Source: Hormiphora californensis
Taxonomy: Eukaryota; Animalia; Ctenophora
Assembly (NCBI GenBank): GCA_020137815.1
Contig: CM035351.1
Location: 7,130,001 to 7,194,000 of the forward strand
DNA: 64,000 bases
Direction: 5' to 3'
This document shows positions 1-64,000 of the stretch, piece by piece. The position numbers and the translations under genes were made by a program. The notes beneath the pieces are model-generated. The model was not told the DNA's origin and ran no database searches. It saw only the letters and a program-made list of their open reading frames with translations. Every line of letters begins with the position of its first letter. The first letter of the stretch is position 1.

Positions 1-424
1 CCCCGGATATATTACTGGCTGCTTCCCAAGACAGTACAATTGTGGATTCCGCACGGTCCAATTATGTCCAAATGGTAATTAATTAAAGAGTCGGTCGTGA
101 GTTCCGGGTTTGTGGGTAAATGCACACTTTTGGCTTCACAATTTATTGAGAGAGAAAGAAAATTTCATTTGGGAACTGTCTCTTTCTAGGAAAGATGCTG
201 ATGGCGGGTAGCGAATTGTGAGATGCAGTGACCACCGTGCCACACTGTGGAAATATGGTGGCTGTTATGTCATGTGGTTAGAGCTCATGGAGCGTGACAA
301 TTGTGTTCGTGAGTTATAATAACCAGTTTAAATCACACGTGCATTATAATTCACACATGATAATTCACACATAACGTAACGTTATAGCACAGTGTAAGGT
401 ATCATATCACAGCTCAACACCCAC

Positions 425-2823
425 CTATCCCATCCTCCAGTGACACACTGGTATTTGTTGTCCGGTGAGAACCTGACACACGTGGCCCTCTGTTTGTGTC
501 CCACTTCCTCGGCCTCCTGGAACTCCTCGTCAGACACAGTCCCCACATTCCTTATGTACTCAGCCCTCAGCGCGTCATATACCTGTAGGATAATAGAGTG
601 GTGAAGCCATGGCACTATAGCTGTAGTAGTAGGCTTGGTGGTCCTGTTTTTAGGTGTATTGCTATTATCAACTGGTACTGTGCCCGGTACCACCTCAAAC
701 ATCTCTCTTCGCGGCAGCAGTGCTTCGAGATCAGTCTTTAGTTCAATTCATAGAATAATGCGTTTGATCTGTATAATATATCTGACAAGTAGCTAGTCTA
801 TTCATTCCAAGCAGTGCAGGTGTTATAGCGGGAAGTTGCCAAGGAGATATCCTCCAAATATACTCCTTCATCAAATTGTCTACATGAACTGTAGCAGCAA
901 CTACTTCACATGCACTACCTGTATCTGGCGGTTATCCAGTAGGCACACATGGTAATTCTCTGATGTGTCTAGACTGTATATGGCATGATCGAGTTGTACA
1001 GATCCCCCCTCCTTCAATGTATCCTCATCATCAAACACAAAGTTCTTTATAAACCCATCCGCCGTCCCTGCAGGGGATACAATGATTAAACAATCCGCCG
1101 TCCCTGTGCATGGATCATAGAGTGATATAAAACAAATCCAGTGAGAGGATTAGAAGTTAGTTAGATAGTTCAATTATAATACAACGTACCTGCAACGATT
1201 CTGTGTTGTGAGGAGCCAACGTAATCTCTGATGCACGTCACTGGCATTCTGTCTGGTGTCGCCTGAAAAGAGTATTGGCACGTACAATACCACGTACAAT
1301 ATCACGTACAATACCACGTACAGTATGTTACCACATACAGAAGCCACATATTAAAACTAAATGTTGGTATTTAGGAAAAGCAGATACAGAAACACTGCAT
1401 TATAGGTTTGGAAAGCGATTAAAGCTCTGACACACACACACACACACAGATTACTATAGAGAAATTTCTGGGCTGTTTACCTGGACAGAGTGTGTTTGTT
1501 TGGTCGTCTGTGTGTTGTGAACATTGAACCTTCCATTCCCGAACCCCAGGGCGATATGGTGGGGCTTCTTTAGGAAGTTCATCGTGTATAGACCCATAGA
1601 GGGAGATGCAACATAGATCCGCTGTTGGTTCTCTAATAAATCCAAACATGGTTTCTCCCTGGACTCCAGGACTTCCGGGTCTTCATTCTTTGAGGCTTTA
1701 TACAAATCAGGAAACAGCACACCCACGTCTACCTGCGGAGAATGTGTGTTTTGTAAGGTGTAGGGTACGAGATAAAACAAGTTTCAGATCATTCTGACAG
1801 GCATTTCTTGGTGAAAATCCTAAGAGGCCATCATTACCGGCTAGTCAGGTTTATCTTTATTTGAATTCTGAAGTGCATTGTGCGGTTAGATCTAGACTGT
1901 ATAATTGTCTGTCGCTGCAGATCAGATCTTCTCTCTCTCTATTAGACAGGAGATTGGGTACGTCGCGCCGTTCTGTGTCCGAGGGGAGTCGTGATCCCTG
2001 AACATAGCTGGGCGTTTGGTGACATTGACACCTAGTGTGTGTGAGCTCAATCTTGGTCGCGCACGGTGTCTATGTCACCAAGCTGGGCGTGCCGTTCCCA
2101 AGATATAATAATTTCCGGTTTAGTACGCATGGTTAGGCGTGGTGGTTAGTGGAACCGGTAGAGCCTAATGAGTTGAGTAAGGTGAACTATTGGTCTTTTA
2201 GACTCTACGTTCTAGTCTCTTCATAAGTGATTAGATAGCACGCATTACGTCAAACATAGTAAGAAGTTTAAGATATTTAATAATATTTTGATATCGCCTT
2301 TATGCTGCTGCATGATAAACGATAATGCATTGATCACACCTTCACTCCGAGTGAAATGCGTCTCTCAAGAGAGTCTCTCAAGGGAAGTCTTCAACACACT
2401 TCTTCTCTAGTGTTCATTTCCCATGAATGTGCATCAGCCGTGAGGGGGTATTCTTTCCACAGGTTCTTAAACCGTTCTTAAACCTCTCAACTGATACACA
2501 CTATCTCTCACTACACTATTATAAAAAGCTAGTTAGATGTGCATCTAGTGATACTACATCTACGTAGGAGGTCTCTCTCCCATCGAGCTAGATAAAATAT
2601 CTCCAGTATAGATGAATGGAAGTTGCTAGAAATGAACAAAGAACTAACTTGCCAAAAGGTTTCAGTCATGATATTTATCAATTATTTGAACAACTAAAAG
2701 ACAAGAGGAGGAGAATGAGTATAACTCTGCTACTTGGAGGAGGAGGAGGAGGAGGGGACACATATGATTATTGCATGTCAAAACACCACCACCTTCAGCT
2801 ATCTCTCTATCATTCCTCTCTTA

Positions 2824-2854
<31 letters not shown>

Positions 2855-2881
2855 AACTCTCTCTCTATCATTCCTCTCTTA

Positions 2882-2916
<35 letters not shown>

Positions 2917-2969
2917 TTCCTCTCTTACAGATCTCTCTCTCTCTCTCTCTCTCTATCATTCCTCTCTTA

Positions 2970-3065
<96 letters not shown>

Positions 3066-4042
3066 CCGTGATCTTCTATGATCCTGCCGTGATTTCTACC
3101 TCTGATTCTTTCGCATTGTTCCTTCTAGTAGAGAAGCTTTTCTCTCTCACTTTAGATTCTCAGCCTCTGATCCCCTCTTTCTCAATATAATTTCTATCTG
3201 CCTGTACCTCCGCGAGTCAGTCACTATAACTCACTAGGATAGAGTAGGATCCCATTACAACAGCTACAATAGCATCCCAGACGGCTCAATCTACATGGGC
3301 TTGAATAAGATTTTCCACGCAATAGGGTACGAGCAGTTCAACGAAATAAATTATTTTTCCAGCAATAAAGAAGGGTATTAATAGAAGTTAGACCTATGTT
3401 GATTACTTTTGGTCGCGTGCATAGTTAAAACATATCCGTGACAAGTGTCATGCAAGTCACTAAAAAACCTAATTTTCATGCGGTGGAAGCGGGCAACCGA
3501 CAAAGAGAGCAGTTCGGGGAATTCTCGAGTAGATCATGTGCATATTTATATAGGTTCGTATATATCAAGCATGAGAGAGGTATCACGTACATGTTAAAAG
3601 ATATCATATGTTATACTAGCCATACAGTCAAGGAAGATTCTTAAAGGATGCTAGTGCATTCGAGGGGGCAGGAGCTCCCTGTCACAGCAGTTGTATAGAT
3701 CAGAGTCCAGAGAGATATAGCTGTGTGGGGCTAACACTTGTAACAAACTACTGTTACAACCCTCCTGGCTCCTATTATATGATTCCCATGATACACGCTG
3801 TGTTACGTGGAGCAACATGAACAATTTAAAAAAAATAATTTCTAGGTGGATTAATTCGCGAATCGCGGATAAATTCTCGAAGTGACTGTGAATTGTGAAA
3901 GTGCAGTGATCCTTGTCAGTGCTTGTGCATTATCCTAATGAGGATGAAAACCTGAACTTACCCGGGACCAAGCTGAGGTAGTGGGTGCCATTCTCTTAAA
4001 AACCACCTCCTTCACCTTTCCCCATCTCGAGCCTTTTCTCAT
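425..4042 (-). CDS. WD40-repeat protein, multi-exon, 3' end not resolved (probably continues off the left edge)
   Basis: GT-AG exons at about 1481-1732, 1190-1262, 919-1066 and 425-582 join in frame: ...HIALGFGNGRF..., ...RMPVTCIRDY..., ...HAIYSLDTS..., GHKQRATCVRFSPDNKYQCVTGGWDR (GH...WD repeat). A tentative first exon lies at 3962-4042 (MRKGSRWG...AWSR|gtaagt). Confidence 0.7.
2801..3066. repeat. (CT)n microsatellite interrupted by about 4 copies of ATCATTCCTCTCTTACAGAT
   Basis: Directly visible. Confidence 0.95.
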
Positions 4043-4456
4043 GGTAGCTACTAAAAGCAATTAGTAATGAACAAATGATTGGTATTATCCGTTTGGCAGT
4101 AACTATCCAATTTTAGGTGTCAAAACGGCAAGAATGTGTCCGTAACTTTATAGTCGTAACTTTATTAGTCGGGAAGTTTGGTCAGTTATCAAATGGCAAA
4201 AGATGGTCGATGTCCATGTCAAAGCGTGTAGATCAAACGCCTAAACTGTGGGATTTCTTTACCTCATATGCAAGTACATACTGTGGTTTCAGAAAATGTT
4301 CTAACGAATGTTTCAAAAGAGTTGGATGATAGAGTACAAAACACTCACAGTCTAAACGCATGCAGCACTGCAATGTGGTATCAGAAACTGGTAAATGTGT
4401 TACAAGCAAAGGACTGCGTGCTAAAAGTAACCAATACTATTCTTTGTAAAAAGCAT

Positions 4457-4671
<215 letters not shown>

Positions 4672-6448
4672 TATCAATTGTGAATTGCACAGTTGTTGAT
4701 TTTAAAAGAACAACATCTAAAGCTAATCAGTCTCCTCATTTTACTCTCTGTTAGTAGTCTCTATTTCTCTCTCCGTTTCAATAGACAATGCATTTCTCTC
4801 GTCCTCCTTTCTGAGAAAGGTTCTCTCTTTTCGGTCTCCTTTCGTCCTATCCTTTCTATTTTCCAATTCGTTTTTCTCTCTCTCTCGAACTCTCTCTCTC
4901 TGCAGATCTCTATGCCTTTGCTTATCAATCACAGTTAGCGTGCAAGTGATCTAAAAAGAAGCTGCTGAGTGCTGCTGCTGCTGCTGTGGTCAATATTGAA
5001 CAACTCACGAAGTAGCAGGCTACTCACTCAAAACATTGTATTTCACAACAAGGATTCAACAAAAACTTTAGAGTTTGGCTTTTCACCCAGTTGTCGAGTA
5101 AACTTGGGTGGCTGATGAGAGCTTGTGAAAAATGCATAACATCATTCTTTCACTATACTAATTGGAAATTTCACTATACTAATTGGAAATTGGTAGAAAG
5201 ATCACAAGCTGCTGTGCTTCAAAGAGCTACTTTAAACATATATCCGGATAATGTACAAAGTGATAAATGATATCAATTCCTGAACTTCCTGTTTAAAGTT
5301 TAGTATAGTAGACAACAGTGGGAAGTAAAGAGGTGAACATAACTGATCTGAAGGCATGATGATCATCTCCATGAAATTCATCGCCGTCCGTCGATGAATT
5401 TCACGGAGATGAAGATTGAAGAAGGAGAAGAAGAGAATATTGCTCTTGCGGATAAGGCACGTGTCTAATTATAACCACGTGTAGACAAGAGAGTATGTGA
5501 AATGTGCCATACCGGTAACTTCCTCGTAAAAACACCGGGAAAGAGTTCAACATAGTCAAAGATTGCTCGATTGGGTGACTCGTGTATCCACTGAGTGGAT
5601 TCCACTCATTATCCCGACCGTATTCCTTGGGTAGCAGTGAGGCACCCTGGCCTAGGACTGTCTACTTTAGATGTACTATTATAACTATAGAGGCAATATA
5701 GAGGCAATATAGAGGCAATAAGACGTCCTAAAGACTCACTGGGAACGCACTGGAGACGTACTCCAGATTCCAAACAATTTTGAGAGTGAGACAAATTTGA
5801 AAGAATGAAACGCAATATACAACTATAAGCGACACACTCCAGACGCGTTATGGACAGGTGAATGGACGGATCAGTGTGGGGCTGTTGTGGCCGTGTTCTC
5901 AACAGCAAGAAGCTCTCTTACATCGGCCCACAGACACCTTGCAGACGCGGCATGCTGGATGAGCTGGGCCCAGCTGTGTTGATCACTACGGCGGCAGGTC
6001 CAAGCAGCAATATCCATCATTGCATCGGAACATAATATGTGTGCATATTACCAGTATATTGGTGAAGCTGCCGTGCAGTACCTGTATACTACATATAATG
6101 CGGGCTTGGCATGAGATCTTGATCCGATGTAGATCATGTAAATTATAGTAGTGCAGTTGGTTTTTACATCTGATCACTATTATAACTATAATACTGGCCC
6201 AGGGAAATAAAACAAAACAAGTATAACTATAGGAGGAGTAAAAATAGCGGCGCGGCACAGGGGGCTCAGAAGGGAATCAACAAGCAGAAATACAACTTCA
6301 GAATGCAGTCTTGAATTGTAGCCATTTACACTCATCAGTACTGGACTCACGGTGATAGCTTTTATTCATAAGGAGGAAAAATAGTTAAAAGTGAACTCCA
6401 TAGAACATATGACAGTGCTTGAAATCGAGAAAGAAGGATCCCGATCAA

Positions 6449-6931
6449 TCTCTCTGTCTCTGTCTCTGTCTCTGTCTCTGTCTCTGTCTCTGTCTCTGTC
6501 TCTGTCTCTGTCTCTGTCTCTGTCTCTGTCTCTGTCTCTGTCTCTGTCTCTGTCTCTGTCTCTGTCTCTGTCTCTGTCTCTGTCTCTGTCTCTGTCTCTG
6601 TCTCTGTCTCTGTCTCTGTCTCTGTCTCTGTCTCTGTCTCTGTCTCTGTCTCTGTCTCTGTCTCTGTCTCTGTCTCTGTCTCTGTCTCTGTCTCTGTCTC
6701 TGTCTCTGTCTCTGTCTCTGTCTCTGTCTCTGTCTCTGTCTCTGTCTCTGTCTCTGTCTCTCGTCCCGTTGTCCCTTTGTCCCTCTGTCCCCCTGTCCCC
6801 CTGTCCCCCTGTCCCCCTGTCCCCCTGTCCCCCTGTCCTTCTGTCTTTATGTCCCTATGTCCCTTTGTCCCTCTGTCCCCCTGTCCTCCTGTCCCTGTCT
6901 CTCTGTCCCATTGTATCTTTGTCCCTCTGTC
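6449..6931. repeat. (TCTCTG)n hexamer array followed by a degenerate (TGTCCCCC)n octamer array
   Basis: Directly visible; accounts for the ET/SL/CL pseudo-ORFs in the ORF track. Confidence 0.95.
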
Positions 6932-7549
6932 CATCTCGACTTTGTAACTAAAAACTGAACTTATCTTTAATTAATGCGCGCGTTTTATTTGCGCGTTACT
7001 TATGCGCGGCGTCCCAAAAATTTATTTTGCGGATCTAATCGAGAAAACGAGAAATTCGAGTTGGTCAAGTTTCATTTTTTACTTTCTTCGCAAGCGTCAA
7101 ATCTCGCCTCGTGACTCATGTTAGGGCTTGGTTAGGGCTATGACGCTTTGTTTGATGTAATCCGTTAGTTTAATCGATTATTTATCAGATACCATTTGTC
7201 TCAGATTACCAAAAATTGCCCTCAAAATCTCCAAAGTTTCAGGGGGGTTTCGCCCATTTACCACAGCCGGGCCTTCCACCTTGTGCTGTGACGTGTGACT
7301 TATTATTTGTGCGTACCAAGCTCAACACACGGTTGAGTTGTTTTTTGATATTATGACGTGACGTGTGTAGCTTGTCAGAAAATCACTGCAACATATTTCG
7401 GATGCATGTGAAGTTGTTACAACTGCCTTTTCTCTTCCACATCGGACACATTATCTGCTGAAGGCTCCTTTCCCACCCTGAATCCCAGTTAGCTACATGA
7501 TCACTACCAATTACTAACCAATATATCACCCATTAGTGTTGGTAATACC

Positions 7550-9097
7550 ATGGCACAGGCCTGTACTGTTCCAATGAACTTTGGCAGGAGTTATCTGGAT
7601 TTCAAGGGGCTAAACGACCTGGAGTTTACCTGTAGAGGTGGAGAAATTGTCCAGACGAGTTCCTTCCCCATGGCCCTGAACAGTCCAGTATTACGGGAAC
7701 TAGTTGGAACACAACTCAACAAGGGTCTGGACATGGAGGATTTTTCATATTCCTCCGTGCTCTGTTTTGTAGAGTCGTGCTATGCTGGTTCCCTAGTTTT
7801 ACACCGTGATAACTTTCGTGAAATCAACAAGTTGAGTGTGGTGTTCAACGTCTCTTGGATGGAGGAGGAGTGCCTCAAGTTTTATACCGGCCTTTGTGAT
7901 GGACTATCCTCAACCTCTCACGAAATGTTCTGGTTTCTGTTTGGAGAGGCAGAGTACATTCTGAAGGAACGGAACGAGAAATGTCTGCAGGAGATTCTGA
8001 ACACCCGTTTAGATTCTCTACCCAGTCTGAGATCGGATGGGATCCAAGTGTTCCTGGCAGGAGATCCTAACAAGCAAGAGATGGTCACCACTGATCTGTG
8101 TATTTCACTAGCGGGAGAATCAACTCCATATCTTTACAATTGGCTGGTTACTACCATCGAGGAGAGGACTTCACCAACCAATCTTACAGGAGTTGAGAAA
8201 CTGTTTCTGAATGCGAGATCGCTTACAGACTGTTTCCACCTTGAAGAAGCACTGTATAAGAGGCTGGTTAAATCTCTTCAGAGGTGTTTATCAAAAGAAG
8301 ATCTTGGAACCCTGTTCTCAATATTTACCGAAATCCCTCTCTATCCTGCCAGCCAATTTTCGAAATTATCAAAAGTTACTGGAGAGGAATTCAAACTGGT
8401 CTATCCCATTGAGCTTGGCGAACCGTGGCCCAACCAAGTTTCTGTGGAAAATGATCGGCTGTCTAATTTTACGCAACAAAAGCATGACAAATTCAATGAA
8501 TGTTTTTACAAGCTCACTTATAACAATCCCAGAGTTAAGTCATGTACCATGCTTTTAAGTTGCTTATCCTTCCTTTCAAAATCACGTCCCGAGCTCTTAA
8601 TACGGTACATGGATCAAATCTGTGCTGCTTTGCTGACAAAGTGTGGGAAGGAGTGCATTTCAACAGGACTGTGGTGTCATAATCATTCAGTTATTTCTGA
8701 TTATATCCGTAACCCAAAACCAACCGCAACAAACAGGCAGGTTCGTGTTTTGTGTGGCCGATACAACAAGCCGCCTTTCCATTATTCAGATGTTTTATAT
8801 TTAGCTGGTGATGACGATCATAAAAGCTATAAAGTGATATTTTCGATAAGTGTAACAGATGAAAAAAAGTGGCCTAAGTTTACTCTTGAGCTTAAAGAGA
8901 ATTTCCATGTAAATGAGGAAGATTATGATGTTCAACTCATCAAGGATATTAGGGCTCGTGTACTATTTAGGCATTTGTGCATTTATGATAGAAAGAACAA
9001 GCCCCTCCATGTGTGCTATGAAGGAAACTCTTCGTCGTGTAGAGAATTATATGAAGACTGGAAGCTCAAAGGCGTGATAGTTACGGTTATGTGTTGA
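7550..9097 (+). CDS. Single-exon 515 aa protein with an N-terminal BTB/POZ-like domain
   Basis: Long open frame. N-terminus DLEFTCRGGEIVQTSSFPMALNSPVL...MEDFSYSSVLCFVESCYAGSL...NFREINKLSVVFNVSWMEEECLKF follows the BTB pattern. A TACTAAC branch-like motif and TAG acceptor lie just upstream of the ATG. Confidence 0.75.
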   Translation: MAQACTVPMNFGRSYLDFKGLNDLEFTCRGGEIVQTSSFPMALNSPVLRELVGTQLNKGLDMEDFSYSSVLCFVESCYAGSLVLHRDNFREINKLSVVFNVSWMEEECLKFYTGLCDGLSSTSHEMFWFLFGEAEYILKERNEKCLQEILNTRLDSLPSLRSDGIQVFLAGDPNKQEMVTTDLCISLAGESTPYLYNWLVTTIEERTSPTNLTGVEKLFLNARSLTDCFHLEEALYKRLVKSLQRCLSKEDLGTLFSIFTEIPLYPASQFSKLSKVTGEEFKLVYPIELGEPWPNQVSVENDRLSNFTQQKHDKFNECFYKLTYNNPRVKSCTMLLSCLSFLSKSRPELLIRYMDQICAALLTKCGKECISTGLWCHNHSVISDYIRNPKPTATNRQVRVLCGRYNKPPFHYSDVLYLAGDDDHKSYKVIFSISVTDEKKWPKFTLELKENFHVNEEDYDVQLIKDIRARVLFRHLCIYDRKNKPLHVCYEGNSSSCRELYEDWKLKGVIVTVMC

Positions 9098-9605
9098 GTT
9101 CTTGGTTCTTCAATCTTCATAGTAATTTGTCCATTACAATACACCTTCAGAAGGCAGTTCGATTGTGCCTGATTAATAATCAAATTTAAACGCAAAAGTT
9201 ATAACTTTCAATTTAAGCGTTTTAAATTGATCATTACTTATGAATATGCATATTTTCTTTTTTTAATTTTCTACTTTTTTAAAAACCACATACCGTAAAT
9301 TATATTTTATCTAAGACAGCTGTAGCTGCTGGATGTTTTATATAACTGACCTTTTTAAGATAGATTTTGTACGGGTGTTTTAAGTGTTTCAAATCTATGG
9401 ACTTTAAATCCATCTTTTTAGTTTTCATTTTCTCTTTCTTTATAGGACAATGCAGTGTGTAAATTTAGCTTCCCTCTGCCTATAACACACGCTTGTCCCC
9501 TCCTCCCTCCCTCTCTCTCCTATCCCTTACACAATCGTTACTTGTTTACATAACTCACCAATCTCTTCCCATAGTAACACCATGGCACAAGCCTGATCCA
9601 GGGTA

Positions 9606-9813
9606 GTAGGAGCGCTTAAATCAGTTCGCACCAAACGTCGGGCACCACCCTTTTTGTGCATTGTCATAGCTCCTTCATTTCACCTCCAATTAAAAAATGA
9701 CCTTCAAGTTTTCGAAAGATTTCTTCGAGATCTACAAAAAACTTGAGAGTCACAGTAACCTAAATTACGGGTGGCGTGCGAGCTTTGCACGTGTATGCTC
9801 TAAGCGCTCCTAC
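9606..9813. mobile_element. Small MITE with TA target duplication (Tc1/mariner/Stowaway-like)
   Basis: TA|GTAGGAGCGCTTA ... TAAGCGCTCCTAC|TA terminal inverted repeats. Confidence 0.55.
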
Positions 9814-10032
9814 TAGAGGCCAAATTCCAGTACACCACGCCACCGACTAACAGCCATTTCTAGTGTAACAAGAATTATTTGCATTATGTATCCATAATGC
9901 TACGTTTCCCTGCCCTCTTCGATTTGCCATTCAACTCGCCCAACGAGTAAGCTGTCCGCAAAATGGGGATTTGTGTTTTTCGAATTTTTGAACAAAACGC
10001 AGAACAGATTTTTCAATTTCTCCATTTTGAGT

Positions 10033-10034
<2 letters not shown>

Positions 10035-10127
<93 letters not shown>
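10035..10127. repeat. (CA)n microsatellite
   Basis: Directly visible. Confidence 0.95.
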
Positions 10128-10131
<4 letters not shown>

Positions 10132-10350
10132 GCAAGCTCAATTTAGCTATTCACCGGCTGGGTATAGGGATGAGGTACTGGCAAGATATAGTGGGATCGC
10201 TACTGCCGGGCGCCGTTACGATCTGGGTGTTTGGAGGCCTGTTTACAGGTGCACGCTGCCAAAAAAGTTGATTCACTAAAATGGCTCTAACCGCTAAACC
10301 ACTCAACCGTTTTGACTGATTCAAAGTTTATCTGGTAGGGAATGTCAAGG

Positions 10351-10408
10351 CCTAACCCAAACCCAAACCCCAACCCTAACCCTAACCCTACTTTAGCCCT
10401 AACCCTAA
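10351..10408. repeat. Degenerate interstitial telomere-like (CCCTAA)n tract
   Basis: cctaacccaaacccaaaccccaaccctaaccctaaccctactttagccctaaccctaa. Confidence 0.7.
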
Positions 10409-10921
10409 AAAACCGTTTGTCAGCACTCCCAAAACATCCAGATTTTAACGTTGGCCGCTACTGCCCAGTGCCCACATGACAATTCTCCATTTTCCCCAAT
10501 CAAAACGCCTGGCCGATATAAAACAAATTTTGCCACGCGTTACAGTTTATAGCCGCGCGCCCCTCATAAAATTTCAATTGTTTGTGCGCACGCATTTTAC
10601 TCCGCAAGTGTCAGATCGCGCGCGCCGCGAGGTTGCCCCTCGCAACGAAAGTGTGACCAAAAAGGTCCCTCTACCGATTAGTTAGTATACCAAAATGTCG
10701 TTTTCGAATTCTAACCCTGCTATGCCTTTTTACAAAGTAAAAAGGCATCCGGGTGAATGCCTTCGGCATTCACCCGGGCAGGGAAAAAATCGAAAGTGTA
10801 GTATGTTGTTTTTAAATAAAGTACTTTTAAATGTATGATATTGTTTTACTCTCAAGCTCACATTCATTCTTTCTCAAGACTCAAACTTTTAACTTTCAAT
10901 CAAACTTCATTACCTTCCCTA

Positions 10922-11242
10922 CACCCTGAATCGCAGTTAGCTACATGATCAATACCAATTACTAACCAATATATCACCCATTAGTGTTGGTAATACCATG
11001 GCACAGGCATGTACTGTTCCAATGAACTTTGGCAGGAGTTATCTGGATTTCAAGGGGCTGAACGACCTGGAGTTTACCTGTAGAGGTGGAGAAATTGTCC
11101 AGACGAGTTCCTTCCCCATGGCCCTGAACAGTCCAGTATTACGGGAACTAGTTGGAACACAACTCAACAAGGGTCTGGACATGGAGGATTTTTCACATTC
11201 CTCCGTGCTCTGTTTTGTAGAGTCGTGCTAAAGCTGGTTCCC
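10922..11242 (+). pseudogene. Truncated near-identical duplicate of the 5' end of the BTB-like gene (7474-7793)
   Basis: About 320 bp match including upstream sequence; TAT->TAA nonsense change at codon 78; homology stops abruptly at about 11242. Confidence 0.9.
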
Positions 11243-11870
11243 CCCTTTTCCCCTATAACTTTCTAAAACCCCTAATTTGGTCCACCCTTTGGAAAAAAAA
11301 AATCTCTACACTACAGCCTGAATCCCTTCCACTGGTTCAGATAAACCAACGCCCAACCCACCCCCCCCTCGGTTTAGTTTGGAACAATGGACCCTCTTCC
11401 TAGATGGTGTGCTCAACCCACGTGACGTTGATCTCTACTGATCTGTTAGAATGTAAAAGTTGTTTTAGAGCGATGATTGATCATTGATCATCTCTTTTTA
11501 TTACTAAACCAAGATGTCTGTCTGTCTACTACCCGTCCGTCTGTCTGTCTGTCTGTTGTCTGTCTGTCTGTCTGTCTGTCGTCCTTCTGTCTGTCTCTGT
11601 CTGTCTGGTCCCTGTCTGTCTGTTGTCTGTCTCTCCAACCTTCATATTTGTAGCCAGATTAATATTGTATTTATGACACTTTTTTAAAAAAAAATTTCTG
11701 ACCCACGCTCCTCTCTCTCCTCTCTCTCTGTCTTCTATCTCTTCAATCTCTATCTCTAATCTCCTCGCCTCTCCTCTCTCTCTTACATCTCATCTCCCCT
11801 CCGACTCTCTCTCTCTCTCTCTCTCTTCTAATGACTCCATAAGCATCATCACAGGGACTATACACCCTCT

Positions 11871-11892
11871 CCTCTCTCTCTCCTCTCCCCTT

Positions 11893-11983
<91 letters not shown>
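11871..11983. repeat. (CT)n microsatellite
   Basis: Directly visible. Confidence 0.9.
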
Positions 11984-11986
<3 letters not shown>

Positions 11987-12154
11987 CGTTCTCTTTCTTG
12001 ACGTAGGTAAGACACCTGCCTCAGCTAATATTAAAAGACAAAGTACTTCGACCCATTTAGTTTCTCTCCTTGACATATATTGATGCGTTCCTACTGACCA
12101 TGTATATGTTCACAAGCTTGAAATACCTCATTCTACTAATCCTAATCTATGCAG

Positions 12155-14699
12155 TAAACCCAGGCTACATACCACTCCTGCTGCCTAAACGAAAGGTGAG
12201 TGACTTTATTTGGTTTAGTATTGCAACAATCTGTTCAGTTTTCCTTCGTTTGAAACCTAGTTACTACTACAATCTCTCACCACTCCCATTTCTCCCAGAA
12301 GGATGCAGAGGATCGGGATGGTCAGGATGGTCAGGATGAACCCAGCACATCTACATCAGTAAGTGTGAAATTCCTTTGACCCCCACCACCCCGGTGTTGC
12401 AGTAATCTCAACAGTTTCTAGAATAACCGTCACACCGACAATGTAGCAATTTAAACTGTTTTCAGAAGAGGAAGTCTAAGCGTCGAATGGTATCCTGTCC
12501 CTACTGTAATGTAACAATGAGATCTGACAATTTAAAACGTCACATTGGTAGTTCTAGATGTAAGAAATGGTGTCCAGACTGTGACAAAACTTTCCCTGCA
12601 GACACTTTTGAGGGTCATCGGATAACACATGTCGCGAAGCTACAGCATAACATTCACACATCCGGTGGTACTAGTGGTCACATAGAAAGTCCAGAGCCAG
12701 AAGTCCAACTAGAGGTTGACACAGAAATGTGTGAAATTTACCGTAGTAATCCAAGTATTGGTTCCTCAGTAAAGTTAGGAAAAATAATGGATGTATTTAA
12801 CTACCAGATTGAGCACTTCACAAATTTTGAGATTGGTCGATTGGTCAGGAGAGTGTTTCAGCAGCAAACTCAGGCATTTAAAATTAAATTGTCTATTGGT
12901 TATGTACTGCGACATATAGAAACGCAGGAGCTAGCATACTATCGTCCCTCGCAAAATAACCAACTACTATTTGAGATACCAAAGTTGATTAAGAATATAG
13001 ATGATGTGAACAGTTTTGTGAGAGATATCGAAGGATTAGATTTGGAGATCACTGTAAACCGACCATCAACCAAATGGCAGTTTGTTCGGGCGACAAACAT
13101 GTCCGTATTTGTGTACAGATTAAGGGGGATACCAATTGGTAGCGGTATCACTTTACCGAAGTATTTGGTGAATAATAAGGGTCTTGTAGCGTTGGTAAAG
13201 TGTCGTGGTACAGGGAAACAATTTGAAGACCAGAAATGCTTTTTCCGTTGTCTGGCTTTGTTCCGTGGGGCTGCACCAAAGGCTCTAGAACGAACGACAA
13301 ATGCTCTAATCAAGGAGTATTGTACCAAGTGTACTATAGACAAGTTCGACGGCGTGTCTTTAGATCAACTAGAAGATATATCACGAGTGTTCAAAATCGG
13401 GATACATGTACACGAGCAAGATGAGAAATTACAGTCATTTTCTGTTTGGCGCTCAATTCAAGAGGACAACATAATGCACGTCAACCTCTTTGAAAATCAT
13501 TTTAGTTACATTACAGATTTAGCAAGGTACTCCTCTTGTTACAGGTGTAACAAATGTGACAAGCTGTTCGATAGACATGGGAATTATTATCGGCATACCC
13601 GGTCTTGCGAGGCAGGCGTGAGACATAAGTTTGTCGGGGGAACATTTAGAGTCAAACCAACTGTGTTTGATGACTTGAAAATGCATGGGGTACATATACC
13701 GGAAAGTATCCGCACGTATCCATATCGTGCGGTGTACGATATAGAAAGTATGCTATCGAAAGAGTTTGATCAGCAAAATACTGAAAAAACTACTTACGTC
13801 AGTATACACCGCCTGATTTCTATTTCGGTGTGTTCTAATGTACCCGGATTTGATGACCCCAAGTGCTTTGTACTCAAGTCTGCAGATGGGCAAAATGAGC
13901 TAGTAGAAGAATTTCTGGAGTACCTTAGGCAAATAAGCGATGAGGCTGCTAAGAGGGTGAGAGAGGTCTACGAAGAATACGCCGTGGAAGAAATTGAGGA
14001 CGAGACCATCCAGGGAAAGTGGGAAGACCATATCTCACAACTCCCTGTCTTGTCGTTTAACGGTGGTAAATACGATATTAACGTATTGAGAGAACACCTA
14101 TTCCCTCTTTTAGCCAAGGAAGGGGCTGTGAAATATGTAATCAAGAAGGGGAGTAGCTATATGTGCCTTAGTACAGAACAGTTGAAATTCCTGGATCTAA
14201 TTTATTACATAGCACCCGGCAATAATTTGGATCAATTTACAAGGGCCTACGGAGCCAAGGCGAGAAAAGGTTATTTTCCATATGAATGGTTAAATGAGTT
14301 TGACAAGTTGGAAGTGACAGAATTCCCAGCATATGAGACCTTCTATTCAGCATTAAAAGATCAGAATATGCTTGAGCCGAAGGTTGGTGAGAGTTTAAGT
14401 AAAGATGAAGAAGGGCTTATTGGTAGAAGGTCTGGTTCCAGTCAATCTCCCTCAATCACGAGAGAAGAATCTATCGTCATCGGTAGATTTAGATACACAC
14501 AACTTAAAGAGATGTTTGATGCTAGAAGTTGGTCTATGAGAGATTACCTACAGCACTACAACAACTTGGATACCATCTCCCTCGTAGAGGCAATTGAAAA
14601 CCTCGTACAATACTACACTGATCGAGGAGTTGACATCTTCAAACAGGCACTTTCAGGTATACACATTACACACACATACCCACCGTCCACACACAGACA

Positions 14700-14744
<45 letters not shown>

Positions 14745-15965
14745 CGTCCCTTAATCAACCACTATCTTTTTAGTACCGGGTATTGCCGAAAGAATTGCAT
14801 TCAATGGACTGAACAACAAGAATGAAGTTTTTAGCTTGTTCAGCGGAAAGCATAAGGACTTGGTTCAACTGTTTTTGAAAAACAATATAGGAGGTCCAGC
14901 AATTATTTTCTGTCGTTATGCAGAAGCAGGTACGTTTCCTCTTGGGAAAGATTTTTAAAAGTAGAGAGAGGGGGGGGGGGGAAGAGAAAGAGAGATCTAA
15001 CTATTTTTTAACTAGGTGTAACAGCTATACGAAACAAACTGGGGAATCTGTGCAAGCGTATAGTAGGATATGACGCCAACGCATTATATCTCAGTAAGTC
15101 CAAGACCGGTTAATTTTCTTTTTTAATTTCAACAACTTTAGTTCCATAATGTTGATTAGACTAATTCCTATGCCTACAGGTTGTATGGCTGAAAAAATGC
15201 CATGCGGTATGTTCATCAGACGGAGAGAACCAGGGTTTGAGCCTGAATATCCTACCAAGTTCTCCAGAGTATCGACTGAATGGTTAACATGGTGTGAAGA
15301 CGATCTTGGTATTGAGATACTACATGCAAGAAACAGTGGAGAAGTGAAGATAGGACCACAAAGAATACCAGTTGACGGGTTTCATGAGTAAGTCATATAT
15401 GTCCCACATATCTAAATAACTGAATTGCACCTTCTTTTTCTTTCAGTTTTTCAATTATTCATATTTCAACATTTCAGACCATCCAACACGATTTTTCAAT
15501 TCCACGGATGTTGGTTTCACGGCTGTCTCAAATGTTTCCCTGACAAGGAGGAGAGGGAGGTGAAAACTTTTTCAAGGAAGAGTCATAACTTCAACCTCAG
15601 TAGGACTAATAAGATCACTGCTGACTTCAGAGCTCTTGGGTATAAGGTCAGTTCCCTATTTCATAAACAGTCAATCATTATCTCAAGTCTGATCCATTCC
15701 TCTCCTTTTAACCTCTTACGACTCACATTTTCCCAAACCCTAGGTTGTTGAAATATGGGAGCATGAATGGCGACAGAAGAAAAAGACTCTCAATCTATCA
15801 AATCGATACTTTTACCCTTTAGAGGACCAATATCGGTTGACACCGAAAACGATCATCAAAGCAATAAAAAATGGTACACTATTTGGAGTCATAGAGGTGG
15901 ACATATCCGTTCCTGACCACCTCAAGCAAAAGTAAGGATTGAAAAGGGCAAATTTACTAACGACT

Positions 15966-16005
<40 letters not shown>

Positions 16006-17072
16006 CTTGTATTATAGAGAGAGAAGAAAAGAACCCATTTTTCAGGTTTGAGGAAATGCCTCCCATTTTTAAGAACACCACCATTAATGAAGCTGATATT
16101 GGGGAGTACATGCAAAATTTTCTTCGTGAAACAGGTCAAAAGTTCACAGCACGGCGAAATCTCATTGGTTCAATGTTCGGGATTAAGATGCTGTTCATCA
16201 CACCGCTATTAAAGTGGTACTTGAAACATGGACTGGAAATCACCAAAGTGTATCAAGTGATCCAATTTAATCCGGTGAAGTGCTTCGCGAAGTTTGCTGA
16301 CAATATCTCGGACGATCGTCGGGCAGGTATGTGCGACTGTTAGTTTAAAAAAAAGGGGGGGGGGGGTAAGGTAATGAATGTTTACTCATTAAATCACCAA
16401 TCCCATCAGGTGATGCTGATTCCAGCAAAAGCACGATAGCAGATACAAGCAAGTTAATTGGGAACTCCGTGTACGGACATTGCATTATGCGAAAAGATAG
16501 GCACTCGAACGTTCAGCTAGTGGACCTAGAAAAAGCATCAAAGCTGATAAATGACCCTAAAATGAGTAGCTTTGAAGAGTTGGGTGAAGACACATTTGAG
16601 GTACAGTATGATTATGATTGGTCATTATATTCTCTAGTCTGGTACGGATAGAACAGTTACAATACTACCATACACAGTTTTACTATTCGACAATCCCCCC
16701 CCCCACCCCTCAGGTGACGAGTAGAAAAAGAACGATCACTTTTGATCTTCCAGTACAACTTGGCTTTTTCGTATATTCGTACGCGAAGTTAAAGATGTTG
16801 GAATTCTATTTTGACGTATTGGATAGATTCATAGACCGTTCCAACTTTGTTCTCCTTGAAATGGACACAGGTAACTTTTCAAACTACTCCATGTGCACTA
16901 ATCATAAAGCAGTACGATACATTTATTTTCAATCTTGCTAGATTCTCTGTATCTGGCGCTTGCTGGAGAAAGTTTGGATGAGCTTGTGAAGCCAGGGATG
17001 GAAAACGAGTGGGATCTAATAAAGAAACAATACTTCCCTCGAGATGATCATAAAGCTTATGATAAACAGTAG
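12155..17072 (+). CDS. Maverick/Polinton-type protein-primed family B DNA polymerase, intron-containing
   Basis: Exons 12155-12195, 12299-12358, 12466-14656, 14774-14929, 15016-15093, 15180-15387, 15478-15646, 15744-15931, 16046-16326, 16410-16600, 16714-16870 and 16942-17072. All introns are GT-AG and phase-compatible; exons from 12466 sum to 3750 nt. Motifs: Exo I YDIES, Exo II FNGGKYD, KGYFPYEW, Exo III YNNLD, Pol A YDANALY, Pol B KLIGNSVYG, Pol C MDTDS. Confidence 0.9.
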
Positions 17073-17149
17073 ACCTCCACTTTGTCAGTCCTAAATGAAC
17101 TAACAGTAAGCTTAACTATTTGACACTTAATCAAAAAAGAACATTTACA

Positions 17150-17494
17150 ATGTGTTTTCTTCTATTCAGAAGGTTATTTTAACAGGTTGAAAGATGGCTG
17201 GGTTATATGAGTACAAACTGCTGAGAAACTTAAACTTTGTAACTAGGAGTCATTACACAGAACTTAAGCTTAAACTTTTCACACTGTCACTACTTAAAGG
17301 ACTACGAAGTCTTTTCGGTGATAGCAAGTTTAAGAATTGGAAATAAGCTGGAATTAGATTTCAAAGACGGAAATTGCTTACAAAATCAACACGCAAGAAA
17401 GCCGGACTCACACTTGTCACTCTTTGAGTACTACAAGAAAAGGTCTGATGATGGTATTAGTACAGATATCGGAAATTGGGAATTGTTCAAGTAG
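17150..17494 (+). pseudogene. Frameshifted remnant resembling the pPolB C-terminus
   Basis: Different frames give AGIRF..., KKAGLT and YYKKRSDDGIST, resembling the end of Polinton pPolB proteins. There is no continuous frame. Confidence 0.45.
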
Positions 17495-17849
17495 GAAATG
17501 CGTATTGTCTTATTAAGTCACTCATATCATCTTTATGTTAGACTGCCGTGTTACGCAGATGTATTATGTCATTATCTGATATTTAATTTTATATATATCG
17601 TTCATAATGCGTCACCAGTGATCATGTATGCAACTAGTGTCCAGTACCGACCAGAAACGGTGACCTATTTTTTCTATAATAATAGTATATAATCGTTCAT
17701 GAACATGAGTCACACGGGATGTAGTCAACAGCAGCACAGACCAGAACGGGTAAGCCAGCATTCTCAATCTACTCTTGGCGAATCTCTATATACCTCTCTC
17801 CTCTATCTCTACCTAGGTCTCAGGTATGAGACGTTGGGACGGAGCAGAG

Positions 17850-18017
<168 letters not shown>

Positions 18018-18063
18018 GTTTCTCCGGTTGGCTGTCAGAGCTCTCTCTCTCTCTCTCTCTCTC

Positions 18064-18650
18064 TCATGTGAACCACAAATTGACCATATATGGTCATAAA
18101 ATCAGTCACCTGATCACCACGTGACTGCAGTCAACAAGCCAATCAGAGGTCGGAACGGGTGCCTCACTTGGTCCAGAACCAACCACAGCAGAACAAACGC
18201 ATCACGTGAACCACGTATTGACCATATATGGTCATAACATGCGTCATGTAAATTGACCATATATGGTTATAACATGGGTCACATGATTATCACGTGCCTG
18301 CAGTCAACAGCCAACCAGAGGCCAGAACAGGTACCTCACTTGGTCCAGAACCAATCTCGGTAGAACAAACGTATCACGTGAACCACCTATTGACCATATA
18401 TGGTCATAACATGGGACACGTGATCACCATATGACTGCAGTCAATAACCAATCAGAGGCCAGAACGGGGTGCCTCACTTGGTCTCGAATCACGTGACCAG
18501 TCACATGACCGATATCGGCCGATATGCTACAGATATTGGTCATGTGATTGATCACGTGTAGTAACCGACCAACCACAGCAGAGCAAACGTGTCACGTGGT
18601 ACAATTAAGGGTCACGTGACCACGTCATCAGCCAATCACAGGCCAGGATT
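18064..18650. repeat. Degenerate ~140-175 bp tandem repeat rich in CACGTG, CCAATCA and the palindrome TGACCATATATGGTCA
   Basis: The unit tgaaccac..attgaccatatatggtcataa...ctgcagtcaa..ccaatcagagg..agaac...cctcacttggtc recurs about 3 times plus a partial copy. Confidence 0.8.
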
Positions 18651-18725
18651 TTGCCTCGCTTATCGGGTAATTTAGGTCCCTACTACTCGATATATACTAC
18701 TTACATCACATAGCCACACATCGCC

Positions 18726-19849
18726 ATGTCTGATCTGAGCAACCACACCATCCTACCATCATCCTCCCTACTCCATGGTGTTGACATTGCCATAGGAGTC
18801 ATCTACATGGTAACAATACCAATCGGGTTGCTAGGCAACGTGGCTGCATTCTGTTATTTCTGGTGCAAATCATGTGACCTCCCATCCCTTCTCTACCTGC
18901 TAACTGCTGTAATTGATGTGCTCCTTCTGGTTATGAACATCGCCCCCGGACTCTCCTTCTTCTACTCCCGACACCCCCTTCTCTTCTCCTACAACACCTT
19001 CTGTACCGTGTGGGATGTCCTCCACTTTATATCCAACAAGATAAGCGTGATGTTGGTATTGATCCTGTGCGTAACAAGGGCACATGCCGTGGCAAAACCC
19101 CTCAACCACTCTCAAACATTCACTAAATTCAGAGTTGGATGTTTCCTTGTGGTGTTTTCCCTGGGTGTCCTCTCTGTGGATTTCTTCCAGCGGGTACAAG
19201 GATGGGGCCACAGCACCTATGTAGCTCATGATGTTTACTGCTGGATGACTGCACCAGACGGACCCAACACCACAGACGGTAGCGAGGTATCAGGAACGGA
19301 CAACCTCATATACTTCTACATGGTCGGATTCTGCCTTCTTGCCCTACCCATAATCCCAGTGTCAGTTGCTAGTACCTTTACATGTCGTCAGTATGAGGAA
19401 GGCAGTTCAAATCGGGGGCAACTACAGTGGGGCCCAACTAAAGAAACAGGCTACAATCACCACCATTATCTTCGCACTGGCCTACATCATCTTCAATATT
19501 CCCACTATTTATCAACTATGTCACATGGACTCTAACCATCCTTCTCCAGCCTGACCTGTTTGTTAAACTATACGAGAACAACACTGTGGGCTACATGTAT
19601 GTGTGGAACATTACGGATGTGCTCTGCCCGGCACTCAATGCAACTGTTAACCCGTGTATATACTGGTGGCGCTTAGCCAGTTTCAGAAGATGGGCTGCTG
19701 TTGGTACGCAGGGTGTTAACCGACAGTGGGTCAGACATCAGACGACATTTAGGACACACGCGTCAGTGTCACGTGCTATTTTTGTAGTCACCCCTAGAGC
19801 TAGTATCTGTGAGCAGAAGGATGTTTTAGAGCTGGAGAAAATCGAGTAG
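18726..19849 (+). pseudogene. Rhodopsin-like (class A) GPCR, intronless, with two +1 frameshifts (pseudogene or sequencing error)
   Basis: TM1 GLLGN, TM2 LTAVIDV, TM3 Cys ... VTRA at the DRY position, TM6 AYIIFNIP, TM7 NATVNPCIY. Removing one base at about 19383 and one at about 19502 restores a continuous 7TM frame. Confidence 0.8.
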
Positions 19850-20131
19850 CAGTGTGGAATGTAGTGGAATTGCGTGACAGATTGTACCGTATAGCTACAA
19901 CTGTCAATTAATGACACTCAATGAGAGTCCGTGCTATATTTTGTAATTGTTTTTTTTTCAATTGCTCATGCTGGAATTGTTGATCATGTGACGATTTAAA
20001 AGTGTTATCTTAGCTGTATTTGTACACTTCGTGAATCGAATTGTATTTCTAATGGTTATTAATTGAAATATTTTTCATTAACTTTTCATGTCATCTCCAT
20101 TATTACACTTGCACTGCCCTTAGCCCTTCCT

Positions 20132-20410
20132 CCAATCAACCAACCCTCTCTCTCTCTTTAATCAACCAACTCTCTCTTCCTTCAATCAACCAAACTCATC
20201 TCTCTCTCTTTAATCAACCAACTCTCTCTTCCTTCAATCAACCAAACCCCTCTCTCTCTTTGATCAACCAACTCTCTCTTCCTTCAATCAACCAAACCCC
20301 TCTCTCTCTTTAATCAACCAAATCTCTCTTCCTTCAATCAACCAAACCCCTCTCTCTCTCTCTTTGATCAATCAAATCTCTCTTCCTTCAATCAATCAAC
20401 TCTCTTTCTC
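20132..20410. repeat. ~50 bp minisatellite (TCAATCAACCAAACCCCTCTCTCTCTTTAATCAACCAACTCTCTCTTCCT)
   Basis: About 5 degenerate tandem copies visible. Confidence 0.85.
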
Positions 20411-20567
20411 TCCCTCTATTTGGTTCGGAGACTTCCTCAATAATAAACACGGGTACCTTTTCAATACCTTTTACATTATTATCAATTATCAGGACTGTTT
20501 AAGTGTCCACAAGGAGGGGGAGGGTTACCTAATCCTGATTATTAACCGCTTTTTTGTACCCCTGCAG

Positions 20568-20856
20568 GTCGAGGAAGGTGTGTCACCACTCTGTATCTCA
20601 CCCAAGATAACCACAACGGTACGATAGCTCATTATTTGATTGGGGGGAGGCTTGAAAAGTCTATCGATACCCTGATTTTGGACGTTAGAATTTTTAGAAT
20701 TTTTTAGACTTTTTTAGGCTTTTCGCACTAACAAAGTCTAAAAAGTCCATTGATTTTGGCCGATGAATAACATGCCTTGTTGTACTGCAGGCTGATGTGG
20801 AACTGAAGGTAGTTCAGAATGATGAAGAAGAAGAAGAGGAATCTCTTGTGACCTGA
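20568..20856 (+). CDS. Two putative terminal exons of an unidentified gene
   Basis: cag|20568-20618|gta and cag|20791-20856 join in phase 0: VEEGVSPLCISPKITTT-ADVELKVVQNDEEEEEESLVT*. Confidence 0.35.
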
Positions 20857-21454
20857 GGGGCCACACTCTACTTGAGGGTGACTACAATTGGGGGGCACTA
20901 CTGGTTTAGTGTCTGCTGTTGGACATTATCAGATGAAATATGGACCCTGTGTCGTCCTGAATGAGACTAACAATGGAATGAACACTGTAACATACACACA
21001 CACAGACTTGTAATAGCTCACACTCTGTGAGGCCGTTCCGCAGAGCCAAATATTACAGACGTATCATATATGAATCTTTTGAAGTTGTGAAAATTCCATA
21101 TTTATCTTCAGTTTAAATTCAGTAAGATACGACTTTTTCGATGTTTCGTCAAATGCAATATGTTAATACTAAATACAATCTAGGTACAAGTCGTTAATAC
21201 CACACTACTTTCAGTTCAGTTCCAATACCAGTCCTCTAATTACTGCTATAGTGCTACTAGTGCTGTACTGCTTATCAACTCACAAACAAGGTCAAGCAGG
21301 ATAAACAAGTTACAACAACCTATACAAACCTCTTCAATAAAATTCTACAAACAACAATAATAAAGTCTACTGCAGACTTCTCTCTGTCAGGATCACCAGG
21401 TAAATACACAAACTATTAAATATCGCTTCCCGCAAATTCTACAATTAAAGTGTC

Positions 21455-23153
21455 CTAATTAAAGAATTGTATTGACATAAACCTATGATCCTCTTTACAG
21501 TCCATTCCTAGTTTTTCGTAAAACCCCCTCACCTTTTCATTGCAGTCCAGGCTGAGTTTGTAGCACCGGGTTGACTCCGCCAACAAGATACAGATATCAA
21601 GGAGCATCTTACCAAACCCACGGCCCTGTGTAGAGATGAAACTGTGTTAGGAGTTGACATGTTAGAGGAATCTAGAGCAATGAAAGAGGTACAGTGGGTA
21701 CAGTTCTAGAGAGGGAGGGTACAGGGTATGTGGTAATGGAAGTTAGATATTCAGAGACTTGTTTATACATCACATTCTGATACACGATTCTCTAAATATT
21801 GTATTTGTAGGGCGAGAATCACACACAGACAGCTTCTCGTCTTACAAAAACACTTGACAAATATACAATTTCCAATCTTAGCTAGGTTGAGGTGAGAACT
21901 GACTAGGTCATGACGTCACAATGACGTCACACAATTACCTGATGCTCGGGGTGAACTACTACGTCCTCTATCCGGCCCCTATTGGCCACAGTATGTATTA
22001 TCTTGTGCTCCACTTGTAGTGTAGCACTACCCACTATCAGGTCACTAGATTCATGATATACCACCACTATGTAGTGGCCCCCACCCGATCGCATCTGAAT
22101 GGGAGGGGGATTATTATCATTATGGGCATTATTATCATTATTATTATATGTTCTAACCCTCCTTTATAACGGGGAGAGGGGGTCGAGCAAGGCACGGGAG
22201 GGGCATGTGAGGAGGGAGGGGGATTATTATGTTCTAACGGGGAGAGGGGGTCGAGCAAGGCACGGGAGGGGCATGTGAGGAGGGAGGGGGTAAGTGAAAA
22301 CCGGACCACTACCAGCTACCTAATATGGGGCTGGTTGAATAGTTTCTCGGGGTTAAACAAAGCTGTCAACTTCCCTATCATGTTTGACAGATCTGTGACC
22401 TTGGCATATATAACACAAAAATGGGATACCAACACGTCCTTGAGTTCCCCAGCTCCAATCTCGTATTGCAAAAGTAGAACTTGGAATTCCCCACCCACTG
22501 CACAACAATGATCGTCCTACATTCCGATTCTCTATACCCAGTACCCCCCCCCCCCCCCGCCATGATCAGTATATCCTCCTAAACATCAACACTATCATCA
22601 CTATACCTTGTCAAATTGTTCCTCGAACATGTCTCGAGTGACATCACCCACTGTGGTGAGATGTGACAGCAGCTGACAGTAGCCCCGCCCGTAATCCCCT
22701 CTCTGAAGTGGGCGCACCTGCAGGTGGTGGTGGAGTGATCAGTACGTCATATCACAGATATTGATTTTCTAATACTGATAGCTATACTGATTTTCTAATT
22801 CATACTGATAGCTATTGGCATCCCAGCTCTTCTGATATATTGCACAGCAATATCAGGAAATCACAGCGGGACCCAAGTTAGCTCGACCCTTTCTCGCGCT
22901 ACCCCTCCCTCCCCCCATGATGAAATCCCCTTCCCTCTCCTAGAGCTCAATATCGAGGGCGGGTACCGGGCACCATGCCAAAAGTAAAACACCCCTCTTT
23001 CCCATACTTCTATGAAGTGGCATGCCAATGATATCATACCTTATATTCGCCCTGTTGAGATATTTTAGTGGGGGACATGTCAGTGCGATATGTTGCTCTC
23101 GACTTGCTCCAGTCCAGGGAATCTAAAATCTCTTGATCAAATATATCCGTCAT
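21455..23153 (-). CDS. GNPNAT1: Glucosamine-6-phosphate N-acetyltransferase (GNAT family), 183 aa, 4 exons
   Basis: Exons 23040-23153, 22607-22717, 21939-22094 and 21455-21625 give VRPLQRGDYGRGYCQLLSHLTTVG, ATLQVEHKIIH...RGRIEDVVVHPEHQGRGFGK and CYKLSLDC...GFYEKLG, the characteristic GNA1 motifs. Confidence 0.93.
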
Positions 23154-24140
23154 CTCTATATTGTGGAAGGGGAGTATAAAATTCATGCCATTGCATTTAC
23201 TAAATAGTAAATGATTTAGTCTATTTAATTTTATGCATTGGCCAATGGCCATGCATAAAATATAAATATTCTAAATATATCATATCCCTATAATTTTCAT
23301 TTTTTATTTTTCAATTCGGCCTCCACCTCTTATCTTAATCGCTCCCTCCCTCTCTTTCCCTCTCTCTCGACTTCCAGAACCCACCTTTCCTTCTTCCCCT
23401 TCCGTAATATTATTTGTTTGACAACTCCCGTAAATGCAATGGCAATGGAAATTTTACACTTTTTTCATACTTTTTTGCATAAATTATTATTCCTTCAGGG
23501 GTGGCAGCCCTCACCTGATGACAATTCACTCTCCAACATACGGTTATATGCATACAATAAACTGCCTCATGCCTGTAATAGCAACGTCTCTTGGAACAAT
23601 GTGTTGACAACACTTGCATCTTGGAGAGCTGCTGTTGTAACAGAGATTGTGACAATGTCAGTGACATACAATTGACAGACGTGACTCCACAAATATCTGC
23701 ACAACGGGATGGCCATGGGTGCTACAATTAATATCAAATTTAGCATCAGTGTCATATGGAACACGGGTTGTGATCTCTTTGAAATAAAATGTGGTGTATC
23801 ATGAAAATTATTCATGCTACACCACATTTTATTCAGAATAATACACATTTTTATCGACAGTTTAAACTGTCTTAGACAGTGTTTACTTTTAGACAGCAGA
23901 CAAACGCCAAATGGCCCCCCCCCCGCCAAATGCTGAACAAACCCCAAACAACAAGCAGCAAACAGTTCAGTTCAACTACAAACCAGTGACCAGTTACAGA
24001 CAAGAGCTAGCATTGCTCACTACGGCCAGTACTACGTCTCACATGAAAGACCGTGCTCGTGTGTACATAGTGGATGTATACGTGTTATATCTTCTTCCTC
24101 TCTGTGTCTCTCTGTGTGTGTGTCTCTCTGTATCTCTGTG

Positions 24141-24171
<31 letters not shown>

Positions 24172-24188
24172 CTATTGACTTTACGTTC

Positions 24189-24356
24189 CAGTTACAAAAT
24201 TGAAACCGGACATCAGTCTCTGGACAGCTGGGACACTCCTGGTGAACCATGCGGCGCACCGCATTTTCGATCACGTGATCGATGTGAATTGCATTGAAAG
24301 TAGCGCGTCAGCACTCCACAGAGAAACTGGCACCAGGTTTCAATTTTGTAACTGGT
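24189..24356. mobile_element. Small MITE-like element
   Basis: 20 bp inverted termini CCAGTTACAAAATTGAAACC ... GGTTTCAATTTTGTAACTGG; no clear TSD. Confidence 0.5.
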
Positions 24357-25058
24357 TGATCAAAATAAAACAGCGAATTTCATATCAACTGAAGGGATTG
24401 AATCTAAAATATCACTGAAAATGTTAAACCAAAAATTGGGAAAAAAGCAGAAAGAAAACATCACTGACTAATTGGTACTAATTAGCGTTAATTATATGTA
24501 CCAGCATGCAATCTGTCTCAATTAGGACACATTTTGTAATCGAGGGGCACTTTTTTGACGAACAATCATGGATCACTTTTTCTCTTTCCGATAATATTTC
24601 AGTTTTAATTTTCATTAATAAGTTATATTTTACACGCATACTCAAAATGTTATTCTTGTATCAGAATTTCAAGCTACAAGATCAGAATTAGAAAAATATA
24701 TATATATTGTGTAGATCACTACAATTTGCATTGCCCGCGAAGCGGGCAAGCCCCGTAGGGGATCGCCCCGTGAGGGGATCGCCCTATGGGCGCGCGAACA
24801 TGGGGGGCGCGACGTGCCCAACAATTTGCAGTGCAAAGGTCACGGGACACAAGACGTTCACTATAGTTTTTAGTTTCACACAAATCATTCAGTGTTTCAA
24901 GTTTAATAATTATAAAGATGCTAACCCTAAAAACACAGTGTCTACCCCCCAACCTTTCCAATTCCAAACACTGACCATTCTGGCACGGCACAACATTCAG
25001 AGAGATTGGGAGGGGGAAACAAGGCAGTTCATGCGCTGTGTGGTAAAGTGTTTTAACG

Positions 25059-25988
25059 TCACGAGCTCCCTCTTGAAGAATCCAAAACTCCATGATCGCT
25101 GTACCTCCTGATCAGAGACAACACAAAGGAGAGAACTGAACTCATGTTGTTGGTGGCAGATTCCCCAGTAGGATCAATAAAATCAAGCCGGTACAGCTCT
25201 GCACTTCGTTTACCGTGCACCTCTCGGACATCCTCCGCGGTTAGCTGGGAGAAAAGAACAAAAACAAGGTCGGGTTTGTGGTTGGTTTTGGGATCACGGA
25301 TTACAGCCAGCAGGCGCATCTCTGAGGTGGGATAGGGGGTCAGGATACCTAGACATTCCTTTAGAGCCCTGAAAGTGCACCGGACCATCTCGGTCCCAAC
25401 TTGTTCCTCTTTGGAAGGGTTCAGATCCTTTATTTCAGCTACCCCGGCCTCCCCTGGGTCCGGGTTACCCTGGGGCAGGGACCATGGACCCTCCTCGACC
25501 CCCTGATCCCGGTACGGAACCTCCTGAACAACTGGGATGAGGCCATCCGAGGTGAGGAAGATAACGTGGCATGATAGGGTATCTGCTAGGAACACTCTCG
25601 GTCTCCGGTGTACCTCATACCCTAGGTATGCTAGTTCGGAGGATAGGTGAGACAGTTCTCCGGTCACACTACCCTCTCGGGCACTGGCAAGGCCTAGTTT
25701 GAGGGTCAGGGAGCTAGGTGAGAGGAGGAGAGTGGTGTCTTCAGGGCATACACAGGAATACCCATACCGGCATCTAAAGTCCTCACAGTCTGTGTACCGG
25801 GGTGCCACACTGTGAAGTCTAAACAGGGATGAATTAAAGATCCGACCTTGTTCCTGGTTCAACTCTCTCCACCGCTCCTCGATCAGTCCTTCATAGAGGG
25901 AGCTCATGACTTGTCTGCAGTAACTGGAACTAAGCTTGGGTGACAGTTGGTCGGCTGGTAGAGAGGGACACAACAGCAGGCTCTTCAT
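25059..25988 (-). CDS. Divergent NUDT22-like Nudix-fold protein (309 aa) with a degenerate Nudix box
   Basis: IFNSSLFRLHS, LKLGLAS, FLADTLSCHVIFLTSDG, WSLPQGNPDP and RALKECLGI align with NUDT22 and with the neighbouring paralog. Confidence 0.75.
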   Translation of the reverse strand: MKSLLLCPSLPADQLSPKLSSSYCRQVMSSLYEGLIEERWRELNQEQGRIFNSSLFRLHSVAPRYTDCEDFRCRYGYSCVCPEDTTLLLSPSSLTLKLGLASAREGSVTGELSHLSSELAYLGYEVHRRPRVFLADTLSCHVIFLTSDGLIPVVQEVPYRDQGVEEGPWSLPQGNPDPGEAGVAEIKDLNPSKEEQVGTEMVRCTFRALKECLGILTPYPTSEMRLLAVIRDPKTNHKPDLVFVLFSQLTAEDVREVHGKRSAELYRLDFIDPTGESATNNMSSVLSFVLSLIRRYSDHGVLDSSRGSS

Positions 25989-26117
25989 TGTTTATACCGC
26001 CTGCAGGAAGGGATGGGTTTAGTGGTCATGTGGGTAGTGGTTAACATATGCAAAATTGGAAAAGTGTGTTCGGCAAGTAGGGGTGGAGCAAACAACAGAA
26101 ACAAGAAAATATAGGAC

Positions 26118-26167
26118 TGAGAGAGAGAGAGAGCGAGACAGTGAGGGAGAGAGAGAGAGGGAGACAG

Positions 26168-26252
<85 letters not shown>

Positions 26253-26260
26253 GTGAGAGA
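26118..26260. repeat. (GA)n microsatellite
   Basis: Directly visible. Confidence 0.9.
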
Positions 26261-26666
26261 GAAAGAAACAAGTATTTAACACACAGACATACGATGCACA
26301 ACAAAGACAAAGACAGGAAACGCACTAAAAACTTGCACACTCTCACAAACAGTAACTCGTGAGAGATCCGGTGTTGTTTCGAACAGTCTCAGAGAAACAA
26401 CCAGCTTTATTTAAAAAGAAAGGAAATGGTCTCAAAAATAGATACATGTTCCAATTTAAAAATTTCAATCAGCCAGCCACGACCTACAGAGCAAGTCGAG
26501 TTATTAAATGGAGATAAAGAGAGGATGAAAAGAAGGGTATACCGCGGAGAAATGAGGTTTGACGTAGACCATCTGGTTTGTGTAAAAAAACAGAGGACTT
26601 TAACTAACACACACGATATTACATTGAGGGAGAATGTGAGAGAGAATGTGAGAGAGAATGTGAGAC

Positions 26667-26668
<2 letters not shown>

Positions 26669-26757
<89 letters not shown>

Positions 26758-26786
26758 GGGAGAGAGAGGGAGAGAGAGAGAGGGAG
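26669..26786. repeat. (GA)n microsatellite
   Basis: Directly visible. Confidence 0.9.
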
Positions 26787-27152
26787 ATGGCATACGCCAC
26801 AACACAGAGGGTCGCCAATGTTGCATGCATACTTAATAGTGACACTAAGATGCTTTTCTCTCTCTCCCTTGGCCTCCTACACAAGCAAAGTTCCTCTTAA
26901 TGTACGTTGTTATAGAGGGAGAGAGGGAGAGGAAGGGAGAGAGGGAGAGACCCTCACACTTTTTTATTGTTCAATACAATTTATCTCCCTCCCTGGGCCT
27001 CTCTTTTTCATTCATTGTCCAATGTCCTCTCTTTAATGGGAGTCTGTACCTTCCCCTCTCTCACTCTAACTCTCTCCATCTCTCTCTCTCTCACTCTATG
27101 TGAGAGAGTCGGAGCCTATTGCTGCAGCTGATGCATTATAACACCTTCATTA

Positions 27153-28130
27153 CTAAAGAGTCTGAAAAAGTCTATGGTTGTAGCCAAGTGTTGACTTTAA
27201 ACCCTCCATTAGAGATTTGGTACATTCCAACAACAGTTCCATCGGTACCCCAACCATCTCCCTCTCACCCCCCTCTTTGAAGCGATGCAGGGGCAATGTC
27301 TCCCCACTCCTCTCACCTCCACGGCACAAATCATCCAACGTTACAAATGCTATCTCATCAGATTCCCAATCCTCGAAACCTTCAGCGGTGTACCTAGCAG
27401 CAACTTGTTGTGCGCTCAGCGGGGTACGGAGTATGAAATTAAATTCAGGTTTTAGGGCCACATTTTTATCCCGGGTTATACCCAATAACCTGATCTCCCC
27501 CAGATTCTCCTCCAGCAGATTCAACTCCTCTCTCAGCTCCCGGCCAAGACTATCAAATATCTCATCCCTGATTTTATCACTCTCCACCTCCGACATCCCT
27601 TCCTTGATCCCTATCTCGGATGGTTCAGGGTGTCCCCCCGGGAAGTGCCACATTCCACCGGCATCAACAGCAGCGGATCTTAATTGAATGACAACTAGAT
27701 CATCACTAGTTACCAACACAGCACTGTGGCCTATAACATGTGCTATACACGCATCTCGGTCTCCAAACAGCCTCTCTCCTGCCCTCTGGAATTCCTCCTG
27801 TAGGTCACTATTCACAGTCACTGTGTGGTCCCGATAGTTCGTCATACCGGTCTTTACCGTTATTCCTGATCCCTCTCCCAGGACAAGGGAGAGGTTTTCA
27901 CTACATTTCCTAATCTGGACCCCATCTGCAGTATTGGGAGATATGCCAGCACATCTGAACTTGGTTCCATTAAAAAGGGCTGGATTGGCAGTACACCGGG
28001 CACCCCAGATCTCATCACCATCTCGCTCCAGATCAGGGGTTGCCTTCCTCCTGTTGAAGTTGGGTCGGTGACATACCCGGACTTGCTCCCGGCAGAGAGG
28101 TTGAGGGAAAAAGAGATTCCTGGCTGACAT
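27153..28130 (-). CDS. NUDT22: NUDT22-like Nudix hydrolase (UDP-glucose/galactose pyrophosphatase family), 325 aa
   Basis: LFNGTKFR, GMTNYRD, VTSDDLVV, FPGGHPEP, EIFDSLGRELREELNL and WESDEIAF match NUDT22 family motifs. Confidence 0.85.
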   Translation of the reverse strand: MSARNLFFPQPLCREQVRVCHRPNFNRRKATPDLERDGDEIWGARCTANPALFNGTKFRCAGISPNTADGVQIRKCSENLSLVLGEGSGITVKTGMTNYRDHTVTVNSDLQEEFQRAGERLFGDRDACIAHVIGHSAVLVTSDDLVVIQLRSAAVDAGGMWHFPGGHPEPSEIGIKEGMSEVESDKIRDEIFDSLGRELREELNLLEENLGEIRLLGITRDKNVALKPEFNFILRTPLSAQQVAARYTAEGFEDWESDEIAFVTLDDLCRGGERSGETLPLHRFKEGGEREMVGVPMELLLECTKSLMEGLKSTLGYNHRLFQTL

Positions 28131-29741
28131 CTACAATCCTAAAGAGAGGAAGATTTTCTGTAATATATGTAGTACGGTGCAGTATTTTCTTCGTGGGTGA
28201 CTTGAGGGGGGATGATGGAATATATTTTCAAGTGGGAGTATTCGCCGTAAATCATTAAATGGTTTACTTTTAGTTGGGATTTATTTCCCCATATAAAGAC
28301 AATTCAATAAATAGGAAGAGAGCTTTGAACACTAAGCGGGAATATGAAAGCATTGCCTAATTTCGATAAACTTTTTATGAACTTTTTGTCAAAAATTTAA
28401 AAAAAGGCCAGCTTTTTAATAATATCATGCGACGAACCCCCTACCCTGTCAAAAGATGACACTGACAGCTTTGTTGCTAAATAATATAGGGGGAGCATGC
28501 TCGAGCATTGACAAACATCATTCAATATTTCAAAAACCTGACAAAAACAAAAAACACCACATTCCAAGAAAGTTGATTAATAGAGAGTGCAGTCACATGA
28601 ATGCTACAGTAACTGTTTTTACCTGTCTTATTAGTTGAAGCAGGAAGCTGAAGCTGTCTATTATAGTTGTTAATATATAGCAAAGGAGAGAGAGAGGGAG
28701 GGAGATATAAAGATATAGAGTTGGCCTGGGTGTGTCAGCTGGTCAAGATAATATTAGGAGGGGGATTAGGGAGGTAGGGGGCCCTGTCGACGTGCCAACA
28801 TGAAAACAAGGAAGATGCTGCAAATGATGCCAGAAACATATATCCAAAGTGAAGGAAAATATGGCCGTAGGAAAATTGAACAGATGGGAACCCTTTCTCC
28901 TATCAATTTGGTATTACCTTGACATGTTCCCAGTCTGTCGGCTCCCACACCGGGCCGAAGGCCCGGTGTGAGCTTACGCGAGGCCGAGCGAGGCCGAATG
29001 GACAGACTGCGTAGCATGACAAGTATTACCGTAATCTACTTTTACCTTTCGCCCACAGCTTTTGCCCCACCCCATGCTTGTATGCGTTCCCACGCCCTAC
29101 TGTTTTCCATCATAGACGTGTTAGAGGACATCTAACAGCCCCGGCATGAGACATTTTATTATTAGCACGTGATAACAAGCATACATTAAATGAATCATGT
29201 CTATTAGTAATGCCTAAGGACACCGTATCATTTATAAGATACATTTGGAGATCGATATAACGTACTTTTCACGGTATATCGAGGACTGATATATAGGGGT
29301 CGTACTATTATACTGCTGAATGATAAACTGATACGTGATAAGATTGATAACCTTCTTGACCATGTATGTACTTTTAGTATCAGTTTTATGTTTCAAACTG
29401 ACTACCAATACCACGATCTCCATATGTCTGTACAGGACTTCTTGGCAATCTCTCTTGTTTTGTTAATAACTTCCGGCATGTATTGCAGACTGCAATTGCG
29501 GTTACTGTTATCTAAATGGCCGGGAGGAGTCAATTCCATGAATCCCTGCCAAGAAGGGAGAAAATGAGCCGCGCACTAAAAATAGACATGAAGCACTGGT
29601 CTGAAGCTGCGCGCTCGCGCCCAATAGCTGTGCTTTCATTACCTCTCACAAGGACAAAACTAGCAATAGCCAATATCACACACAACACTACACACGACAA
29701 AATCAACACTTCAGTTCTCGGAACGTTGCAGGGGTTCTTTA

Positions 29742-30308
29742 TCAAGATAGAGGTGGCATGATAGGAGTAGATCTCCGAGTAGATGTACCTGATCTACACA
29801 GCTTACCAAGACAGATGCGATTGAATGATACGTGTATCACAGAGAGACTAGATGGATAAAGATCGAGAGGGGGAGAGAGAAAGAGAGGGTGAAGTTGGGG
29901 ACGGGATAAGATATATAAAAAGTAATAGTATAAACTGTATAAAATATTATGTTCCACACTTACTATTTGATGTAGATGCTGAACTTTGTAAACTGAAACA
30001 GAGATATTACATTAGATCATTACACACAGTGTGTAATAGCTCTCTCTATATATTGAGTTGTTTCTATTGAGCTCTCACAACTACTGTACATTGAACCCTA
30101 TCTGAACTCTATCCAAATACCAACTCTCTCTCTCTCTTTTCTCTCTCATTCCATCCCTATTATACCTGCTACTATTTGTGGACAGATCATTGCCGGTGGC
30201 TGCTGGCCGACATTCTGTAGATCCACTACGACAATCTGCGGGGGATGTAATGTGATAGAGAGAAATTGGCAGAAATCCTTGTAATAAACAGGGCATTGAG
30301 CGACGAAT

Positions 30309-30364
<56 letters not shown>

Positions 30365-32830
30365 CATCTCTCTTCCGTAGAAGGTAAATTATTATTTCAC
30401 TCCCCTAATAATGTTTCCAATAATATGGATGATCTTATTCATCTTTGCTCTACCGAACCCTCACAGAGCACGAAATAAAATGCAGTCTAAACTACACAAG
30501 TTGATATGTGTGTGTAGCCCCGATAATACTCACCACTAAGAACGTTATATTTGCACAGTGGACATGTCCCATGAGATATGAGCCAGGGTGTTATGCACAA
30601 GTCATCGTACTCGTGTCCACATTGCAATGTCTTTACTCGCTGAGAGAGGAGGAGGAAGTGGGTAGCGAGATATGGGTAAACAAATAATATTTTATGGAGG
30701 GGTGTGAGCTAACACAATATTTATTGTTTAGGAGCACAACATTCTAGTAATGTGATACACAATGAAGACAAAGGAATCACAACACGTGATATACCCCTGA
30801 CGTCACCCTGTGTGGTTGTATATAGTTGTCATGAGGTTTCTACTGTGTGTTCTAGATGTGTTTCTAATGTTGCTATAGCAACCATAATGGCAGGAAATTC
30901 ATAAACATTTCACAGCAAATCACATGACTCTATATGACTCAGATGTGACTGTGTATGTGAGTTACACTGACCGCGGGATGAGTAGCATCCTCCAGGCATA
31001 TGATACACTCTATAGTCTCTCCAGGTGAAATAGTTCGGACTGGTAGAGCCGCTATCTTTTGTTTAGCTTTTCTCTCCTTCACGCTCCTCTCTGCTCGCTC
31101 TCTGATCACGAAAATACTCCTCCTGGCCCTGACCTGAAGAGAAACATGAGGGTTGTAATATGTAGATGTCAATAGTAATACTTAGTTCGAAGGGGGCTGA
31201 GGGGGACAGATAGATAGTAAAGGAATATAAAAATGAGGATAACAAATGGGCGGATAAAAGTGGGTGGGGGCGGTTAGTGCACGATCAATTACCACAACAT
31301 CAGTGTTAGAGGGGTGACGTCTTACCGCAACAGAATTCGATAGGGTAGGGGAGCGCCTTACCCTCATTGCCAGAATGAAACAGGCTGATGCGAATACCAG
31401 GAACAATACACCCAACTTTAGAAAGTGTTCTCGTTTCTGAGGGGGGGGGGTTGAATTAAATCAGGTTATATATCAGGAACTTAGTGGGTCATAGATAATA
31501 GCCATGACACGTGTGGCTATTATCTATGTGCACACCGATGTAATTATGTAACACCATGTAAAACTCCCACCTACTCTAACTTGCATCCCAACACCTACCC
31601 TAAGATATGCTGAGTAGGGGGTGATGGTAGCGCTGGTAAGGAGGCCCCTACTGTTGTATAGATAGGCGTCATAAGCATGGGTATAATCAATTGCTACTAT
31701 CGTCACTTTCTCCTTCAAATCGTTATGCTAAATGGGGGCGGGAGCATGTCAAAAAATAATAATAAATGATAATAATAGCATGTATTGTATTGTGCTGTAA
31801 GAACAATACAAGTATTGTATAGTATGTTAGGGGGCAAGATAACATCGAATATGTCTCACCAGAAGGACCGTATCAGATGATTCCTCACTACCAAGTAGAA
31901 TAATGTCTGAAAACTGGGCTATCTTACCAACCTGGGAGAGAGATGGAGGGGGTTAGTCATTGTAGGGGGCAGGTTACGTAATTATCCCGGTAATTTCCTG
32001 TCAGTTGCTCTTTGCAAGGCTCCCTAATTATACGTCAGCAGGACGCAATATGAACCGGGGGAATACAGTGCATAATAATAACATTTCTGGACAATTGCTA
32101 TTACGTCACTGTTCTTCATGAACTTGTTATCACTGTACTCTTCCAACCAGGAAGGCATACTAACATTATGTGGTCATGTAATGACTAAATAAATACCCAT
32201 CATGCCCATATAATCAGGGATAAATGCAGGACACGGGCCAAGTGACCATGGTTATAATACTAAGCTCTTGCAACTTACTACGTTTCCTGAAGATATAATA
32301 AACCTACCGATCACCCTCACATTCCAAGATGGATTGGTGTTATTGGATAACACATTGTTGTGTAACTCACCACGGAGTCTCTCTGTGCATCAGTTGCTTC
32401 TTTATCCATCACCACGAGGGGCACACAGTCAGTTACTTGGCATGTTCCTATTAGCACTTTCAGTTCATTCTCAGAAGATGCTGGCACTCTGATGCTCTTT
32501 AGTTTCCCTGTCATGTGTTCTGGGCCCTCATTCAGCAGTCTCACACCGTGAAACCTGCAGGATAGATCATAGATTTGGTTAAGAAGTAACCCCTCTCGCG
32601 ACCTTTGCGCGCTGGCAAGGGAGGGTAACTTCGTAACCAAGGATAGATATATGTGGTGTGTACGATCTGTATTTTTACTCTCCTTCCTGATACGAACAAC
32701 ATGCAACGTTTTCAGTGTACAGTTTTATTAGATGGTGTGTATTGTACATTATTATTTGCCATGACAGCAATTATTTTGCTTGCACATTGCCTCTCTCTCT
32801 CTCTCTCCCTCTCTCTCTCTCTCCCTCTCC

Positions 32831-32916
<86 letters not shown>

Positions 32917-33449
32917 TTCTCTGCCAGTATTGTTACTGGTACAAAGTTGGCACTTGCCAGTATAAACTTAGATCACTATTGATTTATTGGACAACAAAGG
33001 CAATAAAACATTGTACGTGTGTGAAGTACATTTCACATTTTAATGTACAATGTATTCAATTGTGATTTGTGTGCGTCGTGTCATGTGTGTGTCATGTGCG
33101 TGTATTATGTCTAGGCGACTGGCGGCAGTTGAGTTTGGCACAGGGTGGCACACGCACTCGTATAGGAAATATAAGTGTGTGTTAACGGTCGTAATATTAA
33201 ATTATAGACGGAAAGAGAAGGAAAGGAGAGAAACGAGAAGGAAAGGAAGAAAAAGAATAAAAATGGAGAAAAAGAGAGATGAGTAAAATGAAAGGGATAT
33301 AATATTTTATGCATGTAAATGGATCATAGTAGGCACAGAGACGCGTGTAGGCCCACACTATATTAGCTGTGTGCCACGCACACTCACTCACTCACAGTGA
33401 TAAAGAAAGAGGTTAGGACAACAATTTTACATAGTACTGTGATACACAT
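29742..33449 (-). CDS. Transmembrane RING-finger E3 ligase (RNF13/Goliath-like architecture), multi-exon; both ends tentative
   Basis: Phase-compatible exons at about 32321-32553, 31860-31931, 31599-31727, 31342-31437 (TM: LGVLFLVFASACFILA), 30972-31133 (CIICLE), 30534-30639 (CGHEYDDLCITPWL...TCPLCK) and 30166-30235. A possible signal-peptide exon ends at an ATG at 33449. Confidence 0.65.
32791..32913. repeat. (CT)n microsatellite
   Basis: Directly visible. Confidence 0.9.
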
Positions 33450-35272
33450 AATTATTATGAATGAGATCTGAAAAGGATTAAACATTTACATCTAGTAACT
33501 AATGAAAACGATTGTAATATGTACATACCAGCATATATATGTAGTATGTAGTAAAATTACTTACATCATTATTTGGCTATTATCAGTATCAAATAACATC
33601 ACATCCACTAGATCCCCAAGACATACGGCTACCACACTGGCCCACAGTAACATCCACCGACCCATGACACCCTGCATCACGAGCTATACATAGATGTGTG
33701 GTGTTTAGTTTGATGAATTGTTATTTACTATTCCAGAAATATGATGCTATTTTATAATCATCACTTTTGGCTCGTTAAGATGCGTTTCTTCCGGCTACTT
33801 GGCTTTACTAACTGCACCGTAGTAAGTAGTACATACTTAAGCGGCTCTGTTCTGGCAAATATAGAATGAGATAAGAGTCTCGGATGTCAATATGATAACT
33901 GTCTTGAGGCACTGAACAAAGAATTCGATTTTAAAAATATAGATAAGTATTTGTGCATTTTAAAAGTGACAAGCTTGACACTGAGACTGTTCCACAGAGA
34001 AAAACGCTTCAATTTATCGTATGACAATGGTTATACCCTACAAGGGTGGACGTAGCAAATTAGACATTTCTTTCATAGTGTCTTTTGTTGGTCAAGATAT
34101 GATACGATGTTATCAAGATTCAAGAAGATATATTTATCTGGGGCAAAAAAGCATGCTTCCCGATGCTTCACATTTATTTACTCTATGGTACAAACAAATA
34201 GGTTGACCAAAATTTCACAATTTTAGCTCAAAGTTCATTTCATGACTTGAATGAACTTTTATTTGTCTTATCTCTCAACTCGAACCATTCCAAAAGTGAT
34301 CCAAATGGTTGGTTGGTGATACTAAGCCGACGTTCTACCAAGCTCTTTGAGCGGTGTGACGCGGTGACTCCCAAACTGATTATCCCAATGGTGTTGGCTA
34401 TCGATTTTCTTCAAAATGCAAAGTTAGGAAAAACCAAAACGGACAACCAAAAGGCACACAGTAATCACATTTCTGACAGTTAGTCAGGCCATGTGATTCC
34501 CACCGAATCATGGACTATTCTGAATTGCTATTTAGGCTTTAAGCGGTTGAGAATCACGTATCACAGCCGCAAATGAGGAATGACGATGATGATTGGCCAT
34601 GATATCCAAAGCTCAATGACAAGTGGCCTCTTTACCAAAGTGCTCTCGAATCACATGTCGCTTTTTCGATACGCATCCCTCAGGCCTCATTAGCGACTGT
34701 GATACGTGATTTTCCCCACTAAGCCACACCCGCTTCGATTTAGAAATGAACTCAGAATGATTGATGCACCAAGAGGCAAGATAATTTTGAAAAATGTCAG
34801 AGTCGTGAACTCGGCCATATACATGTTGGTTGTGGCAGTCATTTTGACGTGTGGACCAAACTTTAGCAAAATGATTGAGTCCATTTTTTCAACTGTTCAC
34901 TCCTCTGGTTTTCGGAACGTTTTCTATATTTATAATTTCGGGTTCCTAATAAGACTTCTTCTCGGATGCATATTGCATTTGAAACTCTCTCTTTTATCAG
35001 GAACCTGAGAAACTCTTCCCCCTACACCCCGCCGGGGCTCCAACCCTGGTCGCCTTTGTGGGGGCTCCACCCCTACCCCCCGGCCCCCTCTGCTGGACCC
35101 TCAACCCTGGACACACATAGGCGGACGCGGCTGCAACTTGCCTGCAAGCCGCACACCGCCCCAGGCCGAAAGCTAAATCGCCCTACTAAGAAATAAGCTA
35201 ACGCCTACCTTATATTCTATTACATAAACTTACTACGGTGGCTTGAAATGGCGAAACCGGGAGCCGAAAAAA

Positions 35273-35426
35273 AATGAGGCCCCTCGGAAATGTTCAAGTC
35301 ATGCACAATCAAGTCACGCCCACCAATCACAGCGCAGAACGCGTGAAGCACTCCGCGCGTTCTGAGCTGTGATTGGTGGGCGTGACTTGATTGTATATGA
35401 CTTGAACATTTCCGAGGGGCCTCATT
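35273..35426. mobile_element. Short foldback/MITE-like palindrome
   Basis: About 70 bp arms, AATGAGGCCCCTCGGAAATGTTCAAGTCAT...CAGAACGCG and its near-perfect reverse complement, around a ~12 bp spacer. Confidence 0.7.
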
Positions 35427-36055
35427 AAATTCCGGAAACGAGTTTATTTTGTGCACGTGAAGATTTTTAAAATTTTAAAATAAAATGCAAGATACAACGC
35501 GCGCGCCGCGCTTTGACAATTAGCAGCGCTAAATTTTTGAAACAGCGCGTAACTACAATATAAAAATTTAAAAAGTCCACCTGTCTCAATTAAATCTGGC
35601 GGCACCGAACTGATCTGAACGTACTGTAGCGAGAATCAAAACGGGGTCTGGCGCCGCCTGACACTGACAAGTGGCAGAAGTCCACAGGAGGAGCGCGAAC
35701 CGGACTCGGAACTGGAACACAGAGGTCAGAGGGGCACGTGCTGTCAGAAACGAGAATGGGTCAGGCCAATGCTCTGACAGGGCACGTGAGAAAAAATGAA
35801 ACTAAACTCTTAATTTAATTAAAAAGATGTGGTCCTAAATCCGGACAATAACTTTATACACAAACTTTGTACATATTTCTATTACAGAGAGGGGTTCAAA
35901 ACAAAAAACGCGACAATTCGCCCAAAGATTGCTCCCACTTTCCCTGACTAACACCATGATGTACAGCGGTTACAACGACATTAGTCAAGCAATCCTTGGA
36001 CAAATCCTCGCAAATGAAAATGTTGACTGACGTAAAAAAGAACAGTTTATTAGAG

Positions 36056-39000
36056 TTAATGTTTCTCTGATATTCCCTTGAGATAGAAGACCCAATGAAC
36101 CGCTTGTCCCGCCGAGTTTTTAGGGTTCGTTATGGTTAGTTTTCCTGTCTGTGCTGGCAAACTTTGACCACTGAAAGGGTGGGTCGATTAGGTAAGGAAA
36201 AAGGAGGGATGGATTAGTTATTTGCATAAGTTATGCGTAAATTGAAACTACCAAATGAGAGAAATAGGTCGGGGAGACCGGAGAAGTTAAAAAACTTTCT
36301 TACCTTGGGCTTCCGTTATATGTAACCATGATATTGATGGTTTTCTTGGCTCTGATGAGCTCTGATTGTTTCACAGCAAAGAGTGGATTATCCACGGACA
36401 GGAGGAATGTAGTTGGAACTGGGAAGGTGTTCTTGAATTGGACTGGAATACTTTGTCCCGCTCTGATTGTGAAGGGCCCCTGTGGTTTGGGATGGTGACA
36501 CTGGCCCACCAGAGGGAAGACATACTCTCCACCGGCACCTGGTTGGAGATTGGAGGATTAGAGGGTTTGATTAACACGGTAAAATAATATCAAACTGCCA
36601 CGTCATGTTCAGTCGAATAAAACCTTATTATTAACATTTATAGCAGCTCTGTACACAGCAAAATAATATCAAACTGCCACGTCATGTTCAATCTGATAAC
36701 ACCTTATTATTAACATTATTATAGCAGCTCTGTACCTGACGACACGATGAGAGTTCCCTTGCTGTCCCCCAGGGCAGCAGGTTCATACGTCACATCAATT
36801 ACCACCTCAGTACCACCCACCCCACCGCTAGTAGCAGGCTGGGTGTTCTTCTCCACATGGAATTCAGCGCCCTCCGTCTTACTGGAATAGTCCACTTTAG
36901 TCTTGCTGTAGTTCACTAGGCGTGCCTGGAGGACTTGGGAGGTACCCAGACCCGTCTTGAAGATGAGGGGTTTTTCTGGGCCGGCTGGTGTGGCAACTAG
37001 CTCAACCTGAGAGAGAGGAGTGTGTTAGAACAGATTGTATAGTGAGTGATTAGAAACATAAAGTACTAAATAACAGATATCAGATCTGAGAGAAAGGAGA
37101 TAAGTTACCCACCTCATAGATGTATTGTCCCAAATCAACCGAGCTAAAGACAATCTTAGCGTTGCTATCCCCAGCCTTCAGGGGCATGAACTCAAAGGAA
37201 AACAGTCCCTCAGAAAGGGGTGGGACAGTGAAGGTAGGAAGGAGGGAGATCTCTGTTGTGTTGTTGAGTTGTGTTGTCAGGGTTACTGATGTTGTCAGGG
37301 GGTTGTACACTGGGATGGTGTGACTGACAGACTGCCGGACAGGTGCAGTTAGTTTGAGGGTGTCAATCACACCGGGGGAGGAGACCTTGTAGGTGACAAA
37401 GTAGAACTGGTATTCTCCGGTTAGGGGATTCTTGAAGGTTATCTGATGGAGAGAATGTATGCTGTTAGTGCTACTATCATAGCATAGGTACTAGGACATT
37501 AATGTTATTTCGCTCCCGGTTCGGAGAGGGCATTTTGAGACAGATCTAACATTGTGAATGCTAGCACTTAGAAGGTATGATTAGCACACTGTATATAATC
37601 ACTGATAATAGCACGTGGGTGTCTATAAATACCTTGGTGTGAACGTTTCCCTCTTTGTAAGCCTCAAAGCTAAGTTTGTACTCCCGATCACTCAGACCAG
37701 GAATATCAATATAATCGAATCCCTTGATAGTGGTAGCAGGGTCCGGCTTGTCTGGTTTCAGAATCTCTCTGATGATAACAAATCGCTGGGGCGTTCTCAA
37801 CCAGTTATGCACCTTCAACAGCTATACGAGGGATTAGAGGGATCAGTTGTTGACTATTAGGGAATGAAAATGAGAAGGGAGAGTATGGGGACTTTGGATA
37901 CAAATCCGTTTATTCATTGCGTTCAGTCACTCAGTCAGCAGGAGAAAACTGAACTCCTTGTTACAATGATAAACAACCCAATCTCGAATTAACCTACCTC
38001 CACGTGATGTGTCTTTGCGGGGAGTTCGTATGTCAGGCTTCCCAGAGGTCTGGGGTGATCACTGAATCCCGTCATGTTGTATAGCAGACCAGATCCATCA
38101 GGCAAGGGGAAGAAAATGGAGCCCTGTTGTGAAGAGAGGGTTGTTAGTTTCGAATCAGGAAATGAATTATAGAATGCGGATAGGACTTTATACTGGCCAT
38201 GTGCGTGTAACTGTTTTAGGTTGTACAAGACAGTAAGTGATAGAAAGGAAAAGAGGGATCCCAAACGTTCACCCTCGTCTCTCCTAGATGGGGAAATGAC
38301 ATCTCTCCCAACTCACGTTATGTTTCTTGTTTTCATTCGTCATGGACAATGGTTGATAGGACACCTCATACTGTTTGTGTTGTCCTGGATCCACCACTAG
38401 CAACTCTGCACCGTGGAAATACTCTCCCTCAATAACAGGAACCAAGGACCACGGGGTACCAGATTTGTTGTGGAGGGTTATCGATCTTGTCTCCTTGCCA
38501 CGAACAGAACAAACAAAGTTGAGCACCTGGATTATATTGGTGTCAGAAAAACAATTGGGTCATAAACACCGTATATTTATGAAATGGGAGAGAGTAAGTA
38601 GAAAACAAACCGGTTTTATTTCTAATATTTCCCTACCTCTTTAGTGGGTGTAGCAGGTATACAAGCTCCTGTAAGGGTCAGGTATAGTTGAGTTCCATCC
38701 TCGATCATGCACACCAGGTTATCATATCGCACATCTCGGTTGTGTTGTGTAGGGTGGAAGGTTATCACAAAATCAACCGTCATCCCTGTCGCTATATAGC
38801 CCTCCACCGGGCAGATAGAGAAATCAGGGGCAAAGAGGGATTTGTCCCACTTGAATCGAGATCCGATATCCCCAACATTCTGCATGACCAGTTTCCGGGT
38901 GCTCCTCGCGCCCCGGACCACCCCTCCGAATGGGATGTGGTCGGTGTCGAGTTGAATATCGATAGCTTGGCAGGAGCCTTGTACTGTAAAGAGGGGCATG

Positions 39001-42000
39001 GAGATCCCACCGACACACTCCAGCATGACCTGGGGGAGGGGTGTTTAGGGTAAGTATCATGCTGCAGATGAGGATGATGTTTGTCAATCAACTGCTCCAC
39101 ATAGTACTAATAATAACAAACAATGAAACTACTAACCTCTTCGTTAAAGTATGGAACACGTGCTGATGGAGAGAACCTCACCATCACATCCAACTTGCCT
39201 CCTCTGGGCGCCATGGTTATCTCTCTAGCTGGGTTAATACTCAGCACACCGGCGGGAATGGTGGCATTAGGGGCCGCCACCAGGAGGAATGAAACAGCAG
39301 CTAGACTGTTGTTAACAAGTGATACTGTCCGTGTAGCTGTCTCGCCCACTCGGAGTGCCCCAAATTTAACAACCCTCCTCTTGGGCACATCTACATCCAC
39401 CTTCAGAGCGGTACCCTGGCCCAGGATCTTCAACTCAACCACACAGATACCGTTAATAAGGAAGGGGATTGTCTCCGTGTATTTGCGGATATCCATGGGG
39501 AAGAAGGATACCTCCACCTCAGTTCGCTTTCCAGCGGAGATAACAACCGGTTTGGCATCCACCTTGAGGAATGGGGTGTTTTGGTACATACAGTCCACTG
39601 AGATCTCCCTGATGTCATCATTGGTGATGATCAGCTTGATGCTCTCGTGGGACATGCCCGGCTGGTAGAGGAAGCACGGCCCGAAATCATGTTTCTTGAA
39701 GGAGAAGTGGAGATCTGGCAGGATGCCCGCCCCAATGAGAGTCATGGGGAACTGGCAGCCATTCTTAATGCGGCATACAGCAGTCACATTCCTCAAAGTC
39801 ATCTTTTTAGAGGGACAGAAGGCAATATCACAACTCAGGCTGGAACCAGGTTTAACCTCCCCAATTTCGGGTGAAATGGAGATCAGATCTGTGAACTTCT
39901 CCAACTTTGGTGGAAGTGTTATCTCCCACTGGAAGAGGCAATCAAACTTGCCCCCGTTGTTCAGAATGATCTTTTGGAGAGACCTCTCATTCAGTTGGAC
40001 CTCCCCAAAGTTGACAATACCGGTGTTTTGGGACCCGGGTAGGATTGAGACCTGGCTGCCTTTGCTGTCCTGTAGGGAACATGATACAACCATCTCGTAA
40101 CCTTCTGCCTTGACATTCAGTAGGAGGGGTGTTGGTTTCTTGTTCACTTCCACTATCAAGTTGTAATTGTAGGTACCCTCTTCAATAGGCTCAAACATCA
40201 GGTCGACTGTGATACTGAGAAGGGGGAATTGGGGTTGTTATAATCACGGAACCACGGAAAAAGATTTGTTAGTCAAAAGAAGGATGATAGATCACATTTC
40301 TTATTACCTTGAGTTGGGCGGGATGGTTGCCTGCATGGGCTCTACATGTAACATGGCAGACTGGGTATATGCAGTGAGACACTTCTTGTCAAAGGATATC
40401 TTGAATGGTACCGACTCCTTATTGTAGATCTTCACTTGTTCAATAGCACGCCTCTTCAATAGCAGACCCTTGAAGTTGACCTGACTAGAACCAAGGAAGA
40501 CAGATGGCTCAGATGTGATTCCAACCACTAGAAGGGGTACGCTCAGTGCCAGACTAGGGATGGTGAACCTCCAGAAGGATTCAACCAGTTGAAGGGAGGT
40601 TGGGGTGAAGTCAAATGAGATGGTTGCTTTCTTTCCCGGGTATACAACTCCTGTGAGTGTTTTACACGCCACCTCAGTTCCTGTAGAATAACAGTGTTAG
40701 CTAGTGTGACACTGGCAGGGTGAAAATCATAATTTCAATACTCTAGCTGTTACTAATCACTATCTAATCATCATCCAAAATAATCACCTGTTTTCTCGCA
40801 ATCCTCATTGATCATGGTGAACTTCCAGACTTCCTGAGTAGGGTTGAGAACATTGAATGACCTCCTCTCAGTAACCCCAACACCGCACGCCAGGAACTCA
40901 ATAACCCTTGTAGCAGGATCAAGAGATACACCAGCTGGCTGCCCTTTAGGTCCCTTTAGTTCAGGCTTCCTCCTGTTACCCCTGATGTAGTCAGACTCCT
41001 CCAACTCAAAGTGACAGTACGGCATCAGGCCTGTTCCCTTGACCTGTATCTGAGGCTGGAGACGTCCCTCCGCCAAGTTGGCAATACTGCAATCAATAAT
41101 AGCATCATGTGAAACACAATCCAGAGGTGAGAACTTTACTTTGAACTCCTGCTGTTGGCCCACCAAGATATGACCCAGGGCAGGCTCTATCTCAAAGGCT
41201 GATTTCTCAAGATCCTCCATGGTGAGGTCTGGTCGGCGCTGACCGGCAGCCGAATGTGGCCTATCAAATGTTACCTTACCACTCCTATCACTAATTATCC
41301 AATGATAATCCAGTAATACATTACCGTTGTTGTATACGTTAAATGTAAACACACGACTCTGGAACATGAGTGTGTCACGGAATGTAATATCCTCACAATC
41401 ACAACTGAAACTAGCGAAATCAGCAGTGGCACTGCATCTCACTGGGATCTCCCTCGCTGACTCATCTACTGTCGTGTTGGCAGGTTCAGGTTCTGTTTCC
41501 ACCACTTTTACCTTCTCGACAGGTTGGGCAGGTTCAGCCTTAGCCGCTATTGCAGCAGCACTCTCAACAGGTTTCTTGTCTCCCTTGTTGGAGTCCTTCT
41601 TGCCTCCCTTTGAGGGTGATGTTACTCGTGGTTCATCATCAACCCCTGAGCTAATGGATTTCCTGGGTTTCTTAGGGACCCATCTGATTATCCTCATCCT
41701 ATCATCCCAATCAGCAACCTGGGCAAGGGGTTGAGGGAAGGTAATCTTGATCACCTTACATGGGATCAATTGGTTTTGGAAGCTAACTGGCTCTTCTGCA
41801 TTGAACTCAGCGATTATGTCCTTGCTGCATCGAGGGTGGAGGTGTCCTGTGTTAGGTACAAAGGTAACGTTAGGCACTGGGGCCCACGAGAACCGATACG
41901 GATCGGTACTGGAGTGGTTGGTAATTGTAAAGGTCATCTGGTGTAGAGCGCTAATTGCACAATCTCCAAAGTTAAGGTGTATTGCACCAATGTTTGCTGT

Positions 42001-45000
42001 CAGAGTTTCCAGTATGTTCTCCTCGACGAATGACGTGCCCTGTTTGCTGCTACCCCGTACATTATCGATCGTAATATCATCTTCATATCCCTCTCCCACG
42101 ACAAATATCGTGCAATCTTCAAACCTGTGTAATAATTGGGTCGTTACACATTGGTTTGTTAAAATCACTGCTGCTGGATCACTATGCAATGTTTTGCAAA
42201 CTGTTCTCACATGCAAGCCCTCCGTTACCACTGACAACGGCAAACGAAACGCGCGCGCTCCAGCTAACTTTCATCGTAAAACTCTGACCGCGCGCTACGT
42301 ACCTGTTATCCTGGACAATCACTTTGATTTCAGCCTTCAGGTTGGAAATGTGCATGGATCTGCAGACGACATCAAAGGAAACCTTCTCATTGACATCCAA
42401 ATCCAGCAGAACAGGTCTTCTAATTGGAGTTAAACCAGGTAGGAAATATCCATAAGCAGTTGCTGGTTTTTCTACCGCACCCTCAACCACCAAAGCAAGT
42501 GTTTCATCAGGAGCATACAAAGTAAATGATGAATCTGGGGTGTGTATCTCCACCAATATCTTAGCCCTGATATTTCCTGTGTTTTGGATTATCAGAGGTT
42601 TGCTCTGGCTCTGTCCCAGGAGCAGTCTGTTAAACTGGATGACTGGCTGGTTCTTGACGGTTGTCTTGATTGGTTCCAGGATGGTTATGGTTGGTAGTGT
42701 TCCCTCTCCCTGGATATCAAATACTAGACTCCTATCCTTCATAATACTCTGGTGAAGTCCCTCTGCGTTTATCTGGGTGTGGGGAGAATGGTTAGGAGAT
42801 GCTTGCCATTTTTTCATCGGTAAATATTAAAGTAATAATAAATTGCAAGGCATTCTTGTTTGAATTGTAGTTCTGCTAACCTACCCTGCAACCCCCAGGG
42901 AACCCCCACCACCCAAGTGATTTCCCTTACTATACCTCGACTATTGCTGAGTAGTTTTGGAATGCAGAAGGAGCAAAGGTAACAGTACAGTAGACGTGCT
43001 GATAGGGTGCTATAGTAACTCGGCCTGGTGATATATCAAACACATCACTCGTTTGACTGCTCTTGGCAATGGCCTTTGATTGGGGTTGTTTTACCACACA
43101 TGAAATGTCACACGGCACCTGATGATTAGGAGATGATTGGTGAAAAATCTGATGAAGGAAACATATCATAATTGATAATTCAGTCATTATGTAAAAGGAT
43201 CATTGCACTAATTTATGATAATTACCATTTTATTGTTGGTAATTTTGAACCGTGCCACAGCTGTCTGCCCGACAATCACATAGTTAAAGAGGAATCTGTT
43301 CTCGGCCTCAACATAAACCCCGATATCACCAGCTTCTTTACCCTGTGTTAACTCCAATATATCCTGACTGGCCACAATCTTGTGCTCCTCAAAGATCACC
43401 GAAGTGTCCTTGGTCTCGAACCCTGGTACAACTACCTCACCAGATAGCTTGTAGTAGACGGGGGGCTCAGAGGGTAATCGGTCAGAGATATCTATAGCTA
43501 GAATCTCCTCGCTCCTCCCCTCCGTCTCAGCAAGGCACTCTACAGTGATGGTCTGCTGAGATTGGAAGTTGATTGTTCCGCTAGCCGGGTAAAGATAGAA
43601 CATTCCAAATTGTGCCCGGACATTTCCACCAACTATCTCCTGACGCCGGGTGGTAGAAGGGACGTTACTCAAGCTGTCTGATCTCTGTCCTCTGCCCTTG
43701 TTGGCTAGCATCAACTGAGAGGAAGTTCTCCCACTATCTCTGGTACTGCCCCTCTGTTTCCCTCGCTGACCTATCACTCCCTTGTTACTGATCTTCACAA
43801 TATTGTACCGGAACTCAAATTCACCATGGTTCTCGATGTAGAATTGACGTTGCTTCTTGATGTTGATCACCATGGGCCCAAAGTTGACATCTTTTAGGGG
43901 GTGAATAGCAAACTTGCTGAACACAGACCGGGCACTTAGCTTCACAGGAATTTTGGCCACAACGCCACCTTGGTTTCCCAAGGTGCGGCTCAATCACTTG
44001 ACACTTCAGAATTGGGAGGTCCTTGATGTTGCACTCCTGTTTACTCTTGAAGATGACATGAACCGTGGAGGGTTTGTCGTTGGGGAACAGTTGCCCAGAG
44101 GGAGGGTCCACCTTAAATAGCTCTATAGCTTCCTTCATTTCTGGATCGGAGGTGTCGAACTCAAACCTGGTAGTGGAGGGGGAATAGTAGTTAGGGGAGG
44201 GTACTGTTAGATGTAATAGTGACTAAATGAGCTGTGGTTGGTATAGAAAAAGAGGTATGGAGTCACTGTGAAGGATAGTGTTATAGCAGAGCAGTAGAAC
44301 AGCATGAGGAGGAGGAGGGAGATTAGTCACGCTCCCTCAATTAATTAAACAAGCACGCCGCGACAGAGTCTATCTAACACAAAACACTCTTGTTTGATGC
44401 ATTAGTTGTTTGATGCGTTATAATGGAGCATAACCGGGACGCAACAAACAGCGTGCACCAAATGTCCAGGTAAATTGTGATTGTCTGATAGCTCGCTACA
44501 TGTCCCTTGCCGGCACTCGAAGCATGTCCCGGAGCTGGTGAAGTACGGAGTACCCGGGAGTGTTGTAGGTACCCAGGGTAATCGGAGCCTGCGAAGGTAA
44601 CGAATGTCGGTGTGTGTATTTTGTAACCCCATATTATGTTCCAGTGTCGCCCCCTCATTGGATACCAAACAAAGATCAAGTCCACGGCGTGCCCGAGGGT
44701 AGTTTAACATTTGTTTGAGTGCACACCTCCAATTCTGGTTGTAACTGGTCGGGAAGACCTCCATGAAGGTCGTGACGGTGCGGGAAAAATAGGGTAGACC
44801 TGCTGCGGCTTCAGAAAATTGAGAAAAAGATAGCTATCTTTTTTTTCACTTTGAAAATAAGACGTTTTTTATTAAAAGATCCTTGATCAGTGAGATACGG
44901 TTGTCCCCCACCTATTTTGTGACGTAGAATCGAATGCCGTTGAAGTCAAATCTCTAAAATGTTGGCAAAATGGAGAAAATCACGTTTTTAGGTGTTTTTT

Positions 45001-48000
45001 GGTGAAAAAAGCGTTCAAACTGGTAGTAGATAATGGGATAGAGTCCCAAAAATATCATAAATCGATTTTTTGGGTCTTTTTCGCCCTAGGAACAGAGTTT
45101 CATGAAAATCTGGTACAACGCCTATTCTCCGTTTGCTTTCAAAGAAGGTGAATATTGCTCTAATTTAGCCAATTTTGAAGAAAAGGCGTCCAAAATGATA
45201 CCAGTTGACAGGATAGAGTCCCAAAAACGTGAAAATCATCAATTTTAGGCATTTTATACCCTAGAAACAAATGGACATGGTGGTCGAATGATATTTTTTA
45301 TCTCGGTAGGCCTCTGAAGTATGTGGAAATAGCCACAATGTAGAGATTGTGGTAAATTAATGTGAATAAAAGTTTACCAAACCCACTTTAGCACCTGCTA
45401 AGTTGAAGAGTGGCTCTTGCATAATCCAGAAGCCCACTAAAGTGGGTTTGTTAAACGTTTATTCACATTAATTTACCACAATCTCTACATTGTGGCTATT
45501 TCCACATACTTCAGAGGCCTACCGAGATAAAAAATATCATTCGACCACCATGTCCATTTGTTTCTAGGGTATAAAATGCCTAAAATTGATGATTTTCACG
45601 TTTTTGGGACTCTATCCTGTCAACTGGTATCATTTTGGACGCCTTTTCTTCAAAATTGGCTAAATTAGAGCAATATTCACCTTCTTTGAAAGCAAACGGA
45701 GAATAGGCGTTGTACCAGATTTTCATGAAACTCTGTTCCTAGGGCGAAAAAGACCCAAAAAATCGATTTATGATATTTTTGGGACTCTATCCCATTATCT
45801 ACTACCAGTTTGAACGCTTTTTTCACCAAAAAACACCTAAAAACGTGATTTTCTCCATTTTGCCAACATTGTAGAGATTTGACTTCAACGGCATTCGATT
45901 CTACGTCACAAAATAGGTGGGGGACAACCGTATCTCACTGATCAAGGATCTTTTAATAAAAAACGTCTTATTTTCAAAGTGAAAAAAAAGATAGCTATCT
46001 TTTTCTCAATTTTCTGAAGCCGCAGCAGGTCTACCCTATTTTTCCCACACCGTCACGACCTTCAGGGAGGTCTTCCCGACCAGTTACAACCGGAATTGGA
46101 GGTGTGCACTCAAACAAATGTTAAACTACCCTCGGGCACGCCGTGAGTCAGCGACCCTCCATACCGATGAGAAGACCATCTACACCATTTCATCTGACTA
46201 CTCTATCCGTGTTTGGGATTTTGAAGAATGTACCCTAATCAGTTGTAAAATGATCAAATCTCGGCGGGGCAAGCCCCATAACATCACAACTTCCCCCAAG
46301 TATATCCTGATTACCACTAACGTTGGTCAGCTCCTGCTGTTTGACATCCAGAACCTCCTTGACAACCCCCGACGATGCTATGTTACAGACACACGACAGG
46401 GAAAGTGTGCCATCTCAGCGGACGAAAGATCCATTCTGGTACCGTCTTATGATCGGAAACTGTATCTATACGACATTAGGATGAATAGAACTGTCCAGAA
46501 GATGTTTAGTCACGGGGACAGTGTGACATGTGCTAGTTTCGATAGAAAAGAAGAACGGTATTGTGTCTCTGGATCTCTTGATAAAACTGTCTCTCTTTGG
46601 GATCTCAGGTTCGCAAAGTTACCGCTGCGAACAACTGCAGTGGGGTACCCCGTACTAAACGTTGTCATGTCCCCCAATGGCCTAGTATCTGCCTCGGGGA
46701 TGTCCAAGGTGGTGAGTGTTCTAGAGATGGGCCTGGATGCGGCTCTGTGGAGGTGCCCCGCTCACCAGGGGTGGGGTGAGCAACTCAGCTCTACCGCTGG
46801 GGATTATATCTACAGTGCGGCATACCAGGATACATTAGTACAGATAGATACGAGTAGTGGCAGGGTGAGGCTCATGTGTGATCTCAAACTAGCATGTGTG
46901 TATGATGTAAAACTGACTACAGGGACTAACAAACTGAGGGTTATTGGCTCACCAGATCAGGATGAAATCAAGTTAGTTGTCTGTCTGTCTGTGTCTGTCT
47001 GTCTGTATGGCTGTCTCTTTTACTGTCTATTTGTGGGGTTGTCTATGGGATTGGGTATGGGTTGTCTATGGGATTGGGTAGCTGTAGTTTATCCGCCAGT
47101 GGCGGATAAACTGGTTTAAATCACGACGACGATCCCGAGGCGGAGCCGAGGGAGAGGCGGAGGGGTTTAAACCAATAACGTGCCATTGGTCAGAGTTTAT
47201 GGGTTATATACCCTGCTTTAGTTGTTTGTCTCAAGTATTACACACTAACAAGAGAGAAAACACTAATCAAAACACACAAAGAGAACTGAGAAACAGTCAA
47301 AAACATCTCTCAATTGAGTGTATATTGTTTGGTAACAGTTACTAAGGAGAGAGAGAAAGAAATAACAAGATATGGGGCATGCCAGACATAACACAGAGGA
47401 ATTGAGATAGTGAAACAAAAGGGGAGATAAAGAGAGAGAAATTGACGGAATGTGTTGTTTCTTTCTCTCCAATGCAGTGTGTAACTCTTGCAAACAGTGT
47501 TCCCTCTGTATTTCAGTAAGAACTGATCATTTACACACACTTTGAATGTAACATAGGAGTTAATAATAAACAGCCAGCCAGTGGGAAATAATCTGCCGCT
47601 GGACTGGCTGTATATTGAGAGCGCGCCAGTGGGACTTCTCGCCGCTGGCGGGTTATTTAAGTTAGCAGGGTATATAAATTTCTAACTGTCATGGTAACAC
47701 AAACTCTTCTCCACTAGATCGTACAGGGCGACAGCGGATGAAAAGTTGTCTGACGTTAACTTGACTACCAAGGATAAGGAGGATTTCATCAAGAGATGGC
47801 AGACTCAGATGCAGTTCGATTATGAACCAGACGGAGAACAACAACAGGAGGAACCAGCTGGAGTAGAGGAGGGAGGGACAGAAAAAGGGGAAGAAAAGAA
47901 GGAGGAAACTGAGGTTGTACCGGGGGTTGAGAATCAAGATGGAGAGGAAGAGGAAAATAAAGAAGAGGAAACTAAGGAAGAGGAAAAAGAAGAAGAAGAA

Positions 48001-51000
48001 GAAGAGGATGCAGTACCAGCTATTGTGGTAACAAAACGAGCACTACGCCGGAGAGATACAACCTACTTCCGGCTAGTACCACTACAACAACGGAAAGTTA
48101 TCTAGTCTTGTTCTTACCTGAACCCAATTTCATATCTGCCCCTGTTTTTGAGGGTACACGTCTGTTTGGCCTCCTCGAATACCTTTAGACCACCAAAGTC
48201 TAGACCCCCATCGGCACCTTTGGGGAACATGAGATCCAGTGCTACGTCATAAGCCTCAACTTGGACTTGAATGTTCTCATTCTGTACCAGACCCATAATT
48301 TGGTCCACATCAGAAATCTGTAAAGAATGATGTGTTATAATTACTTTTATTTACACATTAATTGTTTATAAAGGAAGTGTCCTGATCATTTCTTTACCTC
48401 AATTCGAATGTTCTTCTTTACATTCAACACTTTAACAGCCCTGAAGTGTAGTTTGATCTCACACTCTTGCCGCGGCTCTATGATACCATGATCACTTGAC
48501 AAAGAGAAATCATCCCCCAAGTTATCCATTCCATTTATCCTCCAGGCAACAGGTAGAAGAGTGCTGTTCCTCACAAACAGTGACCTTGAATCTTTCCTAA
48601 ATTTAGGGGGAGGAAAACTTGTTCACTTCTTGAATTTTCTGGATAAAGAGATCTGAGCAAGATTTTTTTTTAAACTTGAATTTTGCAACAACTCCAGCAC
48701 TACTTGATCTACTACTAATACTGTTATTTTAAATAACCCGGGCGCAGAGATATATAATTATTGTCGAACAAGGCAATACTAATCTACAAGTATAACATCT
48801 ACCTGTGTAGCAGGACCCTATCGAACTGCAGGACCTTCTTGTCCAGCTCAACCTCAGGTCTCACTCCAGTACAACTGACAGGGAACACAATAGGCTGGGG
48901 ATTCTCCCGGATACAGCACACCAAGCTGTCTTTGTACTCGTGAGGGGTCTTAGGGTAGGCCCACACACACAGATCTTGTTTCTCTCCAGGTTTCAGTTTC
49001 ATGTAAGGAGGATCGAGGAGGTAGGTGGTCGCATTAGCGTCATTCTGGAAGCAGAATGAAACTTCACTCTCGAAGGGTGAGGTGTTGACAATATTGAATT
49101 TTTCCATGTTTTCTGGATACCGACCCTCCTTGTACCTGTGTTGGAGGGGGTTCAATAATTATAAGTGATTTCAAGTTATTTCAAGTGGTATTCATTTATT
49201 TTCTACAATCATTGGATCACCTACCGGTCCCTGTTTTTGCCGCACAACAATGGTCCAAAGTCATACACATTCTCATCCAGAATGAACTTCTTCTGAACAA
49301 TTTCCTCGTCAGTCCTCCCCTTCTTTCGGTTGTGGAAGACTAATTTGGGCTCAGTGCCAATCTGGGGGAAGGCACATACTCCTCGTCCACAAAGAGTATA
49401 CCTTTGCCGGGTACCAATTATCTCAAAGTTTAATTGTTCGTCAAACACTCCAAGTTCAGATGAGGTAAACCGGAGACGAAGGATTGTCTCACCATTAGCA
49501 GGGATCACCCATCGATGGGATGTCAGTCTGGGGAGGGGGGTAGAATTAGAATAGACAGAGATATAAGGGGTAGGGCCCTACCTAGGGGGCGAATCAGGTG
49601 AACATTGAGCAGAGAGGATAAAGTATACGATCTCTTCAAACAAAGATGTCTTATTAGCCGTATGATAACTTACGTTGGGTTTTTAGGTACGCTGGTTGTT
49701 GACTCAGCGACTGAGCATGGTCTCTCCTCCACAGAGATTGGTGAAGGAGCGGATGTTTTTGTTGCCTTGGCACCCTTGACAGGTTTAGGAGATGATCCCC
49801 TAGTTCCTCCCTTCCCCTTTTTAGTGGGCTCTGCCTTCACTTCAACAGAGACAGGTGGGGTTGCTGCCTTCTCCATCTCCTCCTGGTCCTTCTCCTCCTT
49901 CTTCTCTACATTGGCATCGTCCACTGAGGAGGCCACGAAAACAAAGTGGGCAGGTGGCTCATTGATATCCCTCCTCTTCAGCGGCATCTTGATAACTGAG
50001 AATGTAGCGGGAGGAGGGATAGGAGGGCCGTTTGGTCCGAGACCCAACCCGTCCAGGATCTCCTCGACTGTAGGTAGTCCTGCAGCCATGATCTGGTGTG
50101 ATACATTCTCATCGTAGCAGGCTGCCTTGATGGAGAACAGGGGCACACCAATCTTCTCTTCTTTCTCATTTTCATCTCCAAGTGGCTCTGAGATACTCGA
50201 GTTGATGGGTGATTCTGGGGGCGGTACGGGAGCATTGAGTGCCACAGACTTTGTCTCCGCTCTTGTAGCAACGCTATCCCGGCTATCTTTCTCTTTGAAC
50301 TTTCTCTTGCTACTTCCACTGCTTACAGGGGGAGCTGAAAAAAGAAGTTCTCGTTAGTAAAATCATGCCTAGTCGATAAGAAAAACAAAGGGTAACTACA
50401 ATTATTGTAATTACCATATTTTGTATTTTTCCGATTTCCTATTGCATACCTTGGAACATCTCCTCCTCGGTCATTTCACCTCTCTTCTTACGGACACACC
50501 CATTGACCCTGTCCCATTGCTCAACAGTCTTCTTCAGCTCAGCGCTAACTGCCTCGTACGCCTGGTATCTGTAATAGTGATCAGGGGGTTAGATCAAACT
50601 ACCTCTAAGACACGGCTACAGTTTAGAAAAGATACAAAAAATAACATCGTAATATAAATGTTCCTTACCTTTGAATGAGTCCCTCGATCTTAGAGTCCTC
50701 TAAAGTTGACTCATCTGCACTGTTTTTACTGATATCACACAGACTAGTTGTACCACCAGCACCACCAGCACCGCCAGGTCCTGTTGGTGTTCTCTTACCC
50801 ACTGCACTCTTCCTTCTCGTCTTAGTTGGGGTCTCACTACTCTCTGCTTTATCCAGGGGTGCCACCTGGCTGCCTGTATACGATGTACGAGACTCTGACC
50901 GCTCAGCCACAGCTCCATTCTTGCCCTGACCACTGTCCGGTCGGGACGTCTTGGCTGGTGGTGGTGCCACTTTAGTAGTAGTTGGTCGGTCCTTCTGTGC

Positions 51001-54000
51001 CGCTGCTGGGGGCTGAACCGGTGGGGGTCCCTCCTTTCCATCTTTCTTGGTGGTATTTCCACCCCTCTTTCTCCTTGTGTTCTTCTCCTCTTCCTCCCTT
51101 TGTCTATCTAACTCAGCCTGCTCCTCTGCAATCCTGGCCCTCTCAGCCTGCATCTCTCTCTCCTTCTTCATCTTCTCTCTTTGCAGCTTCATTATTTTCT
51201 TGTCGTATATTGCCTTCGTCTCCTCGTCCAACACATCATACTCATCTTCAGAGAGGTACTCTATCTCAACCTCTTTCTCCTCCGCGATCCGCTTCTCGCG
51301 AGCTTTCTGGGCTAGTTCGGCAGCTAGCAACTCTTGCCTGGAGAAGGGTTAAAGTGGATCATGGGCCAAAGGATGGTGTAAACCTCAGAAAAGTACATTT
51401 TATGAAACTCGGCCTTAATGACCGGGGTATGTCCCACTTACTTTTCAATCATCTGTTCCATGGTTATCTTCAGATCCACTACATAGATGAAGGGTCTGTC
51501 TCCTAGAGCCTGGAGAATCACCTTGATCGTGTGAACTTGAGAGCTGGTGAACTTACACTCTACCCCATCAAACACAATTCCTCTCTGACAATCCGCCCAT
51601 GACAACCTGTAGGAAGTGGTTGTTTTTATTCGAAACTAATACATCATTCTACAAGACTAATCTATAAAAACATATCATTCAAGTATGAACCCATAATCAT
51701 GATAATAAGATCGGGGTTTCTTTAACTACCTTTGTAATAAAATCTCAACAACAATCTCGTCAGGAAGAACACACGGAAAAGGTGTGATAGTTTCCTGTTT
51801 CAAATCGCCGACTATTGGGGAATCAGCCGCTATTGCAGCTGACGCTGGGGCTCCCTCTTTAACCACCTTAGCCGCTGGGCCACCTCCAGCCTTGTTCGCG
51901 CCACCCGGCGGTGGTACTTTTGCTGAAAACACAAAAGGGATGATTGTCTTCTGAGCTGAAAGTTTTAACTGAATAGGGCAGCAGCTCAGCTCAACGATAG
52001 AATTATAAGCGAGCCAGTGAAAGAATACAAAGCTTCATGAACAGTGATTTGTTGGAATCAAGTGGTGTATCATTCCGTGCAAAGGGCAAAAAGCTGGTAG
52101 TTTCAAAATCCTGTATGCAAGATATATCAGCGGTACATGTGAATGGGACTTGTTATTTTCATGCTTCGACCAATTGCTACTTACACATACGCCTACCTCC
52201 ACCCTTTGCGCCTTTCCCCTTTGCCGTGTCCGCATTTCCCTGCATCGCAGCATCCTCTTCAAGGGCCAGCTGTCGGGCATTCATGCAGAATTCACGGGCT
52301 TGTAGTCCTGATTCGTGGGATCCAGACACTATTGCCTCGTGGATGACATCATCAATGGTAATAATAGCTGCACTGTACGCTCTAGCGATCTCCTGGACAG
52401 AGGGGAAATACAGGTAAAATAAAGATAGAAAGGCAGAAATGGGGTGGGCGGGGGGGGGGCCGGCTGAAGTTTTTGAAGTTTTTGAAGTCAACTTCAAAAA
52501 CTTCAAAGAGAAACTTAGGGTGGAAAACTTCAAAAACTTCAAAAACTTCAAAAACTCATATCTCCTAAACCGTTGGAGATAGGCCCTATGTTGCTTCATA
52601 ACTCGTATATAAACTTGCATATTCCGAACGAGATACACCCCTTTAAAAAGCCTATAGTCACTCATAAACCATTAAAACTGGTCTAACCTAAAAAAGTCAT
52701 GCGCATACACAAAATTATGAAAATATCCCATTATCCCTCGAATTAGAGGAGGTGGAGACTTCATTTTGGCACGTATCCCCACTAACTCGAGGCCGCTGAT
52801 GATTTTGGTGTCCATATTTTTTTCACTACTCCATTCATAAAAAATTTGCATTTTGTGAAACTGGCAAAAAGGATGTGGCCCCAAAAAATTTTTGAAAATT
52901 TACTTCATAATTTTTAAACACTTTCTTAGCATTTTCTAGGCAATTTTTTGAGTTATGAGTTAGAATGAAAATAAAATCTGTTAGAATGAAAATAAAATCT
53001 GTTTTTACAAAAAAATTAAATTTTTTCCACCAAATTATGCCATGGATTTCAAGGCTAGGAATCATTGTAAATATCCTAATTTGTGGTAGAAAAAGGGCAG
53101 ACAAGGACGGATAACTTTGCCACAATATGTATTAAGCATGAAACTAACCTAAACAAGTGTAATAATAGTCACTGATAGCATATAAAAGTAGTTTAGAGTT
53201 TTTGAAGTTTTTGAAGTTTTTGAAGTCAACTTCAAAAACTTCAAAAACTCAAAAAGTAGGGTGGAAAACTTCAAACTTCAAAAACTTCAGCCGGCCCCCC
53301 CCCGGGTGGGCCTGGGGAAATACAGGTAAAACAAAGATAGAAAGGCAGAAATGGGATGATCTTCAAGTTAGAATGATGAACTATACCTGGGCCTGGAATG
53401 ATTTTCCACTAAATGGTGCACCACACAGTACCAGGTTGAGTCCCTTCCGGTATCGAGCCGCTATACCCTCCTTGCTCAAATCAATACCAAGATATCGGGC
53501 TATAGCCGCCTGGGCTGGTGTTATCTCTAACTCTCCCACACCCTCCTCTGTAGGACTGCTTACATCAGCCTCCATACTTTCCTCCACCAACACAGACCCA
53601 GCCTCGGGGGTTGGTTGCCGAAGGGGGTCCTCAACTGGTTGTGCTGACTCCGCTCCACCAGGAGGGGCAGGGGTTGGTGAGTCACCCTGATCTCCATCAC
53701 TCTTCTGTTCCGTATCAGTAGCGGTGGCAGGTTTATGGATGCTAGTTATCTCCTCAGGTAGTCCCTCCCCCGCGTTACGTGGTGGCAGAAGCAACATGGA
53801 CTGCTCATTGTAACCCTTCGTCTCCCGGAGGATCTCCTCCTCGATAAGATACTGTTTGTCGAACTCTAAACTGTACATCTCAATCGGGAAGGGACATGGA
53901 TTTCGGACAAGGACATCCTTCTCATCGCCCAGAGAGTGCGGTAAAATGGGCTCAAATGTGACATGTCCCATGTCGAATTCCAGCTTTGGCTCAATGCCAG

Positions 54001-57000
54001 ATCCCAATACGGTTAGGAATATCTTCCGGATGCTCTGTGCAATTCGAATAGGAATTCTTTGGAGATATCGAGTCTGAAAAAGAAGGGATGGTCAGCACAA
54101 TACAGATAAAATACTTGAGGACTATTTCTACTTAGTTTAGAAACATAAAGGAGACTTGATTGCTACCTCATCAAGGGGCATGAACTTGACTTGAATGTTA
54201 GCCCTCTGTCCAGGCAGTAGGTGCCCAAGTGGAGGGAATCAGTTCGAACTCTTGGGGAGTCTCTTTCTCCATCTTCGGCCATCTGCTTTCCTCCTATACA
54301 TCGGGATCATACGCTCTTTCTGGGGAGGGGAAGTCACGATTAGGTTGGGAATTTAGAAGAGATATATATTCGAAAATGTATGATATCATCGTAGGGCCAG
54401 AATGCAGTGGTGTGAGTTGTGACAATTGCAAAGGTGTTTTATTGTCAGATTTACCTTTCGTTTAGCGGCAACACTGGGTTTGGAGGTCCAACTACAGGGG
54501 ACCTGATTATTGTTAAACAACTGGACAGTGACTATCGAACACTCTCCACATTTCACATTTCCAAAGTCGATGGTATCACTGGATATGAACAAGTCGGGCA
54601 TAGTGACATGCGCCTGGATCCTTAGTGAGAAGGCAGGACCTCCAACAACCTAAGAGCGGGGGTTGGTGAGGACAGGTTTAGAATCCCACTATCACAGGTT
54701 TAAAATCCCACTATTTCAATCACCATGAGCCCAAACAAAATATTGGTAGTTAGTAGAGCGATACGATGGGTTTTCTTAAATGATTTCAAACCGTGTGTAA
54801 ACTCACATTGAAGGGAACGATGGCAGAGTAGACGCCCTGGTCATTAGTCTTTGGATCAAAGTTAACATTGAATGTCACCGTCTCACCCGGAGGGAGCTGT
54901 CTCACTTTATCCAGCCCTAGGAAGAATCCAGATCCAACAATTACTGAACGGTCAACAGTGAATGAAACAGGGAATGAGCCGTTATTGACCACATCCACTG
55001 TTTGGGAACAGGTGCTCCCTGCTACAATGTGTCCAAAGTCCAGGAAGTAGTCCGCTAGTTGGGCCCTGGACAAAGAGTACCGGGTTAATATAATATCATG
55101 ATTTGATAAAAGATATTCTAGACAGTGTTTTATAAAAGGCCAGTGACGGTAATAGTGACGGTAATAGTGACGGTAATAGTGACGGTAATAGTGACAATCT
55201 TACTTACTTTGCCTTTTTCTTCCTCGAACCTCCCTCCTGTGTGATAGCACGAGTATTCTCAGCAAACTGTCTAACCATCAACCTCTCTGCCTCAATCTCT
55301 ACCTCTTCCTCAGACGGGAACTCGAGGGAGTCGTTAGATTTGCTACTACTAGAGGAATTGAGGGTATCTCTCCTCAGACACTCATGAGCCTCAGCCAGGA
55401 AACCCGCATAGACACCGCTCTGGTCTCCGAACCGGGGGAGACTCAGTTTCAAACGGGGGAACACACCAGATCCAACTACTTCAATGGTATCGGGTTCAAA
55501 ATGGGCCACTTGAATCTGGAACTGCTTGTTGAATCTATCAGGTACACCCGGGTAGTACTTGACAATGAAGGTTGAGGAGGAGTAAGGGGGAATCTTGCCC
55601 TTATCTGTTGGCAAAACGGACAATCTACCAGGAAGACAGTCGTCCTCTCCGGATCCATTGATGATGTTGTAATCAAGGGGGATTTTACCTCTGTTGTACA
55701 GCTTTATCTCTGTTATTGCAGTTTGGTCGTAATGCTGAGGAGAAAAGGAGGAGGGGGTAAATTGGTGAAAGTGACAAGTGAAAGAAAAAACAGCAAACAC
55801 ATTTGAGTTGTGAACATGGAAGTAGGACTTCTGACATCTTCCTCTAACTTACCACTTGGTCTAGATCAATAAAGAGTGTATCGAACTCGTACTCCACAAG
55901 AGAGGATTGTCCCTTCATATCAATCCTATACTTTGGTCCACCGTCGACATCACAAATCGCCTGAGCACTTCTCTCGGAGAAGGCATGGCCATAGAATGAG
56001 AACTGGAGAGTCTGTGATTCCCCCGGTTCAATAGTCCCATGTAGGGGGAGAATGTCAAACACTTGCTCAACTGGAATTTCAGCGGGCTCCGGGGGAGACT
56101 TCTCAACTAGGAGATAGTCCTCTAAACTTCCATCTTCCGAGCCTTCCTTGATACTTAGCGCCCCTTCTAGTTCTGGTTCTAAGGAAATGAATTGTGGTTT
56201 CAGAACTACTGATACCAGATACAGTCCGATAGAGGTGCTTGAGAGAGTTTGGAAAAAAATATTAATTTTATTTACCTGGTTCAGATTCTACCGGTGTGGG
56301 AATGTTGAAGTACCATTGGTAGTTTACAGTCAGCTGTGAACTGTTAGTAACTGTAACATATCGGGAGATCTCGGTATCATTCAAAATACACCCAAAATCA
56401 ATGGACTGGTCTTCGAACTTGAGATTAGGGAACACCACCTCTCCCATCAGATCAATGTAGTCCTATTGAGGGGGGGGGGGGGTTAGCACAACAAAACTAA
56501 TAACTAAACATGTATTTATTAGGCTACCGGCTACAGCTGCTTTAGTCTGTGTCTGTATTATGAGTCATAAACTACAAAAAAAGCGAATCATACTAACCAA
56601 GTGGGGGTGTTCCTTGTAGAATACAGTGATTTGAGAGTTGATGCTCCTACACACCCAATCCTCCGTCTTGTAGCATGGGTCAAACAACACCTTGAACTGA
56701 ACAGAGACAAAATGGGTTAACACTGCAGCAGTCATTAGTAGCAAGTAGCAACATAGTGTGGCGCATTGTGCGTAGGCCACGGAGAGTCGAGTGAGCGAGA
56801 TATTTACCTTGACAATTTCACCACTCTGTAAGACAAGAGTTTGTTTTTGTGTTTGGGTGTCCTCTGTGCACATAAGTGTGAAGGGATAGTTGAGGGCAAG
56901 GGTGACTGTTAGGGGGAGGGTGCTAATATTGATCATCTCCATCTCCTTTACCATCACATCCAGCATTGTATCTGGGCTCTGAGAGGGGAGAGAGTTATTA

Positions 57001-60000
57001 GATGATAATAATAATAATAATAATAATATCTAGACTTGTATCCTGCCCAGATCCCCCAGGGACAGCATAGCATAGCTAATACTGCCACTGAGGGATAATC
57101 AGAGCAGTTTACTCACACACTCAACCAAAATTAGATTCAAAAACGGTGGTAAAAACCAAATTAACTTGCTCTCATGAGATGGAAGAAATACAATCGGATT
57201 CATAACAGACATAAATGGTAAGAAGACAAAAAATATAGTTTCAAAAAATATCCTCTACAACCTTTACACCTCTCCAAAAAACTTTATCAGATCAAAAAAG
57301 GTTCAGATGATACCAAGAGAAATTGGGAAAAGGGGGCTCCCTGGTAGTTTATCTGTTCGTACAGGGTTGGATCAAGTGAGCACGGACTATCATGGGGTTA
57401 TCAAATTTTACCTTGAGGAAAGTGAAATTCAGGCTCTTCTGGGAGAAGCTCAGATAGGGATGGACAAACTGGGCCCTCAGATCCACTTCAAAGACCGTAT
57501 CTTTGTTAGTGTTTTTGCCGATCAGGGCCTGACACAGCAGCTGCTGTTGCACATCACCCGGGTCCTTGGAAAACCCGTTAATTGTTATCTGTTGGACTGC
57601 ACCGGGCTCGATTACAAGCTTGTCGGGGGTAACAGAGAACACAGGAACAGGTGGAGCAGGCACCTGGAGAGAGAAAGAATAATTCAGCATCTAGCTATAG
57701 TTAGTTAGGGGATTTTAGTAAAAAAAGGGCCAAGTTTTCAGCAAAATTTTTAACAAGCTAATTTCTTCACCAATAGGTCCGGATAGGTGTCTAGTATGAC
57801 CAAAAAAAAGTACACGATAATCGGAAGTGCGCACGCGCGCTGAGCGCGCAAGAAGTAAACACATGTAATTACAGGTATTTCTAGCCTGGCACGAAAACCC
57901 AAAAACCATCTTAGGAGACGAGTAGAGAAAAAATCAAGGGCACTAGATTGTGTAGCGTCCTCGCATTAGTGGGGGTAGGTGCTGGAATTAAGTCTCTATC
58001 TCATCTGGTTAATTAGATAATTGGATAATTAGATATGCGCATAACCGTATTTTGGCTATATGGCTATAGCCACTTAGGAATGGTTTAGAGACTTTTCACT
58101 GGTGCCATTTTGTAGGCAATAGCCAAGTTATGGGGGGTCGACGTCTGACTTTTAAGCTCTATCTCCAACCGTTTGGCTGCTATTTGGCTTTAAAGATGCT
58201 CAAAATCGGGCTTTTTACCGTTTTTTGCTCATTTTGAGCATCTTTAAAGCCAAATAGCAGCCAAACGGTTGGAGATAGAGCTTAAAAGTCAGACGTCGAC
58301 CCCCCATAACTTGGCTATTGCCTACAAAATGGCACCAGTGAAAAGTCTCTAAACCATTCCTAAGTGGCTATAGCCATATAGCCAAAATACGGTTATGCGC
58401 ATATCTAATTATCCAATTATCTAATTAACCAGATGAGATAGAGACTTAATTCCAGCACCTACTCCCACTAATGCGAGGACGCTACACAATCTAGTGCCCT
58501 TGATTTTTTCTCTACTCGTCTCCTAAGATGGTTTTTGGGTTTTCGTGCCAGGCTAGAAATACATGTAATTACATGTGTTTACTTCTTGCGCGCTCAGCGC
58601 GCGTGCGCACTTCCGATTATCGTGTACTTTTTTTTGGTCATACTAGACACCTATCCGGACCTATTGGTGAAGAAATTAGCTTGTTAAAAATTTTGCTGAA
58701 AAAATATACTAAAATCCCCTTATTAAGTTTTACAAACTGATGTAAGGTGTTACCATCGTAACAACAGAATCGGTTTTCTAAACAGTTCCTAAATGATCTC
58801 TACTTTCTCCGTCCCCAACTTACCATCATTGACTTGACGTTGTGTCTCTTCACAGGTTTCAGCCCATCCACCGTCCAATACAGAACCTGCTTCCTCCTTC
58901 CCCTGTTCTCCAGGTTAAACCGATAGGACACGGGTCTAGATGAGAACAGTGGACCGAGGTCCATTATTGGTGAAATGGCGGGGCTGGCCACAATCGTTGT
59001 ACCCTTTCCAACCGCGTAAAGGGAGATCAGATGGCTCGCACTATTCTCAATATCCACCCTTAGACTATCAGTAAACCTCACACTATCGTTCAGCAACACT
59101 GATACCTCCAACTCCACTGTCTTATTTTCCTCTATCACGCCCGTGGAAGGGATGACACGGTAAACAGAGTTCTGTTTTTCAACCTGGGCAGTAAAATGAG
59201 CGGGTATCTTGCTCTCATTGCTGAGGAGGACCCGCTGGGTGGTTCTCGAAAGAACGGGAATTGTCCCAAAGTTGAGGTCCAATGTATCTGCACTGACAAC
59301 CGGTCCCTCACCAACACAACTCAGCAATATCTCCATGGGTCGAGACGGGGAGCCAATGATTTTGATCGTCAGAACCTCTTTTATATCGTTCAACTGGGTC
59401 GCCTTCACCGTTATGGGTATCTCAATTGTGGACCGAGGCTGTATTACACTCTTGGGTATGGAGCTGGAGTAAAGGATACCCGGGGTGACTCCCTCTCCGG
59501 TCTGCTGGGGGATCAGCTCATACTTAGCGGGGTGATCCTCAGTGTTCTCAATACACACACTCATCGTGTTGGGGTGGTTTAGGAAGAGCCGTTTATAGTC
59601 CAGAATGGGGGTTTGTAGGATCACTTTGGGTACTACACAGTGAGCCATAATGGGCACACTTAGTACCCTGTCCCCTACACCGTGTACATCAACAACCAGC
59701 TTCCTTCTGGTATTCCCCAATGTTACTGGGGACAAAGTCAACTTGAACCCTCTCGCTCTCTCCCGGAGACAGGACTCCCTCATCCGGGGACACTTCAAAT
59801 TCAGCACCACCACAATACTGCCTCTTCTCACCCGGTATATGTCTCGCGTTTGTATCAGTCTGGAATCCTCAACTTGTACCTCATGGCGATGTCACTGGTG
59901 TTGGAGATGGTGACGATTTGGGAGTGCACAAAACCGTAACTAACCACCCCAAATTTGACACATTCCGTGTTAAAGTGGAAGGTCGGTCCGATGACCGTGC

Positions 60001-61928
60001 CGTGCATTCGGAGCTTGTTGATATCCTTCGCTCCCTCGATCTTGAACTTGAATTCCTCGGAGAAAGTTCCCAGGATGTTTGACTGGAAGACAATTTTAAT
60101 GAGTTGAAGATCTCCAACGGGAATATGGCCACTGTCTGGGAAGAAGGAAAACAACTTCCCGAATACGGTGTCTGGGGAAATCAAGCTGAAATCAATGGGA
60201 ATTCTCTCCCCTGTTCTCTAGCAGAACCTCATAAGAGTGCTTGGAGCCAATGAAAATGTTCCCAATATCAATAGAATCGCAGGAAAAGTTGGCTTTTGGC
60301 CCGATGCCATAACCAGTTATCTTCAGAGGCAACCGGGACTCTCTCCCTGTGATGTCACAATAAACTCTCCTGACATATTGATCCATTTTGTCTGGTTTAA
60401 ACATCACAGTGATCTCTGTACTGGAATTGGGCCAGATTTCCCCGGAGATCGGTTCCAATGTTATGTTGTCATCCTCAAACAACAAGAGATCATCCTCCAC
60501 GGCCATCTTTTTGTTTTGGTAGGTCTGGGAGACGAGGGAGAGCTCGTGGCGCTTAGTTGGGTCTGAGATGCACTGTTTCATGAACTTGTCTAGATCACTC
60601 TCCTCGTCTGACTCTAGATCCTGGAAACATCTGAAATAAAGGGGGACATATGTACAAGAGAATGAACATCAAATCAAAACATCATGTCCGGAACTTTCAG
60701 GGTACACGTCAAATGTGTGTGTGTGTGTTTGGCAGAACTTACGATTTCTTGATTTCCTCTTCCTTGCTCCGACTGGCATACTTTTTCCACTCATACCGAA
60801 CAACAATGTTGCTCCTGTTGTGGATGGTAAATGTTTTCTGTGTAGAGAGAGTGATGTAGGTGGACTCCATCTTTATCTGGTTTTTCTCCAGCCGAATATT
60901 AGCATCTGTTGCATTGCCACTCAATTCAATGGCAATGTTCTCACCTAAAAAACACATGTCATTGAAATGAAAACTTTTATTCTTTGTATCAGCCAAATAA
61001 TTAGGTTAATTGTAGTAAGCAAATCAAAGTGAAGCAAAGCTTACCGGTATCGTATTGTAACACCATGTCGTTGATATGAGTTCCTGTCACAAGAGGATCA
61101 AATGTTACATGGACCTGCATTGATCCACCAACACCTAGGGAGCCATGGGAGGGTGCCACTGAATAAGGCTCCTCTGTTTTGAATGAAAACCTCGCCTCCC
61201 TGCTCCCGATATTCCTCACCAACAGGGTCTTGGTGGTCTTGTGTTTTACCGGTTGTATCCCAAACTCAATATTATCAGGCAGATCCAGGACTGCCCGAGA
61301 TCCCATACAGTGAACAGGAATTAGGAACTTCTCTCGCTCCGTCGCGACCACAATCTCGTGGTAGTAATCTTTCTGCTCCGCGGGCATGAATTTAATGACG
61401 AAAGTGATGTCGATACCAGGGGCTACCTTGGCACTTGCATTTGGAGGGGTAATGATATCAAAGTAGGGTGACTCGACTTGAGAGACTCTGACCGCACGGG
61501 CAACTTTATCGTTATTTCGAAGGGATAGGGGGATTTCATACGACTGACAGGGCACGTATCTTTGGAAGTGAAGCTCTGAGGGAAACGGCTGGAACAAGGG
61601 CTCATTGATCCCAAGCTGAGTGTCCTTGATATTTGAAAATGCTGAGATATCTAGCAACTGAATTATCTTTGGGAGACGCATCTCTTTCGTTTGACGTAAC
61701 CGCTCATCCGTGCTCATCGACGAGAGATGGAAATATATGGATGGCTTCGTCTGAAATAAAAAGAGGGAATTTAGAGAAGGTAATTGATTAGATGAGACTA
61801 ATATAAAGTGTGGAAACACATAAACTACCTACCTTCTCTGACTCTGCAGCTGTGGGGACCAAGGCTGGTCTCGAGCACAGCTGACTCTTCTTCACCGCCA
61901 CCGGAGGCGCAGGATCAAACAATGACAT
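36056..61928 (-). CDS. HYDIN: Hydrocephalus-inducing protein homolog (axonemal central-pair protein with ASH/Ig-like domain repeats), full-length multi-exon
   Basis: N-terminal LFQPFPSELHFQRYVPCQSYEIPLSLRNNDK...KVAPG...EREKF...LLVRNIG, many ASH-type repeats, an internal P-loop-like GAPFSGKS, a charged coiled-coil and C-terminal WVFYLKGI match HYDIN. ATG at 61928, stop at 36056. Several +1 indels occur inside exons. Confidence 0.95.
36581..36735. repeat. ~78 bp tandem duplication in a HYDIN intron
   Basis: aaaataatatcaaactgccacgtcatgttca...ccttattattaacatt..tatagcagctctgtac occurs twice. Confidence 0.85.
44636..48105 (+). CDS. Nested antisense WD40-repeat gene with an acidic C-terminal tail, interrupted by a transposon at codon 16
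   Basis: Removing 44683-46145 plus one AGTC gives MFQCRPLIGYQTKIKSATLHTDEKTIYTISSDYSIRVWD...; further repeats such as SHGDSVTCASFD...SGSLDKTVSLWD. An intron at 46972-47717 joins in phase 2 to exon 47718-48105. Confidence 0.8.
44683..46145. mobile_element. Non-autonomous foldback DNA transposon, Chapaev/CMC-like
   Basis: About 710 bp near-perfect inverted arms, spacer at about 45391-45436, termini 5'-CACGGCG...CGCCGTG-3' and a 4 bp TSD AGTC (44679-44682 / 46146-46149). Confidence 0.85.
47086..47680 (-). mobile_element. Helentron/DINE-1-like non-autonomous element (HINE)
   Basis: Sub-terminal inverted repeats TTATATACCCTGCT (47204-47217) and AGCAGGGTATATAA (47664-47677), plus the terminal palindrome AGTTTATCCGCCA-G-TGGCGGATAAACT (47086-47112). 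Confidence 0.5.
52450..53303. mobile_element. Non-autonomous TIR element with an 8 bp TSD (Merlin/MULE-like)
   Basis: G-run-CCGGCTGAAGTTTTTGAAG... and ...CTTCAAAAACTTCAGCCGG-C-run termini with 9 bp sub-repeats; GGGTGGGC on both sides (52442-52449, 53304-53311). Confidence 0.75.
55143..55196. repeat. (GTGACGGTAATA)n 12-mer tandem repeat, intronic
   Basis: About 4.5 copies visible. Confidence 0.85.
57708..58719. mobile_element. ~1 kb foldback element, PIF/Harbinger (Tourist)-like
   Basis: About 490 bp inverted arms, termini GGGGATTTTAGTA...TACTAAAATCCCC and a TTA duplication at 57705-57707 / 58720-58722. Confidence 0.85.
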
Positions 61929-63589
61929 CCTGGCCTGGTGAGAATATCGTGTAAGGTATTAAAAGGGTAACTTTTTAGTGTATTCTGTGTTGCCAATAGG
62001 CAATAGGGCGGGGTCTCCGGAGGTCTGCCTCGCGGCTCGCTTGAAACCCAGTTTCCACTGAGTTTCTCGACAAAGTTAAGCTTTTAGAAAAGAGAGTGAA
62101 TAATTATCTTTCGTGGTATCAACATGGAACGAGCATAAACCATGAGCGTCGAGCATAGAACGAAACAAAAAGTTTAAGAAGCTGAAGTAGAAAAAGTTTT
62201 TTACAAAACGTGCAAGAAATCTAAAAAACGCGATAAAATTGAAAATTACACGGGTGAAACGCGCGGCGCAGACGTCATACTCGCGCGGCTTTACATTTGC
62301 GCGTCCGATTTGACAGCTCGATGGGACGAGGATATTTCTGACGTTCAAATTGCAATTTCAAGTGAGCCAGTAAACATTTGAATCCTGAAATTTATTTGAA
62401 AACAGGGCGTTGTTGTCATGGTTGGGCGTGGCTGCTTTCTCTTGGCGCTGACTATTTTAGCAACTGCCCTGAGACGGTTGAGGGTGCGCGGCTCAAACTG
62501 TGCGCTGCGCAATCAGTGAGTGCTGACCACAGTCACAGCTCTACCATGTGGGGGAGGAAATTTTGCTAGCAATAAGCAAGCGATGTGTCTTGTTCTGTTT
62601 ATAGCGATGACGTAGCTAATAGCTACCAAATGTACACACAATCTACACACACATTAACACACCCTAACACTTTGTTTTTCTATTTCCTGGGAAAGTGGCA
62701 GTGAAATGTGAATGTTTCTGATCATTTTACAAAGGCTTGTCCCCACTCCTAACTCCACACCCTCTTATGTAGTTTGCAGTTTGAATCTTCATTAGGTCAC
62801 GAGATGGTCAGACGAAGATAATCGTATAATGATGTGAAAACAAAGAAGGGACAGAAAAGGGATGGTAAAGTAATAAGTATTGAGTAACGTAGCTAGAATA
62901 ACAGAGAGAGGGAGAGAGATAGAAAAAGGAGTGGACATAAGAGAAGTTTTCCATCTCAAGATGTGGAGATGGAGTTTGAATCCTTGTGTGCAGCAATGAC
63001 AGTGCACAGCTTGTAGCTTACTGAATCTCTACTATCCGAACCGTGTGTATGTCTGTGTGTATGTGTATGAGATTAAAGATGCATGTGAGATTGAACTGCC
63101 GGAAAGAGAGCGAGAGAGAGAGAGAGAAAGGGAGAGATGGAGAGAGACACACAGAGAGACAAAGAGGGGAGGAGAAGGATAGCTCCGAGATCTCTTCTTG
63201 ATATATCTAGAAGAAGATAGGAGCAATTGTCTGGATATAATGATGAATGATAAAGTCATCATGTCCGATGATATATAATATCATGCGCACTCTGTATCAC
63301 GAGGAAATGCAGCAGCAATGTTACATCATTCATGTTACATCATTCTACATCATGTGATTATGAAGAGCTCTATTATCCGTTCCTAATTCTATATTCTCCC
63401 CTAACTCATATCTCTCCACCTTCCCTAATTCTCTCTCTCGGTGATCCCCTCTCCATCTCTAACCAGTGCTAAACAGCGTCAGTTACACGCACCGCAATAT
63501 AAATGCCACACAGTGTAGTTAACACATTCCCAGTGTATATAATAGAGGCGGTCATGATCAACCTATTTATAGTATCACATTGCAGCTTG

Positions 63590-63721
63590 TCCCCCTCTCT
63601 CTCTATCTTTCTTTCTTTCTCTCTCTATCTCTTTCTTTCCCTTTCTCTCTCTTTCCACACACTCACGAACACGCGTAATGGCTCAAGTTGAGGTTCCTCT
63701 ACACACAAAGCTGTACAAACA

Positions 63722-63767
<46 letters not shown>

Positions 63768-63832
63768 ACTCTCTATCTCTCTCTCTCTCTCTCTCTCTCG
63801 CTCTATCTCTCTCTCTCTATCTCTCTCCCTCT
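63590..63832. repeat. Imperfect (CT)n microsatellites
   Basis: Directly visible. Confidence 0.85.
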
Positions 63833-64000
63833 CGTTATCTTTCTTCCTCCAGTTTCGTTTCGGCTTGCACATGTTCTCATATTCTGAGCTATGAGTAGCT
63901 TTCTATTCTCATTAGAGACTCCCCTCCTCTTTCCCTCTCCTCTTTCTTTCTATCTTTCTACATCATCCTCTTTCTATCTTTCTACATCATCTCAATATAT

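Follow-up and report, generated by a model that had tools for sequence, protein, structure and literature searches.

The window, as we call the whole 64-kb stretch of DNA analysed, carries on its forward strand a gene whose encoded protein is, judged by its sequence, a VSR-type Maverick protein-primed polymerase. Its coding sequence is interrupted by 11 introns of 71–117 nt, all GT..AG; every one of the 11 has a canonical donor and a YAG acceptor. A check of the window sequence found the exons between them stop-free, each intron bringing in a frame shift or an in-frame stop, and the 1,298 codons upstream of the gene's 3' tail are open throughout. When an unrelated database protein (P0054) was aligned to the window with splicing allowed and no junctions supplied, the nine 3' introns came back base for base; intron positions such as 739/1 are quoted below as P0054 residue and phase. 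These observations bear out the nine phase-compatible introns between 14657 and 16941, plus two upstream, proposed in an earlier note on this DNA. Introns predicted in the host HYDIN gene of the same window are likewise GT-AG, of 93–197 nt.

The gene begins at ATG 12106, and not at 12155 as previously drawn, since all five listed changes against a related organism (organism B, run X12) over 12106–12195 are synonymous, in the ATG-12106 frame only, and since relatives share a hydrophobic first exon. This exon 1 (12106..12195) encodes a short hydrophobic, possibly signal-peptide-like segment with a basic end; the same segment is found in L001, L004 and P0072, and the short hydrophobic N-terminal exon is conserved across the intron-rich clade described below. 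Intron 1 (12196..12298, 103 nt, phase 0) and intron 2 (12359..12465, 107 nt, phase 0) flank exon 2 (12299..12358), a low-complexity acidic and Ser/Thr linker of 20 codons. Exon 3 (12466..14656, 2,191 nt) holds a basic cluster, a Cys/His zinc-finger-like region, a putative terminal-protein region, a C2H2 finger at 13546–13608 and exonuclease motifs I–III (13735, 14056 and 14554; all 36 aligned rows have the ExoI D and E). Upstream of the exonuclease, a Cys (13228–13254) and a His (13495–13512), each present in 35 of 36 aligned rows, would fit an active vOTU-like domain, as in the TP–vOTU–Exo–Palm arrangement of pPolB set out in the accessible part of PMC11161782; the fold matches listed for exon 3 are weak ones to family B polymerases (E 7e-4), with no vOTU fold among them.

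Intron 3 (14657..14773, 117 nt, phase 1, 739/1), with a CA microsatellite inside, is common to the metagenome loci L001, L002, L003, L005, L006 and L024, and 16 database gene calls stop at its position. Exon 4 (14774..14929; GGPA motif at 14890) is followed by intron 4 (14930..15015, 86 nt, phase 1, 792/1), and exon 5 (15016..15093; polymerase motif A at 15069–15089) by intron 5 (15094..15179, 86 nt, phase 1, 819/1), both common to L001, L002, L003, L005 and L024. Intron 5 lies one codon past motif A, in agreement with the note's intron right after that motif. The VSR endonuclease insertion begins in exon 6 (15180..15387), has its core in exon 7 (15478..15646) and ends in exon 8 (15744..15931), where the polymerase resumes; the VSR motifs lie in exons 6–8, and the family profile A2 matches E. 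coli Vsr structures (1odg, 1vsr and 1cw0 at E 3-4e-6; E 3e-6 for the exon 7 core). Intron 6 (15388..15477, 90 nt, phase 2, 889/2) is common to L001, L002, L005, L006 and L024. Intron 7 (15647..15743, 97 nt, phase 0, 943/0) is not in L001, L005, L006 or L024, nor is intron 8 (15932..16045, 114 nt, phase 2, 1005/2; TA microsatellite inside) in L001, L005 or L006.

Exon 9 (16046..16326) is separated by intron 9 (16327..16409, 83 nt, phase 1, 1099/1; common to L001 and L005) from exon 10 (16410..16600), which carries motif B at 16451–16477. Intron 10 (16601..16713, 113 nt, phase 0, 1162/0; common to L001, L005 and L006) precedes exon 11 (16714..16870), at whose end lies the first part of motif C. 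Intron 11 (16871..16941, 71 nt, phase 1, 1214/1; common to L001 and L006) falls inside the codon of the last motif C Asp, so that the reported split of this codon at 16870/16942 stands in our gene model; paralog contigs start aligning at its 3' end. The reliable part of exon 12 (16942..17067) shows no difference from contigs of runs X1 and X5. Exo I–III and polymerase motifs A, B and C are all present, and the claim that every motif is intact holds up to 17067; the assembled gene lacks the C-terminal ~105 residues, which would carry the KxY motif and the thumb.

What follows is an unreliable stretch (17068..17850, its right end placed at a CT microsatellite) expected to hold a 12th intron and the final exon, with KxY and thumb; in the relatives L001 and L006 an intron stands at 1259/1. 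The assembled gene meets a stop at 17070–72, followed by frame-broken traces of the last exon. Contigs from the same organism differ from the window over 17068–17446 (357 versus 379 letters), match it over 17447–17464 and then differ again; in two samples, identity to them falls at a single base from 100% to below 80%, and the window's version of the tail is covered by no contig of four runs. The tail after 17067 is probably an assembly error. Old decay of the tail, which would favour a truncated domesticated gene, was considered and displaced by assembly error as the likelier account on the strength of the short-read contigs. Most likely, then, the window copy is a coding-intact family member with a misassembled 3' tail. 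Since short-read contigs from two samples contradict this tail, the flanking context is also unreliable.

Within the 64-kb window we found no other Maverick gene by tblastn of 820 locus ORFs and by profile searches: none of the 820 ORFs matches outside the polymerase, and capsid, adenain-like protease and rve integrase are absent. A comparison of 9001–12200 with 17001–22000 gave no inverted repeat (best E 0.57), the right flank being unreliable. Host genes lie on both sides of the polymerase, and the one next to it has Pleurobrachia and Mnemiopsis proteins as its best named matches; no organism-B contig spans the gene together with a neighbour. A search with HYDIN gave three matches at 30–37% and did not point to a host. 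On the left, the flank comes after a truncated copy of the neighbour gene, a duplicate; noise there is only hinted at, 11222–11271 partly resembling that gene and the sequence beyond it not at all.

Among 80 loci examined by spliced alignment, six from metagenomes carry 3–9 required introns whose positions and phases are shared; 14 intron positions were seen in all. L001 has seven of the window's nine 3' introns, and L006 holds a 1-kb intron. Among members about 40–47% identical, intron positions and phases are the same while lengths and sequences differ. Outside this clade, 1–4 introns occur in L053, L054, L065, L067, L058, L014 and L030. One intron position, 1116/1, falls inside motif B and is present in near as well as distant loci. 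Frame-open 'introns' of 57–384 nt near residues 500–560 and 1230–1260 of distant loci were judged to be coding insertions and left uncounted. Among the top 40 protein matches, 29 are intron-blind gene calls that stop at one of two intron positions.

Phylogeny, a check that the note had proposed, groups the intron-rich loci in one clade that includes Pleurobrachia and Mnemiopsis gene models, with support 100 in FastTree (40 of 87 rows) and 100/100 in IQ-TREE (13 of 31 rows); the trees exclude exact duplicates and any row with under 380 residues aligned, and neither row set includes a published pPolB2 reference. The window, P0053 and P0001 form a branch of their own (100/100, IQ-TREE). Identical polymerase models stand under four Mnemiopsis accessions (four loci), one 90% cluster has 16 named members, and paralog contigs of 83–89% identity occur in organisms A and B. 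Among viral contigs, 416 pattern matches yielded no relative. The Pfam DNA_pol_B_2 search, also suggested earlier, matched the intronless relative L036 (E 1.8e-10) but neither a window exon nor a ctenophore model. On these sequence comparisons the introns are a lineage trait and not peculiar to the window copy. Comb jellies are the likely hosts.

Genes typical of an element lie beside members of the clade. In L006, the nine-intron polymerase is followed after 200 nt by an adenain-like protease, whose cluster representative matches Peptidase_C5 (E 0.002); the locus also carries the end of a capsid gene, sharing 98% identity with a single-ORF call of 435 aa. The capsid is identified as DJR-like at 0.97. 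The capsid also appears beside the clade polymerase in fused Mnemiopsis models. A search that could see uninterrupted capsids only found the lineage's capsid genes as single ORFs. The rve integrase was seen only in 12 distant loci, clade contigs being short; these contigs are too short to have yielded a whole element (integrase, ATPase and terminal repeats) for the intron-rich clade, and none of the neighbour ORF clusters of the loci was identified as a packaging ATPase. Together with the shared introns, the single clade and the identical Mnemiopsis models, the protease and capsid genes support the note's suggestion of an unusual intron-rich Polinton-like lineage.

We therefore regard the gene, with its 11 GT-AG introns, as the polymerase of a Maverick (Polinton) lineage in which relatives have introns at the same positions. 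Comb jellies are the lineage's likely home, and its enzyme is likely made only after host splicing; we put the probability of this reading at roughly three in four. In the nucleus, host RNA polymerase II would transcribe the integrated element and the spliceosome would take out about 12 introns, giving a product of ~1,400 residues with a vOTU-like protease, an exonuclease and a palm with VSR insertion, which would use protein priming to start and carry out copying of the excised element. Such copying has DNA as template and as product and never passes through reverse transcription, so that any intron gained would be handed on. Gains would have begun before the sub-lineages split, with 739/1, 889/2, 1162/0 and 1214/1 present in both main branches, and later turnover would explain 943/0 and 1005/2, found in the window's branch only. 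Introns in the polymerase set against single-ORF capsids would fit a replication gene that is expressed from host chromatin in the manner of the host's own genes.

That the interruptions are unspliced insertions in a decayed gene, with GT..AG ends by chance, is very improbable. Such a reading could appeal to the accessible text of PMC8097293, in which Genewise gives insertions in degraded Mavericks as introns, and to two seawater contigs labelled 'RNA?' (X11 and X13; 99% identical) that extend 30 letters into intron 3 unspliced, although these may be DNA. It does not account for shared positions and phases among relatives whose introns differ in length and sequence, for the splice sites, or for the comparison with organism B, where all ten listed intragenic indels fall in introns 6 and 7, five in each (12 of 65 indels are listed), and the exons show a synonymous excess. 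A contig of organism A (X15 record 16; ~80% identical, a paralog) moreover joins exon-10-like coding directly to exon 11, without intron 10; its RNA label is a guess, and the paralog is known from this RNA-labelled record alone. For the window copy itself no spliced read or contig was found, the RNA-labelled X15 being without a near-identical contig. Somewhat less remote, but still improbable, is a dead remnant whose 3' end truly decayed, the differing contigs then coming from intact sister copies: it would draw on the stop and frame-broken traces after 17067, on the lack of element genes nearby and on the mostly degraded state of Mavericks in vertebrate genomes (PMC8097293, as far as its accessible text goes). 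Natural decay would, however, spread evenly, yet the codons upstream are stop-free, and the drop in identity comes at one base in two samples, with the window's version in no contig of the four runs.

Domestication, the other option raised by the note, is unlikely too, if a little less so. Here the sub-branch of the window, P0053 and P0001 would be a solo host gene derived from an old Maverick, serving for example in DNA repair or end processing, with introns inherited from the element; a comb-jelly lineage might conceivably have taken a Maverick polymerase as a stand-alone spliced nuclear gene, with its own protease, VSR nuclease and conserved hydrophobic leader, which strong purifying selection would have maintained once the remainder of the virus had gone. 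The separate branching of these three sequences, the flanking host genes and the window's lack of element genes and terminal inverted repeats all speak for it, as does the proposed selection check, in which changed codons against organism B were 23 synonymous to 2 non-synonymous among 123 in exons 1, 11 and 12 (13:1 in exon 11 and 5:1 in exon 12). This ratio indicates purifying selection on the gene but does not decide the matter, the same being expected for an active, vertically inherited element too. Paralogs in both organisms A and B weigh against domestication, and the solo context may be a product of assembly, on the right through the disagreement with contigs and on the left where the flank follows a truncated duplicate. 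Nor is domestication needed for the introns; near-identical dispersed copies beside capsid genes are found at the level of the lineage, which leaves the idea to the window copy.

The reading as a Maverick lineage polymerase finds its nearest published likeness in pPolB2 of marine nematodes and molluscs (PMC10748475), also a protein-primed family B polymerase with a VSR endonuclease insertion. Unlike pPolB2 as described in the accessible part of that paper, where introns are mentioned for group I introns only, the window gene has 11–12 spliceosomal introns and a conserved hydrophobic N-terminal exon. Its relatives are accompanied by rve/chromo integrase, adenain-like protease and DJR capsid, and L006, with its polymerase, protease and capsid, has the same core gene kinds as vertebrate (PMC8097293) and nematode (10.1101/2022.07.12.499685) Mavericks. 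The core genes of those Mavericks are intronless in the accessible portions of both reports, with introns in nematode cargo genes only, in contrast to the 11 introns of the window polymerase; capsid calls of our lineage are single ORFs. Spliceosomal introns inside integrated elements are also known from dinoflagellate Maverick-like proviruses with introners (PMC11957031, accessible part), but these are young repeated insertions in protists, whereas the window introns are old and position-conserved in an animal lineage; apart from short or microsatellite-type matches, the window introns are similar neither to one another nor to sequence elsewhere in the window. Our searches of published papers yielded none on intron-rich Maverick polymerases.

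Surveys have built on the opposite expectation: intact elements were defined by intronless ORFs in one (PMC8097293, in the text available), and endogenous viruses were called with prokaryotic gene finders in another on the ground that 'they do not contain introns' (PMC10120064). Because such surveys assume intronless genes, a clade with 9–12 polymerase introns gets cut short or scored as dead. The lineage offers datable intron gain and turnover in a virus-like element without an RNA stage, in an early-branching animal phylum. Most of the 11 introns stand at the same places in related elements, and the whole lineage therefore likely needs the host splicing machinery for its polymerase. Two questions thereby become testable: the site of Maverick transcription and, given the many introns of the polymerase next to capsid genes that occur without any, the possible gating of Maverick replication by host splicing.

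The window polymerase gene comprises 12 exons that, once joined, run without a stop until the TAG at 17070–72, and each of its 11 introns (all GT..AG, 71–117 nt, at the positions claimed in an earlier note) contributes a frame shift or an in-frame stop. Splice-aware alignment of P0054, a Mnemiopsis leidyi model with about 40–69% identity to the window by exon, returned the nine 3′ introns base for base with no junctions given; the sequence around introns 1 and 2 varies too much for this alignment, and both are placed by splice signals, frame and relatives. Intron 5 does fall one codon past the end of motif A, and the codon for the last Asp of motif C is divided at 16870/16942, both as proposed. 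AG precedes the donor in 8 of the 11 introns, as at proto-splice sites or ordinary exon ends. Introns are concentrated in the 5′ leader and again in the polymerase half; the exon at 12466–14656 spans 2,191 nt, a length that placing 12 introns uniformly would give in 0.15% of cases, and this may be host-typical, since HYDIN, a host gene in the window, also has exons >1.3 kb. In organism B, a related organism, intron 11 (16871–16941) is free of indels and shows three listed changes, fewer than neighbouring synonymous sites do.

The proposed gene start at 12155 is replaced by an ATG at 12106, with which organism-B changes and relatives' first exons agree. All five listed changes in 12106–12195 (taken from the 30 displayed of that contig's 44 differences) are synonymous in just one frame of the three, that of ATG 12106, and the same hydrophobic first segment begins the metagenome loci L001 and L004 and the database protein P0072. 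This segment follows a basic start and reaches a peak hydropathy of 2.7–3.0 (window 12106–12195; L001 908–1070; L004 upstream of 1375; P0072 N terminus). The conserved N-terminal segment resembles a predicted signal peptide or membrane anchor, which would be odd for a DNA polymerase.

Sequence comparison across 80 metagenome loci, three close ones ending ahead of the test region, indicates that introns are a trait of the lineage. Required introns occur in six close loci (L001, 9; L002, 4; L003, 3; L005, 7; L006, 9; L024, 4), the low counts arising from contigs that end early. L001 has 7 of the window's 9 positions in common, with equal phases and different lengths. The clade, which includes Pleurobrachia and Mnemiopsis models, contains 14 intron positions; 739/1, 889/2, 1162/0 and 1214/1 (P0054 residue/intron phase) are common to both main branches, and 943/0 and 1005/2 were found in the window only. 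Among the best 40 protein matches, 16 intron-blind calls stop at intron 739 and 13 at an L006-type intron near 710, the remainder being 3 spliced eukaryotic models and 8 ending elsewhere. Trees built on the uninterrupted region of exon 3 recover the intron-rich sequences as monophyletic, with support of 100 (40 of 87 rows) and 100/100 (13 of 31 rows; midpoint-rooted, outgroups restricted to search matches). Among the remaining 71 loci, alignments pass residue 1200 in 44, each with ≤2 required introns; L030, which ends before residue 1200, has four. Distant polymerases (~30% identity; L053, L054, L065, L067, L058, L014, L030 and L073) carry 1–4 frame-breaking introns, and position 1116/1, inside motif B, occurs in L053, L054, L065 and L067 as well as in clade members L001, L005 and L006.

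None of the runs recorded as RNA contains the window copy. Record 16 of X15, an RNA-labelled run from organism A (the window's own organism), is 2,081 nt long and about 80% identical, and its alignment begins at base 1 of exon 11; its upstream letters, read by eye, encode 8 of the last 10 exon-10 residues, and intron 10 is missing. Since all four clade sequences reaching this site keep intron 10 in their DNA, the simplest reading of the sequence is that it is spliced from a paralog transcript. Two seawater 'RNA?' contigs extend 30 letters into intron 3 and count against splicing; both could derive from DNA or from RNA that is still unspliced.

The window protein contains exonuclease motifs I–III, polymerase motifs A–C and an upstream Cys/His pair, both residues conserved in 35 of 36 aligned rows. 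Such a pair upstream of the exonuclease marks a vOTU protease in Polinton polymerases, according to PMC11161782, making this a putative vOTU protease. The family profile matches E. coli Vsr structures (E 3e-6); a VSR insertion is known from marine pPolB2 (PMC10748475). The predicted structure of exon 3 (pLDDT 83) matches family B polymerases weakly (best E 6.6e-4). Pfam DNA_pol_B_2, the profile suggested earlier as a check, gave no match on window exons or ctenophore models; it passes on L036, an intronless homologue whose group of loci includes rve/chromo integrase, adenain-like protease and capsid genes. The gene is assigned to the Maverick polymerase family.

The lineage is itself a Maverick lineage. 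Behind the 9-intron polymerase of L006 come a protease-like ORF and then a capsid end, which over 57 residues shares 98% identity with a single-ORF call of 435 aa. In the Mnemiopsis model P0020, the capsid portion aligns to a Maverick capsid (E 2e-11) and, as a lead, scores 0.97 against double-jelly-roll clusters (Pfam on 11% of members). Of 38 capsid matches, 36 are single calls of 435–444 aa; as the search is blind to split capsids, intron-free capsids exist, though not necessarily all are so. Identical Mnemiopsis models occur under four accessions on different contigs, further paralogs are present in organisms A and B, and parts of the lineage look recently mobile. With positions common to close loci, a single clade, and capsid and protease neighbours, the intron-rich Polinton-like lineage envisaged in the earlier note is borne out. 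The NCBI Mnemiopsis models P0020, P0058, P0064, P0071 and P0153 fuse capsid and polymerase pieces under the name 'hypothetical protein'; Maverick elements are unrecognised in that annotation.

The window locus is not classed as a complete Maverick. Searches of all 64 kb with 820 locus ORFs, seven profiles and 36 capsids of the clade gave no match beyond the polymerase, and no terminal repeat was detected around it, the right flank being unreliable. Given that flank and a truncated host-gene duplicate on the left, this copy could be orphaned, misjoined or domesticated. Domestication would suit the strong selection on the gene (23 synonymous and 2 non-synonymous codons among 123 relative to organism B), but this is equally compatible with an active element, and we consider domestication unlikely.

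The exonuclease and polymerase motifs are present, as claimed, yet the gene as assembled ends ~105 residues short of its relatives, with the last exon surviving as frame-broken traces only. From 16700 to 17067 the window is identical to organism-A short-read contigs of two studies (runs X1 and X5), which differ from it over 17068–17446, agree over 17447–17464 and then differ again; organism B (X10, X12) departs at 17067 and continues family-like (loose ends compared by eye), and the window's version of the tail has no coverage in these four runs. Because identity drops from 100% to <80% at one base, we infer that the tail after 17067 is an unpolished assembly stretch, a better fit than decay. 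By analogy with L001 and L006, this stretch would be expected to hold a 12th intron.

An intronless BTB-like gene (7550–9097, 515 codons) belongs to a large ctenophore family (248 relatives); its best named matches come from Pleurobrachia bachei and Mnemiopsis leidyi, and among 10 clusters looked up all five named ones are ctenophore. The best named polymerase matches belong to the same two species (59% and 41%), which makes a ctenophore host likely. A 98% copy of the first 300 nt (5′ end) of the BTB-like gene sits immediately upstream of the polymerase (10922–11270), where it breaks off. Further along lie a 7TM receptor-like gene (18714–19850, + strand, frame broken near 19530), a NUDIX gene (27156–28130, − strand) and the long HYDIN gene (36000–62000, − strand). 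The 13 predicted HYDIN introns are likewise GT–AG and of 93–197 nt (median 133; polymerase median 97), making the polymerase introns host-style. A satellite at 18064–18620 has ~173-nt units, many short palindromes and very high depth in organism B. Two near-perfect inverted repeats within the HYDIN region, at 44683–46145 (709-nt arms, 45 nt apart; overlapping a WD40 ORF at 45995–47119 on the strand opposite HYDIN) and 57735–58702 (472-nt arms, 24 nt apart), may represent fold-back elements or else artefacts of assembly.

Gene structure, common intron positions, neighbours and selection form the observed part of a mechanism in which the integrated element would be transcribed in the nucleus by the host, about 12 introns would be removed from the polymerase transcript, and a ~1,400-residue product would process itself and replicate the element through protein priming. 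Maverick replication goes from DNA to DNA and so lacks the reverse-transcribed stage that removes introns from retroelements. The window introns are not introner-like, being unlike one another in sequence. In literature listings and the openings of abstracts we found no published report of an intron-rich ctenophore Maverick clade; Repbase and subscription journals, outside this search, may describe ctenophore Polintons. Speculatively, the introns might regulate replication, or might conceal the transcript from a surveillance that targets intronless RNA. The clade's departure from the intron-free rule is real and well supported, and intron-bearing Maverick polymerases are probably recurrent in other animals.
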